This document shows, in pieces, positions 1-64,000 of a stretch of 64,000 nucleotides of DNA. The stretch's first letter is position 1. Each line of letters starts with the position of its first letter. Under the pieces are notes generated by a model. The model was not told the origin of the DNA, searched no databases, and saw only the letters and a list, made by a program, of their open reading frames with translations. The translations under genes and the position numbers were made by a program. This DNA is from Spirochaetia bacterium. Its GTDB lineage: Bacteria > Spirochaetota > Spirochaetia > CADAEX01. The DNA is taken from contig OY759746.1 of NCBI GenBank assembly GCA_963662795.1, positions 1,120,001 to 1,184,000 of the forward strand, written 5' to 3'.

Positions 1-531
1 AAGGAACACTGGGAACACGCAAACCGGGTGGCTTTTTACGCATATGTTCTTGCCAAAAATTACATAAGAAAAAAGGAAATACTTGATGATGTTTATATCG
101 GCGGAATTCTCCACGACATAGGTAAAATCATATTCTTCAATGCACACCCGACAATGCTTGATAAAATAGCAGACCTCTGCAAAAAAAGAGGAATGGGCAG
201 AAATTTACTTGAGGATCTCTCAGCAGGGCTTAACCACGCTGAAATAGGGGCTCTGATCGCCGAAAAATGGAACTTCCCTGAAGAACTTATTGATTCAATC
301 AAATACCACCATGAGCCTGAAGCAGCTCCTGCTGACAGGCAGGAAATTGTTGAAACAATCTATTTTGCCAATTCAATTGCGAATTATGAAGAAAAGGGAA
401 TCGTCTTTGAACAGATTTCGCATAACATACTTAAAAAGTTCGGAATTACAACAGAAGAACAGCTGAACATAATACTGAGCAAGCTTGCAGAAGCGTTTGA
501 CAGGGAAAATTCAGGGGAGAGACAGAGATAA
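1..531 (+). CDS. HDOD/HD-domain signal transduction protein (5'-truncated by window edge)
   Basis: Frame open from base 1 (KEHWEHANRVAF...). Contains GGILHDIGK, NHAEIGALIAEKWNFP and IKYHH motifs typical of HDOD domains. Confidence 0.85.
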   Translation, partial: KEHWEHANRVAFYAYVLAKNYIRKKEILDDVYIGGILHDIGKIIFFNAHPTMLDKIADLCKKRGMGRNLLEDLSAGLNHAEIGALIAEKWNFPEELIDSIKYHHEPEAAPADRQEIVETIYFANSIANYEEKGIVFEQISHNILKKFGITTEEQLNIILSKLAEAFDRENSGERQR

Positions 532-537
532 ATGCTG

Positions 538-1323
538 TCAGAAATTCCTGATGCTGTTAACCCAGCAGTAAGCAAGTATTCCAAACGCAACTCCTGCGTT
601 AATTGAACCTTTTAATCCGTATTGAGGTATTGTTACAATTCCCCCGTCAGCTTCTGCAGCTGCAAGAGCAGCGGGGCTGACTCCTGTTTCTTCACTGCCT
701 ATTATTACTGTCCCTTTGTCAGGGAATTCAAAAGATTCTATAAGCGTTCCTCCTGTTTCAAGGGCAAAAACCGGTCCCGGCAGTACTTCAGGATTTCCCC
801 TGCTCCAGTTTACTGAACCGGTTGTTCCCATTGAACTTCTTTTTACACGGGGATGAACGGGTGACGGGCTCATAGCAGAAATGAAAATATTTTCAAAGCA
901 GAACGATTCTGCAGTCCTGAAAATTGACCCGACATTAAAAGGGGACCTTAAGCTGTCAATATAGATATTGATCGGCAATACCTTCCTCACATGTTTACTG
1001 CTTTTGTCAAAAGAAAAGCGGTGCAAATCCCATTCCGCAGGTTCTTTGCCGATTTCCGCAAGGAGAATATGCCGGAGAGTTTCAAGCTGATGCAGATCTT
1101 CCTTTTCAAGATATTCCGGCAGTTCTCCGGTCAGGGTATCAAAAATCTCCTTTCTCTCTGCAGTGATATAACCTGAGAGCAAAGCTGATATCTGTTTTAT
1201 ATATGATGAACTGACTCTGCCTCCTTTATAGATTTCATTTTCCGCAGAAAGAAAGATAATGGCGCATTTTTCAGCCCGTTTATCAGGAGATAATTTTTCA
1301 AGTTTTTTTATTGCGAAAAACAT
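538..1323 (-). CDS. TrmH/SpoU family RNA 2'-O-methyltransferase
   Basis: SPOUT motifs DSLRSPFNVGSIFRTA, IIGSEETG and IPQYGLKGSINAGVA. Confidence 0.88.
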   Translation of the reverse strand: MFFAIKKLEKLSPDKRAEKCAIIFLSAENEIYKGGRVSSSYIKQISALLSGYITAERKEIFDTLTGELPEYLEKEDLHQLETLRHILLAEIGKEPAEWDLHRFSFDKSSKHVRKVLPINIYIDSLRSPFNVGSIFRTAESFCFENIFISAMSPSPVHPRVKRSSMGTTGSVNWSRGNPEVLPGPVFALETGGTLIESFEFPDKGTVIIGSEETGVSPAALAAAEADGGIVTIPQYGLKGSINAGVAFGILAYCWVNSIRNF

Positions 1324-1328
1324 CGGAT

Positions 1329-2453
1329 TTAAAGCGCGCCCCTCAGAATTGAGGCAATTTTTTCATCAGTAATATTAAGAGCTGTTTTTACAAATTCAGG
1401 ATATGCGCCTGATAATACAGCTGCAGAGTTTACAGCCTCTTTTCTGATCCCTGTTTCAGTAAGTCTTATCGGAAGGTTTTTCTTTTTTATCATTTTTCTG
1501 ATATCATTTACAAAATATTCACCATCAGTGTCCTCTTCCTTTACCTCACTCACACTGTTTGCGCAGCAGCCGAGAACAGTTTTGGCAATATCTTCGGATT
1601 CTGAAAAATAATATTCAAAAAAATGGGGCAGAAGTATTGTTGAGAGAAATGATGCCGGAACACCCGTAAGACTGTTAAGCACACGGACAAGATAGTAGAT
1701 GCTGCCCGGGCCGAGCAGTGAATAAGCATAATCAATGCATAAAGCTATATCTGAAAGCTCATCAACAGAAAATTCTTTTCCGATTAAAAGCTTTTTCAGT
1801 GAAGATAAAAGAAGACTGTCTGTAAAGAAGTGTCTTTCCCTGAAGCATAACGCCTCAGCAGCGGTAAAGATTATTTCAAACACAATTGAAGAAAGAGAGC
1901 TTTCAGGAATTGAGTCATAAATTGAAGCATCCTTGATTATCAGGGACGGAAAACGCCCTGTATCAACTATTTTTATACCCCTGTTTCTGCTGTCTGCAAC
2001 GGCAGAAAGCTGTGTAAACATTATGGGATTTCTGATCGAGGAGGGAATTTCAATATAATCCAGTGAGATCCGGTTTCCGGGCTTTTTTAAATTGTCAAGA
2101 ATATCATCACACTCAAATCCGCTGTCTGCCGATGCAGCAGCCAGTCTTGCGATATTCAGGGTACGCTGCCCTCCCAAACCGATAACGCATTGAATATATC
2201 CTTTCCTGATAAAATCAGAGAGAATTTCCGCATCCCTTGAAGCTGCCCGTTTATTTATGTCTGTATATAAGACACAATCAATCCCTTTTTTATTCAGCAT
2301 TGCCGAAATCCCGGAAGCTGCGCTGTCCGTAATGTAAGGATCCCTTACCAGGACAGCCCGCCTGCAGCCTGGTTTTAGATATGCCGGGAGTCTGTCAATT
2401 TTTCCCCTTCCGCATAAGATCCGGCTTTTTATATCAATTTTCAGTTCCTGCAT
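1329..2453 (-). CDS. Iron-containing alcohol dehydrogenase-like protein (degenerate metal site)
   Basis: Overall Fe-ADH layout (VIGLGG, IEIPSS, C-terminal LPIRLTETGI), but the His ligands are missing. Confidence 0.65.
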   Translation of the reverse strand: MQELKIDIKSRILCGRGKIDRLPAYLKPGCRRAVLVRDPYITDSAASGISAMLNKKGIDCVLYTDINKRAASRDAEILSDFIRKGYIQCVIGLGGQRTLNIARLAAASADSGFECDDILDNLKKPGNRISLDYIEIPSSIRNPIMFTQLSAVADSRNRGIKIVDTGRFPSLIIKDASIYDSIPESSLSSIVFEIIFTAAEALCFRERHFFTDSLLLSSLKKLLIGKEFSVDELSDIALCIDYAYSLLGPGSIYYLVRVLNSLTGVPASFLSTILLPHFFEYYFSESEDIAKTVLGCCANSVSEVKEEDTDGEYFVNDIRKMIKKKNLPIRLTETGIRKEAVNSAAVLSGAYPEFVKTALNITDEKIASILRGAL

Positions 2454-2489
2454 AAAAGTTCTCTCCAGACACTATTAAATTGCATAATT

Positions 2490-2526
2490 AAAAAAAAAGC
2501 AGAGAAATGATATTTCATTCTCTGCT
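2490..2526 (-). terminator. Rho-independent terminator after flgM
   Basis: GCAGAGAA/TTCTCTGC stem followed by a T-run on the minus strand. Confidence 0.7.
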
Positions 2527-2551
2527 GTAATCAAACTGTTTAATATTACTC

Positions 2552-2836
2552 TTAAATTTCAAACATATCAATAATTTTATCTGCAACAGAATTTATTACT
2601 GCGTCATTAATATAGTCGGGATCGCTCATTTTTCTTCTTACTTCTTCAACCCTGTCCATTCTTATATCAGGAGACTGTTTTACAGCTTCCGCTGCCTTTA
2701 AAAGCTCTCCCATAACCCTGGCTTCCGACGATACGCTTATTGAGTCATTTTCTGTCTTATTAGACGATTTAACGGGTTTTTCCGGTTTATTGTAATTCTG
2801 TACAGGATTTATCGATCCAAGCTTATCAATCGTCAT
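2552..2836 (-). CDS. flgM: Anti-sigma-28 factor FlgM
   Basis: 94 aa with DSISVSSEA, PDIRMDRVEEVR and Y..D....VADKII motifs; SD AAGGAAGG. Confidence 0.85.
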   Translation of the reverse strand: MTIDKLGSINPVQNYNKPEKPVKSSNKTENDSISVSSEARVMGELLKAAEAVKQSPDIRMDRVEEVRRKMSDPDYINDAVINSVADKIIDMFEI

Positions 2837-2858
2837 ATTTACCTTCCTTACATTAGGT

Positions 2859-2886
2859 ATATCGACATTCTTTACCTTGAAATTTA
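2859..2886 (-). promoter_or_regulatory. Putative sigma-28 promoter of flgM
   Basis: TAAA-N16-GTCGATAT on the minus strand, similar to the TAAA-N15/16-GCCGATAA consensus. Confidence 0.5.
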
Positions 2887-3564
2887 ATCATATTTTTTTT
2901 CACATACCATGATAGAGAACTCACCTTGAATTTTACTTCTTCCGGCCAGAATGTCAATGATATCTACAGCTGTTCCGCTTAAAATTTCCTCAAACTTCTT
3001 GGTAAGCTCCCTGCCGGCGATAATTTTTCTCTCCGGGGCAAGTTCTTTCAGGTCTTCAAGAAGCTTAAGCACCCGGTAGGGGGATTCATACACGACAAAA
3101 CTTTCATCCCTTTCAAGAAGCTCAGCAAGCCTTCCCCGTCTCTTCCCCTTCTTCGGAGACAGGAACCCGTCAAAAGTAATTCCCCTCCCCGCTGCCCCGC
3201 TTATGCTTACAAGCGCAGTAAATGCCGATACTCCCGGGATAGGGACAATATCAAACCCTTTTTCCCTGCACCTGCGGACAAGGGCCCCGCCGGGGTCGCT
3301 AATTCCCGGAGTACCTGCGTCGCTTACATAGGCTACATTTTCACCACTCTCAAGATGAGAAAGTATCTTACTGACTCCTTTTTCCTCATCAGCCGCGTAA
3401 TAGCTTATAAGGGGTTTTTTTATCTCATATCTGTTTAAAAGCACCCTTGTGTGTCTTGTATCTTCACATGCAATTACATCTGCGTTTTTAAGGGTTTCAA
3501 CCGCGCGGAATGTAATGTCATCAAGATTGCCGATAGGAGTTGCGACAATAAAAAGTGTTCCCAT
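2884..3564 (-). CDS. rsmI: 16S rRNA (cytidine-1402-2'-O)-methyltransferase
   Basis: VATPIGNLDDIT, ACEDTRHT, SDAGTPGISDPG, YESPYR and RELTKKFEE motifs. Confidence 0.95.
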   Translation of the reverse strand: MGTLFIVATPIGNLDDITFRAVETLKNADVIACEDTRHTRVLLNRYEIKKPLISYYAADEEKGVSKILSHLESGENVAYVSDAGTPGISDPGGALVRRCREKGFDIVPIPGVSAFTALVSISGAAGRGITFDGFLSPKKGKRRGRLAELLERDESFVVYESPYRVLKLLEDLKELAPERKIIAGRELTKKFEEILSGTAVDIIDILAGRSKIQGEFSIMVCEKKYD

Positions 3565-3608
3565 AAAAATACTCTAATATTTTATATGATTTACAGCAAC
3601 TCTATTTT

Positions 3609-4040
3609 ATGGATAATGTAACTGAGAACAAAATGGAATATATAGTAATTGCTTTTTTACTTATTCTTATAATAGTACTGGCAGGAATAAAGCTCGGTTC
3701 CGCCGGTAATAATGCTCCTGATAATGCAGGAAAGCCCTCTTTAGAGGATAAACCCTCCGGAGAAGAAAAACCATCAAAGTTTTGCCCCATCTGCGGCTCT
3801 GCGCTTAAAAAGGGAGAAACAGTAAAATCAAAGGTATATCCTGGGCGAGGAGTGGACAGCCTGATGGATGTTTACGGCTGTCCCAGATGTATTCCGCCGG
3901 AAGGCAGGGAGAAAAGAATATGCCCTGTGTGTAAAAAAGAGCTTCCTCCTGACGGATATGTTATCGGCCGCTATTTTGTACGTCCGGGAAAGAAAAGACA
4001 TCTGCATGTACTTGGCTGCACACTCTGCAGAAAAGGATAA
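3609..4040 (+). CDS. Membrane-anchored hypothetical protein with four CxxC motifs
   Basis: N-terminal hydrophobic helix; CPIC, CPRC, CPVC and CTLC. Confidence 0.7.
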   Translation: MDNVTENKMEYIVIAFLLILIIVLAGIKLGSAGNNAPDNAGKPSLEDKPSGEEKPSKFCPICGSALKKGETVKSKVYPGRGVDSLMDVYGCPRCIPPEGREKRICPVCKKELPPDGYVIGRYFVRPGKKRHLHVLGCTLCRKG

Positions 4041-4107
4041 AAAAGGAGGGCACCCCTTATAAAGAGAAATGCCCTCTAAAACCAGCCTTGAATTCCGGAT
4101 TATAAAC

Positions 4108-5757
4108 TTATCTGGTAAGCCAGAGTATCCTGTCCGCAATATATGCTACATGTTCGTTTATCCTGTTAAAATAATTTATCAGGTCTAAATGGACAGACGA
4201 TGTTCCGATCGATTCTTTAAGCCCTTTCTGGAGTCTCTCTATATGAAGTCTTTTGAATCTTGTTTCATCAAGTTCTGCGTACTTTTCTCCGATCTTCTTT
4301 GCCGCAACCGAATCTTCATTAATAAGAGCTTCCACAAGTCTTTCTATATTTTCATTGACCTTTCCGTGAAGCTCCTTAAGTTCTTTAAGACCCTCAGCTG
4401 AAAAAGTCAGGTCCTGATCAATCATTTTTCTCGCCAGTACCATTATATTTTTATCAATCACATCCCCGATTGATTCAAGTTCATTTTCGATATACAGAAA
4501 ATTGATACTTCTCTTGGAGTCTTCTACTCCCATCTCCTTCTGGGATATTTTTGCAAGAAAGAGGATTATTGTCTTGTGGAGAAGATCAACCTTTGAGTCT
4601 GTATCACAGATTTCCCTTATTACTTTCGGGTCTTTTTTAATAAATGCAAGCTCAACCTTGCTGAACATCTCCTTGATAAGGTCCGCAACAACCAGAATTT
4701 CTTTTTTAGACATTTCAAGCGCGATTTCGACACTTCCGTCAATCAGCTGTTCATGGAGATATTTAACACTGAACGGTTTTTCACTTTCCTTCGGAGGAAC
4801 CATTTTCACAAACAAACCGACAATAAAATCAAGAAAAGGGATGATGATTATATGATTTATTATGGGCATGAATGTAAAACCTACAGCTATTTCCCTGGCC
4901 AGGCTGTCAGTATTCAACACTGTGGTTGTGAACCATTTAATCATCCATATGAAAAGACGCTCACCGTTAAAAGGAATTATCAGGAGAATATATACCCAGA
5001 TTACTCCTATTGCCTGAAAGAAAACATGTACGTAGGCAGATCTTTTTGCTTCCCAGTTAAGGGCCAGACTCCCGAGTACAGCAGTGATACATGTCCCTAC
5101 CGCAGCTCCAAGGTTTATAGGAACAGCCTGTTCAAGGGTAATTGTCCCTGCCATAGCCATCGCGATTGTAAGGCCGCTTGTCGCACCTGAAGACTGGATT
5201 ATCATTGTAAAGAAAAGACCAAGCAATATACCCAGGGCAGGTGTTTCAACCCGCATCATAAGATCCATAAAAGGCTTATATTCCCTTAACGGCTTTAAAG
5301 AGTCGGACATCATATTCATACCGAGAAAAAGAAGACCGAATCCAAAAATCGCAAGGGCTGTATTATTGCCTTTTTTGGTTTTTGCGACAAGCGATGTAAA
5401 AAAACCGCCCGCAATGATGATAGTCGCGAATTTTGATATGGAAGGGAACGCAATCAGATGGGCCAGAAATGTTGAACCAAGTTCAGATCCCAGTGTCACG
5501 GCAAGACTCTGCTGAAAAGTCATAAGCCCCGCCCCTACAAGCGCTGCCTCAAGCACTGTTGTTGCTGATGATGACTGATTTACCATTGTGACACCAAGCC
5601 CTGTCAGGTAGCCCCTGAACCTGCTTTTTGTAAGTGTCAGCATGACTGACTTCATTTTCTCGCCGGCGATTGAAGTCAGATTTTTATTCATGACTATCAT
5701 GCCGTAAAGAAAAACAGCAAGTCCTCCTATTAGAGTGAACAAATTCCAGATACTCAT
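4108..5757 (-). CDS. Na+/phosphate cotransporter with C-terminal PhoU domains (NptA/YjbB type)
   Basis: Two QSSSA/QSSGA repeats, GGLAVFLYGM, LGAAVGT, and PhoU-like ELESIGDVID. Confidence 0.92.
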   Translation of the reverse strand: MSIWNLFTLIGGLAVFLYGMIVMNKNLTSIAGEKMKSVMLTLTKSRFRGYLTGLGVTMVNQSSSATTVLEAALVGAGLMTFQQSLAVTLGSELGSTFLAHLIAFPSISKFATIIIAGGFFTSLVAKTKKGNNTALAIFGFGLLFLGMNMMSDSLKPLREYKPFMDLMMRVETPALGILLGLFFTMIIQSSGATSGLTIAMAMAGTITLEQAVPINLGAAVGTCITAVLGSLALNWEAKRSAYVHVFFQAIGVIWVYILLIIPFNGERLFIWMIKWFTTTVLNTDSLAREIAVGFTFMPIINHIIIIPFLDFIVGLFVKMVPPKESEKPFSVKYLHEQLIDGSVEIALEMSKKEILVVADLIKEMFSKVELAFIKKDPKVIREICDTDSKVDLLHKTIILFLAKISQKEMGVEDSKRSINFLYIENELESIGDVIDKNIMVLARKMIDQDLTFSAEGLKELKELHGKVNENIERLVEALINEDSVAAKKIGEKYAELDETRFKRLHIERLQKGLKESIGTSSVHLDLINYFNRINEHVAYIADRILWLTR

Positions 5758-5895
5758 TATTCTTCTCCTGTTGTATTAATTACGGAAACCCGGATTCCCG
5801 AATGTTTCACGATAAGCAAATTTCACTGATGCAAAACTCATAAATTTATATTGCATCTGAATTTTCAGTTTCTTAGGTGCTTTTAGAGCATGCAG

Positions 5896-6492
5896 CTAAA
5901 CTGCAGCACCAAGATTAATTTTTGTCAGTGAATTAAATATTCGTTCATTTATCTGGTTTAGTTTTTCAAAAAAATCCCAGTTTAATAATGAATTACGGCT
6001 GTCCTGATCCTGCCGGTTAAGTCTTAAAAACTCAACAAAGGATTTCTGCAGGTTTCTATTATCCGCAGATATTTCCTCAATAAACAATCTGCTGTCTGAA
6101 ACAGTACCCGGCAGGATCTCAGTAAAATATTTTTTTATTTTTTCAAGGATAAGGATTTCCTGTTTTAACAGTAAATCAAAAGAAATACGATTTCCGGCAA
6201 TCCTGATTTTTTCGGTAAAAATAACCATCTCAGAAAAAAGGGATTTTAATTCTGTTTCAATTGAAAAAAAATCTTTCCACCAGAAGGGAAGAATATAATC
6301 ATCCATTGAATTTACTACTGCATAAAAATATTCTGAAAACTCATTTTCATTACGTTCAAGCTCTTCAGCACTCTTGCCGGTATTCACACTGACAGCAAGC
6401 TGGATGAGCTTATTGAGAGAAGCTTCTGCTACTTCTTCAAGTTTTGCCTTTTTTCCAAATAGATTTTTTTCAAACGGTATATTGATTTTCAT
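5896..6492 (-). CDS. Hypothetical protein, degenerate DUF47/PhoU-like
   Basis: About 200 aa and helical. YILPFWWKDF aligns with DUF47 FITPxDREDI. SD AGGAG. Confidence 0.5.
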   Translation of the reverse strand: MKINIPFEKNLFGKKAKLEEVAEASLNKLIQLAVSVNTGKSAEELERNENEFSEYFYAVVNSMDDYILPFWWKDFFSIETELKSLFSEMVIFTEKIRIAGNRISFDLLLKQEILILEKIKKYFTEILPGTVSDSRLFIEEISADNRNLQKSFVEFLRLNRQDQDSRNSLLNWDFFEKLNQINERIFNSLTKINLGAAV

Positions 6493-6558
6493 ATATTCTC
6501 CTGATATTTTTGCAAATTATTCCGGCTTGTCCGGAAAGAAAAAGCTCCATAATATAGT

Positions 6559-6593
6559 GATAAATGCCGGATTTAACAAATCCGGCATTTATC
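6559..6593. repeat. Perfect 16-bp inverted repeat
   Basis: GATAAATGCCGGATTT-AAC-AAATCCGGCATTTATC. Confidence 0.9.
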
Positions 6594-6667
6594 GTACAGG
6601 AACTTACTCTATAGCTTTATCCGGCAAAACCGGCAAAACTCCATTACTTTATCCATCAAACCCATCG

Positions 6668-7312
6668 TCAAAGATTTGTAGCGATATAAATTTTCCCAAG
6701 TACACCCTGTATCTCTTCGTTTGATGAATTTATCTGTTCAAAAAGTTCAAGAATTTTCATTCTTGATCCTGGATCTCCGGATCTTTCTTCATAAATTGTG
6801 TTAAGCCTTGAAAAATATATTTTCATAAATTCTTTCATCGCATACTGGTTATTAACCATTATCTGATAAGCGTATTTTCTGTTTACCGAATATTCATTGA
6901 TAAAATTTACGATGTTACGAAGTATTTTTTTCTCATGCTCATAAAACGAAGCATAGGAATCTTCATTTTTATAAATCTGTATTTTATTGAACACCATTAC
7001 TATCTGATTCAGGAGCTTTCTTGTATAATCACTAATCAGGAGTAGCTCATTCCAGCATAAAGGCAGGTAGTGTTTCCTGTTAATAATTTCAACTATTTTT
7101 CCGGTTTGATTTTCCATCGCAGTTTCATAATCATATATTTTGTTTGCTGTGATGAACGGGTCAAAATCATTGCTGCTCTTTTCCATAATCCCGATTACAG
7201 ATAGAACAATATCAATATTCTCAGTTATAGATTTTTCCAGATCTGCCTTTTTTCTGAATATATTATTAAACATCTTTTTTTCCCTCAACAAAGTTATGCC
7301 GACCGAGTCCAT
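6668..7312 (-). CDS. Hypothetical protein, degenerate DUF47/PhoU-like
   Basis: KIYDYETAMENQTGKIVEIINRKHYLPLCWNEL follows the DUF47 pattern. SD GGAGG. Confidence 0.5.
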   Translation of the reverse strand: MDSVGITLLREKKMFNNIFRKKADLEKSITENIDIVLSVIGIMEKSSNDFDPFITANKIYDYETAMENQTGKIVEIINRKHYLPLCWNELLLISDYTRKLLNQIVMVFNKIQIYKNEDSYASFYEHEKKILRNIVNFINEYSVNRKYAYQIMVNNQYAMKEFMKIYFSRLNTIYEERSGDPGSRMKILELFEQINSSNEEIQGVLGKIYIATNL

Positions 7313-7341
7313 TTTTTTCCTCCAGTAAACTCATTTATCTA

Positions 7342-7359
7342 TTGCATAATCCGTGCCAG
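7342..7359 (-). promoter_or_regulatory. Sigma-54 (-24/-12) promoter
   Basis: CTGGCACGGATTATGCAA on the minus strand (GG-N10-GC), about 30 nt before the ATG at 7312. Confidence 0.85.
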
Positions 7360-7520
7360 AAAACAAAGAGTGACGTTTAATTTTTACCTATTTTATTTTA
7401 AATAATATAAATACTTACATAATAATGAGTTATAGAATTTATTAGTGTGTATACCTATCAATAATTATAATTTTGAATAAGAATGGTAAATTATGAAAAC
7501 ATGTTTAATAACACTGCAAT

Positions 7521-7558
7521 TGTAAAATTTCTTTTCATGCATGTAAAAAGAATATACA
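7521..7558. promoter_or_regulatory. Tandem putative enhancer (UAS) dyads
   Basis: TGTAAAATTTCTTTTCA and TGTAAAAAGAATATACA, 21 bp apart, upstream of the sigma-54 promoter. Confidence 0.55.
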
Positions 7559-7583
7559 CATAATGTTCACGCGATCTGCTTTT

Positions 7584-8984
7584 TCAGGTATCCCCGGATT
7601 CCTTCGTCTCTTCCGGCAGATTCATTTTTTTTGCAAGAGTAACCCTGCTTATACCGAGTATTTTAGCCATGGCTGACTTATTAAAATTCTGCTCCCGGCC
7701 TATCCTGTCTATCATTATTTTTTCCAGTTTGTCATACAGGAGCGGTAAAAGATTATCAGAAGTCCTGTGTTCATTACAAAAATAATTAACAGCCTTCTCC
7801 AGTAAATTCAGCGGCGGCATACTTACAAGCCGCACCTGCATATCATGCAGAGACAGGGATGGTCCCTGTGCGTTTATACATATACTTGTAAGCAGATTTT
7901 CCAGCTCTCTCACGTTACCAGGCCAGTCATACGCGGTAAATTCAGACATAAGATCACTGGCTATCGACGTAAATATCTTATTTAATTTATATGATGCATT
8001 CTTCAGGAAAAAATCAGCAAGCACCGGAATATCTTCTTTCCTGTCCCTCAATGGGGGAATTACAATTTTTGCAACATTTATCCTGTAATATAAATCTTCG
8101 CGAAAACGGCCTGTTTTAACCTCATCATGCAGGTTTCTGTTTGTCGCGGTTATTACCCTTGCCTTTAGTTTTATGTTTTTAAGGCCGCCCATCCGCTGAT
8201 ATTCCTTCTCCTGAAGTACCCTTAGAAGTTTTGTCTGAATCTGCAGCGGCATGTCGCCGATCTCATCCAGGAAAATTGTCCCCTCACCCGCTGCTTCAAA
8301 CTTGCCGATTTTAAGCGATACTGCGCCTGTGAAAGCCTGCGGCTCATGACCGAAGAGTTCATTATCAAGAAGGGATTCGGTCAGCCCGGAACAGTTCACC
8401 GCGATAAAAGGTTCATTTTTTCTGTTGCCGTTAAAATGCAGCGCCCGGGCCAGAAGTTCTTTCCCGGTTCCGCTCTCCCCTGTGATATGCACAACAACAT
8501 CATTATTAACAAGCCGTCCTACGGATTTAAATACATCCTGCATAAGAACCGAATTCCCGATAATTTTTTTCAGTTCATAATTTCTGATATTTTCAGATCG
8601 GATAGTGTTAACATATTTACTCAATTTTCTGGATTCGACAGCCCGTTTCGCCAGAATTGATATTTTATCAATATCAAGCGGTTTCTCTATATAATCATAA
8701 GCACCAAGTGAAGTTGCCTCAATTATTGTTTCAAAATTTCCATGCGCTGTAATCATGATAACCGGGACACCAGGGTCCAGTTTTTTTAGGGATTTCAGAA
8801 TGGCAAGACCGTCTTCACCCGGCATTCTGTAATCAAGAAACACAAGATCCACTTCACGGCTTGAAAAAATATCAAGACCTTCTTTACCGTTATATCCATT
8901 AAAAACTTCATGTTCACTGCTGAATAATTGAGTAAAGCTTTTCTGTATATTTTTATCATCATCTATAACAAGTATTGCCGCCAT
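7584..8984 (-). CDS. Sigma-54-dependent response regulator (NtrC family)
   Basis: Receiver (VIDDD, LDYRMP, KP), AAA+ (GESGTGKE, QAFTGA, FLDEIGD, FREDLYYR, WPGNVREL) and Fis-type HTH. Start placed at MAAILV. Confidence 0.95.
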   Translation of the reverse strand: MAAILVIDDDKNIQKSFTQLFSSEHEVFNGYNGKEGLDIFSSREVDLVFLDYRMPGEDGLAILKSLKKLDPGVPVIMITAHGNFETIIEATSLGAYDYIEKPLDIDKISILAKRAVESRKLSKYVNTIRSENIRNYELKKIIGNSVLMQDVFKSVGRLVNNDVVVHITGESGTGKELLARALHFNGNRKNEPFIAVNCSGLTESLLDNELFGHEPQAFTGAVSLKIGKFEAAGEGTIFLDEIGDMPLQIQTKLLRVLQEKEYQRMGGLKNIKLKARVITATNRNLHDEVKTGRFREDLYYRINVAKIVIPPLRDRKEDIPVLADFFLKNASYKLNKIFTSIASDLMSEFTAYDWPGNVRELENLLTSICINAQGPSLSLHDMQVRLVSMPPLNLLEKAVNYFCNEHRTSDNLLPLLYDKLEKIMIDRIGREQNFNKSAMAKILGISRVTLAKKMNLPEETKESGDT

Positions 8985-8994
8985 ATCCAGCCCC

Positions 8995-10755
8995 TTAAAC
9001 AATTGGAATCTTATCACTGGTTCTGTAAGGGAGAATTACCCTGAACACAGTTTCATGTTTATTACTTTCAACCTGAATTGTTCCGTAGTGTCTTTCTATA
9101 ATCAATTTTGTTAACGCAAGACCTAACCCGGTACCATCTTTCTTTGTAGTGTAAAAAGGTTCGAATATTTTCCTTATATTTTCATCAGGAATTTCGCTTC
9201 CGGTATTTCTGAATTCCATGACAACGTTTGATTCCTTTATTTTAGTGGAGATATTAAGAAATCCTCCGTCAGGCATTGCCTGAATTGCATTGATTATAAA
9301 ATTTATAAAGCAAATACGTATTTTTTCTCCATCCAGATATACTGCAGGAAGTCTATTTTCAAGATTGCATTCAAGCTTTATATTCTGATGCTCAATATTA
9401 TACTTATACTGATTAACAATATTAAGCAGTATCGAATTAATATCATTTTTGGAAAAATGCATAGGCCCCGGTTTTGAAAACTCAAGTAAATCCTTTACAA
9501 GGTTATTAATTCGGTCAATTTCCTCGAGAATCGCGTTTACTTCCTGAATTCCTCCCTTATCAGAAAGATATCTGCTGCGGATTATCTGAGACATCATTTT
9601 TATTGAACTTAAAGGATTTCTGATTTCATGGGCAAGACCGGCCGACAGTTGTCCGACTGCCGCAAGTTTGGCAGACTTTATCATATCATCCTGAAGTTTT
9701 ATTATCTGTTTATTGTACTTGTGAATCTTTCTGGACAGGTTATTGATGCTTTCCGCTATTATCCTGAATTCATCATTGGATTTTATGTCAACAATAGGAT
9801 CATCACTGCTGAGGCTGAAATTATTAATACCGTCTATGATTTTGCCGAGAGATGTATTTATGTTATTCGCAAGAACCAGATAAGCTAAAAGGGAAAGCGT
9901 GAAACCTATCATAATCATCAGGAAAAGCAGATTACCCATATAAGAAAAATACTGATCGTTGCTTTTTTCCTTAATAAACAGATTGATTGCTCCCCAGTAC
10001 CTGTCCTCTTCCGAGTATAGGGCTTTAAGCATAAAATAGTATTTATTACCCTCAATTTCCTCTTCAAATACAAGTCTGTCTTTTTCCTGTAACTGCTTAA
10101 TCCTGTGATCTTCAATTATTTCAAATCCCTGATACGTAGAGATAATTTTGCTGTTTCCCCAGTAAATACCGTTATCCAGCCCTGTAAGTTTTCTCATATT
10201 TTCTACCAGGTCTTTAGAGAAAAGCGATCCAATCATTAAAAGGCTTATAATCTCCCCGTTTTTCTCCACAGGGGCTACCGCACGTATGGCTAACCCTGAT
10301 TTTCCGCTTTCATAGCTTACAATATTTTTACCGGCAAGCCCTGCCTTTACTATGTTCTGGTCTATTTTCAGGTCACCGCTTTTTGCCGGGTCATGCCCTC
10401 TGATGAGAACTGTTCCGTCAGTCTTTTCAACTTCTATAATATCAAAAATTCCCATCCTGTAAAAATTGCTTAACCGCTTTTCAAGAAGATCAAGGTTGCG
10501 GTTCGATATAAGATCAATTATTTCACTGTCTTTTGATAAGGTTTTAACCGCATTCAGACAGTCATCTTCCTTGAACATAATTTCGTTATAGTAAGCGGTT
10601 ATGCTGTCTTCAAGCCTGACGATATAGGCCTTCTTTACTGAGCTTTTTATCAGCCAGTAACCTATTGAAACAGAAGTAATTGTCGTTACAAGAATTATAA
10701 AAATAAATGAGATGAATATTTTAATATTAAGTCTGTACCTGAGAAAGTAACCCAT
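8995..10755 (-). CDS. Membrane sensor histidine kinase (Cache-like periplasmic domain, HAMP)
   Basis: Two TM segments, H-box LAHEIRNPL, N-box NAIQA and G-boxes GTGLGL. Confidence 0.93.
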   Translation of the reverse strand: MGYFLRYRLNIKIFISFIFIILVTTITSVSIGYWLIKSSVKKAYIVRLEDSITAYYNEIMFKEDDCLNAVKTLSKDSEIIDLISNRNLDLLEKRLSNFYRMGIFDIIEVEKTDGTVLIRGHDPAKSGDLKIDQNIVKAGLAGKNIVSYESGKSGLAIRAVAPVEKNGEIISLLMIGSLFSKDLVENMRKLTGLDNGIYWGNSKIISTYQGFEIIEDHRIKQLQEKDRLVFEEEIEGNKYYFMLKALYSEEDRYWGAINLFIKEKSNDQYFSYMGNLLFLMIMIGFTLSLLAYLVLANNINTSLGKIIDGINNFSLSSDDPIVDIKSNDEFRIIAESINNLSRKIHKYNKQIIKLQDDMIKSAKLAAVGQLSAGLAHEIRNPLSSIKMMSQIIRSRYLSDKGGIQEVNAILEEIDRINNLVKDLLEFSKPGPMHFSKNDINSILLNIVNQYKYNIEHQNIKLECNLENRLPAVYLDGEKIRICFINFIINAIQAMPDGGFLNISTKIKESNVVMEFRNTGSEIPDENIRKIFEPFYTTKKDGTGLGLALTKLIIERHYGTIQVESNKHETVFRVILPYRTSDKIPIV

Positions 10756-10817
10756 ATTGGATTTTATGATATTTGAGAATAAATGTATATATTTCTGTTA
10801 ATTCACACGATCAGACT

Positions 10818-10890
10818 CTAACACAATTTTAAAGATCCTAACTGAATTTTAACATTTTTTATAGACATATATCAATCTATCCGCTATAAT
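10818..10890 (+). promoter_or_regulatory. Sigma-70 promoter with upstream 11-bp-spaced direct repeats (pho-box-like)
   Basis: TAGACA-N17-TATAAT at 10862-10890, preceded by CTAACACAATTTTAA and CTAACTGAATTTTAAC. Confidence 0.55.
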
Positions 10891-10934
10891 CGTTCAATTT
10901 TACAGGAACAAATTTTAATGAAGGAGTAGACTCT

Positions 10935-11579
10935 ATGGCTAAATTGTGGAAAAAACAGGAATCAGTTTTTTCAAAGATTAAGATTTATTTTGAAAAAGCG
11001 GATTTGACACGCGATGTATTTAAAAAAACTATTGCAGATCTAATCAGACAGACACCTGACGTCGATTTTGGAGAGGCAGTGGAACTGGTACATGCGGCAG
11101 AACATGAAGCAGATATCAAGAGAAGGGAAGTTATTACGGAACTTTACCGGAAAGCTTTGATACCGGGATCCAGAGGTGATGTTCTTGGGCTGCTGGAAAA
11201 TTTTGATCAGCTTCCCAATACTTTCCAGAAGATATGCAACCAAATATACTTCCAGAATGTAGTATTTCCTGAAAACTTCAGGGAAAGAATCATTGACCTT
11301 ATAAATGTAAATATTGATGCATATAATCTCACCAAAGATGCAGCATTCTGTCTTTTTGATGAGGCGGATCTGGTAAATAAAACTGAACTCATTTGCGAAA
11401 AGGAAAGAGAATCAGATGCAAGGGAAAGAGGACTTACACGTGATATCTTTAACACGGATATGGAACTTGCCCTTAAAATGCTTTACAAGCAGATTATCAT
11501 TTCCATAGGTAATATTTCAGACATAGCAGAAGATATTTCAGACAGGGTTGAAATAGCTGTCATAAAAAGGAGACTATAA
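10935..11579 (+). CDS. DUF47 family phosphate transport regulator
   Basis: AEHEADIKRREV, LIPGSRGDVLGL, ERESD and IGNISDIAEDISDR; lies directly upstream of pit. Confidence 0.9.
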   Translation: MAKLWKKQESVFSKIKIYFEKADLTRDVFKKTIADLIRQTPDVDFGEAVELVHAAEHEADIKRREVITELYRKALIPGSRGDVLGLLENFDQLPNTFQKICNQIYFQNVVFPENFRERIIDLINVNIDAYNLTKDAAFCLFDEADLVNKTELICEKERESDARERGLTRDIFNTDMELALKMLYKQIIISIGNISDIAEDISDRVEIAVIKRRL

Positions 11580-11582
11580 TAA

Positions 11583-12524
11583 ATGTTCAGGCTGTTAAGC
11601 GGAATATTTATGGGCTGGTCTCTAGGTGCCAATGATTCCGCTAATATATTTGGCACGGCTGTCTATTCAAGAATGATCAGGTTCAAGACAGCTTTATTCT
11701 GGCTTTGTATTTTTATTGTTTTAGGGTCAATGCTGCAGGGCGCGGCAGGGATGCATACATTAAGCGGTCTCGTTGTGCAGAATATGAATACCGCTTTTAT
11801 TACAGCGTTTGCTGCTGCATTGACTGTTACTGTTATGACGTTTTATGGTCTTCCGGTATCAACTTCCCAGGCAATGGTCGGGGCGATAATGGGGATTGGG
11901 GTTGTAATCGGACAGATTGATTTTTCAAAACTTCCAAAAGTTTTTGCATGCTGGGTTGGTACACCGGTAGGATGTGTTATTGCAACAGTAATACTGTATC
12001 CGCTTCTGAGTAAGCTTTTTTCAATTCTTAAAATGAATATATTCAGGCAGGATTCTGTACTCAGATGGGGACTTATAGCAGTAGGCTGTTACGGGGCATA
12101 TTCTTTGGGAGCCAATAACGTAGCTAATGTCACAGGCATATACATCGAAACAGGTCTTCTTAATGTAACCCAGGCGCTGATTCTCGGCAGCCTCAGCATC
12201 TGTATCGGGGCAATTACCTACAGCAGAAAAGTAATGATGACAGTCGGGGAAAAGCTTGTAAGACTTGACGCCTTCAGCGCATTCGTTGCTGTTCTCTCAA
12301 TGTCGATAATATTAAATATTTATGCAGTAGTAGGCGTACCGGTTTCTTCGTCACAGGCGATAGTCGGAAGTGTACTAGGTATAGGTATTGTTAAAGGTGT
12401 TAAAACCATCAACATAAGGACCTTAATAAATATTGTAATAGGATGGCTGACAACTCCAGTAATTGCAATGATAGTATCAATTGCATTATATGTCGGAGCA
12501 ATAAAAATACTTGGGATAAACTGA
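11583..12524 (+). CDS. pit: Inorganic phosphate transporter (PiT family)
   Basis: GANDSAN and GANNVAN signatures; PVSTSQA and PVSSSQA. Confidence 0.92.
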   Translation: MFRLLSGIFMGWSLGANDSANIFGTAVYSRMIRFKTALFWLCIFIVLGSMLQGAAGMHTLSGLVVQNMNTAFITAFAAALTVTVMTFYGLPVSTSQAMVGAIMGIGVVIGQIDFSKLPKVFACWVGTPVGCVIATVILYPLLSKLFSILKMNIFRQDSVLRWGLIAVGCYGAYSLGANNVANVTGIYIETGLLNVTQALILGSLSICIGAITYSRKVMMTVGEKLVRLDAFSAFVAVLSMSIILNIYAVVGVPVSSSQAIVGSVLGIGIVKGVKTINIRTLINIVIGWLTTPVIAMIVSIALYVGAIKILGIN

Positions 12525-12539
12525 TTATCATTTTAATAC

Positions 12540-12575
12540 ATAAGCCTGCGGCTGTTTACCGGAGGCTTATTTTTT
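12540..12575 (+). terminator. Terminator after pit
   Basis: ATAAGCCT...AGGCTTAT stem followed by a T-run. Confidence 0.7.
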
Positions 12576-12591
12576 GCTACCTTAAAAATAT

Positions 12592-13086
12592 ATGAATGAA
12601 GAAATAATCCAGCTTTGCGACCTGAAGGGAACCCCCTGCGGCACCTCTCCCAGATCAGTCTGCCACAAAGATCCGTCACTTATACAGATGGTAGTTCACC
12701 TTATGGTAATGAATTCAGGAGGCAGCTTTTTTCTTCAAAAAAGGGCTTTTTCCAAAGAGGCCTTTCCCGGATACTGGGACACATCTGTCGGAGGGCACGT
12801 AAGCGGCGGGGAAAACCTGATGCAGGCGCTGAAACGCGAGGCTGATGAGGAGATAGGGATTGAATTAATCCATGCAGATTTTGTCTTTAAAAAGCTGTAT
12901 TTTATGGAAAATGAAACAGAGATGTCTTTCTTTTATAAAACTGTTTATGACGGTCCTTTCAGGATAGACAATGACGAAGTCACAGAAGGACGCTTCTTTA
13001 CAGCCGGAGAAATAAGTCCCCTGATAGGCACGAATATATTTACTCCAAGCCTTGAAAACGGGTTTTTGGCTATTTCAGGCAATTAA
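12592..13086 (+). CDS. NUDIX hydrolase (IPP isomerase/YfcD-like)
   Basis: LQKRA, PGYWDTSVGGHV and Nudix box GENLMQALKREADEEIG. Confidence 0.85.
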   Translation: MNEEIIQLCDLKGTPCGTSPRSVCHKDPSLIQMVVHLMVMNSGGSFFLQKRAFSKEAFPGYWDTSVGGHVSGGENLMQALKREADEEIGIELIHADFVFKKLYFMENETEMSFFYKTVYDGPFRIDNDEVTEGRFFTAGEISPLIGTNIFTPSLENGFLAISGN

Positions 13087-13988
13087 AACATAGGAGTCGG
13101 ATAAATATTTGACCACTGATTAACAAGGTCCAGAAAATCCTTGAGCGGTTTTGAAAAATACTTGTCGCTGTGATATATCATGTAATACTTTCTCCTAAAA
13201 TTTTTGTCCTCAACCGGAACAGCGACAAGCCGGCCGCTGGCAACTTCTTCCGTAACCATATTATTGGATATAAAAGCAACACCCATTTCATGCTGGACAA
13301 GCCGCTTTATTGCTTCACTGTTTGATATTTCATAATTCACATTCACATCAATTTTATACTTTCTTATAAAACTGTCTGTTATTTTCCTGGTCACAGACCC
13401 TTTCTCGTGAAGAATCAGGTTGCATCCCTGGAGGTCGGCAATCTCGAGCCTGTCCCGTCTGGTCAGCGGGAAAGCAGGGTTTGCGATCAGGACAATATTG
13501 TCCTCAAGAACTTCATGCACAGATATTTTGGGATTCTGGATCGGTTTTGATATGAATCCTATATCATTATTCAGGTCAGCTGTATTCTCAATAATACTGT
13601 CATTATGCCCAATCATGACTGAAATATTTATATCCTGATTGGTTCTTTTATAGTATTTAATGATGTAGGGAATATAATAGGCCCCGAAGCTTTCACAGGA
13701 AAGGATATTGATTTTACCCTTGCTGTATTGCTGAAAATCCCTGATACTTTCCTCAGCCTGGCTTTCCATATCAAATATTTTATCTGCGATACTGTATAAA
13801 TGCTCGCCGGCATCAGTCAGAACAACTTTTTTACCGATAATATCGAGGAATTTAAGGTCATAATGACTCTGGAGCTGTTTAATCTGTTTGGTAACAGCAG
13901 GCTGAGTGATGCAAAGAACATCAGCGGCTTTTGTGAGACTTTTATACTTTGCTGTATAATAAAATGTCTTTAAATGATAGAGATTCAT
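13083..13988 (-). CDS. LysR family transcriptional regulator
   Basis: SLTKAADVLCITQPAVTKQIKQL HTH, LTDAG and substrate-binding domain. Confidence 0.93.
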   Translation of the reverse strand: MNLYHLKTFYYTAKYKSLTKAADVLCITQPAVTKQIKQLQSHYDLKFLDIIGKKVVLTDAGEHLYSIADKIFDMESQAEESIRDFQQYSKGKINILSCESFGAYYIPYIIKYYKRTNQDINISVMIGHNDSIIENTADLNNDIGFISKPIQNPKISVHEVLEDNIVLIANPAFPLTRRDRLEIADLQGCNLILHEKGSVTRKITDSFIRKYKIDVNVNYEISNSEAIKRLVQHEMGVAFISNNMVTEEVASGRLVAVPVEDKNFRRKYYMIYHSDKYFSKPLKDFLDLVNQWSNIYPTPMF

Positions 13989-14024
13989 AACTATTGTTCA
14001 TGTTAATGATTACCCAACCGGCAG

Positions 14025-14741
14025 TCAAGTATATTTTAAGATATTATCAAGCTCCAGAAGCGCTTCAAGCCGGTTTATCTCGGGAACCTGAAAAGCGGGC
14101 TCAGGCCAGTTTCTTTCAACTGAATAATGCTTCAGCCAGACAGGGTTTAGGCCGGCGTTTTTACTGCCTTCAATGTCAATTTTCATATCATCCCCGATAA
14201 ATACCGCTTCTTCTCCCTTTACTCCCAGTTTTTCAAGTATTATCCGGAAAGGGACCGGGTCAGGTTTTGCAGGGATATCACCTTCCCCGGCAATAACAAT
14301 AGCGTCAAACAAGACTTCAAGCTTTCTATATTCTTCGTTATCAAGAGCTTTTGTGCTCCCGTCTTTCTGCGAGTTTGAAACCATACCCAGTTTATATTTT
14401 GTTTTAAGTTTTTCAAGTACACTGACCGTTTCGGGAAAGAGACGCATGCTGCTCCCTACAATCTTCCAGTATTCATCTTCAAGCTGCATCAAAAAACCTT
14501 CATCAACCGAAGCTTTATACTTTGAACACAGCGTTATCCATACATTTTTCCTTGAAAAATCAGATCTGCTAAAATGTTCTTTTCTCTCTTTACGGTAATC
14601 CTCAATATATTCATCCCAGGAGATGCCGATGGTTCCGATTCTTTCAAACAGATCTCTTTGTGATTTTTTTTCTGCAGTTTTATATCCGTCTGCGGCTGAT
14701 CCAAGAGTCTGAACAAAATCAAAAACTATGGCTTTTATCAT
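14025..14741 (-). CDS. HAD-superfamily hydrolase (subfamily IA, atypical motif I)
   Basis: IVFDFVQT, MVSN, KPDP and FIGDDMKIDIEG. Start placed at the ATG after SD AGGAG. Confidence 0.85.
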   Translation of the reverse strand: MIKAIVFDFVQTLGSAADGYKTAEKKSQRDLFERIGTIGISWDEYIEDYRKERKEHFSRSDFSRKNVWITLCSKYKASVDEGFLMQLEDEYWKIVGSSMRLFPETVSVLEKLKTKYKLGMVSNSQKDGSTKALDNEEYRKLEVLFDAIVIAGEGDIPAKPDPVPFRIILEKLGVKGEEAVFIGDDMKIDIEGSKNAGLNPVWLKHYSVERNWPEPAFQVPEINRLEALLELDNILKYT

Positions 14742-14806
14742 ATTCTTCACTCCTGTTTATATTCACACTGCCGGAATATTTACATTTTTTTCCATAGCCG
14801 GATTAC

Positions 14807-14833
14807 AAAAACGGGCTCCTCAGGGAGCCCGTT
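14807..14833 (-). terminator. Terminator after aldehyde dehydrogenase
   Basis: AACGGGCTCC-CTGA-GGAGCCCGTT followed by Ts on the minus strand. Confidence 0.8.
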
Positions 14834-14865
14834 GCAGTTAGTTCGCTAAAAATCAATCTATAGCA

Positions 14866-16257
14866 TTAACCAATCAGTTTTTTAGCCTTTTCAAGATATG
14901 GACCATAAACTTCTTCATCTGTCGGCACATACTCAGGTATAGGAACAGCCATTCTCGTGGTATTCATAAAATGCCTGTAGTTGATGTTATCGCTGTGACT
15001 GTTGCCTGTCCATGTTCCGCAGCCGATTGTTGTTGTAAATTCGTGACCGGCGAAAAAGCTGCCGCTGTTTACAATTGTATTCGGCATATTGATATTTACC
15101 CTTCCGGTTGGAATATATTCGGCAAGCCTTTCCCACTGCTGGGGTTTTGCGGAATGAAGTGCGCATGAATGCCCGATTCCGGAGAAGAGCAGATTCTTTT
15201 TGAGAGTTTTGATTTCCTCTTCAAAATCTGTCCATGTCCATACGGTAAGGACAAGGGAGAGCTTTTCATTTGAAAACATGTCTTCAGGTCCGATTTTTTG
15301 CCCTTTTACCATAATGAATTTTGTCCCTTCAGGAACAGAAATGCCTGCAATTTTTGCAATATTCTGAACAGAAGATGCAACAATATCCCTGTTAAGGGTG
15401 TGTCCGTCAGGCCACATTGCTTTTCTGAGTTTTTCCCTGTCTTCATCGCTTAAAAGGAATCCGCCTACTTTTTTAAGCTCTTCCATCATTTTGTCATATA
15501 CTGAAACATGAATCGATACAGCATTTTCTGATGAGCATGATGTTGCATTGTCAAAAATCTTTGATCTCATAACACAGTCAGCAGCTTTTGCAAGATCAGC
15601 TGAAGGATCAATAATTGCCCTTACATTGCCTGCACCTACGGTGATGGCTGGAGTACCGGCTGCATGAACAACCTTGATAAGGGCTTTTCCGCCTGTAGCG
15701 ACTGCAAAATCACATGTTGACATGAGTTCTACTGTTTTTTCGTTTGTAGGCTCTTCAATGCAGAGCATCAGATCCTCAGGAGCTCCGAATGCCTTGAGTG
15801 CTTTTCTTCCATATTCAACAGTTCTGAATGTAGACTGCTTTGTTCTCGGATGGGGCGAGCAGATCATGGCATTCCTTGTTTTAAGAAGTGAAAGGCCGAT
15901 AAAACAGGTTGTTATCGTCGGGTTGGTACAGGGGACGACATTGGCAACAACACCGATCGGTTTGGCGTATGTCTTGATTCCCTTTTCTTTATCATCTTTA
16001 ATGAGACCGCAGGTTTTCTTCCCTTTCATGTCCCACATTATTCCTCTTATCTTGTTAGCCTTTTTTACCTTGTCTTCATAAACACCCATTCCGGATTCGT
16101 CAACTGCAAGTTTTGCAACTTCGCGGGCAAAGTCTTCCTTCTGCCACTGCCATGCGACTACCGCAAGCATTTCATCAACCTTTTCCTGGGGCCAGAATTC
16201 TATTACCTCAAATGCTTTTCTGGCTCTGGCATACATCTCTTTAATATTATCAGCCAT
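14866..16257 (-). CDS. CoA-acylating aldehyde dehydrogenase (SauS/SucD-like)
   Basis: PIGVVANVVPCTNP, ATGG, GAGN, SKIFDNATSCSSEN (catalytic Cys), EKLS, GHS and GCGTW. Confidence 0.85.
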   Translation of the reverse strand: MADNIKEMYARARKAFEVIEFWPQEKVDEMLAVVAWQWQKEDFAREVAKLAVDESGMGVYEDKVKKANKIRGIMWDMKGKKTCGLIKDDKEKGIKTYAKPIGVVANVVPCTNPTITTCFIGLSLLKTRNAMICSPHPRTKQSTFRTVEYGRKALKAFGAPEDLMLCIEEPTNEKTVELMSTCDFAVATGGKALIKVVHAAGTPAITVGAGNVRAIIDPSADLAKAADCVMRSKIFDNATSCSSENAVSIHVSVYDKMMEELKKVGGFLLSDEDREKLRKAMWPDGHTLNRDIVASSVQNIAKIAGISVPEGTKFIMVKGQKIGPEDMFSNEKLSLVLTVWTWTDFEEEIKTLKKNLLFSGIGHSCALHSAKPQQWERLAEYIPTGRVNINMPNTIVNSGSFFAGHEFTTTIGCGTWTGNSHSDNINYRHFMNTTRMAVPIPEYVPTDEEVYGPYLEKAKKLIG

Positions 16258-16285
16258 TTCCTTAAATCTCCTTGTTTACACCTGA

Positions 16286-16387
16286 CATTACCCCGGTAAT
16301 TTACCAGGGTAATGGTTGTTTTTCAGATACTTAAATTCCTGTTGTGCAGGTTTATAACTGCAGGACGTTTGTAAAAACATCCTGCAG
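16286..16387. repeat. Two intercistronic hairpins
   Basis: CATTACCCCGGTAA/TTACCAGGGTAATG (16286-16314) and CTGCAGGACGTTT/AAACATCCTGCAG (16358-16387), each with one mismatch. Confidence 0.7.
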
Positions 16388-16400
16388 ATTCATTAGAATA

Positions 16401-17465
16401 CTATTTTTTTGAAACACTGGCCTTTCTTGGGTCCTCAATAACATACGGTATAGAGTAAGCTGAACCTTTGAGTCTTTCCATTTCTTTCCAGCCTTTATCC
16501 CAATCCTTGGCAGTCTGATACTGTGTCCCTTTTTCCGGTCTTTCAGAAAGCGCAGGAACCGGCTTGTCAACCGGACCGTCATACCACTCTTTCGGAGTAA
16601 GTGTCTGGCCAAGAACGTCTGAAGATTCTCTTTCCATCTCTTCAATTGCATGGGAACCTGCAGCAAAGGCCCTTGTAACTGACAAAACACACCAGGCAGC
16701 ATCGCTTGAAAACTCAAGCTCCATCATTGCAGCTGACATTGCTCCTATCATATCGACTTCCACATAGCCAATCTTTTCCTTGGCAGCTTTAACTATTTCT
16801 TTCATAAGTGGAACATATCTGAGTTTTTTTACGCCTTTAAGTTTTTTCTCTGCAAAATCAAGAAGCTTTGAAGGTGTTGGATCTTTTACATAAAGATCTG
16901 AAACACCGAAATGGTCTTCATACTTGCATTCATCTACGCAAAGTTTTGCAGCATCTGCAAGACTCATTCCTTCTTCTACTTTTGCAGCATATTTTGCAAG
17001 CATCTTTCCTGTTGCGTCATATGAAGCATAGGAGTGGCCGAAAGCAAGAACTGAACCGCCGCAGGCCTGTGTTACATAAGACTTGCCTCTTGCGATAAGT
17101 CTTGCTATAAGGGCAGGATTTGAAAGTCCGTCTTCAAGGCCGAGAACCATTACATATTCAAGTACATCTTTCTCTTCCTTAAGAGGAATTCTTGCCTGAT
17201 AATCAATAAAGATAATATCACAAGTACCATAACCTGCTTCAACAAGTTCTGTTGTGTCATAACCTCTTGTGACAATCCTGTGGATATTCTTGTAGGCAAC
17301 TTCAGATACCCATTTAAATCCTTCACGGTTGTCCGGGGGAAGTGTACCGACCTCCCTGTTTGTATAGTCAAATTTCAACTTTGGACTTGCAAGGTTTCCA
17401 ATAGTAGGTCTCTTTGCAAATTTCATCTGTCCGATTCTTTCATCTGAATGTTTTACAGCGCCCAT
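16401..17465 (-). CDS. Citrate-synthase-fold / citryl-CoA lyase-like protein, subunit B (degenerate active site)
   Basis: W.SEV......IVTRGY, EDGLSNPA, KDPT and RAF...SHAIEE. Paralogous to the upstream gene and overlaps its stop. Confidence 0.65.
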   Translation of the reverse strand: MGAVKHSDERIGQMKFAKRPTIGNLASPKLKFDYTNREVGTLPPDNREGFKWVSEVAYKNIHRIVTRGYDTTELVEAGYGTCDIIFIDYQARIPLKEEKDVLEYVMVLGLEDGLSNPALIARLIARGKSYVTQACGGSVLAFGHSYASYDATGKMLAKYAAKVEEGMSLADAAKLCVDECKYEDHFGVSDLYVKDPTPSKLLDFAEKKLKGVKKLRYVPLMKEIVKAAKEKIGYVEVDMIGAMSAAMMELEFSSDAAWCVLSVTRAFAAGSHAIEEMERESSDVLGQTLTPKEWYDGPVDKPVPALSERPEKGTQYQTAKDWDKGWKEMERLKGSAYSIPYVIEDPRKASVSKK

Positions 17466-18349
17466 CTTTTATATTCTCCTGATTCTAACTGTTTCTTTGC
17501 ATAAGCCTGTCTTTCTGACATAGGAGGCACTTCCCTGTCTTCCGGACCCACATATTTGATCATGGCGAGGTCAAGCATCTGTACCATCGGTTCATTTCTT
17601 GATGCAGCCCAAGCCCTTCCTTTTTTAAGTGTATAAAGAGCGTGACATGCGCAGCTGAAACCTCTGGTCACACAGCCGATAACCCATGCTGCATTCGGAG
17701 CAAAACCCATATCAGCAAGTGCTACGTTTCCGGCTCCTACCATGTTAACTGCTACATAAGCTCTTCCTTCAGCAGCTCTTCTTGCGTAGAATTTCTCTTC
17801 AAGTGCTCTCTGGAATTTAAGGTAAACACCGCCTACTCCGAGTTCTTCCTGTTTGAGGTGTGTCGGTTCAGCTCTCGGATCACCGTCAAGGTGCTGGGGC
17901 TGTCCCATTCCCATAACCGCAAGGCCTGCATCCATGTACTCTGTTACGCATTCACCGGCAACCTGCTCAGGTGTTTTATCCTGTTTGACTGCCCTGTCAA
18001 GATATTTCTTGATCATGTATCCGTGAGCAGCTCCGGGTCCGTGCGCTCCGCCGAATGTCATTATTGATGATGCTACAGCCGCGGGAAGCATAGGGTGACC
18101 GTTAATAACTGCAATAGAACTTACTGCAGAAGGCGACATAGAGTGCTCAAGAAATTCAGCAACTTCGTAGTCAAGCATGGCTCTTTCATTTTCCGCAGGA
18201 ATCCTTCCCTGAAATAGCACAAACAGTGCGTCGGCAAAAGTGTAACCTGCCTCGGCAAGATCACTTACATTAAAACCCCTTAAAACTGTCTTTTCTTCTG
18301 TCTTGTAGGAAATGGCAGTTTTTCTCTGGATCAATGGTTTCCGATCCAT
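17453..18349 (-). CDS. Citrate-synthase-fold / citryl-CoA lyase-like protein, subunit A
   Basis: TAIS......VLRG, LFQGRIP, EHSMSPS, GGAHGPGA, GMGQ...DPRA and NMVGA; SD AGGAGG. Confidence 0.75.
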   Translation of the reverse strand: MDRKPLIQRKTAISYKTEEKTVLRGFNVSDLAEAGYTFADALFVLFQGRIPAENERAMLDYEVAEFLEHSMSPSAVSSIAVINGHPMLPAAVASSIMTFGGAHGPGAAHGYMIKKYLDRAVKQDKTPEQVAGECVTEYMDAGLAVMGMGQPQHLDGDPRAEPTHLKQEELGVGGVYLKFQRALEEKFYARRAAEGRAYVAVNMVGAGNVALADMGFAPNAAWVIGCVTRGFSCACHALYTLKKGRAWAASRNEPMVQMLDLAMIKYVGPEDREVPPMSERQAYAKKQLESGEYKRWAL

Positions 18350-18475
18350 TATCTCCTCCTATAAATTTTGACTCCAATAATATAATGACCCTGTCTGCAG
18401 CTGCATTATTTATCATTATTCACTGCAAATTAAGATCAATCATTTTTCTATAACAAAAGTTAGATTATTCAATAC

Positions 18476-18522
18476 ATAATGTCAACTTATTTATATTCAT
18501 TACTTTGATAACTGAGAGTTAT
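18476..18522. promoter_or_regulatory. Two LysR-type ATAA-N7-TTAT boxes
   Basis: ATAATGTCAACTTAT (18476-18490) and ATAACTGAGAGTTAT (18508-18522). Confidence 0.65.
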
Positions 18523-18758
18523 TAAAAAGCGGTTTTTGCGGGTAAATTTGACCTGCAGGGGCAATTTAGCTGCATTTTCCAAATTTTTAAAACTGAGGTT
18601 TAAATCTGTATAGCAGACATTTATTATAACAAACAAACTATACTATTTTGCATTTTTATATTATTATGGGTGTTAATAAAAAATCGTTATTAAAGAACAA
18701 CTGCACCGCAGTTGTTCTTTTTCCTTTCAAAAGCAGATATTTTCATGGGGAGAACACA

Positions 18759-20102
18759 ATGAACAGTGATTTTATAACAAAAATGAATGCCTTGGTTATT
18801 GCAAACAATAAAATCGACCCTGAACTGTATAAAAAGTACAATGTAAAAAGAGGACTCAGAAACAAGGACGAATCAGGTGTACTTGTCGGACTTACTGAAA
18901 TCGGCGATGTCCACGGTTATCTTTTTGATGAGGGAGAAATGCTGCCTGACGAAGGGAGACTTCTTTACCGCGGTATAAATATCAAGGATTTAGTAAAAGG
19001 AATGATAGCAGATGACCGCCACGGCTTTGAAGAAACAACCTACTTTCTCCTTTTCGGCGAACTTCCTTCATCTGACCAGCTTGAAGAATTTAATATTGTC
19101 CTTGATTCCTACAGGAACCTGCCTAACGGTTTTGCAGAAGACATGATAATGAGGGCGCCAAGCCGCGATATCATGAACAAACTCGCCAGGAGTGTTTTGG
19201 TATCATATTCATACGATAAGGATGCTGACGATATCAGTATTAAAAATGTACTGCGTCAATGCATAGAACTGATTGCCCGTCTTCCGACTATGGCGGCCTA
19301 CGGCTATCAGGCTAAATCCCATTATCACGATGGCAAAAGTCTTGTTATCCACAAGCCTAAACCCGGAATAGGAACAGCCGAGAACCTTCTGCATCTTATC
19401 CGCAGCAACAGCGAATATACAAAACTTGAAGCCCAGGTCCTCGACCTTGCCCTCGTTCTTCATGCAGAACATGGAGGGGGCAACAATTCTACCTTTACAA
19501 ATCATGTTGTCACATCAACAAATACAGATACCTACGCTGCAATTGCTTCCGCGTTATGCTCCATGAAAGGCCCCCGGCACGGCGGTGCAAACAAAAGAGC
19601 CCTCAATATGATGGACAATATTATGGAAAATGTTAAAGACTGGAACAATGAAGATGAAATTTGCGGATATCTTGGAAAAATACTGAAAAAAGAGGCTTTT
19701 GATAAAACAGGACTTATTTACGGTTACGGACATGCAGTTTATACACTTTCAGACCCGAGAGCAGTACTGCTTAAAGCCAAAGCGGCAGAACTTGCTGAGG
19801 AAAAAGGACTTGATAAGGAATTCAACCTGTACAGGAATGTTGAAAAGCTTGTCCCTGAAGTTCTTTTCAAAGAAAAAGGTTATGAAAAAAAGATATCGGC
19901 CAATGTTGATTTTTATTCCGGCTTTGTCTACAGGATGCTGAACATCCCTACAGCGCTTTACACTCCAATTTTCGCGATTGCGAGAATGGCCGGCTGGTCT
20001 GCCCACAGGATTGAAGAGCTTATAAGCGGAGGCAGAATAATCAGGCCTGCATACAAGAATGTTTCTGAAAGAAAGGAATACGTTCCTCTACCTTCAAGAT
20101 GA
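18759..20102 (+). CDS. gltA: Citrate synthase (Si-type, Firmicutes-like)
   Basis: LHAEHGGGNNST, GPRHGGAN, GYGHAVYTLSDPRA and NVDFYSG, with all catalytic residues intact. Start at the ATG after SD GGGGAG. Confidence 0.93.
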   Translation: MNSDFITKMNALVIANNKIDPELYKKYNVKRGLRNKDESGVLVGLTEIGDVHGYLFDEGEMLPDEGRLLYRGINIKDLVKGMIADDRHGFEETTYFLLFGELPSSDQLEEFNIVLDSYRNLPNGFAEDMIMRAPSRDIMNKLARSVLVSYSYDKDADDISIKNVLRQCIELIARLPTMAAYGYQAKSHYHDGKSLVIHKPKPGIGTAENLLHLIRSNSEYTKLEAQVLDLALVLHAEHGGGNNSTFTNHVVTSTNTDTYAAIASALCSMKGPRHGGANKRALNMMDNIMENVKDWNNEDEICGYLGKILKKEAFDKTGLIYGYGHAVYTLSDPRAVLLKAKAAELAEEKGLDKEFNLYRNVEKLVPEVLFKEKGYEKKISANVDFYSGFVYRMLNIPTALYTPIFAIARMAGWSAHRIEELISGGRIIRPAYKNVSERKEYVPLPSR

Positions 20103-20159
20103 TAAGTGAAATACATTGATTTTACTTTTGGGGTAAAACAAGAAAGAAAGGAAAAAAAA

Positions 20160-21956
20160 ATGAGATTTTTCAACCTGAGTTCAATTAAAGCCAGGATATT
20201 TATCGGATGCCTGTCGCTGATGTTTATTTTCAGTATCGCACTTGGTTTTATGCTCTACAGCAGCGAAAGAAACACTAAAACAGTAAATTATGTTACCGAA
20301 CAGCTGGTTCCTGTAACAGTTGAGCTTCTGGACCTCCGGAATCAGATAAAAGAACTTGAAATGCTTTTTTATGATGCATCGCTGGCAAAAGACAATAAGT
20401 CGATTGCGCTTGCCGAATCAATTTATGCAGACATTCTGTTAAAAATAAGCAATATAAGGACAAACCTCGACGGAACAAAATTCAGTGACATAGCAGATCA
20501 CTTTGAAGCATCAGAAAGTGTTTATACAATGTTCTATGATGAAGGGATAAAAATGGCTATGGCATATATGAACAAGGGAGATGATTACGGCAATTCCCTT
20601 AAAAAACTCGGATTTGCCCCCTTGTCTACACGGCTGCAGGATGAAATTCAGTTAATCGTTACCCGGTTAAAAAAAGAACTCTCAGAGACAACGGTTGCAG
20701 CCGGAAATGTCATGGAATTCTCCAGGAATATTACAATTATCCTTGTTGCCATAAGCATAATTATATCCCTTTTCATGGCAATGCAGATTGCCAATTCACT
20801 TTCCAAACCCATAAGTGTAATGATAGACTCAACAACCAGAATTGCAGAAGGAGATCTCTCCGTTCTTCCCGTATACAGTAAAAAGGATGAAATAGGTAAA
20901 TTCTATGAGAATTTTGCAACTGCGATAAACAGCCTGAAGAACCTTATTTTTGAAGTAAAAGACGCATCCGGAAATACTGTAAACATAAGTGAGAGGATAA
21001 TCGCATCTGCCTATGAGACATCAGGAAACATAGAAAGCATACTGCAGCTGATTGCATCTGTAAAAGAACTTTTTGGATATCTTTCAAAAGCAGTCAGCAC
21101 AACCTCCGAATCTGTTGAAAGCATCACTAAAAACATTAATTCACTTACAGAAATGATAAATGATCAATCTTCGGCAGTTACACAGACATCAACATCACTG
21201 GAAGAACTTTCTGCCACAATAAATAATGTTAATAATATCGCAAATACAAACCTGGAAGAATCGCGTGAATTAACACAGATAACGGTTCAAGGGGGAGAGA
21301 AAATAGAAGACACAAAAATCATAGTAGAGGAAATAGCCAATCTTGCCTCTGACATGTATGAAATACTTGAAATTATCAACAATGTAGCACGGCAGACTAA
21401 TCTTCTTGCAATGAATGCTTCCATTGAAGCGGCCCATGCGGGAGAATTCGGTAAAGGCTTTTCTGTTGTTGCAGACGAGATCAGAAAACTTGCTGAATCA
21501 ACAAGTGACAACTCAGGTAAAATAAACAGTCTGCTTGAAATGATAAATGGAAAAATAGCAGCTGCTACCAGCATTTCAGGCGAAAGCCAGGCAGGATTTG
21601 CCGCAATCGACACAAAGATGGTGAAATTTATTAACGCCTTTACAGAGATAGCCTATAACATGAATGAAATGTCTTCCGGGACAGGAGAACTTAACCAGGC
21701 CGCATCCAGCCTTGCCGGTATAACAAAAAATATTGAAACAAGCGCTTCAGGTATAAACTCAAGAACAGAACAGATTGCCAAAATCATCGGACAGCTCAAT
21801 TCGACATATAATGAAACGAATACCGCTATCACAGAAATTGACAGCGTAGTAAGAAATATTCAGGATTCAATGAAGAACCTTGTCAAACTTACCGGCAACA
21901 ACAGTGATATCGTAACCCAGCTGGACAGTGAAATAAACAAATTCAAGCTTGTTTAG
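20160..21956 (+). CDS. Methyl-accepting chemotaxis protein
   Basis: Two TM segments, HAMP domain and QTNLLAMNASIEAAHAGEFGKGFSVVADEIRKLAE. Confidence 0.95.
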   Translation: MRFFNLSSIKARIFIGCLSLMFIFSIALGFMLYSSERNTKTVNYVTEQLVPVTVELLDLRNQIKELEMLFYDASLAKDNKSIALAESIYADILLKISNIRTNLDGTKFSDIADHFEASESVYTMFYDEGIKMAMAYMNKGDDYGNSLKKLGFAPLSTRLQDEIQLIVTRLKKELSETTVAAGNVMEFSRNITIILVAISIIISLFMAMQIANSLSKPISVMIDSTTRIAEGDLSVLPVYSKKDEIGKFYENFATAINSLKNLIFEVKDASGNTVNISERIIASAYETSGNIESILQLIASVKELFGYLSKAVSTTSESVESITKNINSLTEMINDQSSAVTQTSTSLEELSATINNVNNIANTNLEESRELTQITVQGGEKIEDTKIIVEEIANLASDMYEILEIINNVARQTNLLAMNASIEAAHAGEFGKGFSVVADEIRKLAESTSDNSGKINSLLEMINGKIAAATSISGESQAGFAAIDTKMVKFINAFTEIAYNMNEMSSGTGELNQAASSLAGITKNIETSASGINSRTEQIAKIIGQLNSTYNETNTAITEIDSVVRNIQDSMKNLVKLTGNNSDIVTQLDSEINKFKLV

Positions 21957-21962
21957 GTTTTA

Positions 21963-23606
21963 TCAATTCTCATATATGTTTCTTGCCAGGGGGACCCTTC
22001 TCCCTATTCCAAAAGCCCTCGGTGATATTTTCAATACCGGCGGCGCCTGTACCCTTTTATGCTCTGATCTTGCCACAAGAGAGATAACAGAGCCCACAAG
22101 TGCATCATCGAAACCGTATCTGACAATTTCTTCCCTTGAGCAGTTCTCAACAATATAAAGCTTAAGAATTTCATCAAGAATAGAATACGGCGGCAGCGAA
22201 TCCTCATCCTTCTGATCAGGTCTGAGTTCCGCGGATGGGGGTTTTGATATTATCAACTGTGGAATTATATTCCCTCCTTTTGTGTTGATATACCTGGAAA
22301 GAGCAAATACATCTGTTTTGAAAAGATCTCCGATTATTCCGATCCCGCCTGCCATGTCGCCGTACAATGTACAGTAACCGGTTGACAGCTCGCTCTTGTT
22401 GCCTGTCGTGAGAAGCAGCGATTTCCACTTATTGGAATACCCCATCATGAGCGTTCCCCGTATTCTTGCCTGAAGGTTTTCCTCTGCAAGATCAAAAGGT
22501 TTTCCCCTGAAAAAGGGAGCAAGCTGCTTTATGAACTGATCGTATATTGGTTTAATAGGTATGGTTTCAAGTTCAAGCCCGAGATTGGAAGCAAGAAGCC
22601 GGGCATCTGTAATACTTCCTTCAGATGAAAACTCGGACGGCATGGCAAATACTTTGACATTTTCCTTTCCTATAGCCTTAACAGCAAGTGCTGCAACCAA
22701 AGCAGAATCTATCCCTCCCGAAAGGCCCAGATGGACTTTTTCGAAGCCGCATTTGCCGAGATAATCCCTTAAACCCAGAATCAAAGCTCTTTCAATATCA
22801 CTGTAGTAATCTTCTTCAAAATTAATCTTTTTATAATTTTTTTCTGTATCATAAATAAATAAATCTTCCTCAAATCCCTTTCCCGAGATGATAAGGCTGC
22901 CGTCTCTGTCTGATACCATTGAATTCCCGTCAAAAATAAGACTGTCATTTCCTCCCACAGAATTAACATAGACAACAGGAACAGCCCCTTTTCTGCTTAT
23001 ACTGCTTATCAGATCGAATCTTGTTTTTCTTTTACCAGCAAAAAACGGAGAAGCAGAAGGAGAGATAATAAGCTGAGCCCCCTTATCAAGCAGTTCTTTC
23101 ACAGGGTCATCCTCATACCCCTGTCTGAAACCGTCAGGAGAATGGCGCCACAAATCTTCACATATTGCAATTCCTGTTTTTATCCCGCAGATATCAAATG
23201 TTTTTCTTGAGGATGCTGATTCAAAATATCTTGATTCATCAAAAACATCATACGAAGGCAGAAGGGTTTTTGCCTGGCTGAAAATAATTTCTCCGTTTTT
23301 TATAACACTCACATTATTGCAATAGCTTTTCCCTTTGCTGTTCAGATTACGGGAAACATGCCCGACAGCCGCCGCAATTCCGGCAGGAATATCTTTCTGA
23401 AGCCTCCGTAAAGATTCTTCATTCTTTTCATAAAAAATATCCTGATCAAGCAGATCGAGAGGCGGATAGCCGCACAGGGCGAGCTCGGGAAAAATAACCA
23501 GATCAGCGCCTTCAGCCAGCGCCGTTTTTATGTATTTCAGTATTTTTTCCCTGTTGCCTGAAAAATCGCCGATAATTGTATTTATCTGTACTGCTGCAAT
23601 TTTCAT
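21963..23606 (-). CDS. nadE: Glutamine-dependent NAD+ synthetase
   Basis: Nitrilase domain (FPEL, ICEDLW), LGLSGGIDS, ENLQARIRG, TGNKSE and PSAELRPDQKD. Confidence 0.95.
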   Translation of the reverse strand: MKIAAVQINTIIGDFSGNREKILKYIKTALAEGADLVIFPELALCGYPPLDLLDQDIFYEKNEESLRRLQKDIPAGIAAAVGHVSRNLNSKGKSYCNNVSVIKNGEIIFSQAKTLLPSYDVFDESRYFESASSRKTFDICGIKTGIAICEDLWRHSPDGFRQGYEDDPVKELLDKGAQLIISPSASPFFAGKRKTRFDLISSISRKGAVPVVYVNSVGGNDSLIFDGNSMVSDRDGSLIISGKGFEEDLFIYDTEKNYKKINFEEDYYSDIERALILGLRDYLGKCGFEKVHLGLSGGIDSALVAALAVKAIGKENVKVFAMPSEFSSEGSITDARLLASNLGLELETIPIKPIYDQFIKQLAPFFRGKPFDLAEENLQARIRGTLMMGYSNKWKSLLLTTGNKSELSTGYCTLYGDMAGGIGIIGDLFKTDVFALSRYINTKGGNIIPQLIISKPPSAELRPDQKDEDSLPPYSILDEILKLYIVENCSREEIVRYGFDDALVGSVISLVARSEHKRVQAPPVLKISPRAFGIGRRVPLARNIYEN

Positions 23607-23724
23607 AAATAAACCTCTTTTACAAAAAATATATTATAAAGGGAAAAATCACAACACTACAATCAATACATGGATATCGCTTTAATTGACATGTGCGTTG
23701 AATAAAATATAAAATCAAATCTCT

Positions 23725-24396
23725 ATGGAAGAATCAGTATTTATCGTTGATCAGGGAACAGGAAGCGGAAGAAAAATATCGGATGCCTTTTTATCAGGCG
23801 GCTACAGGGTTATAAGAACAGAAATTGAACCTTCGGACAGTCCGCAGCAAAGTGAAGATGACAGGTTTATAAGGCTTAAATGGAATTGTTTTTCACCATT
23901 TTCATCAAAAAATGTTATTCTTGGCCTCAGGCTCTATAATGAAATTAAATATTCAATAATAATTTTTTCATCCCCGGAAACAGATATGCCTTTATTCAGG
24001 CAGAATCATGCAGAAATACAAAAGTCGATTGATTTTTATATTAAAAGCCAATTATTGATTACGAGAGAACTTCTGGGGGAGCTTTCAAAACATAAACAGT
24101 CCCGCCTTTTTCTGGTACTGGAATGCCGAGGCAATAGCACAACAGCGTACCGGCAATTTTTCAGGGCATTAATAAATGATATGCTGAATGAACAAAAAGA
24201 CAATGGAATAATAATAAACGCATTTGAGTCAGGGAAAGAAAGTGATGAAGCCTTTGCTAAATATGTTTACAGCACAATACGTGGCAGAGCCTTAAAATCA
24301 AAGGGGAAATGGTTCAGAAAATTCAGCTTTTTGAACTACATGCTGAATCCATTCGGTCTTGATATGTTCCACGTTAAAGAGGACAGGCAGGACTAA
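23725..24396 (+). CDS. Hypothetical protein, degenerate SDR/Rossmann-like
   Basis: N-terminal beta-alpha with GTGSG; no clear catalytic YxxxK; upstream TTGACA-N18-TAAAAT. Confidence 0.5.
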   Translation: MEESVFIVDQGTGSGRKISDAFLSGGYRVIRTEIEPSDSPQQSEDDRFIRLKWNCFSPFSSKNVILGLRLYNEIKYSIIIFSSPETDMPLFRQNHAEIQKSIDFYIKSQLLITRELLGELSKHKQSRLFLVLECRGNSTTAYRQFFRALINDMLNEQKDNGIIINAFESGKESDEAFAKYVYSTIRGRALKSKGKWFRKFSFLNYMLNPFGLDMFHVKEDRQD

Positions 24397-24441
24397 CTGC
24401 CCCCGATTGACTTCCAATCCGTTATTATATATTGTTTTACT

Positions 24442-25674
24442 ATGAAAATATGGGTTAAATATCTGATCGGGCTGGTACTTGGAATAATTGCCGGCATTGT
24501 TTTTTCAAATAGTTCATCTGCGGCTGTGCAGGCGGTAAAACCTTATGCTGATATCTTTATTCACATTGGAAGATACAGTTTTTATCCTCTTGTATTTTTT
24601 TCACTTACCATCGGGATTCACGAACTGCTTCTTAATAAAAAATTTTTTGTAATCCACAGAAATACCTTCCTGATGATTATTACCGCTGCTTTTTTCACAA
24701 CCATTATAGGAATTTCAATTACACTGCTTTTTTCGCCTGAAAGAATACCCGTGCTTCTTGAAAAGAAAACTGTAGAAACAATAATGCCGCTGTCAGAACA
24801 GCTTTTTTCCATATTTCCAAAGAATCTTTTTATAATTTTTTCCGATAATGGCAACTTCATACTCCCTACAGTTTTTCTTGCATTACTTTTGGGCGTTAAC
24901 CTTAATTTTGACAAAATTGTAACAAAACCTGTCGTTCAGCTTTTTGATTCCTTAAACCGTATTGCGTACAATATCAACAGCCTAATCCTCGAAATAATGG
25001 CGCCGGGAATGGGATTCTTTTCTGCATATCTTTTTTTTACAGTTTCATCAATCAGGCAGATAGCGCTTTACAAACAGCTTTTTTTGATACTTTTTATATG
25101 TACGGCATTCATGATTTTTCTCGTTTTCCCGGCTATACTTTACATGATCGGATTTAAGGAAAAACCGTATAAGTATCTGTACGCCATTGCAGGAGCTGCC
25201 ATAGCAGGTTTTTTAACAGGGGATAATTATCTTTCCAGCAATGTTCTCATACGCCATTGCCACGAGAATCTTGGCATTTCAAGGCAGACAGGATCGGTAT
25301 CGGTCACACTTTTTGCAATATTCGGCAGGGCAGGAACAGCTCTTGTCTCGTCAGTCTGTTTTATTCTTATGCTAAAGTCCTATTCAAGTATTGATATAAA
25401 CTTTCTTCAGATACTTTATGTTGCACTGTTGATTTTTTTGGTATCGTTTACACTTTGTTCAGTTCCCGGAATGGGAGTAATGGTACTTCTTACAATTGTT
25501 TCAACAATATACGGACACGGGATTGAAGACGGCTACCTGATGTTCAAGCCGGTACTGCCTCTTCTGCTCAGCTTCGCTGTTCTTGTTGATGTTGTAACGG
25601 CCGGAATCTCATCAATGATAATAGCCCATCTTGACGGAGAAAGAAACGATATAGAGATAAGGGAATTTATCTGA
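24442..25674 (+). CDS. Dicarboxylate/amino acid:cation symporter family protein
   Basis: Multiple TM segments, PLVFFSL, IFPKN and SVPG; substrate motifs are divergent. Confidence 0.75.
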   Translation: MKIWVKYLIGLVLGIIAGIVFSNSSSAAVQAVKPYADIFIHIGRYSFYPLVFFSLTIGIHELLLNKKFFVIHRNTFLMIITAAFFTTIIGISITLLFSPERIPVLLEKKTVETIMPLSEQLFSIFPKNLFIIFSDNGNFILPTVFLALLLGVNLNFDKIVTKPVVQLFDSLNRIAYNINSLILEIMAPGMGFFSAYLFFTVSSIRQIALYKQLFLILFICTAFMIFLVFPAILYMIGFKEKPYKYLYAIAGAAIAGFLTGDNYLSSNVLIRHCHENLGISRQTGSVSVTLFAIFGRAGTALVSSVCFILMLKSYSSIDINFLQILYVALLIFLVSFTLCSVPGMGVMVLLTIVSTIYGHGIEDGYLMFKPVLPLLLSFAVLVDVVTAGISSMIIAHLDGERNDIEIREFI

Positions 25675-25680
25675 TATTTT

Positions 25681-26340
25681 TTAGTTTCCGGGACTCTTTT
25701 CCTGTACTTTAAACGAAAAGATAAGACAAAGCCGGACTGACAGCTGATCAGTAATCGCCCCTCCGTCCCACAGATGATACAGCGGAAACAACAGGTCAAG
25801 ACGGCTTTTAAACGATTTCAGCGGCGAATAATTCCATTCAATCAGACCTCCCGCTTCAAGAAATATAAATCTGCCGCCATAAAAATAAGAGAGGATATCT
25901 GCTTTCTGTGTGTCACCCTCTCCCCATGTTTTCATGGGAACCCTGAGGACCAGAAGAGGAGAGGCAAGCCATCCCCAATCAATATTTTCTCTGAGGCGGT
26001 ACTTCATCACATAGGGAGAATCAAGGAAAATGCTCAGCAGCAAAACAGAATCCGCGTATTCGATCTCTGCGGGCAGGGCCATGCTTTCTTCTGCCGACCA
26101 GAGATAGTAATTTGCTGTCATTGCAATTGATGGCTCGATAAAACTATTCTCTCTGAATGCAAAACTTGCAGCAGCCCCTATAAACGGAAGTATTGGAGAA
26201 GGGGCTCCCTCAGCGCTGCTGTTGCCGGTAAACATAACCCCGCCCATGGCGCCGATTGAATCAATTCCATATAAAGAGAAAGAGGTAAAAGGAAAGACAG
26301 CAAGAAAGAATATTGCAATATATTTTTTCATTTCCATCAT
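25681..26340 (-). CDS. Exported hypothetical protein (possible outer-membrane beta-barrel)
   Basis: Signal peptide, alternating beta-strand pattern and SAEGAPSPI. Confidence 0.55.
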   Translation of the reverse strand: MMEMKKYIAIFFLAVFPFTSFSLYGIDSIGAMGGVMFTGNSSAEGAPSPILPFIGAAASFAFRENSFIEPSIAMTANYYLWSAEESMALPAEIEYADSVLLLSIFLDSPYVMKYRLRENIDWGWLASPLLVLRVPMKTWGEGDTQKADILSYFYGGRFIFLEAGGLIEWNYSPLKSFKSRLDLLFPLYHLWDGGAITDQLSVRLCLIFSFKVQEKSPGN

Positions 26341-26352
26341 CTAATTAAATTA

Positions 26353-27495
26353 CTATTGAGTAATTTTTTCAACCTTTTTTTCATTTATTATCGAAAGACC
26401 GGCTTCCCCTGTAAGGTAAAACTGCTGATGTTCCCAGGCTGCATATAGTTTTCCGTTCTGCCAGTAAAGTGCTGTATAAAAATAATCATCCGGAAGTTTA
26501 TCAATTTCCAGCATTAATATTTTATTATTTTCAGCCGTATAGATCCTCTTGCCGTAAGTAAAAAAATACTTTCCGTCTCCATCCGCCGCATTTATTTTCT
26601 CATACTTTTCCCTGTTTCCGTTAAGACTGCCGGCTGAATACTCAAGAGGTGCCGGCATATCAGGATCGCGGAGAGTCAAATCTATTATTTTATCTGTTCC
26701 ACCCGTTATTTCCAGAAGCTGATCTATGTTTTTTTTCAACAGGACCGGGGCAGTGCTTTTTTTCAGCTCCATTATTGAAGATTTAAAAATCTGCTCGGTT
26801 ATCTCTCTTATATTCCCCCCCTCAGGTGTAGTGTGGGTAAAATATCTGAAGAGTGTTTTTGTTTTACTGCTATGTTTCCAGGCTGAATACCAGACTTTTT
26901 CTTTCAGGTTGAGTTCTGTAAGTGAATATCCCTCCGGAAAAGAAGGATAAGCCGACGGCTTATCCGGAGCATATTTTTTAACAGTATTTCCCTTTAAATC
27001 AATTTCAACAAAAGGATCAGAATCACCAGAAAGATAATCACCGGGAAAAAAAGTATTTTTATATATATGACATAAAATGGTATTCTCTTTTTTTATGATA
27101 TTCCCTGTAGTTTTTTGTGCAAAATTCTCAGCGCCAAAATAAGAAATATCACCCTCCCCTCCGCCCAGGCTAAAAAGGGCAACCCCTTTTCCGTTAACAC
27201 AGACAGCTGTCCCATTATCTGTTCCCGCGATATCTGAGATCCTCACGGATAAAGGCCACGGATAAAGTGCCTCTGCATTCTGAAGTTTATTTTCCGGGGA
27301 ACTGATTTCCCTGAACCACCCTTTAGAACCTCCTTCCCTTTCGAGGAGCAGATGTACTATTGGCGATACTGCTTCTGCATCAGCTTTTATTTCAGATTGT
27401 GCTGAATCTGATGAGTTTTTTACACAGCCTGTCAGAAGCAGCAATACAAGAAAAATATTGGCTGTTATCGGGTATATGGATTTTTTACTGATCAC
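26353..27495 (-). CDS. Hypothetical lipoprotein
   Basis: Lipobox LLTGC after a hydrophobic stretch. Confidence 0.65.
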   Translation of the reverse strand: MISKKSIYPITANIFLVLLLLTGCVKNSSDSAQSEIKADAEAVSPIVHLLLEREGGSKGWFREISSPENKLQNAEALYPWPLSVRISDIAGTDNGTAVCVNGKGVALFSLGGGEGDISYFGAENFAQKTTGNIIKKENTILCHIYKNTFFPGDYLSGDSDPFVEIDLKGNTVKKYAPDKPSAYPSFPEGYSLTELNLKEKVWYSAWKHSSKTKTLFRYFTHTTPEGGNIREITEQIFKSSIMELKKSTAPVLLKKNIDQLLEITGGTDKIIDLTLRDPDMPAPLEYSAGSLNGNREKYEKINAADGDGKYFFTYGKRIYTAENNKILMLEIDKLPDDYFYTALYWQNGKLYAAWEHQQFYLTGEAGLSIINEKKVEKITQ

Positions 27496-27498
27496 TTC

Positions 27499-28173
27499 TT
27501 ATAAGGCAAGTGTCTCTACCATATATCTTACAGAGACAGAATCCTTTTCAGTTATTGTTTTTGCGATAACAAGAACCATGCTTCTCTCGTCAGGAGACAG
27601 GAAGATTTTCCTTATACTGTAACCTGAAACATTTTTCCTCTTAACAGAAGGAGTCCCGGCTGTATATGCTTTTACCGGTGATGAAGAGCTTTCCGCAAGA
27701 ATTTTTATCCCAAAAGATGATTCAGGAGCGGCAGAACTTCCGGAAACATTCTGCTGAAGGCTTATTTTATATGCTTTCCCTGTTTTAAAATCCCTGAATT
27801 CAAGATCTCTTACAGGGTCACCATTGATATTAATATAAAGACACCGGCCTTTTTGAAGCGGGTCTATACCGGCCTTTTTTGCCGTATCTGATATTTCAAA
27901 TAATCCTTTATAAAAAGCACCGGTTCCATCCTCCATGGAATAAGCTGTAAGAGGATACTGTTTTTTGATTACCCCGTCTTTTGTAAAGCTGTTTTTGGGA
28001 ACATCAACTGTATATATATCTGAATACACAGATGTTTCTGATACCCCGTACTGGGCAAACATAAAATATCTGGAATCACCGGAAAAACCTATATCGGTGA
28101 AGGTCGCGATATCACCCGCAAAAAGAGAATAACTTCCCAAAAAGTATGAAATAATTATTAATATTTTCCGCAT
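27499..28173 (-). CDS. DUF2259-like secreted protein
   Basis: Signal peptide, then AGDIATF..IGFS.D.RYFMFAQYG, and C-terminal VRYMVET. Confidence 0.7.
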   Translation of the reverse strand: MRKILIIISYFLGSYSLFAGDIATFTDIGFSGDSRYFMFAQYGVSETSVYSDIYTVDVPKNSFTKDGVIKKQYPLTAYSMEDGTGAFYKGLFEISDTAKKAGIDPLQKGRCLYININGDPVRDLEFRDFKTGKAYKISLQQNVSGSSAAPESSFGIKILAESSSSPVKAYTAGTPSVKRKNVSGYSIRKIFLSPDERSMVLVIAKTITEKDSVSVRYMVETLAL

Positions 28174-28266
28174 ATTTTTTCATCCCCTAATTTCTTATCG
28201 AACAAAACATTGTCTTTCATGAAAGATTTTTATATTATTGAACTATCAGGGACAGGTATAAAAATT

Positions 28267-29043
28267 ATGACAATAACATCAAGGAATAGCATTGCGCTTG
28301 GAATTATTCTATTATTATCTTTTATAGTACTTTTTTTACTGATTGCCCCTTTTTCACTTACCAGGGGCAGCACAGCTTCCGGTTTTAGGGATTTTCTGAC
28401 CCCCAACTATATTTATTCTGTTCTTCTTATTATCTATGCCATGGCAGTGATGATTTATGTCAGAACATTTTTCTATAAGACAAACAGCCACGAAATATTC
28501 TTCTTCATGCTGTTCCTTTTAACAATCATGTTTGAATCCTCCCGTTCCCTTATCGTCATTTTAAAGTATCTTGACTCTCCATCAAGCTACATAATGTTTC
28601 TTTCAAGAACAGCTTATTTTGGTAAAATTTGCGGTACTGCCGCTCTATTTGCCGCAGCTTTATTTTCCTCTGAAATTGAAACAAGAAAGCTTGATACCCC
28701 GATAATAATTATTGTTGTCCTCTCTTTTTTGCTTTCCTCTTCAATTCCGCTTTCAGACAATTTACTGCAGAACAGCTATTACAGTCCCGGTTTTTTTAAT
28801 TATTTTATTTTTGCGCTGATTTTTATTGATATACTTACAATTATAATTTTTTTTATTATTTTCTTTCAGAAAAAAAACAGGGAATACCTGCTGCTTGCTC
28901 TCAGCATACTGCTTATCTCATCAGGAAGAGAGATTTCGTTTTATTTTTCGTCTATTGAATATTTTTCAATCGGAATTATTTTTATGATTATCGGAGCTGT
29001 TCTTTATTCAAACAATCTGCACAGTATATATAAATGGTATTAA
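28267..29043 (+). CDS. Multi-pass membrane hypothetical protein
   Basis: About 8 hydrophobic segments; start codon uncertain (28210 or 28267). Confidence 0.65.
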   Translation: MTITSRNSIALGIILLLSFIVLFLLIAPFSLTRGSTASGFRDFLTPNYIYSVLLIIYAMAVMIYVRTFFYKTNSHEIFFFMLFLLTIMFESSRSLIVILKYLDSPSSYIMFLSRTAYFGKICGTAALFAAALFSSEIETRKLDTPIIIIVVLSFLLSSSIPLSDNLLQNSYYSPGFFNYFIFALIFIDILTIIIFFIIFFQKKNREYLLLALSILLISSGREISFYFSSIEYFSIGIIFMIIGAVLYSNNLHSIYKWY

Positions 29044-29072
29044 AAAAGCCTGCACAAAAGTACAGGCTTTTT
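29043..29072. terminator. Bidirectional terminator
   Basis: AAAAAAGCCTG...CAGGCTTTTT between convergent genes. Confidence 0.75.
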
Positions 29073-29100
29073 ATATTCACAGTCATACGTTGATAAAATA

Positions 29101-29721
29101 TCAAAGCAGAATCATTGCTGTGTAACCGGCCGTTATCGGAATTATAAAATTATCATAATCACCAAGTGGAAATGCCTCTGTAACAGTTACCACAGCGGCT
29201 ATTATAATCGAAACACGGCTGTTTCCTGTTACTGTAAGCGAAGAAATATAAACAGCCAGAAAACACGCAAAACTTCCTTCAAAAGTCTTTCCGCCTGTAA
29301 ATGGTATTTTTATGCTCCCGAAAACCTTTCCCGCAACACTCGCCAGACCATCTCCGAATGCCAGCGCATAGATTGCTATCTTTGCGGCATTCTCCGGATA
29401 AAACAGCAGGGCGGCCATTGCACCAAGGGCCAGCGTCACCGGTCCGCCTGCAAATCTTCCCCTGTCTCTTTCCCTGAGAGCAAATTCCTTAATTCCTGAA
29501 ATAAAAGCCAGACTATACCCCTGGGCCCTTAGAAGTTCAGACCATGAATATATTATTGTACCGCCGCCAAGAAGAGCCAGTGCAAGTCCTCTGTCAAAAC
29601 CTGCCAGCAGCGGAACCAGCCCTATCAGCATATGTATGGTTTTTCTGAATAATTCTGTCCTGATTTCATCAAGTCCTGCGGTAAAATCTTTAACTGTTGT
29701 ACTAATTGCAATCTGATTCAA
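29101..29721 (-). CDS. Dolichol/phytol kinase-like cytidylyltransferase family membrane protein
   Basis: RKTIH, LAFGDGLASVAG, KTFEGS and DNFIIP. Confidence 0.8.
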   Translation of the reverse strand: MNQIAISTTVKDFTAGLDEIRTELFRKTIHMLIGLVPLLAGFDRGLALALLGGGTIIYSWSELLRAQGYSLAFISGIKEFALRERDRGRFAGGPVTLALGAMAALLFYPENAAKIAIYALAFGDGLASVAGKVFGSIKIPFTGGKTFEGSFACFLAVYISSLTVTGNSRVSIIIAAVVTVTEAFPLGDYDNFIIPITAGYTAMILL

Positions 29722-29754
29722 GCATACACCTCATCTTTGGAATCAATAAGTAAT

Positions 29755-29772
29755 ATGCAATTATTATGCCAA
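29755..29772 (-). promoter_or_regulatory. Sigma-54 (-24/-12) promoter
   Basis: TTGGCATAATAATTGCAT on the minus strand (GG-N10-GC). Confidence 0.8.
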
Positions 29773-29847
29773 CATAAGGTTTTTCAACATTTTAATAACT
29801 TCTTATATGATAAGGATTTATTTTTAGATATAGCCGGCGCTTAATTG

Positions 29848-29893
29848 TATTATCATGTTAGTGTATAAATTATTATACACTAACATGATAATA
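29848..29893. repeat. Perfect 21-bp inverted repeat
   Basis: TATTATCATGTTAGTGTATAA-ATTA-TTATACACTAACATGATAATA. Confidence 0.9.
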
Positions 29894-29939
29894 TTTATAA
29901 AATCTAACCCAACCAGGTGTACACTGTTTACAGCCTGAG

Positions 29940-31214
29940 CTAAAGCAGAAAAATCAGTGTATAAACGGTTGTGACTGCAAGTGTCAAAACCATAAAACCA
30001 AAACCGAACTTTGTGAATGTCCAGAATGTTATTTTATAGCCGCTCTTTTCAGAAATACCGGCTGAAACCACATTCGCAGAAGCACCTACAAGAGTACCGT
30101 TGCCCCCCAGACATGCCCCCATTGCCAGTGACCACCAGAGCGGAGTAATTGCCTCGTTTCCGAGAGAAAGGCCAATATTTTTTACAAGAGGTATCATGGT
30201 CGCAACATAGGGAATATTATCTACAAGAGCGGAAAACAGACCGGAAACCCAGATAAGCAGCACAGATGTTGTTGTTATGTTTCCTTTTGTAAGGCCAAGA
30301 ACATATTCAGCTGCCAGCCTGATAACACCTGTTTCAACCAGCCCTCCTACAAGTATAAAAAGGCCGACAAAGAAAAAAATCGTCCCCCACTCAATATCCC
30401 TGAACAGTTCATCAACATCGTCAAGTCCTGCGATAAGCATTAATACAGCGGCTCCGAACATGGCAATTGCAGAGGCCTCAAGTTTCAGAAATCCATGCAG
30501 AAGAAAGCCCGCTATTACAAAGGAAAGGACAGAAAGGGATTTAATTAAAAGCGGTTTGTTTTCAAGCGCCTTTTTTTCATCAAACTCCATTATTCTTGCT
30601 TTTCTTTCAGTGGAAACCCTCATCTTTTTTCTATAATAAAAATAGAGTATTGAAATGTATAAAAACAGTGAAATCAGAACAGGAGGGCCCAGAGTCACAA
30701 GAAACTGCATAAAATCAAGTCCTGCACTGCTTCCAATCATAATATTGGGCGGGTCCCCTATAAGAGTTGCTGTACCCCCTATGTTTGAAGCAACTGCCAT
30801 GCTGATGACGAAAGGGATCGGGGAAACATTAAGCTCGACTGCGATAAGAATTGTAACAGGAACGATAATAAGCACGGTTGTAACATTATCCAGAAATGCC
30901 GAGAAAATTGCCGTGATCATAATCAGAAAAATGAGGATGACTACAGGTTCTCCTTTCGCCAGTTTTGCAGCCTTTATTGCAACATACTGAAAAAGTCCGG
31001 TTTTCCTGGTTATCCCTACAATTATCATCATGCTTATAAGGAGAAAAATTACATTCCAGTCAATTACACGGAATGCTTCTTCTTCTCCGATAATCTTTAA
31101 AACAAGGAAAAGCGATGCCCCGAAAAGGGCAATAACTGTCTTATTTATCAGCTCGAAAGATATTATCAGATAAAGCACTATAAATATTCCCAGTGCTATA
31201 AACATCATCGTCAT
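29940..31214 (-). CDS. ArsB/NhaD family (IT superfamily) transporter
   Basis: SAFLDNVTT, ASNIGGTATLIGDPPNI, SALVDNIP and GACLGGNGTLVGASAN. Confidence 0.9.
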   Translation of the reverse strand: MTMMFIALGIFIVLYLIISFELINKTVIALFGASLFLVLKIIGEEEAFRVIDWNVIFLLISMMIIVGITRKTGLFQYVAIKAAKLAKGEPVVILIFLIMITAIFSAFLDNVTTVLIIVPVTILIAVELNVSPIPFVISMAVASNIGGTATLIGDPPNIMIGSSAGLDFMQFLVTLGPPVLISLFLYISILYFYYRKKMRVSTERKARIMEFDEKKALENKPLLIKSLSVLSFVIAGFLLHGFLKLEASAIAMFGAAVLMLIAGLDDVDELFRDIEWGTIFFFVGLFILVGGLVETGVIRLAAEYVLGLTKGNITTTSVLLIWVSGLFSALVDNIPYVATMIPLVKNIGLSLGNEAITPLWWSLAMGACLGGNGTLVGASANVVSAGISEKSGYKITFWTFTKFGFGFMVLTLAVTTVYTLIFLL

Positions 31215-31217
31215 GTT

Positions 31218-32117
31218 CTAACTCCTCAGTATTCTGTTAAGGATATCCATAAGGGCAAGAACACCTACCACTTTGCCGTTTTCGACTACAGGGATATGCC
31301 TTCTGTTGTTGTTTGTTATTTCAAGTGCTGCTTCAATAATCGATGAATCACGGCCCAGAACAATTGAAGGCTTTTTCATGATTTCATAAACCTTTATTTC
31401 ATCTTCTTTTCGAAAAAGCCTCTCAAGCGGTTCAAAAGATTTCAGAAATTTAAGGTTTCCCATTTTTGTGGCATAATCGGGGATACCCTCTTTTATTACC
31501 GTATTAAGATTTAATTCCCCGACAAAATTTCCTTCCCCGTCGATAACAGGCAGGTAGGTAACACTGTTTTTATAGAAAGTATCCACAAGCTCTTTAAGTG
31601 TAGCGTCGGGATGTGTTGAAAAGAATTTTTCCGACATTATACTCTCGACAGTTACCTCTTCCTTAACCTTGACATTTTTCTTTTCAATCAGGCTGACAAA
31701 TGCTTCCCCGCTTGAAGATAACAACAGTTCTTCATAGAAATCTTTATCTCTTGATATTTTTATCAGTGAAGATAGAGCATTCAGATAAATATTGGAGACA
31801 GTTTTTGATGTCAGGATAAGAACTACGGTCCTGACTTCCCTTTTCCCGTCCATGAATAATTTTTCAGGAAGTAAAATACCGATCAGTATATCATCAAAAT
31901 TATCAAGCCGGGCATGGGGGATTGCTATTCCCGTATCAAAGGTTGTCCCGCCGAGCTCTTCCCTCTCTCTTATCGTCTTTTCAATATAATCCTGTTCAAT
32001 ATTGAATTTATAATATTTTTTAAAATTAACAAGAATTTCAGCTATTGCATCTTCCTTGTTCCGGGCCGGACTATTGATAATAATATAGTCAGGCCTGAGC
32101 AAACTGGATAGTTTCAT
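31218..32117 (-). CDS. PTS EIIA (Fru/Ntr-type) - CBS pair fusion protein
   Basis: REELGGT..DTGIAIPHAR (phospho-His intact) followed by two CBS motifs. Confidence 0.85.
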   Translation of the reverse strand: MKLSSLLRPDYIIINSPARNKEDAIAEILVNFKKYYKFNIEQDYIEKTIREREELGGTTFDTGIAIPHARLDNFDDILIGILLPEKLFMDGKREVRTVVLILTSKTVSNIYLNALSSLIKISRDKDFYEELLLSSSGEAFVSLIEKKNVKVKEEVTVESIMSEKFFSTHPDATLKELVDTFYKNSVTYLPVIDGEGNFVGELNLNTVIKEGIPDYATKMGNLKFLKSFEPLERLFRKEDEIKVYEIMKKPSIVLGRDSSIIEAALEITNNNRRHIPVVENGKVVGVLALMDILNRILRS

Positions 32118-32168
32118 TTAAAACTCCCTGATTAAGTAATAAATTAATATATACTTTTCTCTAAAAAC

Positions 32169-32206
32169 AAAAAAGGCAGGTACGAAGAAATTTTCGTATC
32201 TGCCTT
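32169..32206 (-). terminator. Terminator after V-ATPase operon
   Basis: AAGGCAGATACGAA...TTCGTACCTGCCTTTTTT on the minus strand. Confidence 0.8.
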
Positions 32207-32312
32207 GATTTTGGATCACTCTGGAGATCCTTAAAGTCTTCTAACCCGCCGGTAAATTCCGTTCGCCGGAAAGACAATCATCCATTAACATATCGCAGTT
32301 TGTTCCTTTTTA

Positions 32313-32741
32313 TCAAAGAATTCCCATGAGAAAAACCATTATAAAAAGGGCTACTGATTCAACAAGACCAAGAATGATAAGGTAATTGCTGAATCCTTTT
32401 CCGGTGCTTGTAAGCGCATCTGCTCCTGCCGCTCCAGCTGCGCCCTGAAACCATGCAGACATACCAATTCCAAAACCGCCGAATAATCCTGCGCCGAGAA
32501 TAAGGCCGGGATCCGCAGAAGAAGAAGCTGCGAGAAGCTGATTCATCAAAATCATGCCGTAGATTGTCTGTGTAAACGGAGCACCGACAAAAGCAAGAAG
32601 AATGAAAGGCGCCGGTTTGTTTTGCGCATAACATCTTTTCCATGCGCCTATTGTTGACATACCTGCTATACCAATACCTATTGCTGATCCGGCTGCTGCC
32701 AGAGCAAATGCTGCTGCTATTCCCATCTGTCCCATATTCAT
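32313..32741 (-). CDS. atpK: V/A-type ATP synthase subunit K
   Basis: Four TM segments with FTQTIYG, WFQG and LVES; start at MNMGQ after SD AAGGAG. Confidence 0.92.
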   Translation of the reverse strand: MNMGQMGIAAAFALAAAGSAIGIGIAGMSTIGAWKRCYAQNKPAPFILLAFVGAPFTQTIYGMILMNQLLAASSSADPGLILGAGLFGGFGIGMSAWFQGAAGAAGADALTSTGKGFSNYLIILGLVESVALFIMVFLMGIL

Positions 32742-32857
32742 ATGAAAACTCCTTTTACTTAAGCTGTCACTGTTAAACAAGTTACAGCTAAAACATAATA
32801 TTTATTTTTAATATATAGATTTAACCTGTCTGCATCATATAAGTGATTCAGGCAGGA

Positions 32858-34660
32858 TTAAAACTCATTTTTTTTGAATGGATTATAGGCATGACCGCTC
32901 CACTCCATTCCGACTTTTCCTCCGAACTCAAGCATATTGAGTCTTACACCGTGCACAATTACAGATAAAAGCGACATGGCCATATTGAATGTATGTGCAA
33001 GAAATAAAACAATAGCCGCCAGGATCATCCCCACTATTCCCTCAAAGCCCGAAGCCATCTGGTTAAAACTCTGAGCAACAGCTACAGTTGCAAGCCCTAC
33101 TGCAAAAAGCCTGATGTATGAAACAAGATCTGCAAACATATTGACACTGTTAAGAAACTTCATCGGAGACCATGCAAGTCCCAGGAAAATTCCTTTCAAT
33201 ATATTTTTTCCGCTCTGCTCGGAAAAAACAAGAACAACTCCGAATCCCGCGAGAAACAGTGGAAGAGCAACCGGATTGAGTTCCACGCCAAGAACGAAAA
33301 ACCTTGCTACAAAATACATGGCATAAAGAATCAGCAGCCATCCAATTTCAGCTATTGCTGCAAGGGAAGGCATTTTCCTGATAAAGCTGATTAAAATGCC
33401 AAGTGTAAGATGAGCCATTCCAATAAGAAAACTCAGCTGTTTTATCATGGCCGTTGTATCGCCGTATCCGAAACTGGCAATTTCCGGAATTATCATTGCT
33501 TTAAGTACCGGCAGCTCCGCAAGAGTTTTAGCACCGAACCATGTCCCGGTTACAACACCCCAGACAATGGTCGCGCCGCTTAATACAGCCAGAAGAAAAA
33601 ACACCTGTGAGGGAGCTTTTTTCATCTTTATTCTCATAAGCAGCGTCATTCCGAGAAAAATTATTCCATACCCTGCATCGCCGACAATCATTGCTACAAA
33701 TACTGTAAAAAAGGTAAGAAAAAACATGCTTATATCAAGCTCCCTGTATCCGGGAGTTGTATCAAGAAATTTAAAAAGCGGCTGAATCAGGCTTACCCAT
33801 TTGGGGTTTCTGACCAGTGTAGGCGGATCTTCGCTTTCTTCCGGATCACGGATCAACAGCGCCCAGTGCATTTCTGCTGCCGCGCTTGTAAGCTTTTCCA
33901 CCCTGTCGGCTGGAACAAAACCGGATATATATGCAAATCTTTCTTCCACATTCATATCCGCGTTAATGGATTCGAATTCCAGTATTGTGTCGAGCTCTTT
34001 AAGTCCTTCTGTAAGGAGTATTTTTTTCTCTGCAAGCTTTTCAAGCTCTTTTTCAAGTTCTACTTTCTCTGTATCTTTTTTTTCTATTTCGATTTTAAGC
34101 GTTTCAATTCCGCCCTGCGGAAGAAAGAATTCTTCCGCCGCCACTTCAGGAAGGCTTTCATCAGGCAATGAAACAGCTGCAATAAATGTTTTATTTTTTA
34201 TTCTGTTTATTGTTATGTATTTAAGATCAGCCGGCAGATTTGCAAACTGTTCTTTTGTGAGCTCAAATAATTTAACAACAATTCCTTCGCCTTCAAGCTC
34301 TTTTACATCGGAAGGGTTAAAATCTCCCCATGGAGCAAGACTCAGGATATCCTTGCGGGCCCTTTCCTTCTCATCTTCAATTGCCCGTACCCTTTCCTGT
34401 ATCCCGCTTATCCTTTCTGCAAGTTTTTCAGCTTCATCAAGGTTTGTGTATTCAGCGTTATCAGCGGGTTTTTTCAGCTGAGGAAGGGCAAGTATGCTTC
34501 TGTCAAAGAGTGAGCGTTTTTCAGCAAGTGAATTGACTGTCTCATTTGATTTATATTCTCTCTCTATATGGGCAACACCAAGTTCTCTTAGTTTGGTGAG
34601 CGCCTTTTCCCGCATTGAGTCAAGAACAACAAGGTAAACTTTCTTCATTTTTACTATCAT
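32858..34660 (-). CDS. atpI: V/A-type ATP synthase subunit I
   Basis: PGYRELD, GDAGYG, SYIRLFAVGLA and HGVRLNMLEF. Confidence 0.93.
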   Translation of the reverse strand: MIVKMKKVYLVVLDSMREKALTKLRELGVAHIEREYKSNETVNSLAEKRSLFDRSILALPQLKKPADNAEYTNLDEAEKLAERISGIQERVRAIEDEKERARKDILSLAPWGDFNPSDVKELEGEGIVVKLFELTKEQFANLPADLKYITINRIKNKTFIAAVSLPDESLPEVAAEEFFLPQGGIETLKIEIEKKDTEKVELEKELEKLAEKKILLTEGLKELDTILEFESINADMNVEERFAYISGFVPADRVEKLTSAAAEMHWALLIRDPEESEDPPTLVRNPKWVSLIQPLFKFLDTTPGYRELDISMFFLTFFTVFVAMIVGDAGYGIIFLGMTLLMRIKMKKAPSQVFFLLAVLSGATIVWGVVTGTWFGAKTLAELPVLKAMIIPEIASFGYGDTTAMIKQLSFLIGMAHLTLGILISFIRKMPSLAAIAEIGWLLILYAMYFVARFFVLGVELNPVALPLFLAGFGVVLVFSEQSGKNILKGIFLGLAWSPMKFLNSVNMFADLVSYIRLFAVGLATVAVAQSFNQMASGFEGIVGMILAAIVLFLAHTFNMAMSLLSVIVHGVRLNMLEFGGKVGMEWSGHAYNPFKKNEF

Positions 34661-34662
34661 AG

Positions 34663-35259
34663 CTATGACACCTTTACCAGTTTGTTTTTAGCTATCTTTC
34701 CGCAGACAACTGCCGCAGTCTGCTGATCGCCGAGATATATCTGGATCATCCTGATGTTCTCTTTTGCCTCGGGTATTTTTACCTTTTCAAAAAGATTTAC
34801 TCTCTGGGTCGTAACCCTCAGCTCAGCGCCTAGAAGCTCAATCTGTTTCTCGAGAATTTTCATTTCTTCATCATAAGCAAGCAGTTTTGACACTTTTTCA
34901 ACAGCTGCGTCGATCCAGAGCGGTTTTTCAAATAAATTATATTCAGCCAGTTCAAACTGAATCCCCTTGAATATCTGAATATCCACTCCGGCGATATTGC
35001 TGTCCTCAATTTCAAGAGATTTTATCTTTACAAGCTCCTCAAAACCGACTTTCTCACCAAAAACATCAACCCATGAAAAGATTTCATCCCTGAATCTGTC
35101 CCGTTCCTCTTTTTTATTTTTCAGGGCAGTTTCTACCTGCCTGATTACAAGCTGAAGCTGCTGTTTTTTAAGCATAAGTGTGGGAAGATATCTGGTAAAT
35201 CTTTTTAACCCGTCTTTCTGATTTTTCAGTTCATTTTTGGTCAGCTTGATTTTTGCCAT
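34663..35259 (-). CDS. atpD: V/A-type ATP synthase subunit D
   Basis: LTKNELK, LPTLMLKKQQL and TTQRVNLFEKVKIP. Confidence 0.93.
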   Translation of the reverse strand: MAKIKLTKNELKNQKDGLKRFTRYLPTLMLKKQQLQLVIRQVETALKNKKEERDRFRDEIFSWVDVFGEKVGFEELVKIKSLEIEDSNIAGVDIQIFKGIQFELAEYNLFEKPLWIDAAVEKVSKLLAYDEEMKILEKQIELLGAELRVTTQRVNLFEKVKIPEAKENIRMIQIYLGDQQTAAVVCGKIAKNKLVKVS

Positions 35260-35261
35260 CT

Positions 35262-36566
35262 TTATTTTTCTTCCTTCCCGGGCCAGAACTTTTTAAGAAG
35301 CTCTGTTCTCATTCCGGTCTCTTCAGGCATAAAACATTCAGCAAAAATTTCCCATCCCTTATCAAGCGCTTTCTCAAGCGGAATATTTACAGACAGGGCC
35401 ATAAGCTCTTTTTCAAAAATCTCTCCGTATTTAAGCAGTTTGGTGTCCCAGTCAGACATCCTGAACCCCATGGATTTCTTTTCCATTGATTCCTTGTAGG
35501 CGGCATAAAGCTTGATCATACCGTCCATAAGAGCCCGGTGATCTTCCCTTGTATCCTTGTTAACCTGCTGTTTCAGTCTTGAAAGTGACCCGAAAGGCTC
35601 GATTCTTCCGTTTTTCAGATAGAACTGTCCTTCTGTTATATATCCTGTATTGTCAGGAACAGGGTGAGTTACATCATCCCCAGGCATTGTCGTAACAGCC
35701 AGGATAGTAATTGAACCTGCCCCTTCAAAGTCGACCGCCTTCTCATACCGGGAAGCAAGCTGGCTGTAAAGGTCTCCGGGGTAACCCCTGTTTGACGGAA
35801 CCTGTTCCATTGTAATGGCTATTTCTTTCATGGCATCCGCAAAGTTGGTCATATCGGTCAGAAGAACAAGGACCTTTTTACCCTGCAGGGCAAACTGCTC
35901 TGCGACAGCAAGGGAAACGTCCGGAACCAGAAGACATTCAACTATAGGGTCGGAAGCTGTATGAACAAAGAATATAGTTCTGCTGAGCGCTCCCCCTTCT
36001 TCAAGTGTATCCTTGAAGAAAAGGTAGTCATCGTATTTAAGCCCCATACCTCCGAGGATAATCATGTCGACCTCGGCCTGCATTGCGATTCTCGCGAGCA
36101 GCTCATTATACGGTTCACCTGATGATGAGAAAATCGGAAGTTTCTGGGACTCGACGAGCGAGTTGAAAACATCGATCATGGGAATACCGGTTCTTACCAT
36201 ATTACGGGGAATTATTCTCTTTGCCGGGTTAACTGAAGGACCAGCAATTTCAATCATGTTTTCCGTCAGGGCCGGCCCGTTATCTCTCGGCTGCCCGCCG
36301 CCGTTGAAGATTCTTCCCAGAAGGTTATCTGAAAAGGAAATTCTCATGGGATGCCCCAAAAACCGGACTTCATCACCGGTAGAGATCCCTCTTCCTCCTG
36401 CGAAGACCTGCAGGGCAACCTTGTCATCCTTCAGTTTGATGACCTGTGCAAGCGACCTTCCGTGAGCTGAAGATACTTCAGCAAGATCTTCGTATTTTAT
36501 CCCGTCCGCAGAAACTGTTATTACGTTTCCTGCGATTGATTCTATTTTACTGTAAACCTTACGCAT
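35262..36566 (-). CDS. atpB: V/A-type ATP synthase subunit B
   Basis: [19 protein letters not shown] and [14 protein letters not shown]. Confidence 0.95.
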
Positions 36567-36578
36567 TCTTTCCGCCCC

Positions 36579-38363
36579 TTACCTTGTAGTTTCCAGCATC
36601 TGTGCTGCAGTTTCATCAACATCTTTCTGTTTTGATGAAAGCAGGTCAAGAAGCTCTTTTTCTTTTGCTGTAAATTCATCCGTATCCCAGCTTGAACCGT
36701 TGTAATCAAGGAAAAGCTGTCTTAGCCGGTTAAAATACTGCCTTGCATCATCCTTGGCCTGAAAGTCAAAAATTGCCGCAAGTATCCTGAATATTACATC
36801 AAAAATATGCCTCTGCCTTTCAACAGAAACAGAATTGTCAACAGGATCAAATGAGTTCTGCTGAAGATATACTGAATCGAGAAAATCACTTTTAAGGTAT
36901 ACAATGTAATCGTCAAGACTTGTTCCCTCTTCACCGACTACCTTCATCATCTGCGCTACATCATTGCCTTTATAAAGTATTCTTCGGGCATATTCAGTTT
37001 TTTCGAATTCAACAGACCCTTTATATTTACTCCAGCTTTCAAGCGGGTGTATAGCCGGATATTTTCTGGCATCAGACCTTTCCCTTGAAAGTCCGTGAAA
37101 AGCTCCGACAACCTTAAGTGTTGCCTGTGTAACAGGTTCTTCGAAGTTTCCTCCGGCGGGGCTTACTGTTCCGCCTATTGTTACAGACCCTGTGGTGCCG
37201 TCTTTAAGACGTACAAGGCAGGCTCTTTCATAAAAAGAAGCTATTACAGATTCAAGATATGCAGGAAATGCTTCTTCACCCGGTATTTCTTCAAGGCGTC
37301 CGGACATTTCCCTCATTGCCTGTGCCCATCTTGATGTTGAATCCGCAAGAAGAAGAACATCAAGTCCCATCTGCCTGTAATATTCTGCCAGGGTCGCCGC
37401 GGTATAAACTGAAGCTTCCCTTGCCGCAACAGGCATTGAACTTGTGTTACATATAATTATTGTTCTTTCCATAAGTGACTTGCCGGTACGCGGGTCGGTA
37501 AGTTCGGGAAACTCTTTTAATGTTTCAACAACCTCTCCGGCCCTCTCGCCGCAGGCTGCGATAATTACAATATCCACTTCCGCGTTACGGCTTGTTATCT
37601 GCTGCAGAACTGTCTTGCCGGCGCCGAAGGGACCGGGAATACAGTATGTTCCCCCTTTCGCCACCGGGATAAAGGTGTCAATCAGCCTTACCTTTGTTAC
37701 CATCGGGTCAACAGGCTTAAGCCGTTCTGCATAGGCATCTATGGCTCTTTTTACAGGCCACTGAAATCTCATGGTAAGGGGATAAACAGTTCCCTTTGAA
37801 TCTTCAATTTCCGCGATCTTTCCTGAAACAGGGTAAGATCCTGCGGAGACAACAGATTTTACCTTATAGGTATCCAGCAGGTTAAAAGGAACCATTATCC
37901 GGTGGGTAAATATGCCTTCGGGAACTGTTCCGATTGAATCGCCTCTGGTAACTGTATCTCCGGGTTTTACAACAGGTGTAAAATCCCATTCTTTTGCCGG
38001 CAGAGGATCAAGATAGACGCCTCTGTCGAGAAAAAAACCGCACTGCTCTGCAAGCTGCGGAAGAGGATTCTGAAGACCGTCATATATCTGGCCCAGAAGA
38101 CCCGGCCCCAGAGTTACTGCAAGAAGGTTCCTTGTAAGCTCTACAACATCGCCTATTCCGATGCCTCTGGTCATTTCAAAAACCTGCAGATCCGCCCTGT
38201 TTCCATTGATCCTGATAACCTCTGATTTAAGGTTTTTTTCTCCCTGGGGCGTGTTAAGCTTAACATAACCCACCTCATTCATCAGAACTTCACCGTCAAA
38301 TTCGATTGTTACCATGTTGCCGTTTACACCGACAACCTTACCTGTACTAATTATATCCTTCAT
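36579..38363 (-). CDS. atpA: V/A-type ATP synthase subunit A
   Basis: P-loop GPFGAGKT, CGERAGE and DSTSRWAQAMRE. Confidence 0.96.
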   Translation of the reverse strand: MKDIISTGKVVGVNGNMVTIEFDGEVLMNEVGYVKLNTPQGEKNLKSEVIRINGNRADLQVFEMTRGIGIGDVVELTRNLLAVTLGPGLLGQIYDGLQNPLPQLAEQCGFFLDRGVYLDPLPAKEWDFTPVVKPGDTVTRGDSIGTVPEGIFTHRIMVPFNLLDTYKVKSVVSAGSYPVSGKIAEIEDSKGTVYPLTMRFQWPVKRAIDAYAERLKPVDPMVTKVRLIDTFIPVAKGGTYCIPGPFGAGKTVLQQITSRNAEVDIVIIAACGERAGEVVETLKEFPELTDPRTGKSLMERTIIICNTSSMPVAAREASVYTAATLAEYYRQMGLDVLLLADSTSRWAQAMREMSGRLEEIPGEEAFPAYLESVIASFYERACLVRLKDGTTGSVTIGGTVSPAGGNFEEPVTQATLKVVGAFHGLSRERSDARKYPAIHPLESWSKYKGSVEFEKTEYARRILYKGNDVAQMMKVVGEEGTSLDDYIVYLKSDFLDSVYLQQNSFDPVDNSVSVERQRHIFDVIFRILAAIFDFQAKDDARQYFNRLRQLFLDYNGSSWDTDEFTAKEKELLDLLSSKQKDVDETAAQMLETTR

Positions 38364-38459
38364 AAATACCTCTACAACAAATTGTCCTTCGTCTTCCAGT
38401 TTTCATTAAAATTACAAAACAAAAAAACGCTGAATTTAGCGTTTTTAAGGATATTTCAA

Positions 38460-39017
38460 TTATTGGCTGTTATTTTGTGAACCTGCATTTTCAGTTATAT
38501 TTCTATAAAGTTCCTCAAAACCGAATTTCCCTTTTTCCCTGTTTATCTGTGCTTTCCTGTACAGAATCTGCAGCTGCAGAAAATAAATAATAAGCCTGCC
38601 CAGGTCAAAATAGTGACCAGCTTCAAGCATATCAAGATATTCCCATCTTGCCCTGTCAAGAACAGCTTCGCCGTCAAGAGGGGATGCGCAGCTGAATGCT
38701 TCGCGCGCAGTTTCAAGCACTCCGGTTTCAACAGTTCCGGCAGAAATATATTTCTCACCGTCCTGTCCTTTTTTTCCTGCCCTCATTTTGACAAGTTCAT
38801 TTCTAAGGCTTCTTTCCCAGCTGTTCCATTTATCCAGAACCTGATTCGCAGAAACCCCTTCTGACGGTACAATTCTGGCGTTTTTTAATATCTGAAAATC
38901 CTTTCCTGTAATTGTTGATTCGCAGCAGTCGAAAAATTCCTCTTCAGACATGAATTTTTCTGAATCCCAGGAAAGCATGGGCAGGGATGAAACTGTGTAA
39001 TAATACTGATTTGCCAA
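38460..39017 (-). CDS. DUF2764 family protein (V-ATPase subunit C-like)
   Basis: YYYTVSSLP and WERSLRNEL; lies between subunits E and A; TTG start. Confidence 0.8.
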   Translation of the reverse strand: MANQYYYTVSSLPMLSWDSEKFMSEEEFFDCCESTITGKDFQILKNARIVPSEGVSANQVLDKWNSWERSLRNELVKMRAGKKGQDGEKYISAGTVETGVLETAREAFSCASPLDGEAVLDRARWEYLDMLEAGHYFDLGRLIIYFLQLQILYRKAQINREKGKFGFEELYRNITENAGSQNNSQ

Positions 39018-39020
39018 GGC

Positions 39021-39641
39021 TTATGCCCCCGCCTTTCCCTTGACCCCTTCATTCAGCAATGATGAAATTCTGGGGTTCAAATACTCTGAAAGTACTTCTG
39101 ATATTCCTTCAGCTGAAAAATTGTGGTACGCGGAACCGTCTTTCACTGAAACAAGAAAACCTGCATCAAGGTTTTTGGAAGCTTTTACTTCAAATCCTTT
39201 TTTTATCTGGTCTGCAAGTTTTGTTCTGAGAACATTTTCAACATTCCTGTAATCTTTTTCCGAAAGAAGCACCTGAAGGTTATCAGTGCCGTTTTTCCAT
39301 GAACCGATAAGCTTGACAATTGTTTCAGCAAGGACTTTTTCATCCATTGCAGCAGTAACTTCTTTTTTAATAATAATATTAAAAAGATCTGTTATTTTTG
39401 TCTGAAGATTTAAAACAAGGTCTCTTCCTGCCTGTTTTAAAGCTTCCCGGCCTGACTGTTCGGATTTTACTGCCTCTTCTTTTGCTCCGGCAATTATCCT
39501 GGATGCTTCTTTTTTGGCTTTTGCAACAATTTCTTCAGCTTTTGCTTCAGCATCTTTTACAATGCCGGCCGCTTTGACTTCGGCATCTTTTACGCCGTCA
39601 ATTTTGATTTTTTCAATTAGTTCCTTAAGTTGGACTTCCAT
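39021..39641 (-). CDS. atpE: V/A-type ATP synthase subunit E
   Basis: LKELIEKIK.DGV, coiled coil and YLNP. Confidence 0.88.
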   Translation of the reverse strand: MEVQLKELIEKIKIDGVKDAEVKAAGIVKDAEAKAEEIVAKAKKEASRIIAGAKEEAVKSEQSGREALKQAGRDLVLNLQTKITDLFNIIIKKEVTAAMDEKVLAETIVKLIGSWKNGTDNLQVLLSEKDYRNVENVLRTKLADQIKKGFEVKASKNLDAGFLVSVKDGSAYHNFSAEGISEVLSEYLNPRISSLLNEGVKGKAGA

Positions 39642-39825
39642 AACATTCCTCGCACAGAGTGGTTATTTACTGCTTTATTCTTATTGAGAGGCCATAAAAT
39701 GTCAAGTAAAGATATAATTATTTAGTAATCAAATTTAATTATTAGCAAAAAAAACAAAATATATTACAAAAACATCTTTTGTTCATATTATTTTAACAAT
39801 ATACGTTATTTTAAATAAACCCTTT

Positions 39826-40785
39826 TTAAAGCACATATGCCATCCCTCCAAGGTAAAAAACAATGGAAAATAACGGCAGGACTGATATTTTCCAGACCTT
39901 TGCAAGCTTACTCTGCGACAGTGAAAGCAGCAGCAGAGAGAGGAGAATAAGCTGCATCAATGAAAAAACAACAAGGCTGCTGTCATTATTGAAGACAGAC
40001 ATTCTGCTTCTTGAGAATATTTCAGCAACAGCAAGGACAAACATGTTGAAAATATTGCTACCGAGGATATTGCCGATCCCCATTTCGCTGCTTCCAATTA
40101 TTATTGATGAAACTGTAACTGCAAGCTCAGGCAGTGAAGTAGACCAGGCCAGGAACAGGGCCCCTGAAGCTGTGGCTCCGAAGCTGGTCACCCTGCTGAT
40201 TTTATCAACTACAACTGAAAGGTAATAACTTGAGCCGACAAGTACTGTCAGAAGAAATATAAGTCCGGCATAGAAACCCGGCGAAAGCTTTTCCTTTTCT
40301 TTCTTTTCAGTATTTGCCTTACTTGTTTTGTGAAGTTCAAAAATGCTTAGAAAAAAAACTGCAACAATCAGATAACTGTAAATCGAAAGTCCGAAAACAG
40401 AAGGCTTTCCGGAGAAAAGTACCGCAGCCGTGAAAATTGATGTGGAAGAAAAACAGAAAGAAACAGAAACAAGGCTTTCATCGTCAAGATGGTTCCCTTT
40501 CTTCCTTAGGGATACGGTAAATAAAAGCGATGCAAAAAGTATAAACAGATTAGCGTTATTGCTTCCTATTATATTTCCTGATCCGAGAAGCGGATTGTCA
40601 AGCAGAACAGTTGAAGAGAGGGTTGATACAAGTTCCGGAATTGATGTCGCAAAACCCAGCAGTATGAATCCGATCAGCCCTTTCCCGATATTCAGCGCTT
40701 CCGCGAGCGTGTCTGCCCTGTCAGAAAGGAGGTATCCGAAAACAATTACAAGTAACGACACAATTGAAAATTCCACCCAGACCAT
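39826..40785 (-). CDS. Sodium:calcium antiporter (CaCA family)
   Basis: Two alpha-repeats: ATSIPE...GNIIGSN and STSLPE...GNILGSNIFN. Confidence 0.88.
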   Translation of the reverse strand: MVWVEFSIVSLLVIVFGYLLSDRADTLAEALNIGKGLIGFILLGFATSIPELVSTLSSTVLLDNPLLGSGNIIGSNNANLFILFASLLFTVSLRKKGNHLDDESLVSVSFCFSSTSIFTAAVLFSGKPSVFGLSIYSYLIVAVFFLSIFELHKTSKANTEKKEKEKLSPGFYAGLIFLLTVLVGSSYYLSVVVDKISRVTSFGATASGALFLAWSTSLPELAVTVSSIIIGSSEMGIGNILGSNIFNMFVLAVAEIFSRSRMSVFNNDSSLVVFSLMQLILLSLLLLSLSQSKLAKVWKISVLPLFSIVFYLGGMAYVL

Positions 40786-40819
40786 TTTAACCCTGCCTTT
40801 TAAATCATTTTAATGTGAA

Positions 40820-40895
40820 CTGTCTGACTCCGGAAAAACACTGAAGACATGATAGAGCCTTCAAAAATCCCTGCTCTGAAGCCGGAGTCAGACAG
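40820..40895. repeat. 14-bp perfect inverted repeat with 48-nt spacer
   Basis: CTGTCTGACTCCGG...CCGGAGTCAGACAG. Confidence 0.8.
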
Positions 40896-40921
40896 AAGGA
40901 CGCTTTCCGCAATGCCCTTTT

Positions 40922-41806
40922 TTAAAAACTCCTGCTCCTTCGTGTATATATGAAAATTTTTTCAAATACAAGAGAACAGGAAAAAGTAAGTATAAAATAC
41001 AGTAAAGTAATGACAATCCATATTTCGAATGTAAGATATGTTGAGGCCATTATTTCAAGACCCTGAAAAGTAAGCTCCTGGACCGATATTACAGATACTA
41101 TTGCAGAATCCTTTATGGTAGAAATAAACTGACCCGCAAGGGGCGGGAGAATGTATCTGATTGCCTGCGGCAGAACAATATACCTGAGTATCGCTGTTCT
41201 TTTCATGCCAAGCGCTTTTCCGGCTTCCCACTGTCCTTTGCCTACGGAGCTGATGCCCGCCCTGACAATTTCTGTAATGTATGCCCCTTCATAAATACCC
41301 ATTGCTATTACTGCGGAAATAAACACAGGGAACCGGGACGGATTTGTAAAAAGGAATGAAAGGATATTTTTAACGCTGTCCGGAGAATTGTATACAAGGC
41401 GGTCAATACCTGTTAACTCTATGATAAAGCTTCCCAAAAAATAGTAGAAGATAAAAACCAGAACAATGGGCGGTATATTTCTGATCAGCTGGATATAAAA
41501 TATCCCCGCAAGCCTTGAAGCAAGGCCTCCTCCGCTTCTGATTATTCCCATAAATATGCCTATTACCAGGGCAGTTATGGTCGACCAGATACCAAGTTTT
41601 ATGGTTATCAGGAAACCCCTTATTATCAGGCCGGGAACAGCCTTACCTGTTGCGTCATCTACCCTGATTATATACTGGCATATTAAATCCCATCTCCACC
41701 TGTAGTTAAGGCCGATTTTTATTCTGTAAAAAATAAATACTGTCAGCAGTAGAATTACTGCTGACAGTACAAAATCAAGTATAGTAAGGCGGGGCTTGCT
41801 TTCCAA
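40922..41806 (-). CDS. Polar amino acid ABC transporter permease
   Basis: IRNIP, AYITEIVRAGI...GQWEAG.ALGM and KDSA. Confidence 0.92.
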   Translation of the reverse strand: MESKPRLTILDFVLSAVILLLTVFIFYRIKIGLNYRWRWDLICQYIIRVDDATGKAVPGLIIRGFLITIKLGIWSTITALVIGIFMGIIRSGGGLASRLAGIFYIQLIRNIPPIVLVFIFYYFLGSFIIELTGIDRLVYNSPDSVKNILSFLFTNPSRFPVFISAVIAMGIYEGAYITEIVRAGISSVGKGQWEAGKALGMKRTAILRYIVLPQAIRYILPPLAGQFISTIKDSAIVSVISVQELTFQGLEIMASTYLTFEIWIVITLLYFILTFSCSLVFEKIFIYTRRSRSF

Positions 41807-41824
41807 TCGTATATTCCTGCAGAA

Positions 41825-42646
41825 TTATTCTATCTGCGAAGCCCATTCCCTGGTGTTGAACCAGTAATACTTTCTCTCTTTAAGCCAGCCTTCAGATTCA
41901 ACAACCGTTATCCAGTTGTTAAAAAAGTTAAGTGTGTCAACATCCCCTTTTCTAAGCGCAAAACCAATCGGCTCCCTTGTAAAATTCTCTTCAAATGGCA
42001 TATACAGGCTGTCGGGGTTTTTTAAAGCCTGGTATGCAGGGAGCGGGGAAGAAGCTACTACAGCATGAGCCTTCTTGTTTAAAAGCTCCTGGACAGCCTG
42101 TGATTCATCATCAAACAGCTTGAGTTCAGCCATGGGGAGCAGTTTTTTTACAGCATCTGCGGCAGTAGTGCCGATTCTTGCGGCAATGACAAAATCCTTC
42201 CTGTTGAAATCTTCCAGTGTCTTAAGGCCTCCGGCAATGCTTTTATTTGCGACTATGGACATACCTGTATAATCATAGGGAATGGAAAAGTTAACCTTCA
42301 GATTCCTTTCCGGCCTTATTCCCATGCCGCCGATAATTACATCAAACTTTCCGGTAAGAAGCGCCGGGATTATCCCTGACCATTTGGTGGGAACAAACTC
42401 AACCTTGACCTTCATATCTTCAGCGAGGCGCCTCGCCACATCAATTTCAAATCCGATAAGCTCACCGGTTTTATCCTGCATAGCCCATGGCATAAAAGTC
42501 GACATACCTACCCTGAGGACTCCTCTCTTTTGAATTTCATCGATAAGACTGCTGTTCGTCCCTGATGCTGCCTTTTCGCTGTTACCGCATGAAAACAAAA
42601 GTATGGCAAAAACAGCAATAACCATGAAAATACTTGTTTTTCTCAT
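41825..42646 (-). CDS. Polar amino acid ABC transporter substrate-binding lipoprotein
   Basis: Lipobox LFSC, GFEIDVA and WSGIIPALLTGKFD. Confidence 0.92.
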   Translation of the reverse strand: MRKTSIFMVIAVFAILLFSCGNSEKAASGTNSSLIDEIQKRGVLRVGMSTFMPWAMQDKTGELIGFEIDVARRLAEDMKVKVEFVPTKWSGIIPALLTGKFDVIIGGMGIRPERNLKVNFSIPYDYTGMSIVANKSIAGGLKTLEDFNRKDFVIAARIGTTAADAVKKLLPMAELKLFDDESQAVQELLNKKAHAVVASSPLPAYQALKNPDSLYMPFEENFTREPIGFALRKGDVDTLNFFNNWITVVESEGWLKERKYYWFNTREWASQIE

Positions 42647-42746
42647 TTTTCCTCCAGACTTTTTTCATTTGAATTGTTCATAACAAACAAATACTGTGTA
42701 AATTCTTGTTTAAGTATACTATCAAATGAATATATATAAAAATTTT

Positions 42747-43571
42747 TCACTGATTTTTCTTGCCGATTACATATTTCTTTTCAACAATTGAAACTATCCA
42801 GCTTAAAAGTCCTGTAACGGCAAGATAGATAAGAGCCACGGAAAACCATATCTCAAATGATAAAAATGTATCTGCAACAATTTCCTGCCCCCTCATGGTC
42901 AGATCGTATATGGCAATTGTGCTTACAAGTGAAGAATCCTTGACCAGTGAAACCGACTGGCTGACAAGCATGGGAAGCATATGCCTTATAGCCTGGGGAA
43001 AGATAATTTTTGTATAAATTGCTCCCTGTCCCATTCCAAGACTCAAAGCCGCTTCCCACTGCCCTCTGGGAACAGACATGATCCCTGCTCTTATTATTTC
43101 CGAAGTATATGCGCCTTCAAACAGGCTCAGGGCAACCACTGCCGAGGTAAAGGCAGAAATGGTGAATATCGGCGATATTACAAAATATATAAAAAAAAGC
43201 TGGATAAGAAGCGGGGTATTTCTGACTGATTCAAGATACACTCTTGCAACAACTCTTGCGAGAACTGAATCCGAAAGGCGGAAAAGAGCGGTGACAAGGC
43301 CGGCAGTAAATGCAAAAAAAAGACTTACTGCCGATATTTCCAGAGTTACAGCAAGTCCTTTAAGCAAAGCCCCGGGAATTATTTTTCCTTCAGTAAAGCT
43401 GAAAATATACTTTGGAACCCGGTACCACTGCCAGTTATAATCGAGACTATTGGTCCCTGATATAATAAGCAGAAGGGTAAAAACAGCAAAAGAAAGAAAT
43501 TTAACAAGATCCTTTTTTCTGTGATCAAGGGCTGAATATTTTTTAAAATAATTTACCGGTTTTAATTGCAT
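42747..43571 (-). CDS. Polar amino acid ABC transporter permease
   Basis: RNTPLLIQ, AYTSEIIRAGI and KDSSL; start placed at MQLKP. Confidence 0.9.
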   Translation of the reverse strand: MQLKPVNYFKKYSALDHRKKDLVKFLSFAVFTLLLIISGTNSLDYNWQWYRVPKYIFSFTEGKIIPGALLKGLAVTLEISAVSLFFAFTAGLVTALFRLSDSVLARVVARVYLESVRNTPLLIQLFFIYFVISPIFTISAFTSAVVALSLFEGAYTSEIIRAGIMSVPRGQWEAALSLGMGQGAIYTKIIFPQAIRHMLPMLVSQSVSLVKDSSLVSTIAIYDLTMRGQEIVADTFLSFEIWFSVALIYLAVTGLLSWIVSIVEKKYVIGKKNQ

Positions 43572-43640
43572 ATAAATATTAACTCTCAATATAGTAATAA
43601 TTTTAATCTCACTTGACAATATAAGTATTTTTAATATATC

Positions 43641-43666
43641 CTATCTGTGAATTATTTCACAGATAG
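43641..43666. promoter_or_regulatory. Rex operator
   Basis: CTATCTGTGAA-TTAT-TTCACAGATAG, matching TGTGAA-N4-TTCACA, immediately upstream of rex. Confidence 0.8.
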
Positions 43667-43685
43667 TACAGATAATCAGGACTAA

Positions 43686-44399
43686 ATGGGAAAAAACATA
43701 CCTGTTCCAGCAATTGAAAGGCTGTCAAAAATCTATACTGTAGTCTCAGGTCTCAAAAAATCCAGTAAAAAAAGAATTTCATCTGCAGAACTTGAATCCT
43801 TAACAGGAATTCAGGCCCACAGCATCAGAAAGGACCTCAGTCTGCTTTCTCCTGTAAAAAGCGGCAAAGAGGGATACAGCAGAGACAGCCTTGAAGAACT
43901 TATCAGCGCTACATTCGGGTTTAACAGAAAAAGAAAGATATGTGTAGCAGGCCTTGATATGCTTGGCATGGCAATCCTGAACAATCCGGATTCAGCATTA
44001 TCAGGATTTGAAATTGCAGCAGGATTTGACAACAGTATAAACAGAATGGAAATGATCACTACAAAAGTTCCTCTTTATCATTTTTATGAAATTGAGGAAA
44101 CAGTGAGGCGGCTTGAAATAGAGTTTGCGATACTTGCGGTAGATGCTGAAGGTGCGCAGAAAACAGCGGACAGGCTTACCGCAGGAGGAATCAGGGGAAT
44201 ACTTAATTTTTCTCCTGTCATTCTTGAGCCTAGACTTAATCTGCTTGTAAGAAATATATATCTGCTTGAAGAACTCAGGCTCTTATCTGCGCTGCTTGCG
44301 CAGGATTTTACCCCGCTTGCGCAGGATTTTATCCGCCCACACGGGGGGCAGGCAGAGGCACCGTCACTTGATACGGGGAATTCAGAACAATATAAATAA
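43686..44399 (+). CDS. rex: Redox-sensing transcriptional repressor Rex (divergent)
   Basis: IERL, ISSAEL, IRKDLS, GY, AGFD, AQKTAD and GILNFSP. Confidence 0.85.
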   Translation: MGKNIPVPAIERLSKIYTVVSGLKKSSKKRISSAELESLTGIQAHSIRKDLSLLSPVKSGKEGYSRDSLEELISATFGFNRKRKICVAGLDMLGMAILNNPDSALSGFEIAAGFDNSINRMEMITTKVPLYHFYEIEETVRRLEIEFAILAVDAEGAQKTADRLTAGGIRGILNFSPVILEPRLNLLVRNIYLLEELRLLSALLAQDFTPLAQDFIRPHGGQAEAPSLDTGNSEQYK

Positions 44400-44426
44400 A
44401 TTTTTCTGTTTAAGGAGAGTAAGAAC

Positions 44427-45500
44427 ATGGAAAGAGTATTTAATTTCGCAGCCGGTCCGTCGATGCTGCCGATGGAAGCGCTGAAAAAAGCACAGTCCGA
44501 ACTGCTCAATTACAAGGGCACAGGGATGTCGGTGATGGAAATGAGTCACAGGTCAGCCGCATTCGAGGCAATCATCAATGAAGCTGAAAGCCTGATCAGG
44601 GAACTTATGGGAATACCTGAGAATTACACGGTAATGTTCCTGCAGGGAGGTGCATCCACGCAGTTTGCAATGGTTCCACTGAATCTGTACAGGAAAAAAA
44701 AGGCTGATTACATTATTACAGGGACCTGGGCAGACAAGGCAGCTTCCGAAGCTTCAAAATACGGTGAAGCCAGAAGAGTCGCATCCTCAAAGGATAAAAA
44801 CTACTCATATATCCCAAAAAATGTAAAATTCAATCCTGATTCTGATTATGTCCATATAACACTGAATAACACTATCTACGGGACGAGGTACACCAAACTC
44901 CCGGATACGGGAAACATTCCTCTTGTCGTTGACAATTCTTCCAATATTCTTTCTGAAAAGCTCGATGTGTCAAAGATCGGCCTTATCTACGCGGGTGCCC
45001 AGAAAAACCTTGCCCCGGCTGGAATTACACTTGTTATCGCGAGAAACGATTTAATCGGGGAAAGTCTTGATATCACTCCCACAATGCTACAATACAAAAC
45101 ACACGCGGAAAGCAAGTCGCTTTACAATACACCTCCCTGCTATACAATTTATATGCTCAAACTGGTGCTTGAATGGGTAAAACAGGAGGGAGGAATAAAC
45201 AGTATTGAGGCAAGAAATATTGAAAAATCATCCTTACTTTACAATTTTCTTGACAACTCAAGTCTTTTCAAGGGAACAGTAGTCAAGGAAGACAGATCGC
45301 TTATGAATGTTCCCTTTATCCTGCCGAATGATGATCTTAATAAAAAATTCATAGAAGAAGCAAAAAAGCTCGGATTTGTTGAGCTGAAGGGGCACAGGTC
45401 TGTCGGAGGCATGAGGGCAAGCATCTATAACGCGATGCCGCTTGAGGGTGTAAAAAAACTTGTTGAATTCATGAAAAAATTTGAAAAGGAAAACGGTTAA
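44427..45500 (+). CDS. serC: Phosphoserine aminotransferase
   Basis: NFAAGPS, EMSHRS, GAQKN, YNTPP and GHRSVGGMRASIYNA. Confidence 0.96.
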   Translation: MERVFNFAAGPSMLPMEALKKAQSELLNYKGTGMSVMEMSHRSAAFEAIINEAESLIRELMGIPENYTVMFLQGGASTQFAMVPLNLYRKKKADYIITGTWADKAASEASKYGEARRVASSKDKNYSYIPKNVKFNPDSDYVHITLNNTIYGTRYTKLPDTGNIPLVVDNSSNILSEKLDVSKIGLIYAGAQKNLAPAGITLVIARNDLIGESLDITPTMLQYKTHAESKSLYNTPPCYTIYMLKLVLEWVKQEGGINSIEARNIEKSSLLYNFLDNSSLFKGTVVKEDRSLMNVPFILPNDDLNKKFIEEAKKLGFVELKGHRSVGGMRASIYNAMPLEGVKKLVEFMKKFEKENG

Positions 45501-45506
45501 CAATTA

Positions 45507-46679
45507 ATGCTTAAAATTCAGACATTAAATAAAATTTCTGCAGCAGGGCTTGATCTTCTGCCTCGCGGGGAATATGAGACAGCTTCGGAAATGACAAATC
45601 CCGATGCGATAATACTCAGAAGTTTTAAAATGCACGACATGGAGATTCCTGCATCTGTCCTTGCAATCGCAAGGGCAGGAGCAGGCGTAAATAATATTCC
45701 TGTTGACCAATGCACTGAAAGGGGCATTGTTGTATTCAACACGCCCGGCGCGAACGCAAACAGCGTAAAGGAAATAGTACTCGCATCACTTATAATTGCA
45801 TCAAGAAACATTACAGACGCAATAATCTGGGCTAAATCGTTTGCAGACAGCAGTGAAGAAGTTGCAAAACAGATCGAAAAAGGGAAATCGCTGTTCAGCG
45901 GAAAAGAAATACGGGGTAAAAAACTCGGCGTTATCGGATTAGGCGCTATAGGCGTAATGGTTGCAAATGACGCAGTATCGCTTGGGATGAGTGTAACAGG
46001 GTTTGACCCGTTTATTTCAATTGAATCAGCATGGGGCCTTTCAAGCAGCGTAAAAAAAGGAATCAGCCTTGACAGCGTAATTGCGGATTCAGACTTCCTT
46101 ACTCTGCATATGCCGCTTAATGACAGCACTAAAGGGCTTCTCGGAAGGGAAAAATTCAAGATCATGAAAAAAGGGATTAAAATACTTAACTTTGCGCGGG
46201 GCGGTCTTGTAAACAATGCAGATCTCAGGGAAGCGCTCCTTGACGGCAGGGTTTCAGGTTATATAACCGATTTTCCTGATGAGGATTTACTGAAAACTGA
46301 AAAAGTAACATGCATACCGCACCTTGGAGCATCAACAGAAGAAGCTGAGGATAATTGCGCGGTAATGGCAGTAAAACAGCTTAAGGATTTTCTGGAAACA
46401 GGGAATATAAAGAATTCTGTCAATTTTCCTGACTGCAAAATGGAATTCAGCGGTGCAACAAGGCTTTTGATAACCAACAAAAATATCCCCAACATCATCG
46501 CTCAGGTCTCAACAACACTTGCCGCGGGCGGTATAAATATTTCCGAATATTTCAATAAACATAAAGACGGTTATGCGTATAATATTGTTGATACTGACTC
46601 AGAAGTTCAGGATGAACTGATTGAAAATCTTAAGACAATTGACGGGATTATTTCAGTCAGAAAAATCAATATACATTGA
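45507..46679 (+). CDS. serA: D-3-phosphoglycerate dehydrogenase with ACT domain
   Basis: ARAGAGVNNI, GVIGLGAIG, NFARG and PHLGAST. Confidence 0.92.
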   Translation: MLKIQTLNKISAAGLDLLPRGEYETASEMTNPDAIILRSFKMHDMEIPASVLAIARAGAGVNNIPVDQCTERGIVVFNTPGANANSVKEIVLASLIIASRNITDAIIWAKSFADSSEEVAKQIEKGKSLFSGKEIRGKKLGVIGLGAIGVMVANDAVSLGMSVTGFDPFISIESAWGLSSSVKKGISLDSVIADSDFLTLHMPLNDSTKGLLGREKFKIMKKGIKILNFARGGLVNNADLREALLDGRVSGYITDFPDEDLLKTEKVTCIPHLGASTEEAEDNCAVMAVKQLKDFLETGNIKNSVNFPDCKMEFSGATRLLITNKNIPNIIAQVSTTLAAGGINISEYFNKHKDGYAYNIVDTDSEVQDELIENLKTIDGIISVRKINIH

Positions 46680-46718
46680 TTCTGATATGTTCTTATCCCT
46701 GATTTCAATGTCAAATAC

Positions 46719-46750
46719 AAAGGCAGCCGGGTTCGGTTGCCTTTTATTTT
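46719..46750 (+). terminator. Terminator after serA
   Basis: AAAGGCAGCCG...CGGTTGCCTTTT. Confidence 0.8.
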
Positions 46751-46854
46751 TCAGTATGCTAATTTTCAATATAATGACTTCATTATATTAAACTCCATAT
46801 TTTAATATACGCTATATGGATGAGGCAATTTCAAAAAACGGAGGATTTTTATTA

Positions 46855-47901
46855 ATGAACAACAGATCAATTGCAAAAGGGGTACTGCCGATTATGCTGC
46901 TTTCCATCACTTTATTCAGCATGTCTGCCGAAAGCGGATTTGCCGAATCTTACCAGAACCAGCCCGACGGGCTTTATGCTGAACTTGACACAACAAGAGG
47001 GAAAATCTTACTCTCCCTTGAATTTGAAAAAACACCCATGACAGTCGCAAACTTCACAGGCCTTGCTGAAGGCAAAATAGACGGCGGTAAAGGGAAAAAT
47101 AAACCTTTCTATGACGGGCTTAAATTCCACAGGGTAATTGACAATTTTATGATCCAGGGAGGATGTCCCCTCGGAACCGGCACCGGTAACCCCGGCTATT
47201 CATTTCCTGATGAATTTGACAAAACCTTAAGGCACTCAGGCCCCGGAATACTGTCAATGGCAAACAGCGGCCCCGGAACAAACGGGAGCCAGTTTTTCAT
47301 AACCCACACAGCAACCCCGTGGCTTGATGACAAACATACAGTATTCGGAAGAGTTGTAGACGGTCAGAAAACAGTGGATGCAATAAAACAGGGCGATAAA
47401 ATAAACTCGGTAAAAATACTAAGAAAAGGTAAAAAAGCTGAAGCTTTTAAAAATGATCAGCAGGCTTTTTCTGAACTTGTAAAAAACAACAGGGAAAACC
47501 AGAACAGAAAAGCGGTTCAGCAGCTTGAAAATGACAAAGCGCTTGTAGCAAAAAAATGGCCTTCTGCCAAAAAAACAGCAAGCGGTCTTATGTATATTGT
47601 AGAAAGGGAAGGGACCGGGAGCACATCACCGGTTATGGGCAGCCCTGTTGTTACCCATTACAGGGGAACGCTTCTTGACGGAAAGGTTTTTGACAGCTCA
47701 TACGACAGGGGCCAGCCTCTGCAGTTTTCTGTAGGGCAGGTTATACAGGGCTGGAATGAAGCGCTCATGAGCATGAAAAAAGGGGAAAAAAGGACCCTTA
47801 TTATTCCGCCCGACCTTGCATACGGAAGCGCCGGAGCAGGAGGGGTTATACCTCCCAACGCCTGGCTTGTTTTTGAAGTGGAACTTATTGATTTCAAGTA
47901 A
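46855..47901 (+). CDS. Dual cyclophilin-FKBP peptidyl-prolyl isomerase
   Basis: Cyclophilin motifs ([25 protein letters not shown]) plus FKBP motifs (FDSSYDR, VIQGW, LAYG, IPPNA); signal-like N-terminus; SD GGAGG. Confidence 0.92.
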
Positions 47902-47913
47902 ATCATTTACAGA

Positions 47914-49329
47914 ATGAAAAAAGAAAAATCGAGATTTATATGCGATAACTGCGGGCATGTGGAATTCAAATGGGCGGGAAGATGTCCCGCATGCCTCGCA
48001 TGGAACAGTTTTACGGAAAATTCCGCACCCGCATCAGGGACAAAGAAGACACGAAGCAGCAGTAAACTGAAAAACCCTGTATCGCTTGCCGATATAGGCG
48101 TTTCTGCCGGCAGCATGATGCGGGAAGACAGCGGAATGGATGAAATCAACAGGGTTTTAGGCGGCGGCATCACTGCCGGCAGCGTTGTCCTTATAGGAGG
48201 CGAGCCGGGAATTGGAAAATCAACAATAATGATGCAGCTTGCAAGCGTCCTTTCCGCGAAAAAAAAGGTCCTTTACATATCAGGCGAAGAATCCCAGGCC
48301 CAGATCAAACTCCGGGCGGATAGACTGATGATCAGCGCAAATCCTGATCTTGCTTTTTTCTTTGCTACAGATCTCGACTCGGTAACCGGGGCAATCAGCA
48401 AATTCAATCCTTCATCAATAATTATCGACTCTGTGCAGACCCTGTTCTCTCCTGAGGCGGGTTCTGTACCCGGGACAGTCAGCCAGCTGAAATACTGCTG
48501 CCAGGAACTGATTGATATTGTAAAATCGGGTGAAAATTCACTTTTTCTCATCGCCCACGTGACCAAGGAAGGGATAATTGCCGGACCCAAAACAATCGAA
48601 CACATGGTGGATACTGTCCTTTATTTTGAGCATTCTGAAAATGACATGAGGATATTGCGTGCAGTCAAAAACAGGTTCGGCTCTGTCGATGAACTCGGGC
48701 TTTTCAGGATGGGAGGGGCAGGGCTTAAGCAGATAACATCACCTGAAAACGCTTTTATGTCTTCCAGGGAAGGGGAAAATCCCCCCGGCATCTGCATAGC
48801 GGCAGTTCATGAGGGATCAAGGGTTTTCCTTGTTGAAATCCAGTCTCTTACAGTCCCCGCGAAAGGGGGAATATCAAGAGTTTTCTCAGACCGTATAGAC
48901 AGCTCGCGGATATCAAGAATCGCGGCAGTGCTTGAAAAACACACAGGACTCAGGTTCTCTGATCAGGATATCTATGTAAATGTGGCAGGGGGGATGAGAA
49001 TTAAGGAAGTTGGAGTCGACCTTGCCGCAGCACTTGCCCTGTATTCAGCGAGAACAGGGATACCGCTTCCGTCAAAAACTGCCGCGGCAGGAGAGTTAAG
49101 CCTTACAGGTGAAATACGGCCGGTTCCGTTCACTAAGAAAAGGATTAAAGCGGCAGTCACCTGTGGAATAAGTAATTTTTACAGTACGGCTGCAAACGGT
49201 GCGCACTGTAAATCTCCAGACAGGTCAGAAACTGTCCCGCGCAGCTTTAAGGAAGCAGACAATATAAATCAGATAATAAAATCCGTATTCAGCAAAAAGC
49301 ATCCGCCCTCCCCGGCCAAACCCCTTTAG
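47914..49329 (+). CDS. radA: DNA repair protein RadA/Sms
   Basis: Zn finger, GEPGIGKS, KNRFG and Lon-like C-terminus. Confidence 0.96.
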   Translation: MKKEKSRFICDNCGHVEFKWAGRCPACLAWNSFTENSAPASGTKKTRSSSKLKNPVSLADIGVSAGSMMREDSGMDEINRVLGGGITAGSVVLIGGEPGIGKSTIMMQLASVLSAKKKVLYISGEESQAQIKLRADRLMISANPDLAFFFATDLDSVTGAISKFNPSSIIIDSVQTLFSPEAGSVPGTVSQLKYCCQELIDIVKSGENSLFLIAHVTKEGIIAGPKTIEHMVDTVLYFEHSENDMRILRAVKNRFGSVDELGLFRMGGAGLKQITSPENAFMSSREGENPPGICIAAVHEGSRVFLVEIQSLTVPAKGGISRVFSDRIDSSRISRIAAVLEKHTGLRFSDQDIYVNVAGGMRIKEVGVDLAAALALYSARTGIPLPSKTAAAGELSLTGEIRPVPFTKKRIKAAVTCGISNFYSTAANGAHCKSPDRSETVPRSFKEADNINQIIKSVFSKKHPPSPAKPL

Positions 49330-49377
49330 GGAAGAAGCGATGTCCTGACGGGGCAGCGCAGCAAGTGTCCCGATGGT
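49326..49377 (-). pseudogene. Relic, frameshifted copy of the traB 3' end
   Basis: Encodes TIGTLAALP/(+1)/VRTSLLP*, compared with the real C-terminus SIGTFIALPYLTSLLP*. Confidence 0.65.
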
Positions 49378-49388
49378 GCACAGTAAGT

Positions 49389-50576
49389 TCAGGGCAAAAG
49401 AGACGTCAGGTACGGCAAAGCTATAAATGTCCCTATTGAGCTTCCGACACTTGAGAAGAAAAAAACAATCAGTATATGAGTAACACGGTTGCGCATAAAA
49501 CCCCTGACAGAAGCAATATCATCATGAAGCGTTTCCAGGTCAATGACTCTGGGCTTTCTCAGAATTGCTTCAAGGAGCCCTGTAAACATTCCAACTCCTA
49601 TGGTTGGGTTCATGGAAGTTATGGGAGCTGCTATAAAAGCAAGCAGGATTGTCAGGGGATGAGCCACTGCGAGGAGCGCACCAAGAGCAGAGAGTGTTCC
49701 GTTGATAATTATCCAGCTGAAAAGCATTGAAAAACTCTTGTCAAGACCGGAGCGGGTAAACCCGGTCAGAAGAAGAGCAAGAACAGCCGCAGGTATAATC
49801 CACGGGAGTATTTTTGAAATAATTCCCGGCGGGGGGATAACAGTTATTTTATCTATTTCAGCATCTGTACCGCTGTCAATCTTTTCAATCCAGCTGAGTA
49901 TACCGGGAACATGGCCTGCGCCGACAACCGCAACTATTTTTCTCCCTGAAGCAAAGTAGATGCTTGAAGCAAGATATCTGTCCCTCTCATCAATAAGAAC
50001 TTCCTTAATAGCCGGAAGATAGTCTGCAAGTTCATTCATCATTCCGTCAAGTTCGCTTTTCTTTTTCATATTTTCAACATCATCGCTTGAAATCTTCTCT
50101 TTTGTAAAAACAGCCCCCAAAAGGGATGCCAGCAATTTGTTCTTGCCCCAGAACCCGGATTTTGACCATGCCCTTTTAAGAGTAATCTGAATATCCCTGT
50201 CTGCGAATGTAAAAGGGATCCCCTCTGAGGCTGCCGTTTCAACAGCTTTTTTCATCTCCTCGCCGGGTTTTATATCAAGAGACTGGCCGATTTTCCTTTG
50301 AAAAGAGGCAAGCGCAAGATTGGCAAGAAGAAGAAAGCCCTGCCCGCTCTTAATAATCCTGAATATATCAAGTTTTTCCCAGCTGTTGCCTGCTTTAAGC
50401 GAATTATAACGGGATGCGTCAATTTCAACACATACGTTATCAGGTTTTTCATCAACAATGATTTTTGAAACTTCATCTGCGCTTTCCCTTGATACATGCG
50501 CTGTTCCGATAAGAATTATCTCATTTTTTGCTGTGCTGATTTTTGTAACAGTATCACTGTTTTCAGTAATGACCAA
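49389..50576 (-). CDS. TraB/PrgY (pheromone shutdown-like) family protein
   Basis: LIGTAHVS, VCVEID, KPGEEM, LIDERD, VVGAGH and C-terminal TM segments. Confidence 0.9.
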   Translation of the reverse strand: MVITENSDTVTKISTAKNEIILIGTAHVSRESADEVSKIIVDEKPDNVCVEIDASRYNSLKAGNSWEKLDIFRIIKSGQGFLLLANLALASFQRKIGQSLDIKPGEEMKKAVETAASEGIPFTFADRDIQITLKRAWSKSGFWGKNKLLASLLGAVFTKEKISSDDVENMKKKSELDGMMNELADYLPAIKEVLIDERDRYLASSIYFASGRKIVAVVGAGHVPGILSWIEKIDSGTDAEIDKITVIPPPGIISKILPWIIPAAVLALLLTGFTRSGLDKSFSMLFSWIIINGTLSALGALLAVAHPLTILLAFIAAPITSMNPTIGVGMFTGLLEAILRKPRVIDLETLHDDIASVRGFMRNRVTHILIVFFFSSVGSSIGTFIALPYLTSLLP

Positions 50577-50649
50577 ATTGTACTCCTTAAATTTTAAAGG
50601 GACACCGATCCCGCCGCTTTGATCCGCCGGGTCGGTCTGTCAGATACCT

Positions 50650-51996
50650 TTATCCCTTATCAGAAAGCTTCCAGGATGAAACCCTGTATTCAAGCGTTTC
50701 AGGAAATCCCGAATCTATAATCTCAGTATAATATTTTTCACTTATTGAATTATTTCCGAACGTATCGTAATAAATGGCCAGATAGAACATTCCCTTCATC
50801 CTGTCAAAGCTCTTTTTCTCTTCGGCGAGCTTTTGAACGGCAATTGTCTCGTAATATTTATCGATATAAAATCTGGCAATATGGTAGAGAAGGTTCTCCC
50901 TTGGGATGGTATTGATATTGTCTGCTATCAGTTTGCCTGCCTGATCTTTTTTACCTGAACTGAGCAGGGCAGCAGCGGACAGCAGCATATATTCCGGATT
51001 TTTTCCCAGATTATAGGCCTTAAGAAAATATTCGGAAGATTCGCCCCATTCTCCTTTTCTGTAAAGCTGCAGCGCGTAAGGGATGTAACCCTTTACATAA
51101 TCCGGTCTTATTGAAAGCGCTTTTTTATAATCGCTCAGCGCAAGATCATCACGGCCGGCCATTTCATAAGCTTCCGCCCTCTGCGCATAGGCAATAAAAA
51201 GTGAATTATCCATTTCAAGCGCTTTAGTAAAATCTTCAGCTGAGGATTTATACTTTCCGCTGTAAAGCCTTATTCTACCCCTGTCAAGATAATTCCATAT
51301 ATAGTCAGGATCAATTCTGACTGCTTCATCAAGATCCTTTTCCGCACCTTCATAATCTTCTTTCACAGCCTTGATCCAGGACCTGTCCATATAGGCAAAC
51401 TGATTGTCCCGGTTGTTGTCTATAACATTGCTGTAGTGTTTTAACGCTTCATCGTTTCTTTTCTGTGCGAGAAGAACCCTTGCGAGGCCCAGTTCCGCCT
51501 CTTCGATATATTCGCCTTTCGACAATGCCCTGCTGTAACAGGCTTCAGCCTCCCTGTATTTTTTTTCCGAAGCATGGATTCTGCCGAGAGAAACGTTTGC
51601 ATCTATATTATCCGGCTTAAGAAGCAGTATCTTTTCAAGAATTTTTTTTTCAGAGGGGCTATCTCCTCTTAAATTATAAACAAGAGAAAGATAATAAAGC
51701 GCTTTTGTATTTGAATTATCTTTCTCAATCTCTTCATTCAAAATAACTTCAGCGTCATCTATCCTGTTGTTATTCAGCAGCAGGATAGAATATAGAAGCG
51801 GATCATCGACTTTTTTCTGTTCATAAATTTCCATAGCCCTGTCCATGCTTCCGGTTTTTACTTCTTCAGTCATGGCGTCAATTATCTTTTCTTCTTTATC
51901 AGCTTTCATTTTCCCGCCTGTCGCGCATCCGGTTAAAAAGAGAACTGCTGCCAGTACAAAAATCAGGATTGATGATTTATCAAGAGGTTTTTCCAT
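50650..51996 (-). CDS. Tetratricopeptide-repeat lipoprotein
   Basis: Lipobox LTGC and multiple TPR-like repeats. Confidence 0.85.
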   Translation of the reverse strand: MEKPLDKSSILIFVLAAVLFLTGCATGGKMKADKEEKIIDAMTEEVKTGSMDRAMEIYEQKKVDDPLLYSILLLNNNRIDDAEVILNEEIEKDNSNTKALYYLSLVYNLRGDSPSEKKILEKILLLKPDNIDANVSLGRIHASEKKYREAEACYSRALSKGEYIEEAELGLARVLLAQKRNDEALKHYSNVIDNNRDNQFAYMDRSWIKAVKEDYEGAEKDLDEAVRIDPDYIWNYLDRGRIRLYSGKYKSSAEDFTKALEMDNSLFIAYAQRAEAYEMAGRDDLALSDYKKALSIRPDYVKGYIPYALQLYRKGEWGESSEYFLKAYNLGKNPEYMLLSAAALLSSGKKDQAGKLIADNINTIPRENLLYHIARFYIDKYYETIAVQKLAEEKKSFDRMKGMFYLAIYYDTFGNNSISEKYYTEIIDSGFPETLEYRVSSWKLSDKG

Positions 51997-52086
51997 AAGA
52001 CTCCCTGTATTATTTCGTTAATATACATCGCAAAGGTGATTTTACTCAAGGTTGCTTTTTTAACCCTGTATTGATAGAATATGCGC

Positions 52087-53925
52087 ATGACATCCAGGCT
52101 GAACAAAAAATATTACATTATACCATTTCTGTATATATCCCTGATTATATTTCTTTTTTATCTACAGTTTGCTACCAGCAAACAATTCAGTGAAAACTAT
52201 TTATCGATTAATATTTCAGGATCTGCCCGTTCAGGCAGCAGGGATCTGGAAAAGAATGTTTCCCGGCTTGAAACTGTAATGCACGGCATAAAACTGATTT
52301 TTTCCGATTCCTCACCTCTTACAGTAACTGAATATGACGGAACAGTTCTCGAGCCTTCCATATCCGGGTATAGAAAAAACCCGGAAAGCATAGATATTCT
52401 ATTTTCAGGAAACTTCCGGATCACCATTTCTGCCGCAGATGAAAGAGGCATAAATTATATCATTAATGCAATCATGCCTTCCGGGAAAAAAGTCAAAAAT
52501 ATATCATTATCCTTTGAAGTTGAAAAAAATGAAGATTTAATAAAGAGCTCAAATTTTCCTGTTTTCGGATATAACAGCGAAGATAATCTCTATTTTTTTA
52601 CAGCAGAAGGGGAAGGTTCTGCAATTGACCGTAAAAAAGGGAGAATAAGCCTTGCCCCCGGAGAGAAAGGCAGGTTCAGCGCTGTAATTTCCGAAGCAGC
52701 GGACAGCATTAATGACCCGAGGGAATTCTGGCTTTCAAAAAATACAGATCTTGAAATAAGCAGTGATGAGATAAACACTGAAAAAAAATATGTCGACCTT
52801 GCCTGGAAAAACCTGCGTACCGGCAGGCTGGATACAGAATCAGGGATGTGGATTGATAAAAACAATCAGCCTGTTTACAGCAGGGAGATTATCTCATTCC
52901 TTGGAAGTGAAGCATTCAAAAGAAAGGAGTACAATGTCAATCAATGGATATTCCGCATTACAGGCACAAAAAATGCTGATTCCCAGTTCATTGAAAATGC
53001 CCTTATAAACGGAGCTACACAGACGGCTTACAGACTTATGCAAAGCCGCGATCTGGCGCTTATAAACGATATTACCCTGAAAATACGGAACAACGATAAA
53101 ACAGTGTTCCGTATTAAAAACCTTGTACAGCTGATTACAGACAGGGGGCCGTATTCCCTGATCCAGGAACTTTTTTTAGCCGCGGAAAAACTTGATATCG
53201 ACAGTCTTGATATGGAAACCGCGGCCGGAGCAGCCTCCGCCTATCTTGATTTTGCTATTTATAATATCGAAAGAGAATTATCTATTGAAAAACTCAACAT
53301 GATAATAAATCAGAAACTGCTGGATAAGGCAGTCCTGGTGGACAACAAGCTTTATCTGATTAAAGAAGGAGATAAATCTGATCTCCTTTTTACAGTAAAA
53401 ACCGCAGAGCTGTTTAAAAAAGCGGGAGAGGTCGCGGAAAGATCGGTATTAAAGCAAATAGGCGGCAAGCTGATTTCTGCTGTATTATCACTTGCCGGCA
53501 ATGACGGGTTTGTTCCTGAAACTTTATACATAGGCAATAACGGAATAACCGGCATGGAAGGGTTTATTGAACCCGAATATATTTATCCTGCCCTGGAAAG
53601 CGCCGAATATCTCCCCCGGATCAACAGTCTTAAAAACCAGACAGCTCCCGGCACATGGATAGCATCCTGCTCGAAAATTGAGGGATTCAACAGCAATAGT
53701 GAAAGCATATCAATTGAGACGGGCTTCCCGGCAGATGAAACAGAGAACATGATAATACAGGGGATACAATCGGTCTCAGGGGTCAAGCTGTACGGTGTTA
53801 ACTGGAACACAGCTGCCGACTTTGAAAAATATTATGCGGGATGGGTTTACAGCAGTGAAACTCAGACCCTTTTCCTGCGGCTCAGGCACAGACAGGAGAA
53901 AGAGACAGTTATTATTGATTTCTGA
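52087..53925 (+). CDS. Membrane-anchored hypothetical protein
   Basis: N-terminal TM segment, long ORF. Start at 52087 is favoured by TTGCTT-N17-TAGAAT ending at 52080. Confidence 0.75.
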   Translation: MTSRLNKKYYIIPFLYISLIIFLFYLQFATSKQFSENYLSINISGSARSGSRDLEKNVSRLETVMHGIKLIFSDSSPLTVTEYDGTVLEPSISGYRKNPESIDILFSGNFRITISAADERGINYIINAIMPSGKKVKNISLSFEVEKNEDLIKSSNFPVFGYNSEDNLYFFTAEGEGSAIDRKKGRISLAPGEKGRFSAVISEAADSINDPREFWLSKNTDLEISSDEINTEKKYVDLAWKNLRTGRLDTESGMWIDKNNQPVYSREIISFLGSEAFKRKEYNVNQWIFRITGTKNADSQFIENALINGATQTAYRLMQSRDLALINDITLKIRNNDKTVFRIKNLVQLITDRGPYSLIQELFLAAEKLDIDSLDMETAAGAASAYLDFAIYNIERELSIEKLNMIINQKLLDKAVLVDNKLYLIKEGDKSDLLFTVKTAELFKKAGEVAERSVLKQIGGKLISAVLSLAGNDGFVPETLYIGNNGITGMEGFIEPEYIYPALESAEYLPRINSLKNQTAPGTWIASCSKIEGFNSNSESISIETGFPADETENMIIQGIQSVSGVKLYGVNWNTAADFEKYYAGWVYSSETQTLFLRLRHRQEKETVIIDF

Positions 53926-54013
53926 TAAAGCCTTTCTGACAGGATAAAAAAAAGCTGCATCTTTCCGGCTCTTTCATGGTCAAAACCGTTCTGATGCAGC
54001 TCCTGAAAAATTC

Positions 54014-55987
54014 CTATTTATTGATTATTGCAGCAAGATTCTCAGGAGTAAACCCGAATTTCTTGGCGACATCCTTATAGTTTCCTGATTCTCCGAAAAC
54101 ATCTATTGCAAGAACATCTTCCCTGGATGCAACATATCCCATCCAGCCTGTTGACACTCCGCATTCCGCAGCCACTACACGGCAGCCGGCAGGAATAAGT
54201 TTGTCACGAAAGGCCTTTCCCTGTGCCTCAAAAAGCTCTCTTGAAGGAACAGAGACGACTCTCACCTTTTTCGTCGTGTGGGCAAGAGCATCAAGCGCCA
54301 GATTTACCTCAGACCCTGTAGCGAGAACAACAACATCAGGTTTCCCGGCGCAGTCTTTAACAAGGTATGCCCCTTTTCTCATGCTCTTTTTCCAGTCCGG
54401 ATCTGCTTTTTCGTAGGTACGGAGGTTCTGCCTTGTAAAAGCCATGGCTGTCGGGCCGTCTGTCCTTTCCATTGCCATCTGCCAGCCGACTACAGTTTCC
54501 TGGGGATCGCCGGGCCTTAAAACCCTTAAGTTCGGAATAACCCTGAGTGATTCTATCTGTTCCACAGCCTGATGTGTCGGGCCGTCTTCTCCGACATATA
54601 TGGAATCATGTGTAAAAATAAATATTGTCGGTATCTTCATTATTGAGGCAAGCCTTAATGACGGCCTCATGTAATCGGCAAAAACGAGGAAAGTCGCGCA
54701 GTAGCTTCTTAGTCCTCCGTGGAGAATAATCCCGTTTGCAATTCCTCCCATCGCATGTTCCCTTACGCCGAAGTGAAGTGACCTTCCCGCCCGGTTTTCT
54801 CCTGAAAAATCGCCGTTATCAGGAACAACTGTATTATTGGATGGAGCAAGGTCAGCAGATCCGCCTACAAGGTTTGGAACAGCGGCACACATGCTTACCA
54901 GGGTATTTCCGCTTGCAACCCTTGTCGCGACACTTTCATCAATTTTATACTGAGGCAGGGCATTGTCATCAACAGATACTGCCCCCCCGGCCATAAATTT
55001 GTCCCAAAGCAGCGCGAGGGCGCTGTTTTCCTTTCTCCAGGCAGCGTATTCGTCATTCCATTTATCATAATTCTTTTTAAGCTCTGTTTTTTTTGCTTTG
55101 AAATAGTCATAGGCTTCAGGGAAAACATAAAAGTCGGAATTTTCAGGAATTCCAAGGTTCTTTCTTGTTAATTTGATCTCTTCTTCTCCAAGCGGCGCAC
55201 CGTGAACCTTGTGGGTTCCTGCCATATTTGGAGACCCTTTCCCTATAACAGATTTAAGTACGATGATTGAGGGTTTTTTCTTCTCTGCCTTTGCCTCTGC
55301 AACAAGAGAGAGGATACCGTCAAGATCATAGGCATCACCCTTAAGGACCTGCCAGCCGTAAGCTTTGTACCTGTCGCCGACATTCTCCGTGAATGCGATG
55401 TTTGTTTTTCCTTCGATAGTAATTCCATTGTCATCATAAAAAACAATAAGCTTCCCGAGACCCAAATGGCCCGCAAGTGAGGCAGCTTCGGAGGTTATCC
55501 CTTCCATCATGCAGCCGTCGCCGGAAAGCGCATAAGTGTAATGGTCAATAAGTTTTCTCTTTTCAGTATTAAACTTTGCAGCAAGCATCTCTTCAGCAAT
55601 TGCCATACCGACCGCATTTGAAAACCCGGCGCCGAGAGGCCCTGTTGTAGTCTCAACTCCGTCTGTCCAGCCGTATTCCGGATGGCCGGGAGTCTTTGTC
55701 CCGAGCTGTCTGAAGCCTTTAAGATCTTCAATTGTCAGTCCGAACCCCGCGACATGAAGCAGGGCGTAAAGAAAAGCTGATCCATGTCCGGCCGACAGGA
55801 CAAACCTGTCCCTGTTTATCCACTTCGGATTTTCCGGATTATAATTCATTATTTCGCCATAGAGCAGCGCACCAAGTTCAGCACAACCCATAGGAAGTCC
55901 GGGATGCCCGGATTTTGCCTTCTGGACCTGATCAACAGATAAAGCCCTTACTGAATTTGCTACAGCTGTGACAGCCTGTTTATTCAT
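54014..55987 (-). CDS. tkt: Transketolase
   Basis: SGHPG, RDRFVLSAGH, GDGCMMEG, GVREH and GEDGPTHQ. Confidence 0.97.
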   Translation of the reverse strand: MNKQAVTAVANSVRALSVDQVQKAKSGHPGLPMGCAELGALLYGEIMNYNPENPKWINRDRFVLSAGHGSAFLYALLHVAGFGLTIEDLKGFRQLGTKTPGHPEYGWTDGVETTTGPLGAGFSNAVGMAIAEEMLAAKFNTEKRKLIDHYTYALSGDGCMMEGITSEAASLAGHLGLGKLIVFYDDNGITIEGKTNIAFTENVGDRYKAYGWQVLKGDAYDLDGILSLVAEAKAEKKKPSIIVLKSVIGKGSPNMAGTHKVHGAPLGEEEIKLTRKNLGIPENSDFYVFPEAYDYFKAKKTELKKNYDKWNDEYAAWRKENSALALLWDKFMAGGAVSVDDNALPQYKIDESVATRVASGNTLVSMCAAVPNLVGGSADLAPSNNTVVPDNGDFSGENRAGRSLHFGVREHAMGGIANGIILHGGLRSYCATFLVFADYMRPSLRLASIMKIPTIFIFTHDSIYVGEDGPTHQAVEQIESLRVIPNLRVLRPGDPQETVVGWQMAMERTDGPTAMAFTRQNLRTYEKADPDWKKSMRKGAYLVKDCAGKPDVVVLATGSEVNLALDALAHTTKKVRVVSVPSRELFEAQGKAFRDKLIPAGCRVVAAECGVSTGWMGYVASREDVLAIDVFGESGNYKDVAKKFGFTPENLAAIINK

Positions 55988-56150
55988 ATGTTCCCCCTAT
56001 ACAGATTTCTACATATCTACCTAAGTATTATTATTCTAATACAATTGATTTTTTTTTTAAAGAGACTAACCGCGTCAGTATAAAACATTTTTTAATCAAA
56101 CCCTGAAAAACAGTGATATAAGAAACAAAATATTGTAGTATTTAAAATGC

Positions 56151-56822
56151 ATGGAAATATTTTATGACAAGATAATGAAAGCAATGCCTGCCAGCCCGAT
56201 CCTTATCGCAAGAGAAATGAGCTCAAGATCTGCTGTCTTTGTCCCGTTCGTGGAAATTGATGACAGGGAATATGTATTGTTTGAAAAAAGGGCAAAAGGG
56301 ATAAGGCAGCAGGGCGAGATATGTTTTCCGGGGGGGATGGCAGACAAAAAACTGGACAGAACAACTGAAGAAACTGCAGTGAGGGAAACAGCGGAAGAAC
56401 TCGGGATTAACAGGGATAAAATTCAAGAGGGGAAACATCTGGGGTACCTGGTTTCGAGCGCAGGGCTTGCTATTGACGTTTATATGGGAAGGCTTTTAAT
56501 AAAAAGTTTTTCAGAACTTACCCCCAGTACCAGCGAGGTTGAAAACATTCACCCTGTGCCGTTCAGTTTTTTCATCAGCTCAAAACCGGACAGGTACATG
56601 CTTGAAACAGAGGTCAAGCCAATGCTTTATAATGAAAAAGGGAACAGGGAAATTCTGTTTCCCGCAAAGGAACTGGGCCTTCCCGAGATATATCATGCTC
56701 CCTGGAAAGGGAGGGAAGCCTCTGTCTATGTTTACAGATATGAAGATATAACAATATGGGGAATTACTGCCGCCATAATATATGAAATATCAGCAATCAT
56801 TATTAACGGAGGAACACTTTGA
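56151..56822 (+). CDS. CoA pyrophosphatase (Nudix, NudL/Pcd1-like)
   Basis: QQGEICFPGG, AVRETAEELG and IWGITA. Confidence 0.88.
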   Translation: MEIFYDKIMKAMPASPILIAREMSSRSAVFVPFVEIDDREYVLFEKRAKGIRQQGEICFPGGMADKKLDRTTEETAVRETAEELGINRDKIQEGKHLGYLVSSAGLAIDVYMGRLLIKSFSELTPSTSEVENIHPVPFSFFISSKPDRYMLETEVKPMLYNEKGNREILFPAKELGLPEIYHAPWKGREASVYVYRYEDITIWGITAAIIYEISAIIINGGTL

Positions 56823-57259
56823 AAGAAAAAGTTATTATAGGGTGTGATCATGGCGCATTTGAATTAAAGGAACAGATAAAAAAATTTCTTGCCGAATCCG
56901 GTTACGACGTATCTGATGCCGGTGTCTACAATGAGGAAAGGGCAGATTATCCCGATATTGCAGAAAGGGCCTGCGGCGAATTTCTGAAAGGCGGTTACGC
57001 TTTCGGGATATTGTGCTGTGGTACCGGTATAGGCATATCAATTGCCGCAAATAAAATAAACGGAATCAGATGTGCGCTCCTGCATGATCTTTACACTGCA
57101 GAAATGAGCAAAGCACATAACAACGCCAATTTTATTGCTTTTGGAGGAAGGGTAAGATACACTGATCCGGTCGAAAGCATGATAACGAAATTTATAAAAA
57201 CTGAATATGAAGGGGGCCGCCACGAAGAGAGGCTGCAGAAAATACGCTCTCTTGAATAG
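56819..57259 (+). CDS. rpiB: Ribose-5-phosphate isomerase B
   Basis: GCDHGA, DYPD, CGTGIG, HNNAN and GGRH..R. Confidence 0.92.
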   Translation: MKEKVIIGCDHGAFELKEQIKKFLAESGYDVSDAGVYNEERADYPDIAERACGEFLKGGYAFGILCCGTGIGISIAANKINGIRCALLHDLYTAEMSKAHNNANFIAFGGRVRYTDPVESMITKFIKTEYEGGRHEERLQKIRSLE

Positions 57260-57282
57260 CGCCTTTAACCGGAGACAGATAA

Positions 57283-58044
57283 TTGCTCTCATTAATCAAT
57301 ATAACCAAAAAATTCCCCGGACAGACAAAACCTGCAGCTGAAAATATAACATTTGAAGTAAAACAGGGTGAAGTTGCAGCCCTTCTGGGAGAAAACGGAG
57401 CAGGCAAAACAACAACCCTGAGGGTTATCTCAACAATGCTTAAGCCGGACCGCGGGACATGCACTGTTATGGGGCATGATTCTGTAAACACCCCGGGCAG
57501 GGTGAGAGAAGCCATCGGCATGCTCCTCGGCGGGGAAACAGGTCTTTATGACAGGCTTACAGCAAGGGAAAATATTCTATATTTTGCAGACCTGCATGGA
57601 ATGGCGTGCAATGTGCAGAAAAAAAACATTAAAGCGCTTGCAGGAATTCTCGGGATGGAAGATTATCTTGATAAAAGGTGCGGCACTTTCTCAAGGGGAA
57701 TGAAACAGAAAACTGCATTTGCCAGGGCCCTTATACACAATCCCCCTGTCATCCTTCTTGATGAACCTACAACAGGCCTTGATGTATCATCATCAAAGAC
57801 TGTAAGGGATTTTATAATCCGCTGCAGGGATGAGGGGAGGACAGTACTTTTCTCAAGCCACAATATTGATGAGGTAAAAAAACTCGCAGACAGGATAATT
57901 ATAATCCATGGCGGAATTGTCCGGGAAAACAGCACCCGGGAAGAACTTATAAGAAAATACGGTGATGATCTTGAATCAGTTTTTATAAGTATCACAAGCG
58001 CACATAATGGGGAAAAGCACATAGCCGGGGAAAGGAATGGGTAA
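57283..58044 (+). CDS. ABC transporter ATP-binding protein (NatA-like)
   Basis: GENGAGKTT, GLYDRLTARENI, FSRGMKQK and LDEPTTGLD. Confidence 0.88.
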   Translation: MLSLINITKKFPGQTKPAAENITFEVKQGEVAALLGENGAGKTTTLRVISTMLKPDRGTCTVMGHDSVNTPGRVREAIGMLLGGETGLYDRLTARENILYFADLHGMACNVQKKNIKALAGILGMEDYLDKRCGTFSRGMKQKTAFARALIHNPPVILLDEPTTGLDVSSSKTVRDFIIRCRDEGRTVLFSSHNIDEVKKLADRIIIIHGGIVRENSTREELIRKYGDDLESVFISITSAHNGEKHIAGERNG

Positions 58045-59212
58045 TATTTCCGTACTGAAGGTTGTCTCAAAAGAACTCAAAGACATAAGCCGCGATAAAA
58101 GATCTCTGTTTATCTCACTTGTTTTCCCCATGCTGCTTTTCCCGCTTATATTCGGGGCTTTTGAGAGCTCGCTTCTTTCCCCGGACACCGACAGGGATGA
58201 AAAAATAAAAATCGGAATAAATAAAACTGGAAATAACCGGGCTGCGGAGATTATCAGCCTTCATGAAAATATTACTCTGCTTCAAAGCCATGATCCTGTT
58301 GAAATGCTTAAACAAAGGAAAGTACTCGCAGCAGTAACAGTTAATGGAAATTCAGAAGAGGAAATAACAATAACAGCCGATAATTCACGCAGGGAATCCA
58401 TTTCCGCGGCATCGGTAATCGGGGGTCTTTTTGCAGCACAATCAGGGGCTGAAGAGACGGGAAAAGGAAATGTTTTAAGAAACAGAGTTGATGCAGGTAA
58501 AGGAGAACCTCTGTTTTCAGTAAGCAGCAGAACCCTTTATCCGCCTGAAACCGGCAGCAGCATGCTTACCCTCTCAATAATCCTCCCCCTCCTTCTGATG
58601 ACATTCACTTCAGTAAGCACAACGGCGGTTGCCGCTGACCTCGGCGCAGGTGAAAAGGAAAGGCAGACACTTGAGCCTCTCCTTGCAAATCCGGCATCGC
58701 GGATACAGATACTCGCAGGCAAGTTCCTTGCCGTTACAATAATGGGGATTGCCGGGGTTTTATCCTTCACGGCAGGAATTGTCATATCATACTGCATAAA
58801 TCCCGATTTTCTCGGGACAGGCCCTCTTGTATTTACAGTTAAAGGGGCCCCGCTTGCCGTTCTCTGCATCCAGACCCTCTTTCTGTCAATGATATTCGGT
58901 TCTGCCGAGCTTGCCCTCAGCATATTCGCAAGGTCTGTAAAAGAGGCACAGCTCATGTTCATACCTCTCTTGATGGTAAGCATGGCGTGCGGCTACAGCG
59001 TTACAATGATCACACCTGAAAGCAGCGCGGCTGAAGTACTCCGCCACATACCGCTTGTAAACATCGGCCTCCTTATAAAGGAGCTCTCCCTCGGCGCAGC
59101 CTCAGCGGCAGGCATAATAATAACCTTAGCGTGGAGTGTTGTGTACATGGCTCTCTTTCTTGCCGCATCCCTTGCTTTCTTCTCAAGCGAAAAGGTAATA
59201 CTCAGAAGCTGA
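58037..59212 (+). CDS. ABC-2 permease (NatB-like)
   Basis: KELKD..RD and AGEKERQTLEPLL. Confidence 0.85.
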   Translation: MGNISVLKVVSKELKDISRDKRSLFISLVFPMLLFPLIFGAFESSLLSPDTDRDEKIKIGINKTGNNRAAEIISLHENITLLQSHDPVEMLKQRKVLAAVTVNGNSEEEITITADNSRRESISAASVIGGLFAAQSGAEETGKGNVLRNRVDAGKGEPLFSVSSRTLYPPETGSSMLTLSIILPLLLMTFTSVSTTAVAADLGAGEKERQTLEPLLANPASRIQILAGKFLAVTIMGIAGVLSFTAGIVISYCINPDFLGTGPLVFTVKGAPLAVLCIQTLFLSMIFGSAELALSIFARSVKEAQLMFIPLLMVSMACGYSVTMITPESSAAEVLRHIPLVNIGLLIKELSLGAASAAGIIITLAWSVVYMALFLAASLAFFSSEKVILRS

Positions 59213-59288
59213 AATACAAAATATTTGACATATTTGTAAAATCCTGTATTATTCAATAAAAGGACGGCCAAACTTCAGGGAGGATCCG

Positions 59289-59345
59289 ATGCTGTATATT
59301 TTACTTTGCGTTATAGCAGTAATCATAATTATCAGAATTATCTAA
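59289..59345 (+). CDS. Putative 18-aa small membrane peptide (MLYILLCVIAVIIIIRII)
   Basis: GGAGG SD 5 nt before the ATG; TTGACA-N16-TATTAT upstream; almost entirely hydrophobic. Confidence 0.55.
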   Translation: MLYILLCVIAVIIIIRII

Positions 59346-59355
59346 ACATAGCATT

Positions 59356-60324
59356 TCACGGTTTTACACTGCCGAATATTCTGTTTATGATCTTTCTCCA
59401 GAAAGACTCTTCAGAAATAAATCTGTAGGCAATTTCAGAAAATTCAGGACACATCAGATACCCGTAAACCTTATGGGGGTTATTCTTCCCCTTGAAGTGG
59501 TAGTTGTTCTGGACAATATAATCGACAGGCTTTACCCCGTGCAGCGAAGGGGCGAACTCCTTTTCAAGACAGTAGACAAGGGCAATTTTATCGTCAAGGT
59601 CAGACAGGTTGTCCCACCTTTCCCTGATTGATTCAGGCGTTACAGGGCGGCTTTTGCTGTTTATCGCCCTTCCCTGATCTTTCAGTATTTTTTTAATAAC
59701 AACCGGAAGCCCAAGCGGAGAGCCTATTGTAACAAACCGGTCAATACTCTCCCTGTTTCCCATATCCATCAGGGTATCATAGGCAATTATCGAACCCATT
59801 GAATGGGCGACAAGCATTATTTTATATTTTCTGTATTTTCTGAGCTTCTCTACAAGACGTTTTTTAAATTCCTCTTTTGCATCAGCATCCGGATTAATCC
59901 GGCTTTTTCCGCTGTAATATGTATCAAGGTCGGCAAACATCCTTTTAATTGCAATGTCAGCAATCCTGTCTATGCCGGCAATAACATCGCCTTTGATAAA
60001 TAGCAGTTCAAGACCTGATTCTATCGTACGGCTCATTGTCTTTTTAAGACGATCACGGACACTTATCCTTTCACGGGGGCCTTCTTCAGAGCCGGGCTGA
60101 TAGGGAAAAGTAAGATATCGGGGATCATTTTCATCCCCCTCATCAGGGTCCTGCGGCGATTCATAATTAAGGTCAGCCCAGTATACAAGATCAAATCTGA
60201 ATTTCATGCGCTTATAAGCGTTTTTTTCAAACCCTTCCTGTATTGCTTCCTTCCACCATTTTGAGAGCATCTCCCCGGGCGGTTTATTTTTCAGCCCATG
60301 TATTCCGATTATAATTCTCTTCAT
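59356..60324 (-). CDS. Alpha/beta-hydrolase fold protein
   Basis: IHG oxyanion region, AHSMG nucleophile elbow, TIGSPLG, and candidate catalytic D and H. Confidence 0.75.
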   Translation of the reverse strand: MKRIIIGIHGLKNKPPGEMLSKWWKEAIQEGFEKNAYKRMKFRFDLVYWADLNYESPQDPDEGDENDPRYLTFPYQPGSEEGPRERISVRDRLKKTMSRTIESGLELLFIKGDVIAGIDRIADIAIKRMFADLDTYYSGKSRINPDADAKEEFKKRLVEKLRKYRKYKIMLVAHSMGSIIAYDTLMDMGNRESIDRFVTIGSPLGLPVVIKKILKDQGRAINSKSRPVTPESIRERWDNLSDLDDKIALVYCLEKEFAPSLHGVKPVDYIVQNNYHFKGKNNPHKVYGYLMCPEFSEIAYRFISEESFWRKIINRIFGSVKP

Positions 60325-60406
60325 GTTCTTATGTACTCTCTTGTTAAATACTGAACTTTAAATAATAAACAGGGATAACATTATTGTTTACCAAAAATTA
60401 ATATAA

Positions 60407-60438
60407 TAAAAGGGCTGCCAGGATTTTTGACAGCCCCT
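60407..60438 (-). terminator. Terminator after gdhA
   Basis: GGGCTGTCA...TGGCAGCCCTTTT on the minus strand. Confidence 0.65.
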
Positions 60439-60479
60439 CTCTCTTAAATAAGTTTCTTAATTCAGGAAATAATTAAATA

Positions 60480-61814
60480 TCAATATCCCAGATCAAGCAT
60501 TGCGTCTGCGACTTTCTTGAAACCTGCGATATTGGCGCCTTTTACATAGTTTATATAGCCTGAATCTTTTCCTTCCTGTACACATGCGGAGTGTATATTG
60601 ATCATGATTGTTTTGAGTTTTGCATCAACTTCTTCCGCTGACCAGGAATATTTCATTGCGTTCTGGCTCATTTCAAGACCTGATGTCGCAACCCCTCCGG
60701 CGTTGGCGGCTTTTCCGGGAGCAAACGGAATTTTTTTATTTATAAACTCTGTAACAGCATCTGCAGTGCATCCCATGTTTGATGTTTCAACTACATATTT
60801 AACGCCGTTAGCTATAAGAGCCTTTGCATCGGCAAGAGTAAGCTCATTCTGGAAAGCGCATGGAAAAGCCATATCTACTTTTAATTCCCATGGTTTTTTT
60901 CCGGGGAAGAATTTAGCGCCGAATTTTTCTGCATATGGAGCTACAATATCCTTGTTGGACGCCCTAAGCTGAAGCATATAATCCCATTTTTCTTTTGTTG
61001 ATATCCCTTTTTCATCATATACATATCCGTCAGGTCCTGATATCGCAACTACCTTTGCACCAAGCTCAGTTCCCTTTATACATGCTCCCCATGCTACGTT
61101 GCCGAAGCCTGATACTGCGATTGTCTTTCCCTTCATCGTATCCTTGTTTGCCTTAACCATTTCATCTGCAAAGTACATTGTTCCATACCCTGTCGCTTCA
61201 GGTCTTACAAGCGAGCCTCCCCAGTTAATACCTTTTCCTGTAAGAACTCCTGTGTTTTCAACCCTGAGTCTCTTGTACTGGCCGTACATAAACCCGATTT
61301 CCCTTCCGCCTACACCGATATCCCCTGCCGGAACGTCTGTTTCAGGCCCGATGTATTTCTGAAGTTCTGTCATGAATGAGCGGCAGAATCTTAAAATTTC
61401 AGCATCAGATTTTCCCTTGGTATTAAAGTCTGAACCGCCTTTCCCTCCGCCCATGGGCAGTGTTGTAAGGCTGTTTTTAAACATCTGCTCAAAACCGAGG
61501 AATTTAAGGGTTCCGAGTGTTACACTTGGGTGAAACCTGAGTCCTCCCTTATAGGGACCGATGGCATTATTAAACTGAACTCTGTATCCCCTGTTAACCT
61601 GTACTTCACCATTGTCATCTTCCCATTCAACCTTGAAAGAAAAGACCCTGTCCGGCTCTGTAATCCTTTCAAGGATCTTTGCCTTGAGGTAAGCCGGGTT
61701 GTCATTGACAACATCGATTATTGATTCAATTACCTCTTTTGCAGCCTGGATAAATTCCGGTTGGGCTGGATTTTTTCTTTCGAGTTCCGCCATAAATTCA
61801 TCAAGATTATACAT
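60480..61814 (-). CDS. gdhA: NADP-specific glutamate dehydrogenase
   Basis: GPYKGGLRFHP, MGGGKGG, DVPAGDIGVG, RPEATGYG and PGKAANAGGVA. Confidence 0.96.
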   Translation of the reverse strand: MYNLDEFMAELERKNPAQPEFIQAAKEVIESIIDVVNDNPAYLKAKILERITEPDRVFSFKVEWEDDNGEVQVNRGYRVQFNNAIGPYKGGLRFHPSVTLGTLKFLGFEQMFKNSLTTLPMGGGKGGSDFNTKGKSDAEILRFCRSFMTELQKYIGPETDVPAGDIGVGGREIGFMYGQYKRLRVENTGVLTGKGINWGGSLVRPEATGYGTMYFADEMVKANKDTMKGKTIAVSGFGNVAWGACIKGTELGAKVVAISGPDGYVYDEKGISTKEKWDYMLQLRASNKDIVAPYAEKFGAKFFPGKKPWELKVDMAFPCAFQNELTLADAKALIANGVKYVVETSNMGCTADAVTEFINKKIPFAPGKAANAGGVATSGLEMSQNAMKYSWSAEEVDAKLKTIMINIHSACVQEGKDSGYINYVKGANIAGFKKVADAMLDLGY

Positions 61815-61984
61815 TCTAACAGCTCCTTAATTCTGTTTTTGCGATTTAAGTTATTCTTATCACGCAATCTATTACTATATTTAATCCCATTGACAAAACT
61901 GGTCAAGACCTGTCTACCCAACTATGCAGGTTATGAATGATTATTGTTGATATAATTGTTTACTATGTATTATTCTTAATAACG

Positions 61985-64000
61985 ATGAAAAATAATTTTA
62001 CTCTTGTTAATCAGTTCAAGGAAGTCCCGTTTGAAAAAATGATGGGAAAACGGATAAGCGAAATACTTCTCATTTGCAGCCAGTATGATAAATTCATGCT
62101 TGATGAAGACGGCAGAATTGACGATCAGCTGTTTCAGGAATATGTTTCACTCAATTTACGGTATCCGCCCCGCTTTACGCAGGTTTCTACAGAGGAAAAG
62201 GCATTTAAAGAGCTGAATTCAAAAAATTACGATCTTGCAATCACAATGCTGAATTTCAAGGGAACCCGTGTGTTTAATCTCGCGGATAAAATCAAGGATT
62301 TATATCCTGATATCCCGGTTGTAGTATTAAGCCCGTTTTCAAAGAACATATTTCTTCAGATAGAATCCCTTCAAATCATAAAGGCGGACTATGTTTTCTC
62401 ATGGCTCGGGAACGCGAGGCTCCTTCTTGCAATAGTTAAATTGATTGAAGACAAGATGAATGCCGAACATGATGTCGAGACCGGCGGAGTGCAGGTAATT
62501 ATTCTGGTGGAGGATTCAATAAGATATTATTCAAGCTACCTTCCCAATATTTACAGGCTCCTTTTCAAACAGGCGAGGAGAATAATGGAAGAGGGGCTTA
62601 ACGAATATGAACAGAATATGAGAATGAGGGGCCGGCCGAAAATACTCCTTGCAACAACGCTTGATGAGGCTAAAGAACTTTATGAAAAATACAAAAACAA
62701 CGTACTTGGAATTATTTCTGATATAGGATACAAGATCACCCGCCAGAGGGGGGAAAAAGAAGACTCCATGGCAGGACTAAAGCTCTGTAAAATCATAAGG
62801 GAAGACAATGAAGAGGTACCGATCCTTCTCCAGTCCGCCCAGCTTGACCTTAAATCAGAGGCGGAAAAGTACAATGCCTCGTTTATCTATAAGCATTCTG
62901 AGACGCTTCTCAAGGAATTAAGGGACTATATACGGGAAAGCTACGGATTCGGTGATTTTATCTTCAAGGGAATCGACGGAGTTCCTTTTGAAAAAGCAGG
63001 AAACCTGAAGGAATTACAGGAAAAACTGGCAGTCGTTCCAAGCGATGTTGTTTCACATCATATAAAGCAGAACCATTTTTCAAAATGGCTCAGGGCCAGG
63101 GCGCTTTTCTGCCTTGCTGATATTTTCAAGCCTATCCAGATTGCTGATTTCAACAATTCCCTCCCCGCCACAAAAAAACACCTTATTGAAATAATAAGAC
63201 TTTACAGGGAGTATACCGGCAAAGGATCGATAGCAAGTTTTGACAATAAAAGATTTGACGAATTTACCTATTTCTCAAGAATAGGAGACGGATCACTCGG
63301 AGGCAAGGGAAGAGGACTTGCGTTTATAGACTCCATCATAAAAAAGCAGGGTCTTACTTTCAAATTCAAGGAGATACACATCAGAATCCCTAGAACCGTT
63401 GTCATATCAACTTCGGTTTTTGAGGATTTCATGGAACTTAACAATCTCTATGACACAGCTTTTTCCGGAACTGACGACTCTTCCATACTGCACAGCTTCC
63501 TTCACGCAGATCTGCCCGTTTATGTAAAAGAAAACATAAAGGCACTGCTTGAGATAATAACGGTGCCCCTGGCCGTGCGCTCATCAAGCCTTCTTGAAGA
63601 CTCTCTTTACCAGCCTTTCGCCGGCGTCTATGCGACATATATGCTTCCCAATAAAAACAAAGACCTTACAATAAGATGTCTTCAGCTTGAGCAGGCTGTG
63701 AAGAGTGTGTATGCATCAACCTACTTTAAAAAAAGCAAACTCTATATTTCTGCCACAAAAAATGTAATTGATGAAGAAAAAATGGCTGTTATTATTCAGG
63801 AGCTTGCGGGAAAAGAGCACAACAGCAATTTTTACCCCGATTTTTCAGGTGTAGCACGCTCCTATAACTATTATCCGATCGCCAATGAAAAAACAGAGGA
63901 AGGAATTGCCGAAATTGCGCTCGGCCTCGGGAAAACAGTAGTTGACGGAGGGTCAGGATTAAGGTTCAGCCCTTCCCATCCGAAAAAAATCCTGCAGTTT
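61985..64000 (+). CDS. Receiver-domain / PEP-synthase (PPDK_N) like protein, 3'-truncated by window edge
   Basis: Not in the ORF track because it has no stop inside the window. Reads MKNNF...ICSQYDKFMLDEDGRID..., ILVEDSIRYYS, IISDI, GSLGGKGRGLAF, AVRSSSLLEDS and ALGLGKTVVDGG. Confidence 0.85.
   Translation, partial: MKNNFTLVNQFKEVPFEKMMGKRISEILLICSQYDKFMLDEDGRIDDQLFQEYVSLNLRYPPRFTQVSTEEKAFKELNSKNYDLAITMLNFKGTRVFNLADKIKDLYPDIPVVVLSPFSKNIFLQIESLQIIKADYVFSWLGNARLLLAIVKLIEDKMNAEHDVETGGVQVIILVEDSIRYYSSYLPNIYRLLFKQARRIMEEGLNEYEQNMRMRGRPKILLATTLDEAKELYEKYKNNVLGIISDIGYKITRQRGEKEDSMAGLKLCKIIREDNEEVPILLQSAQLDLKSEAEKYNASFIYKHSETLLKELRDYIRESYGFGDFIFKGIDGVPFEKAGNLKELQEKLAVVPSDVVSHHIKQNHFSKWLRARALFCLADIFKPIQIADFNNSLPATKKHLIEIIRLYREYTGKGSIASFDNKRFDEFTYFSRIGDGSLGGKGRGLAFIDSIIKKQGLTFKFKEIHIRIPRTVVISTSVFEDFMELNNLYDTAFSGTDDSSILHSFLHADLPVYVKENIKALLEIITVPLAVRSSSLLEDSLYQPFAGVYATYMLPNKNKDLTIRCLQLEQAVKSVYASTYFKKSKLYISATKNVIDEEKMAVIIQELAGKEHNSNFYPDFSGVARSYNYYPIANEKTEEGIAEIALGLGKTVVDGGSGLRFSPSHPKKILQF

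What the first reader, a model, noticed from the sequence alone, without database searches (positions are those of the whole stretch)
4108..12524. Phosphate locus apparently controlled by a sigma-54 two-component system rather than PhoBR
Seen: a histidine kinase and an NtrC-type regulator, then a near-consensus -24/-12 promoter with tandem dyads, then two DUF47-like genes and a Na/Pi cotransporter. A DUF47-PiT pair is divergent from the kinase. Four genes carrying PhoU-fold modules and two unrelated Pi transporters lie within 8.4 kb. Established: bacterial Pi regulons are normally run by OmpR-family PhoB/PhoP with sigma-70, and PhoU links transporters to the kinase. Inference: an alternative phosphate or organophosphorus sensing circuit that uses an enhancer-binding protein.
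Basis: partly seen in the sequence, partly recalled or inferred. Interest (0 to 1): 0.75.

Follow-up and report, generated by a model that had tools for sequence, protein, structure and literature searches.

The report
Sigma-54 switch for a phosphate importer
In a spirochaete, a sensor-and-activator pair of the type that works with the alternative sigma factor sigma-54 appears to switch on a sodium/phosphate transporter together with two proteins from an undescribed branch of the PhoU phosphate-regulator fold, which points to a second phosphate-related control circuit, probably beside rather than instead of the textbook one.

Summary
The window's best sigma-54 promoter (7359-7343, 1 mismatch; 0.1 expected) and two 17-bp dyads 21 bp apart lie between an NtrC-type regulator and a three-gene unit: ORF-A, ORF-B and NptA (Na/Pi transporter with PhoU domains). 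ORF-A/B match no PhoU Pfam model, but the ORF-A model has the DUF47/PhoU fold (Z 20.7); with 28 relatives they form an apparently undescribed family. The kinase has 49 relatives (all 4 with a taxon name are spirochaetes) and an invariant CitA/DctB-like anion pocket.

The interpretation needs trimming. The divergent DUF47-PiT pair is the ordinary PitR-PitA module, with a sigma-70 promoter and no sigma-54 site. 'Rather than PhoBR' is unsupported: 3 of 3 Spirochaeta genomes in a published survey keep PhoR/PhoP. The activator's GAFTGA loop is atypical (QAFTGA). The ligand could be a carboxylate. Neighbourhood conservation was shown only indirectly (3 of 12 relatives).

Best reading: a local, ligand-induced, DctBD-like sigma-54 circuit for NptA and two new PhoU-fold accessory proteins. 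Architecture about 0.78; phosphorus oxyanion as signal about 0.5. New variant of a known kind; interest 0.55.

The parts
4046..4076 (-). Intrinsic terminator closing the ORF-A/ORF-B/NptA unit
   Evidence: 12-bp stem with T tail
4108..5757 (-). NptA-type Na+/Pi cotransporter with C-terminal PhoU domains (549 aa)
   Evidence: PF02690 x2, PF01895 x2; NF037997 above cut-off; QSSS/QSSG motifs; 30% identity, 229 bits to S. aureus Na/Pi cotransporter against 23%, 136 bits to E. coli YjbB
5896..6492 (-). ORF-B, 198 aa, divergent paralogue of ORF-A (PhoU/DUF47-fold family)
   Evidence: 27% identity to ORF-A, E 7e-10; atlas leads include PhoU_div clusters at 0.88-0.89, a lead only; groups only with P0076 in the tree
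6559..6593 (-). Perfect 16-bp hairpin without U tail in the 175-nt ORF-A/ORF-B spacer; candidate mRNA processing, stability or attenuation element
   Evidence: spacer folds at z = -5.8; single copy in the window; no Rfam family over it
6668..7312 (-). ORF-A, 214 aa, six-helix PhoU/DUF47-fold protein of a family not modelled by Pfam or NCBIfam
   Evidence: AF2 pLDDT 91; Foldseek 3L39 TM 0.80; VIA Z 20.7, rmsd 2.7 over 196 residues, next four rows PhoU-family; profile hit to 3L39 E 0.02; GGAGG ribosome-binding site before 7312
7343..7359 (-). Sigma-54 -24/-12 promoter; predicted start site 7332
   Evidence: best match in window, 0.1 expected; only such site in the four intergenic stretches of the locus
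7521..7558 (.). Two 17-bp dyads TGTA-N9-T(A/T)CA, 21 bp apart, about -189 to -226; candidate enhancer. Overlapped by a 10/12 sigma-70-like site (7547-7519, minus)
   Evidence: shuffle p 0.048-0.072
7584..8984 (-). NtrC-type response regulator / enhancer-binding protein (466 aa); loop 1 reads QAFTGA
   Evidence: receiver Asp, Walker A/B, arginine finger, sensor II and HTH motifs present; G at position 1 in 42 of 42 background motifs
8995..10755 (-). Sensor histidine kinase: two TM helices, periplasmic dCache_3, HAMP, HisKA, HATPase; no cytoplasmic PAS
   Evidence: sensor model pLDDT 90; nearest folds CitA Z 19.8, DctB Z 18.7; pocket residues invariant in 40 of 40 aligned kinases
10846..10875 (-). 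Sigma-70-like promoter for the kinase-regulator operon (10/12, extended TG)
   Evidence: consensus match only
10862..10890 (+). Sigma-70 promoter TAGACA-17-TATAAT for DUF47-PiT (11/12)
   Evidence: best of 40 matches in 3900-12700
10935..11579 (+). Canonical DUF47 / PitR accessory protein
   Evidence: PF01865 E 4e-23; TIGR00153 below cut-off
11583..12524 (+). PiT-family (PHO4) transporter, PitA-like
   Evidence: PF01384 E 1e-53; GAND/GANN signatures; best NCBIfam hit is sulfate permease CysP, below cut-off

Best explanation
A local, ligand-induced sigma-54 two-component circuit that controls one phosphate-transport module in addition to any PhoBR system. (1) The kinase and regulator are made from their own sigma-70-type promoter (inferred from a consensus match). 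(2) A periplasmic oxyanion, most likely phosphate or a small phosphorylated compound, binds the Arg/His/Lys-rich Cache pocket and turns the kinase on, as ligand does in CitA and DctB (pocket conservation shown; ligand and direction inferred). (3) The phosphorylated regulator binds the two dyads, oligomerises and opens the sigma-54 promoter at 7359-7343 (parts shown; binding inferred). (4) One transcript covers ORF-A, ORF-B and NptA to the terminator at 4046-4076, with the internal hairpin setting the ratio (inferred). (5) ORF-A and ORF-B act as transporter-linked PhoU-fold accessory proteins that tune NptA flux or feed back on phosphate signalling (fold shown; role by analogy to PitR and PhoU). 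The neighbouring PitR-PitA pair is a separate sigma-70 unit. The architecture (steps 1, 3, 4) is shared with two rivals and has about 0.78 in all.
For: Best sigma-54 site in 64 kb, 31 bp upstream of ORF-A's start, 0.1 expected. Tandem dyads at enhancer distance, two helical turns apart, unique in the window; the same two-palindrome plus -24/-12 layout is described for AioSR (PMC3834237, passages). Regulator keeps its catalytic motifs. No comparable promoter ahead of ORF-B or NptA. Every gene of the target unit and of the divergent unit is a phosphate transporter or PhoU-fold protein. NptA and DUF47-PiT each occurred near 1 of 80 unrelated kinase genes. ORF-A relatives share a contig length with a kinase relative in 3 of 12 cases with data, which is 3 of 3 on contigs over 10 kb; one contig is only 11.7 kb. 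R119, H121, D128, K130, E149, S153 and R158 are invariant in 40 of 40 kinases and kept in 2 of 2 chemoreceptors with a related sensor, as expected for a ligand pocket. PhoU-like proteins are tightly tied to transporter families (PMC13170248).
Against: Loop 1 is QAFTGA; Q is not among the validated or putative position-1 substitutions in PMC3162934, and 42 of 42 background activators have G. The dyads are only borderline significant (p 0.048-0.072) and were picked after inspection; no IHF-consensus site with up to 1 mismatch lies in the spacer. The nearest solved sensors bind carboxylates. Direct synteny is untested: the one genome scan returned 80 unrelated kinases. The three contig matches are close relatives (65-78% sensor identity), not independent, and say nothing on NptA. 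Nine of 12 ORF-A relatives had no match (all on contigs of 7.7 kb or less), and 16 of 28 had no contig data. The acidic motifs of the second PhoU repeat appear changed to Asn/Lys, so metal or phosphate binding may be altered. Whether the genome has rpoN was not visible.
Confidence: 0.45

Rival explanations
1. Same sigma-54 architecture, but the signal is a carboxylate or another non-phosphorus anion, so phosphate uptake is raised when a carbon source appears.
For: The distal sensor module is closest to citrate-bound CitA (Z 20.1, rmsd 1.6) and DctB/DcuS and aligns with the CitA glycine loop and arginine. The motif recurs in chemoreceptors with no phosphate gene nearby. AioSR is a precedent for a sigma-54 system in a phosphate-gene neighbourhood that senses something else.
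Against: No carboxylate transporter or catabolic gene lies in the target unit, whereas CitAB/DctBD-type systems usually control uptake of their own ligand (recalled). The CitA lysine after the conserved arginine is Val in 40 of 40 kinases, and an extra Asp-x-Lys pair is invariant.
Confidence: 0.25
2. The regulator is not a working sigma-54 activator. It binds the dyads to repress or modulate the overlapping sigma-70-like promoter (7547-7519), or the -24/-12 site is served by another activator.
For: QAFTGA is atypical. A 10/12 sigma-70-like site overlaps both dyads. NtrC-type proteins with altered loops that act through sigma-70 are known (TyrR, DhaR, HupR; PMC3162934).
Against: The critical F, T, G, A residues are intact and position 1 tolerates N, with A, D, E, H, S listed as putative. 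A near-consensus sigma-54 site directly downstream would otherwise be unexplained. Four 10/12 sigma-70 matches occur in the 8.8 kb scanned, two inside genes.
Confidence: 0.15
3. One reading: this system replaces PhoBR as the master phosphate-starvation regulator and controls both transporters.
For: No OmpR-type regulator or Pst gene among the 57 window ORFs scanned. PhoR/PhoP were not found in 228 of 926 genomes, Spirochaetota among them. A Pho-box-like repeat ahead of DUF47-PiT did not survive testing.
Against: DUF47-PiT has a sigma-70 promoter and no sigma-54 site or dyad. 3 of 3 Spirochaeta and 8 of 17 spirochaete rows seen have PhoR and PhoP. The kinase has a ligand-type periplasmic sensor and no cytoplasmic PAS, unlike PhoR (TIGR02966 91.5 bits against cut-off 334). 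The rest of the genome was not visible.
Confidence: 0.08
4. Chance neighbourhood: the two-component pair regulates something else and the phosphate genes are merely clustered around it.
For: Direct synteny could not be tested; the window was selected for looking interesting; ORF-A/B are AT-richer (GC 0.32-0.33) than the window (0.41).
Against: Sigma-54 site and dyads sit in the 271-bp gap between the regulator and ORF-A; background rate 1 of 80 for each transporter; contig co-occurrence in 3 of 3 long contigs.
Confidence: 0.07

Closest known systems
DctB/DctD, AtoS/AtoC, ZraS/ZraR and AioS/AioR (sensor kinase plus NtrC-family activator plus -24/-12 promoter)
   Same: Cache-type periplasmic sensor, NtrB/AtoS-like kinase core (best NCBIfam AtoS 250 bits, ZraS 197), receiver-AAA+-HTH regulator, tandem palindromes and -24/-12 box next to the regulator gene.
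   Different: Below every equivalog cut-off; targets are a Na/Pi transporter and PhoU-fold proteins; QAFTGA loop; distinct pocket motif.
PhoR/PhoB(P) with PhoU-Pst, PitR-PitA and NptA (PMC13170248)
   Same: Carries two of the three described accessory-transporter pairs: PitR-PitA and NptA with PhoU domain.
   Different: Regulator is an enhancer-binding protein, not OmpR-family; kinase has a ligand-type dCache domain and no PAS; no pst or classical phoU in the window; two extra stand-alone PhoU-fold genes precede nptA, an arrangement not mentioned in the parts read.
DUF47 / PhoU_div (PitR; PDB 3L39 BT4638)
   Same: Six-helix fold, TM 0.80, Z 20.7; Pro-x-x-Trp-x-Asp/Glu hinge aligns with the DUF47 hinge; first acidic pair kept as ExxxE.
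   Different: 12-13% identity; no Pfam PF01865/PF01895 match in 25 of 25 members; own invariant Trp and NRKY motif; second-repeat acids replaced; linked to NptA and a sigma-54 system rather than to PiT.
Salmonella PgtABC/PgtP and UhpABC/UhpT
   Same: Ligand-induced two-component control of a phosphorus-compound transporter outside the Pho regulon (PMC9306846, passages); PgtA is homologous to the regulator (167.6 bits, cut-off 650).
   Different: No PgtC/UhpC partner and no MFS antiporter here; sigma-54 dependence of PgtA is not stated in the passages read.

Membership tests
Sigma-54 enhancer-binding proteins (NtrC family) | Sigma54_activat AAA+ domain with Walker A/B, arginine finger, sensor II | tested here: met
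   PF00158 217.8 bits; motifs located
Sigma-54 enhancer-binding proteins (NtrC family) | Intact GAFTGA loop | tested here: inconclusive
   QAFTGA: positions 2-6 intact; Q at position 1 not listed as validated or putative; 42 of 42 background have G
Sigma-54 enhancer-binding proteins (NtrC family) | Receiver domain with phospho-acceptor Asp and C-terminal Fis-type HTH; cognate kinase adjacent | tested here: met
   PF00072, PF02954 above cut-off; kinase ends 10 bp before the start
Sigma-54 enhancer-binding proteins (NtrC family) | -24/-12 target promoter with upstream enhancer | tested here: met
   promoter clear; enhancer candidate borderline, p 0.048-0.072
Sigma-54 enhancer-binding proteins (NtrC family) | RpoN-dependent activation shown; rpoN in the genome | not testable with these tools
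   needs experiment; only 64 kb visible
PhoR/PhoB (Pho regulon system) | OmpR-family winged-helix regulator | tested here: not met
   regulator is receiver-AAA+-HTH_8
PhoR/PhoB (Pho regulon system) | PhoR-type kinase | tested here: not met
   TIGR02966 91.5 bits against cut-off 334.2; dCache_3 sensor, no PAS
PhoR/PhoB (Pho regulon system) | Pho boxes (11-bp-period direct repeats) at target promoters | tested here: inconclusive
   TTHACA-like arrays in 10756-10934 reach p 0.005-0.02 in 6 of 30 uncorrected tests but p 0.6 motif-agnostic
PhoR/PhoB (Pho regulon system) | Induction by phosphate starvation | not testable with these tools
   no expression data
PhoU/DUF47 superfamily (ORF-A, ORF-B) | Duplicated three-helix (six-helix) PhoU fold | tested here: met
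   ORF-A; ORF-B by homology only
DUF47/PitR family proper (ORF-A, ORF-B) | PF01865 match above cut-off | tested here: not met
   0 of 25 members at E up to 0.1; hhalign to the window's DUF47 E 0.38
DUF47/PitR family proper (ORF-A, ORF-B) | Gene adjacent to a PiT transporter | tested here: not met
   upstream of nptA; the PiT gene has its own DUF47
PhoU/DUF47 superfamily (ORF-A, ORF-B) | Acidic E/D-xxx-D metal-binding motifs in both repeats (definition recalled) | tested here: inconclusive
   E63 (22/25), E67 (acidic 18/25), D/E89 (25/25), E192 (20/25) kept; second-repeat positions Asn/Lys; mapping rests on a weak alignment to 3L39
PitR-PitA module (10935-12524) | DUF47 gene directly upstream of a PHO4 transporter | tested here: met
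   3-bp gap
NptA with PhoU domain (4108-5757) | Two Na_Pi_cotrans repeats, C-terminal PhoU domains, closer to NptA than to YjbB | tested here: met
   (two pairwise comparisons, no tree)
CitA/DcuS/DctB carboxylate sensors | Cache fold with Arg/His/Arg anion site | tested here: inconclusive
   fold met; arginine after the glycine loop aligned, following lysine absent; equivalence of R119/H121 to the CitA residues is recalled, not aligned, and the paper search found nothing

The most novel reading that the evidence does not exclude
A spirochaete-wide sigma-54 system whose kinase senses periplasmic phosphate (or a phosphorylated solute) directly through a conserved Cache pocket also used by chemoreceptors, and which induces NptA together with a fourth clade of PhoU-like accessory proteins. 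It would be a phosphate circuit with direct extracellular sensing and ligand-on logic, unlike PhoR, which does not sense phosphate directly.
Probability: 0.3. Interest if true: 0.8.

Novelty: new variant of a known kind. Interest (0 to 1): 0.55.

Why it matters
The standard model holds that PhoR does not sense phosphate directly and relies on three clades of PhoU-like accessory proteins; about a quarter of surveyed genomes (228 of 926) have no recognisable PhoR/PhoP (PMC13170248). This locus offers a concrete candidate for another route: a soluble sensor domain that can be screened for ligands at once, a defined promoter and enhancer, and a PhoU-fold family that current profiles miss. A phosphate ligand would also assign a function to a Cache motif shared with chemoreceptors. 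If the ligand is a carboxylate, it remains an unreported link between sigma-54 signalling and phosphate transport, of more modest interest.

Tried and rejected
Cluster look-ups for names and contigs could not be made, and the metagenome and viral contig collections were not searched, so gene order and promoter conservation in orthologues stay unchecked, as do orthologues of the regulator and of NptA. Plasmid searches: no ORF-A match; sensor matches only in chemoreceptors. Complex prediction of ORF-A with the kinase cytoplasmic dimer gave no answer, score 0.00, which is no evidence either way. Pho-box-like repeats at 10767-10855: nominal p 0.005-0.02 in 6 of 30 tests, rejected after the motif-agnostic control (p 0.6, 150 shuffles). 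IHF consensus: none with up to 1 mismatch in 7340-7540. Rfam: one weak match, E 0.71, below gathering score, inside the DUF47 gene. The 6559-6593 hairpin as a dispersed repeat: no second copy in the window. NptA as YjbB-type exporter: disfavoured, not excluded. Alternative ORF-A start 7273: used for searches and the fold, but 7312 is preferred. One ORF-A relative (P0078, 200 aa) is named 'signal transduction histidine kinase' by its source; treated as mis-annotation. Literature: ten searches listed no paper on a sigma-54 system controlling NptA or PhoU-like genes; PMC6615313 main text has 0 occurrences of 'phosphate' and PMC12316311 one unrelated; their supplements were not read. In PMC3162934, 2 of the supplementary files could not be searched. 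PMC2764435 was not held. The library lacks most subscription journals.

Full report
Observation. On the minus strand lie a sensor kinase (8995-10755), an NtrC-type regulator (7584-8984), ORF-A (6668-7312), ORF-B (5896-6492) and a Na/Pi cotransporter with two PhoU domains (4108-5757). On the plus strand lie DUF47 (10935-11579) and a PiT transporter (11583-12524). The organism is most likely a spirochaete: all 4 of the 50 kinase-family proteins that carry a taxon name are Spirochaetaceae or Spirochaetota, and the window's own kinase cluster sits on a contig of up to 3.9 Mb.

Promoter anatomy. The site CTGGCACGGATTATGCA at 7359-7343 (minus) differs at one position from the sigma-54 consensus (recalled). 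It is the best site in the window, with 0.1 expected by chance, and the only one in the four intergenic stretches of the locus. It implies a start at 7332, 20 nt before an ATG with a GGAGG ribosome-binding site. Two 17-bp dyads (7521-7537, 7542-7558) lie 21 bp apart at about -189 to -226, beyond an 81% AT spacer. They are the only tandem TGTA-Nx-TACA pair in the window, but shuffles give only p 0.048 (5000 shuffles, motif fixed after inspection) and 0.072 (1000 shuffles, motif-agnostic). A 10/12 sigma-70-like site overlaps them. A terminator closes the unit at 4046-4076, and a perfect 16-bp hairpin without U tail lies between ORF-A and ORF-B. In contrast, DUF47-PiT has an 11/12 sigma-70 promoter (10862-10890), overlapping a divergent 10/12 site for the kinase, and no sigma-54 site or dyad. 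Pho-box-like repeats there looked suggestive but failed a motif-agnostic control (p 0.6).

ORF-A and ORF-B. They are paralogues (27%, E 7e-10) with no PhoU or DUF47 Pfam match and no NCBIfam match. Three searches gave 28 distinct relatives; 23 of them were aligned with the two window proteins, and 0 of these 25 match PF01865 or PF01895. The AlphaFold2 model of ORF-A (pLDDT 91, six helices) matches the PhoU-like protein 3L39 best (TM 0.80; Z 20.7, rmsd 2.7 over 196 residues, with PhoU-family chains next at Z 17-19 and plant ALMT channels at 15-17). The family profile independently finds 3L39 (E 0.02, second of 6 hits, behind a designed coiled coil). The family has its own signature (invariant Trp87, Pro84 in 24/25, NRKY, Lys207 in 24/25). 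It keeps acids in the first repeat and has Asn/Lys where 3L39 has acids in the second. ORF-B groups with one other protein only, so the tandem pair may be lineage-specific. [quoted passage not shown] The window has the second and third in ordinary form; ORF-A/B fit none by sequence and may be a fourth (inference; no tree with reference PhoU/PitR sets was built).

The two-component pair. A sensor-region search found 49 other kinases at 39-78% identity (one a fragment), then a sharp drop to two chemoreceptors. The sensor model (pLDDT 90) is a double Cache domain whose nearest solved folds are CitA, DctB and DcuS. R119, H121, D128, K130, Q133, E149, G151, S153, G154 and R158 are invariant in 40 of 40 aligned kinases (39 of the 49 plus the window's), and all but Q133 are kept in both chemoreceptors. 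This marks a pocket for an anion but does not name it. The regulator has all catalytic motifs, but loop 1 reads QAFTGA. Position 1 was G in 42 of 42 motifs in the background loci. PMC3162934 (passages) lists N as validated and A, D, E, H, S as putative there, not Q, and names F and T as the critical residues. Activity is therefore likely but not certain.

Linkage. The one genome scan used generic kinase motifs and returned 80 unrelated loci. As a background, NptA occurred in 1 of 80 and DUF47-PiT in 1 of 80 (mean locus 15.8 kb), so finding both beside this kinase is unusual, with the caveat of selection. Indirectly, 3 of the 12 ORF-A relatives with contig data share their longest-contig length with a kinase relative (11,748, 76,963 and 195,363 bp); the 9 misses are on contigs of 7.7 kb or less. 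These three are close kin, and the test says nothing about NptA. Conservation across the family remains open.

Mechanism. Most likely the kinase binds a periplasmic oxyanion and phosphorylates the regulator, which binds the dyads and activates sigma-54 transcription of ORF-A, ORF-B and nptA; ORF-A/B then act as accessory regulators of transport or signalling. Shown: gene identities, fold, promoter match, pocket conservation. Inferred: cognate pairing, enhancer use, operon structure, ligand, ligand-on direction, ORF-A/B role. I put the architecture at about 0.78 and a phosphorus oxyanion as signal at about 0.5 overall (0.45 auxiliary, 0.08 replacing PhoBR). The transporter is closer to the S. 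aureus Na/Pi cotransporter than to E. coli YjbB, which favours import. Replacement of PhoBR is unlikely: in Data S1 of PMC13170248, 8 of the 17 spirochaete rows seen, including 3 of 3 Spirochaeta, have PhoR and PhoP; those lacking them are five Borrelia, three Treponema and Turneriella. No Pho or Pst gene was among the 57 window ORFs scanned, but the rest of the genome was not visible.

Comparison and novelty. It works like DctBD/AtoSC/AioSR and, in logic, like PgtABC or UhpABC (PMC9306846 and PMC3834237, passages). It is not a PhoBR member. Ten literature searches (listings, plus passages of PMC5193443, PMC6615313, PMC12316311 and PMC8694187 and the abstract of PMC11705898) showed no description of a sigma-54 system controlling NptA or PhoU-like genes; the library misses most subscription journals. 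Verdict: new variant of a known kind, with one undescribed protein family.

Noticed in passing
window 43641-43666: Dyad with TGTGAA-N4-TTCACA core directly upstream of a Rex-like gene (43686, PF06971 plus PF02629); resembles a Rex operator (motif recalled), suggesting autoregulation.
   Followed up: no
window 29756-29893: Second sigma-54-like site (29772, minus, 2 mismatches) 51 bp ahead of ORF 29101-29721, which has no Pfam match, with a perfect 21-bp-arm palindrome at 29848-29893 upstream.
   Followed up: no
window 13083-18349 (-): Two tandem citryl-CoA-lyase-like genes, an acylating aldehyde dehydrogenase closest to SauS (487 bits, cut-off 600), a HAD hydrolase and a LysR regulator, divergent from citrate synthase; possible catabolic unit for an unknown substrate.
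   Followed up: no
window 6493-6667: Structured spacer (z -5.8) with a perfect 16-bp hairpin inside the predicted operon; no Rfam family, single copy in the window.
   Followed up: partly
P0057, P0058; L081 7689-9656: Chemoreceptors, including one on a Rossellomorea plasmid, carry a sensor domain related to the kinase's; P0057 and P0058 keep the pocket motif, so the ligand is probably also a chemoattractant.
   Followed up: partly
window 10767-10855: Period 10-12 TTAACA-like repeats on both strands between the kinase and DUF47 starts; not significant after control, but worth a look once orthologous regions are available.
   Followed up: yes
window 5896-7312: ORF-A and ORF-B have GC 0.315-0.328 against 0.409 for the window and about 0.41 for NptA, the regulator and PiT.
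   Followed up: no
window 29940-39641 (-): V/A-type ATPase operon followed by a PTS EIIA-CBS protein and a CitMHS/ArsB-type transporter.
   Followed up: no
window 12592-13086: NUDIX hydrolase directly after PiT on the same strand; a link to the phosphate module was not tested.
   Followed up: no

Follow-up and report, generated by a model that had tools for sequence, protein, structure and literature searches.

According to Zangelmi et al. (2021, PMC8154272), 2-aminoethylphosphonate is degraded by the hydrolytic pathways PhnW-PhnX and PhnW-PhnY-PhnA, which are fed by PbfA. Phosphonoacetaldehyde is the hub in the breakdown of 2-aminoethylphosphonate, 1-hydroxy-2-aminoethylphosphonate and 2-hydroxyethylphosphonate. 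We studied a window (the whole stretch of DNA analysed, 64,000 nucleotides) from a Spirochaetia bacterium, and propose that an operon within it is a CoA-dependent module consuming this aldehyde. Most likely, the gene set serves to break the C-P bond in natural phosphonates through a so far undescribed route. We found no description of this route in the literature, and to our knowledge phosphonoacetyl-CoA is not a known metabolite.

Gene content and conservation of the cassette

The cassette and its neighbours are as follows, with the basis of each assignment in brackets.

10935-11579, plus strand: DUF47/TIGR00153 protein (family scores)
11583-12524, plus strand: PiT-family phosphate/sulfate permease (family scores)
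12592-13086, plus strand: Nudix hydrolase, IDI-like, below cut-off (family scores)
13083-13988, minus strand: LysR-family regulator (family scores)
14025-14750, minus strand: HAD-superfamily hydrolase (HAD), 241 aa from GTG (family scores, motifs)
14810-14833, minus strand: terminator-like hairpin between ALDH and HAD, 10-bp stem with 7 GC pairs and a T-rich tail (pattern match only)
14866-16257, minus strand: SauS-like CoA-acylating aldehyde dehydrogenase (ALDH), 463 aa (ORF list, family scores)
16401-17465, minus strand: subunit B, diverged paralogue of A, 354 aa (ORF list, family scores, paralogy)
17453-18349, minus strand: subunit A, citrate-synthase/citryl-CoA-lyase fold, 298 aa (ORF list, family scores, alignment)
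18648/18759-20102, plus strand: canonical citrate synthase, divergent to the cassette (NF010635, family scores)

The minus-strand genes run in the order A, B, ALDH, HAD hydrolase and LysR regulator. The ATG of B falls within the final codons of A, giving an overlap of 13 nt, and is preceded by AGGAG; for the HAD, an ATG at 14741 is a likelier start than the GTG. The region has three terminator-like hairpins of this kind, whereas shuffled sequence gave an expectation of 5.0. The original prediction had described tandem, overlapping citrate-synthase-fold paralogues together with an ALDH, and we recovered these ORFs with all of the quoted motifs in their translations (LEHS, GGAHGPG, GDPR, GMGQ and NMVG in A; LEDG, FGHSYASY, DHFGVS, KDPT and VDMIG in B). 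The HAD hydrolase did not feature in that prediction, and co-occurs with A genome-wide.

We identified B after A in all 75 loci with room for both. The predicted linkage of the ALDH to A-B held in 61 of the 64 loci with room, and that of the HAD was looser (46/55). A-B-ALDH(-HAD) is a conserved cassette, present in at least five phyla and widespread in anaerobic bacteria, with A approximately 70% identical among records from Spirochaetia, Desulfobacterales, Syntrophales, Planctomycetota, Verrucomicrobiota and Chloroflexota.

LysR genes of related type occur close to the cassette in 25 of the 80 loci examined, and a LysR paralogue elsewhere in the window's own genome adjoins PbfA and shares 48% identity with its counterpart at locus L003. 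The PiT permease and DUF47 genes, both adjoining the cassette here, occur near it in 10 and 8 of the 80 loci, respectively, which would suit a pathway that handles phosphate, and nearby Nudix genes form two clusters, of 6 and 5 loci. The divergent citrate synthase is a full-length family member (NF010635, 710.7 bits; cut-off 426) and the sole copy in its genome, indicating a housekeeping function. A functional tie between this gene and the cassette is not supported, on these grounds and because their synteny is limited to the 17 Spirochaetia loci among the 80. We saw no citryl-CoA synthetase among the recurrent neighbours.

Phosphonate context and the aldehyde dehydrogenase

Phosphonate-marker genes were identified within approximately 8 kb of the cassette in 40 of the 80 loci, with each neighbour cluster annotated from one representative: PhnW in 18, an HpnZ-type dehydrogenase in 16, PbfA in 10, PhnA in 9, phn_DUF6 in 7 and PhnD in 6. 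The neighbouring PhnW, PbfA, HpnZ-type dehydrogenase, PhnD and PhnA all make or handle phosphonoacetaldehyde. There was no phosphonate gene within approximately 8 kb in the 17 Spirochaetia loci nearest to the window (L003-L019), so that in this lineage the link to phosphonates is through orthology and genome-level co-occurrence. Among 50 cassette-holding genomes, PbfA exceeded its cut-off in 32 and PhnW in 21, one or the other being present in 36 (a union counted by hand from two tables). Within the window's own class, all five PbfA holders among 151 sampled genomes fall within the eight A holders (Fisher p = 9e-8, for holders that are kin).

Canonical PhnX and PhnY were each absent from all 50 cassette-holding genomes, the PhnY search being without a positive control; PhnX has a low base rate (6/151 genomes), from which its lack in A holders does not differ statistically (Fisher p = 1.0). 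In the window's own genome we identified two PbfA genes above cut-off, and best matches below cut-off for canonical PhnX (109.7 bits; cut-off 220), PhnY (271.4; cut-off 635.65) and PhnA (171.8 bits; cut-off 407.55). A PhnX-like HAD of this genome (TIGR03351, 160.6 bits; cut-off 218.9) adjoins an HpnZ-type dehydrogenase, and might hydrolyse phosphonoacetaldehyde.

The ALDH, with the active-site motif SKIFDNATSCSSEN, has as its top model SauS (NF047625), matched over the full length at 487.5 bits without reaching the cut-off of 600, compared with 389.3 bits for the AdhE-type acetaldehyde dehydrogenase model and 331 for the EutE-type. Among solved structures it is nearest to 8cei, an acylating succinate-semialdehyde dehydrogenase, and the substrates of SauS and of this enzyme are both anionic. 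We propose that the ALDH is a phosphonoacetaldehyde dehydrogenase forming phosphonoacetyl-CoA. The SauS match would also suit sulfoacetaldehyde as the substrate, with sulfoacetyl-CoA as the product and sulfite released by A/B, and the adjacent PiT permease gives a weak match to the CysP sulfate-permease model (125.3 bits; cut-off 400). We consider a sulfonate substrate highly improbable, given the missed SauS cut-off, the genome-level co-occurrence with PbfA and PhnW, and the annotated neighbour clusters of the 80 loci, in which all recurrent substrate-specific genes are phosphonate-related and no sulfonate gene recurs. The original prediction had envisaged an ALDH-made acyl-CoA with an acidic alpha-carbon; of its candidates, phosphonoacetyl-CoA fits the gene context and sulfoacetyl-CoA, with no recurrent sulfonate genes, does not.

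Candidate catalysts of C-P bond cleavage

Subunit A matches Pfam Citrate_synt (PF00285) at 42.9 bits and B at 17 bits, above and below the cut-off of 27, and the top NCBIfam models of both are citryl-CoA lyase PRK06224 subfamilies (115.5 and 69.3 bits; cut-off 212). The two are paralogues (30% identity, E 6.5e-26). Aligned with the solved citryl-CoA lyase 6hxp (E 9.8e-17), A has GMGQ at GYGH and NMVG at NVDG. In pig citrate synthase numbering, A retains the equivalents of His238, His274, Arg329 and Arg401, and carries Gln at His320 and Val at Asp375. The Gln at His320 (Gln150) does not vary over 34 orthologues; position 204, at Asp375, is Val or Ile in all eight A-family rows tabulated; and the catalytic His and Asp of the fold are absent from both A and B. 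The anion-binding His/Arg positions of the oxaloacetate site are retained in A. The family-wide replacement of the His and Asp supports non-citrate chemistry for A/B, in agreement with the original prediction. A and B resolve as sister clades within an Asp-less clade, separate from the clade of the representative P0171, which carries GYGH and NVDG as in 6hxp (FastTree supports 0.94 and 0.996), placing both outside the characterised citryl-CoA lyases. B, described in the original prediction as having lost nearly everything, is not simply dead: 58 of its columns are invariant over 37 orthologues, many in an N-terminal extension.

The proposed A/B heteromer is supported by the constant adjacency of the genes and by complex prediction, with a score of 0.87 against 0.00 for the best of three controls, contact agreement between runs of at least 92% and partner pLDDT of at least 87. 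Of the 80 solved complexes used for calibration, 58 attained this score, as did 2 of the 110 mismatched pairs; these counts hold only roughly because the A:B run used its own alignments and a riding CoA. The score may stem from resemblance to solved citrate synthase dimers.

We infer the chemistry of the cassette as follows. The ALDH would convert phosphonoacetaldehyde, NAD(P)+ and CoA to phosphonoacetyl-CoA, which the A/B heterodimer would bind as citrate synthase does acetyl-CoA. With the acetyl-CoA enolate stabilised as the leaving group, the C-P bond would break, giving acetyl-CoA and phosphate. The general-base Asp would be unneeded, since the enolate would arise via C-P cleavage and not deprotonation, and we propose that its family-wide loss reflects the repulsion of a carboxylate beside the dianionic phosphonate. 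The HAD would act in the same pathway: it may itself accept the phosphoryl group, or its substrate may be a phosphorylated intermediate with a good leaving group, which it would hydrolyse. The net yield would be phosphate, acetyl-CoA and NAD(P)H, without free acetaldehyde. We favour cleavage of ALDH-made phosphonoacetyl-CoA by A/B tentatively, at somewhat less than an even chance; one point against it is that A offers the enolate no obvious proton donor.

Two other reactions are conceivable for A/B. As originally suggested, A/B could be a lyase splitting a 3-hydroxyacyl-CoA to acetyl-CoA and an aldehyde that the ALDH re-acylates, in keeping with the fold similarity to citryl-CoA lyase. This appears extremely improbable, as the lyase reaction relies on acid/base residues that are missing here, enzymes forming 3-hydroxyacyl-CoA do not recur among the neighbours, and neighbours of PhnW, PbfA and HpnZ type already make the aldehyde directly. 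A/B could otherwise be a phosphonoacetyl-CoA thioesterase, performing the hydrolytic half-reaction of citrate synthase, which hydrolyses citryl-CoA using an Asp. The ALDH and A/B would then only oxidise phosphonoacetaldehyde to phosphonoacetate, and a PhnA-type hydrolase, such as those beside the cassette in 9/80 loci or the PhnA-like protein of the window's own genome, would cleave the C-P bond. However, most loci have no PhnA, the own-genome copy is far under the cut-off, the thioester would be wasted and A lacks the Asp used for hydrolysis, making this reading very unlikely.

The main rival to cleavage by A/B is cleavage by the HAD, either of phosphonoacetaldehyde in a PhnX-like reaction, after which the ALDH would turn acetaldehyde into acetyl-CoA, or of phosphonoacetyl-CoA. 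A/B would have another, still CoA-thioester-binding role; for example, they might polarise the enolate, protonate it or handle the product. Motif I of the HAD is FDFVQT in the window and FDF[V/G]QT family-wide; the Asp nucleophile is kept, and the Asp+2 general acid is Val in the window and missing in 27 of 28 sequences. The same acid is lost in PhnX, where motif I is DxAxT, making the HAD a credible C-P hydrolase, and its invariant Arg53, Arg56, His208 and Arg213 would suit an anionic substrate. In an order-level sample of 151 genomes, HAD and A were both present in 17, HAD only in 2, A only in 2 and neither in 130, placing the HAD in 17 of 19 A holders. The co-occurrence persists where the two genes are unlinked, indicating that any scheme without an essential role for the HAD is incomplete. 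Genome G172 has a separate operon of PhnW, ALDH, a 221-aa ORF with no NCBIfam match, and HAD, 2.6 Mb from A-B.

Against this rival, no Lys is invariant or at least 90% conserved in the cap, as placed from sequence only, so that a PhnX-style Schiff base is not evident. PhnX is absent among the 42 solved relatives of the HAD at E <= 1e-3, the closest of which, PH0459 (1x42/3u26), is listed only as 'hypothetical protein' or 'PF00702 domain protein'. Cassette-type HAD was not found at E <= 1e-30 in five A-B-ALDH genomes (G167, G191, G193, G194 and G200), and appears dispensable in some lineages; its linkage is also looser than that of the ALDH. Cleavage by the HAD would leave the most conserved cassette proteins without a defined function, and the ALDH is closer to anionic-aldehyde dehydrogenases than to acetaldehyde dehydrogenases. 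We regard cleavage by the HAD as doubtful.

Finally, A/B may act on a non-thioester phosphonate, such as phosphonopyruvate, an oxaloacetate analogue, or phosphonoacetaldehyde itself, in a function common to catabolic and biosynthetic clusters. At locus L057, in genome G183, a fusion of a cytidylyltransferase (CT) with A shares a PepM operon of biosynthesis-like type with B, PhnW-AepZ, a nucleotidyltransferase and a B12-radical-SAM. Neither cassette ALDH nor cassette HAD was found in G183, nor was Ppd (best 30.9 bits; cut-off 312.5), and two further CT-A fusions occur among homologues (P0094 and P0105). The retained oxaloacetate-site positions of A point the same way. However, the PepM-operon context is found in one of 80 loci; A and B are absent from all of the 80 best metagenome CT-domain loci, in 68 of which CT precedes PepM, its normal position; and at locus L164 the same set of genes, again lacking Ppd, occurs with no A/B. 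The ALDH, in turn, adjoins A-B in 61/64 loci, and PepM or other phosphonopyruvate-forming genes do not recur in catabolic loci. We judge a non-thioester substrate decidedly unlikely, and retain cleavage of phosphonoacetyl-CoA by A/B as the preferred reading.

Comparison with known systems

Citrate synthase, citryl-CoA lyase (6hxp) and the citryl-CoA-lyase module of ATP-citrate lyase share the fold family PF00285 with A. The dimeric architecture of citrate synthase and citryl-CoA lyase is predicted for A/B, and the proposed cleavage at the alpha-carbon of acetyl-CoA would likewise leave an enzyme-stabilised enolate. A differs from these in the Gln and Val/Ile at the His320 and Asp375 positions. 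Unlike citryl-CoA lyase, A/B would be an obligate heteromer of two diverged paralogues; both proteins miss every NCBIfam citryl-CoA lyase cut-off widely, and their context is phosphonate catabolism.

The ALDH resembles SauS (NF047625) and SucD-type succinate-semialdehyde dehydrogenase (8cei) over its full length, in its catalytic Cys motif and as a CoA-acylating enzyme, and the substrate aldehydes of both bear an anionic group. In contrast to SauS, it falls under the cut-off (487.5 against 600), has no sulfonate genes nearby and has a context pointing to phosphonoacetaldehyde, an isostere of sulfoacetaldehyde. The HAD shares its superfamily with PhnX and the PhnX-like TIGR03351, and the loss of the Asp+2 acid with PhnX. 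It differs in keeping the motif III Lys (K162) and in having no invariant Lys in its sequence-assigned cap, and PhnX is not among its close sequence relatives.

With the PhnW-PhnX and PhnW-PhnY-PhnA pathways (PMC8154272), the cassette has in common the feeders PhnW and PbfA, the hub phosphonoacetaldehyde and the logic of a beta-carbonyl as the electron sink for C-P cleavage. In contrast to these pathways, canonical PhnX and PhnY are absent in 50/50 holders searched, a CoA thioester would serve as the electron sink and a protein of the citrate synthase fold as the catalyst, and acetyl-CoA would be formed in place of acetaldehyde or acetate.

Divergent citrate-synthase-fold subunits and the linked aldehyde dehydrogenase

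The three minus-strand ORFs of the cassette, encoding two citrate-synthase-fold subunits (A and B) and a SauS-like acylating aldehyde dehydrogenase (ALDH), were located where the original prediction had placed them, and every motif it had quoted for the three proteins is present in their translations. The features of this region are:

17453-18349, minus strand: subunit A, 298 aa
16401-17465, minus strand: subunit B, 354 aa
14866-16257, minus strand: ALDH, 463 aa
14810-14833: terminator-like hairpin, a pattern match only

Subunits A and B are paralogous to one another (30% identity, E 6.5e-26); the ATG of B is located within A, 13 nt from its end, and is preceded by an AGGAG. Against the Pfam family Citrate_synt (PF00285; cut-off 27), A scores 42.9 bits, above the cut-off, and B 17 bits, under it. 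The best NCBIfam models for both subunits are citryl-CoA lyase subfamilies (PRK06224), each far under its cut-off; every NCBIfam citryl-CoA lyase cut-off was missed by both proteins, the top score of A being 115.5 against 212. When A is aligned to the solved citryl-CoA lyase 6hxp (E 9.8e-17), GYGH becomes GMGQ and NVDG becomes NMVG. All 34 orthologues of A share Gln150, and the eight A-family sequences tabulated have Val or Ile at position 204. B carries Val or Ile at the His320 position and Ile, Leu or Met at the Asp375 position. Neither A nor B thus retains the full catalytic set of His274, His320 and Asp375 (pig citrate synthase numbering), the last two being replaced in both. The divergently transcribed gene next door encodes a full citrate synthase (710.7 bits), the sole canonical one in the 3.93-Mb genome.

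Among the candidates scored, 516 were relatives of A at E <= 1e-3, and identity in the best 120 was 69-97%; at 50% clustering, 447 relatives were found at E <= 1e-3 and just 22 at E <= 1e-30. In a FastTree phylogeny of 100 full-length sequences, rooted on the citrate synthase of the window, A and B resolve as sister clades (support 0.94), nested in a clade without the catalytic Asp (support 0.996). This Asp-less clade is separate from those keeping the His, Asn and Asp residues, which include a representative (P0171) with GYGH and NVDG as in 6hxp, and A and B were placed outside the clade of characterised enzymes. A look-up of A in the ESM Atlas returned generic "putative citrate synthase" clusters only. 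We additionally noted many other citryl-CoA-lyase-like (PRK06224-type) families with NATG, NAAG, NVTG or NAVG in place of the Asp motif (representatives including P0192, P0194, P0195, P0210, P0216, P0235 and others); the Asp-less families are a large uncharacterised part of the citryl-CoA-lyase superfamily.

A complex of A (34-row alignment) and B (37 rows), predicted with CoA included, scored 0.87 (runs 0.83, 0.88 and 0.87; best of three controls 0.00), the runs sharing at least 92% of contacts, with a partner pLDDT of at least 87. The 0.87 mark was reached by 58/80 solved complexes and 2/110 mismatched pairs, counts that calibrate this prediction only roughly, since it used its own alignments and a small molecule; the pass may also reflect likeness, because solved citrate synthase dimers exist. 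The predicted interface of A includes residues 152-155, 158-159 and 162, in the QPQH...DPR region, and that of B includes 39-66, a conserved N-terminal extension with invariant R47, K59, H62 and R63, the interface list giving the residues of each subunit separately. An AlphaFold2 monomer of A from the 34-row alignment was too poor for use (mean pLDDT 57.5, pTM 0.48).

The ALDH has the profile, the catalytic Cys motif and the full-length similarity of a CoA-acylating aldehyde dehydrogenase of the AdhE/EutE/SucD type. It scores 69.2 bits against Aldedh (PF00171; cut-off 23), and its closest solved relative is the acylating succinate-semialdehyde dehydrogenase 8cei (E 1e-94 over residues 4-452), with which its CSSE motif aligns. 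It matches the SauS model NF047625 end to end at 487.5 bits, under the equivalog cut-off of 600, and scores lower on the AdhE-type (389.3) and EutE-type (331) models. No sulfonate gene that would give a sulfoacetate, taurine or isethionate context for a SauS identity was found among the annotated recurrent gene clusters of 80 cassette loci.

Conservation of the cassette and its phosphonate neighbourhood

We investigated the distribution of A across species-representative genomes, confirming 242 stretches, of which the best 80 loci were kept. Their titles name Spirochaetia; Desulfobacterales, Syntrophales and Syntrophobacterales; Planctomycetota; Opitutia and Puniceicoccaceae; Anaerolineales and Ardenticatenales; and one "Nanoarchaeia" label. 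The cassette was found in sediment, sludge, gut and rumen anaerobes from at least five phyla. A naive ORF caller merged A, B and ALDH into one cluster, and these genes and that of the HAD-superfamily hydrolase (HAD) were therefore counted by tblastn. Where at least 1,050 nt of sequence is available, B follows A in 75/75 loci; ALDH is present in 61/64 loci with at least 4.5 kb available (absent from L044, L057 and L064), and HAD in 46/55 with at least 6 kb, L071 having a partial copy at its end. The cassette is real, strongly conserved and uncharacterised.

For the neighbouring genes, the ORFs of the 80 loci were clustered and one representative was annotated per recurrent cluster; the same ORF caller produced spurious antisense clusters (6, 10 and 13) in GC-rich loci. 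Identity thresholds undercounted accessory genes (PhnW in 9 loci, against 18 by clustering), so clustering counts were used for these.

Phosphonate markers near the cassette: score of the annotated representative (cut-off); loci of 80
PhnW (NF010006): 483.9 bits (296); 18
HpnZ-type dehydrogenase, TIGR03366 "phosphonate catabolism associated" alcohol dehydrogenase: 351.5 bits (328.1); 16
PbfA: 700.2 bits (525); 10
PhnA: 455.3 bits (407.55); 9
phn_DUF6 membrane protein: 155.8 bits, under cut-off (288.15); 7
PhnD: 222.5 bits, under its own cut-off (261.1), passing the broader TIGR01098 at 218.9 (112.05); 6

At least one of these six markers occurs in 40/80 loci. Phosphonoacetaldehyde is the product of PhnW and PbfA (PMC8154272), and the HpnZ-type dehydrogenase would also yield it. 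The cassette is both co-located and co-occurring with phosphonoacetaldehyde-forming enzymes. Further recurrent neighbours were ABC and TRAP transporters and LysR, GntR and RpiR regulators.

Within the window, the cassette has several other neighbours. Released phosphate may be handled by a PiT-family permease and a DUF47/TIGR00153 protein (10935-12524, plus strand); PiT lies near the cassette in 10 loci and DUF47 in 8, and the pair recurs in other phyla. Upstream of this pair (7584-10755, minus strand) are a sigma-54-dependent response regulator (NtrC/AtoC-like) and its AtoS-like sensor kinase; a kinase related to the latter recurs in four close Spirochaetia loci. A Nudix hydrolase (12592-13086, plus strand) resembles isopentenyl-diphosphate isomerase (75.5 bits, cut-off 127), and Nudix genes of two clusters (22 and 33) lie beside the cassette in 6 and 5 further loci; its substrate can be guessed to be a CoA ester or a CMP-phosphonate.

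Phosphonate pathways in cassette holders and in Spirochaetia

From the genomes of the 80 loci, 50 were chosen before any result was known; most of those dropped were short contigs or rumen Spirochaetia loci nearly identical to one another. We found PhnW in 21/50 of these holders and PbfA in 32/50, and one or the other in 36/50 (union, counted by hand). PhnX was above cut-off in 0/50, in a search that works, because it recovered 6 in a sample of 151 genomes of the window's own class. PhnY was likewise found in 0/50, in a search without a positive control in which nothing scored anywhere, controls included, and which is therefore weak evidence of absence. Phosphonoacetaldehyde is made in these holders and the known enzymes consuming it are absent, the PhnY search being without a positive control.

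Seventeen Spirochaetia loci (L003-L019) share the order citrate synthase, divergent from A-B-ALDH-HAD, followed by LysR in 14/17. None of the six phosphonate markers was found within about 8 kb in these loci, and the phosphonate link of the window's lineage is therefore at the genome level. The window's own genome encodes two PbfA proteins above cut-off (675.7 and 632.9 bits), a LysR paralogue adjoining one of them, and two HpnZ-type dehydrogenases next to TRAP transporters. Canonical PhnX (best 109.7 against 220), PhnY (271.4 against 635.65) and PhnA (171.8 against 407.55) were not found in it. Within the class sample, A occurs in 8 genomes and PbfA in 5, every one an A holder (Fisher p = 9e-8, the holders being close kin); PhnX occurs in 6, none an A holder, an exclusion that is not significant (Fisher p = 1.0).

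The window's genome also has a locus (L117, G000:C1:707486-712668) that carries a PhnX-like TIGR03351 hydrolase (160.6, cut-off 218.9), a TAXI-TRAP transporter and an HpnZ-type dehydrogenase; the same set of PhnX-like, HpnZ and phn_DUF6 genes lies directly upstream of A-B in locus L044. Outside the window, at G000:C1:586820-589215, we identified an above-cut-off pair of the biosynthetic genes Ppd (460.1 bits) and PepM (405.3 bits), with two further PepM-like genes at 1470102-1470959 and 2493146-2493958; phosphonate synthesis and phosphonate degradation both seem to occur in this organism. In nine rumen Spirochaetia loci (L009-L017), whose genomes measure some 1.5-1.8 Mb, an NrnA-like and a CysQ/inositol-monophosphatase-like gene, both of pAp-phosphatase types, flank the cassette.

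Two metatranscriptome runs contained contigs with relatives 80-99% alike across A, B and ALDH, among them contig X22 (record 12; 1853 nt), which covers 16626-18191 including the A/B junction, DNA carry-over being possible in each case. No contig fell on the HAD region (14005-14808), which is uninformative either way. At gathering thresholds, Rfam gave 0 matches across the whole window, and between 12400 and 18800 neither promoter-like sites (20, against 15.1 +/- 3.7 in shuffles) nor terminator-like sites (3, against 5.0 +/- 2.2) were above chance.

The HAD hydrolase and a candidate CoA-dependent route

The HAD scores 67.3 bits against PF00702 and has the motifs of a HAD-superfamily phosphotransferase. 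Motif I is FDF[V/G]QT, retaining the nucleophile Asp and replacing the Asp+2 general acid by Val or Gly in 27/28 sequences; motifs II-IV are intact, and D11, N126, K162 and D187/D188/D192 are invariant in the 28 sequences, as are R53, R56, R213 and H208. An ESM Atlas look-up returned generic "HAD family hydrolase" clusters only. The replacement of Asp+2 is the sole feature of PhnX shared by this protein, and it would allow the HAD itself to be the C-P-cleaving catalyst. The profile and the Schiff-base Lys of PhnX are, in contrast, lacking: TIGR01422 (PhnX) is absent from the best 25 of 31 NCBIfam families for the window's HAD, PhnX is not among its 42 solved relatives, and the part assigned by sequence as the cap domain contains no Lys that is invariant or at least 90% conserved. 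We consider C-P cleavage by the HAD unlikely.

A profile of 15 orthologues identified the HAD in 43/50 holders, missing it in G163, where the contig ends, and in G183, and not finding it in five genomes with A-B-ALDH (G167, G191, G193, G194 and G200). We also sampled 151 genomes from the order to which another holder, G172, belongs: HAD and A each occur in 19, together in 17, HAD alone in 2 and A alone in 2 (Fisher p = 2e-18, the holders being kin), and several of them carry the two genes far from each other. G172 itself has an operon of PhnW/AepZ, ALDH, a 221-aa ORF (L211:11022-11687, plus strand; no NCBIfam match) and HAD, 2.6 Mb away from A-B, whose neighbours there are a PhnX-like HAD, an HpnZ-type dehydrogenase and phn_DUF6. 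This co-occurrence even when unlinked indicates that the HAD is part of the pathway, and HAD and ALDH form a sub-module of it. Extra small genes such as that 221-aa ORF lie between ALDH and HAD in some lineages, and Syntrophales-type loci carry a second, beta-phosphoglucomutase-like HAD at this position (cluster 36: L037, L043, L051, L053 and L059).

The cassette very probably consumes phosphonoacetaldehyde or a near analogue. The ALDH would convert phosphonoacetaldehyde, CoA and NAD(P)+ to phosphonoacetyl-CoA, which is the probable intermediate and is not known as a metabolite in biology. A/B would then hydrolyse phosphonoacetyl-CoA to acetyl-CoA and phosphate, the citrate-synthase fold stabilising the thioester enolate as leaving group; the general-base Asp would be dispensable in A/B because no proton is abstracted. 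Two roles are proposed for the HAD: it would hydrolyse a phosphorylated intermediate whose leaving group is good, or it would itself be the phosphoryl acceptor. Taken in full, this scheme, in which A/B catalyses C-P cleavage, is advanced as a credible though tentative proposal. It is possible, if somewhat doubtful, that the A/B heterodimer is a new class of C-P-cleaving enzyme with a citrate-synthase fold, a phosphonoacetyl-CoA phosphonohydrolase using a CoA-thioester enolate as leaving group by retro-Claisen logic, with the phosphoryl group passing perhaps via the acid-less HAD or an enol or acyl phosphate and not directly to water.

One locus does not fit. In L057 (genome G183), A (7521-8897, plus strand) carries an N-terminal TagD/Fom1-like cytidylyltransferase (CT) domain, a rare fusion of which two more were found among the A homologues (P0094 and P0105). 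Its operon, biosynthesis-like in character, encodes CT-A, B, a PepM-nucleotidyltransferase fusion, PhnW/AepZ, a nucleotidyltransferase, a CobD-like decarboxylase, two B12-radical-SAM enzymes, an HD hydrolase, glycosyltransferases and flippases; neither Ppd nor the ALDH or HAD of the cassette was found in G183. In a metagenome search seeded with the CT domain, it is followed by PepM in 68/80 loci and by Ppd in 51/80, and neither A nor B was found in these 80 loci. The catabolic reading leaves A/B without a job in the L057 operon.

A literature search linking phosphonoacetaldehyde with citryl-CoA lyase or citrate synthase, with subscription journals and supplements outside its scope, returned only unrelated genome papers and a biosynthesis inventory that mentions FrbC. 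In a Burkholderia flavophos preprint, phosphonoacetyl-CoA appears as a predicted product that did not form. The main text of a 2023 review (PMC10574752) contains none of the terms "citryl", "acylating", "citrate synthase" or "acetyl-CoA", and that of PMC10590968 none of "citryl", "acylating" or "citrate".

The cassette occupies precisely the place left empty by the canonical enzymes that consume phosphonoacetaldehyde. If the scheme is true, it would account for aminophosphonate use by many anaerobes that have PhnW or PbfA and neither PhnX nor PhnY, assign a function within the large Asp-less, so far uncharacterised portion of the citryl-CoA-lyase superfamily, and correct the routine mis-annotation of these genes as "citrate synthase". 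Phosphonates are a major pool of organic phosphorus, and on this scheme both an enzyme family and a CoA-thioester intermediate would be new to phosphorus cycling. Were A/B a C-P-cleaving class, strict anaerobes would have a third hydrolytic route, drawing phosphate as well as acetyl-CoA, and therefore ATP, from natural phosphonates. To our knowledge, few types of C-P-cleaving enzyme have been described, namely C-P lyase, PhnX, PhnA, PalA and the oxidative PhnY*/PhnZ pair. We consider it most likely that the cassette gives anaerobes a third branch of hydrolytic phosphonate catabolism, one that depends on CoA.
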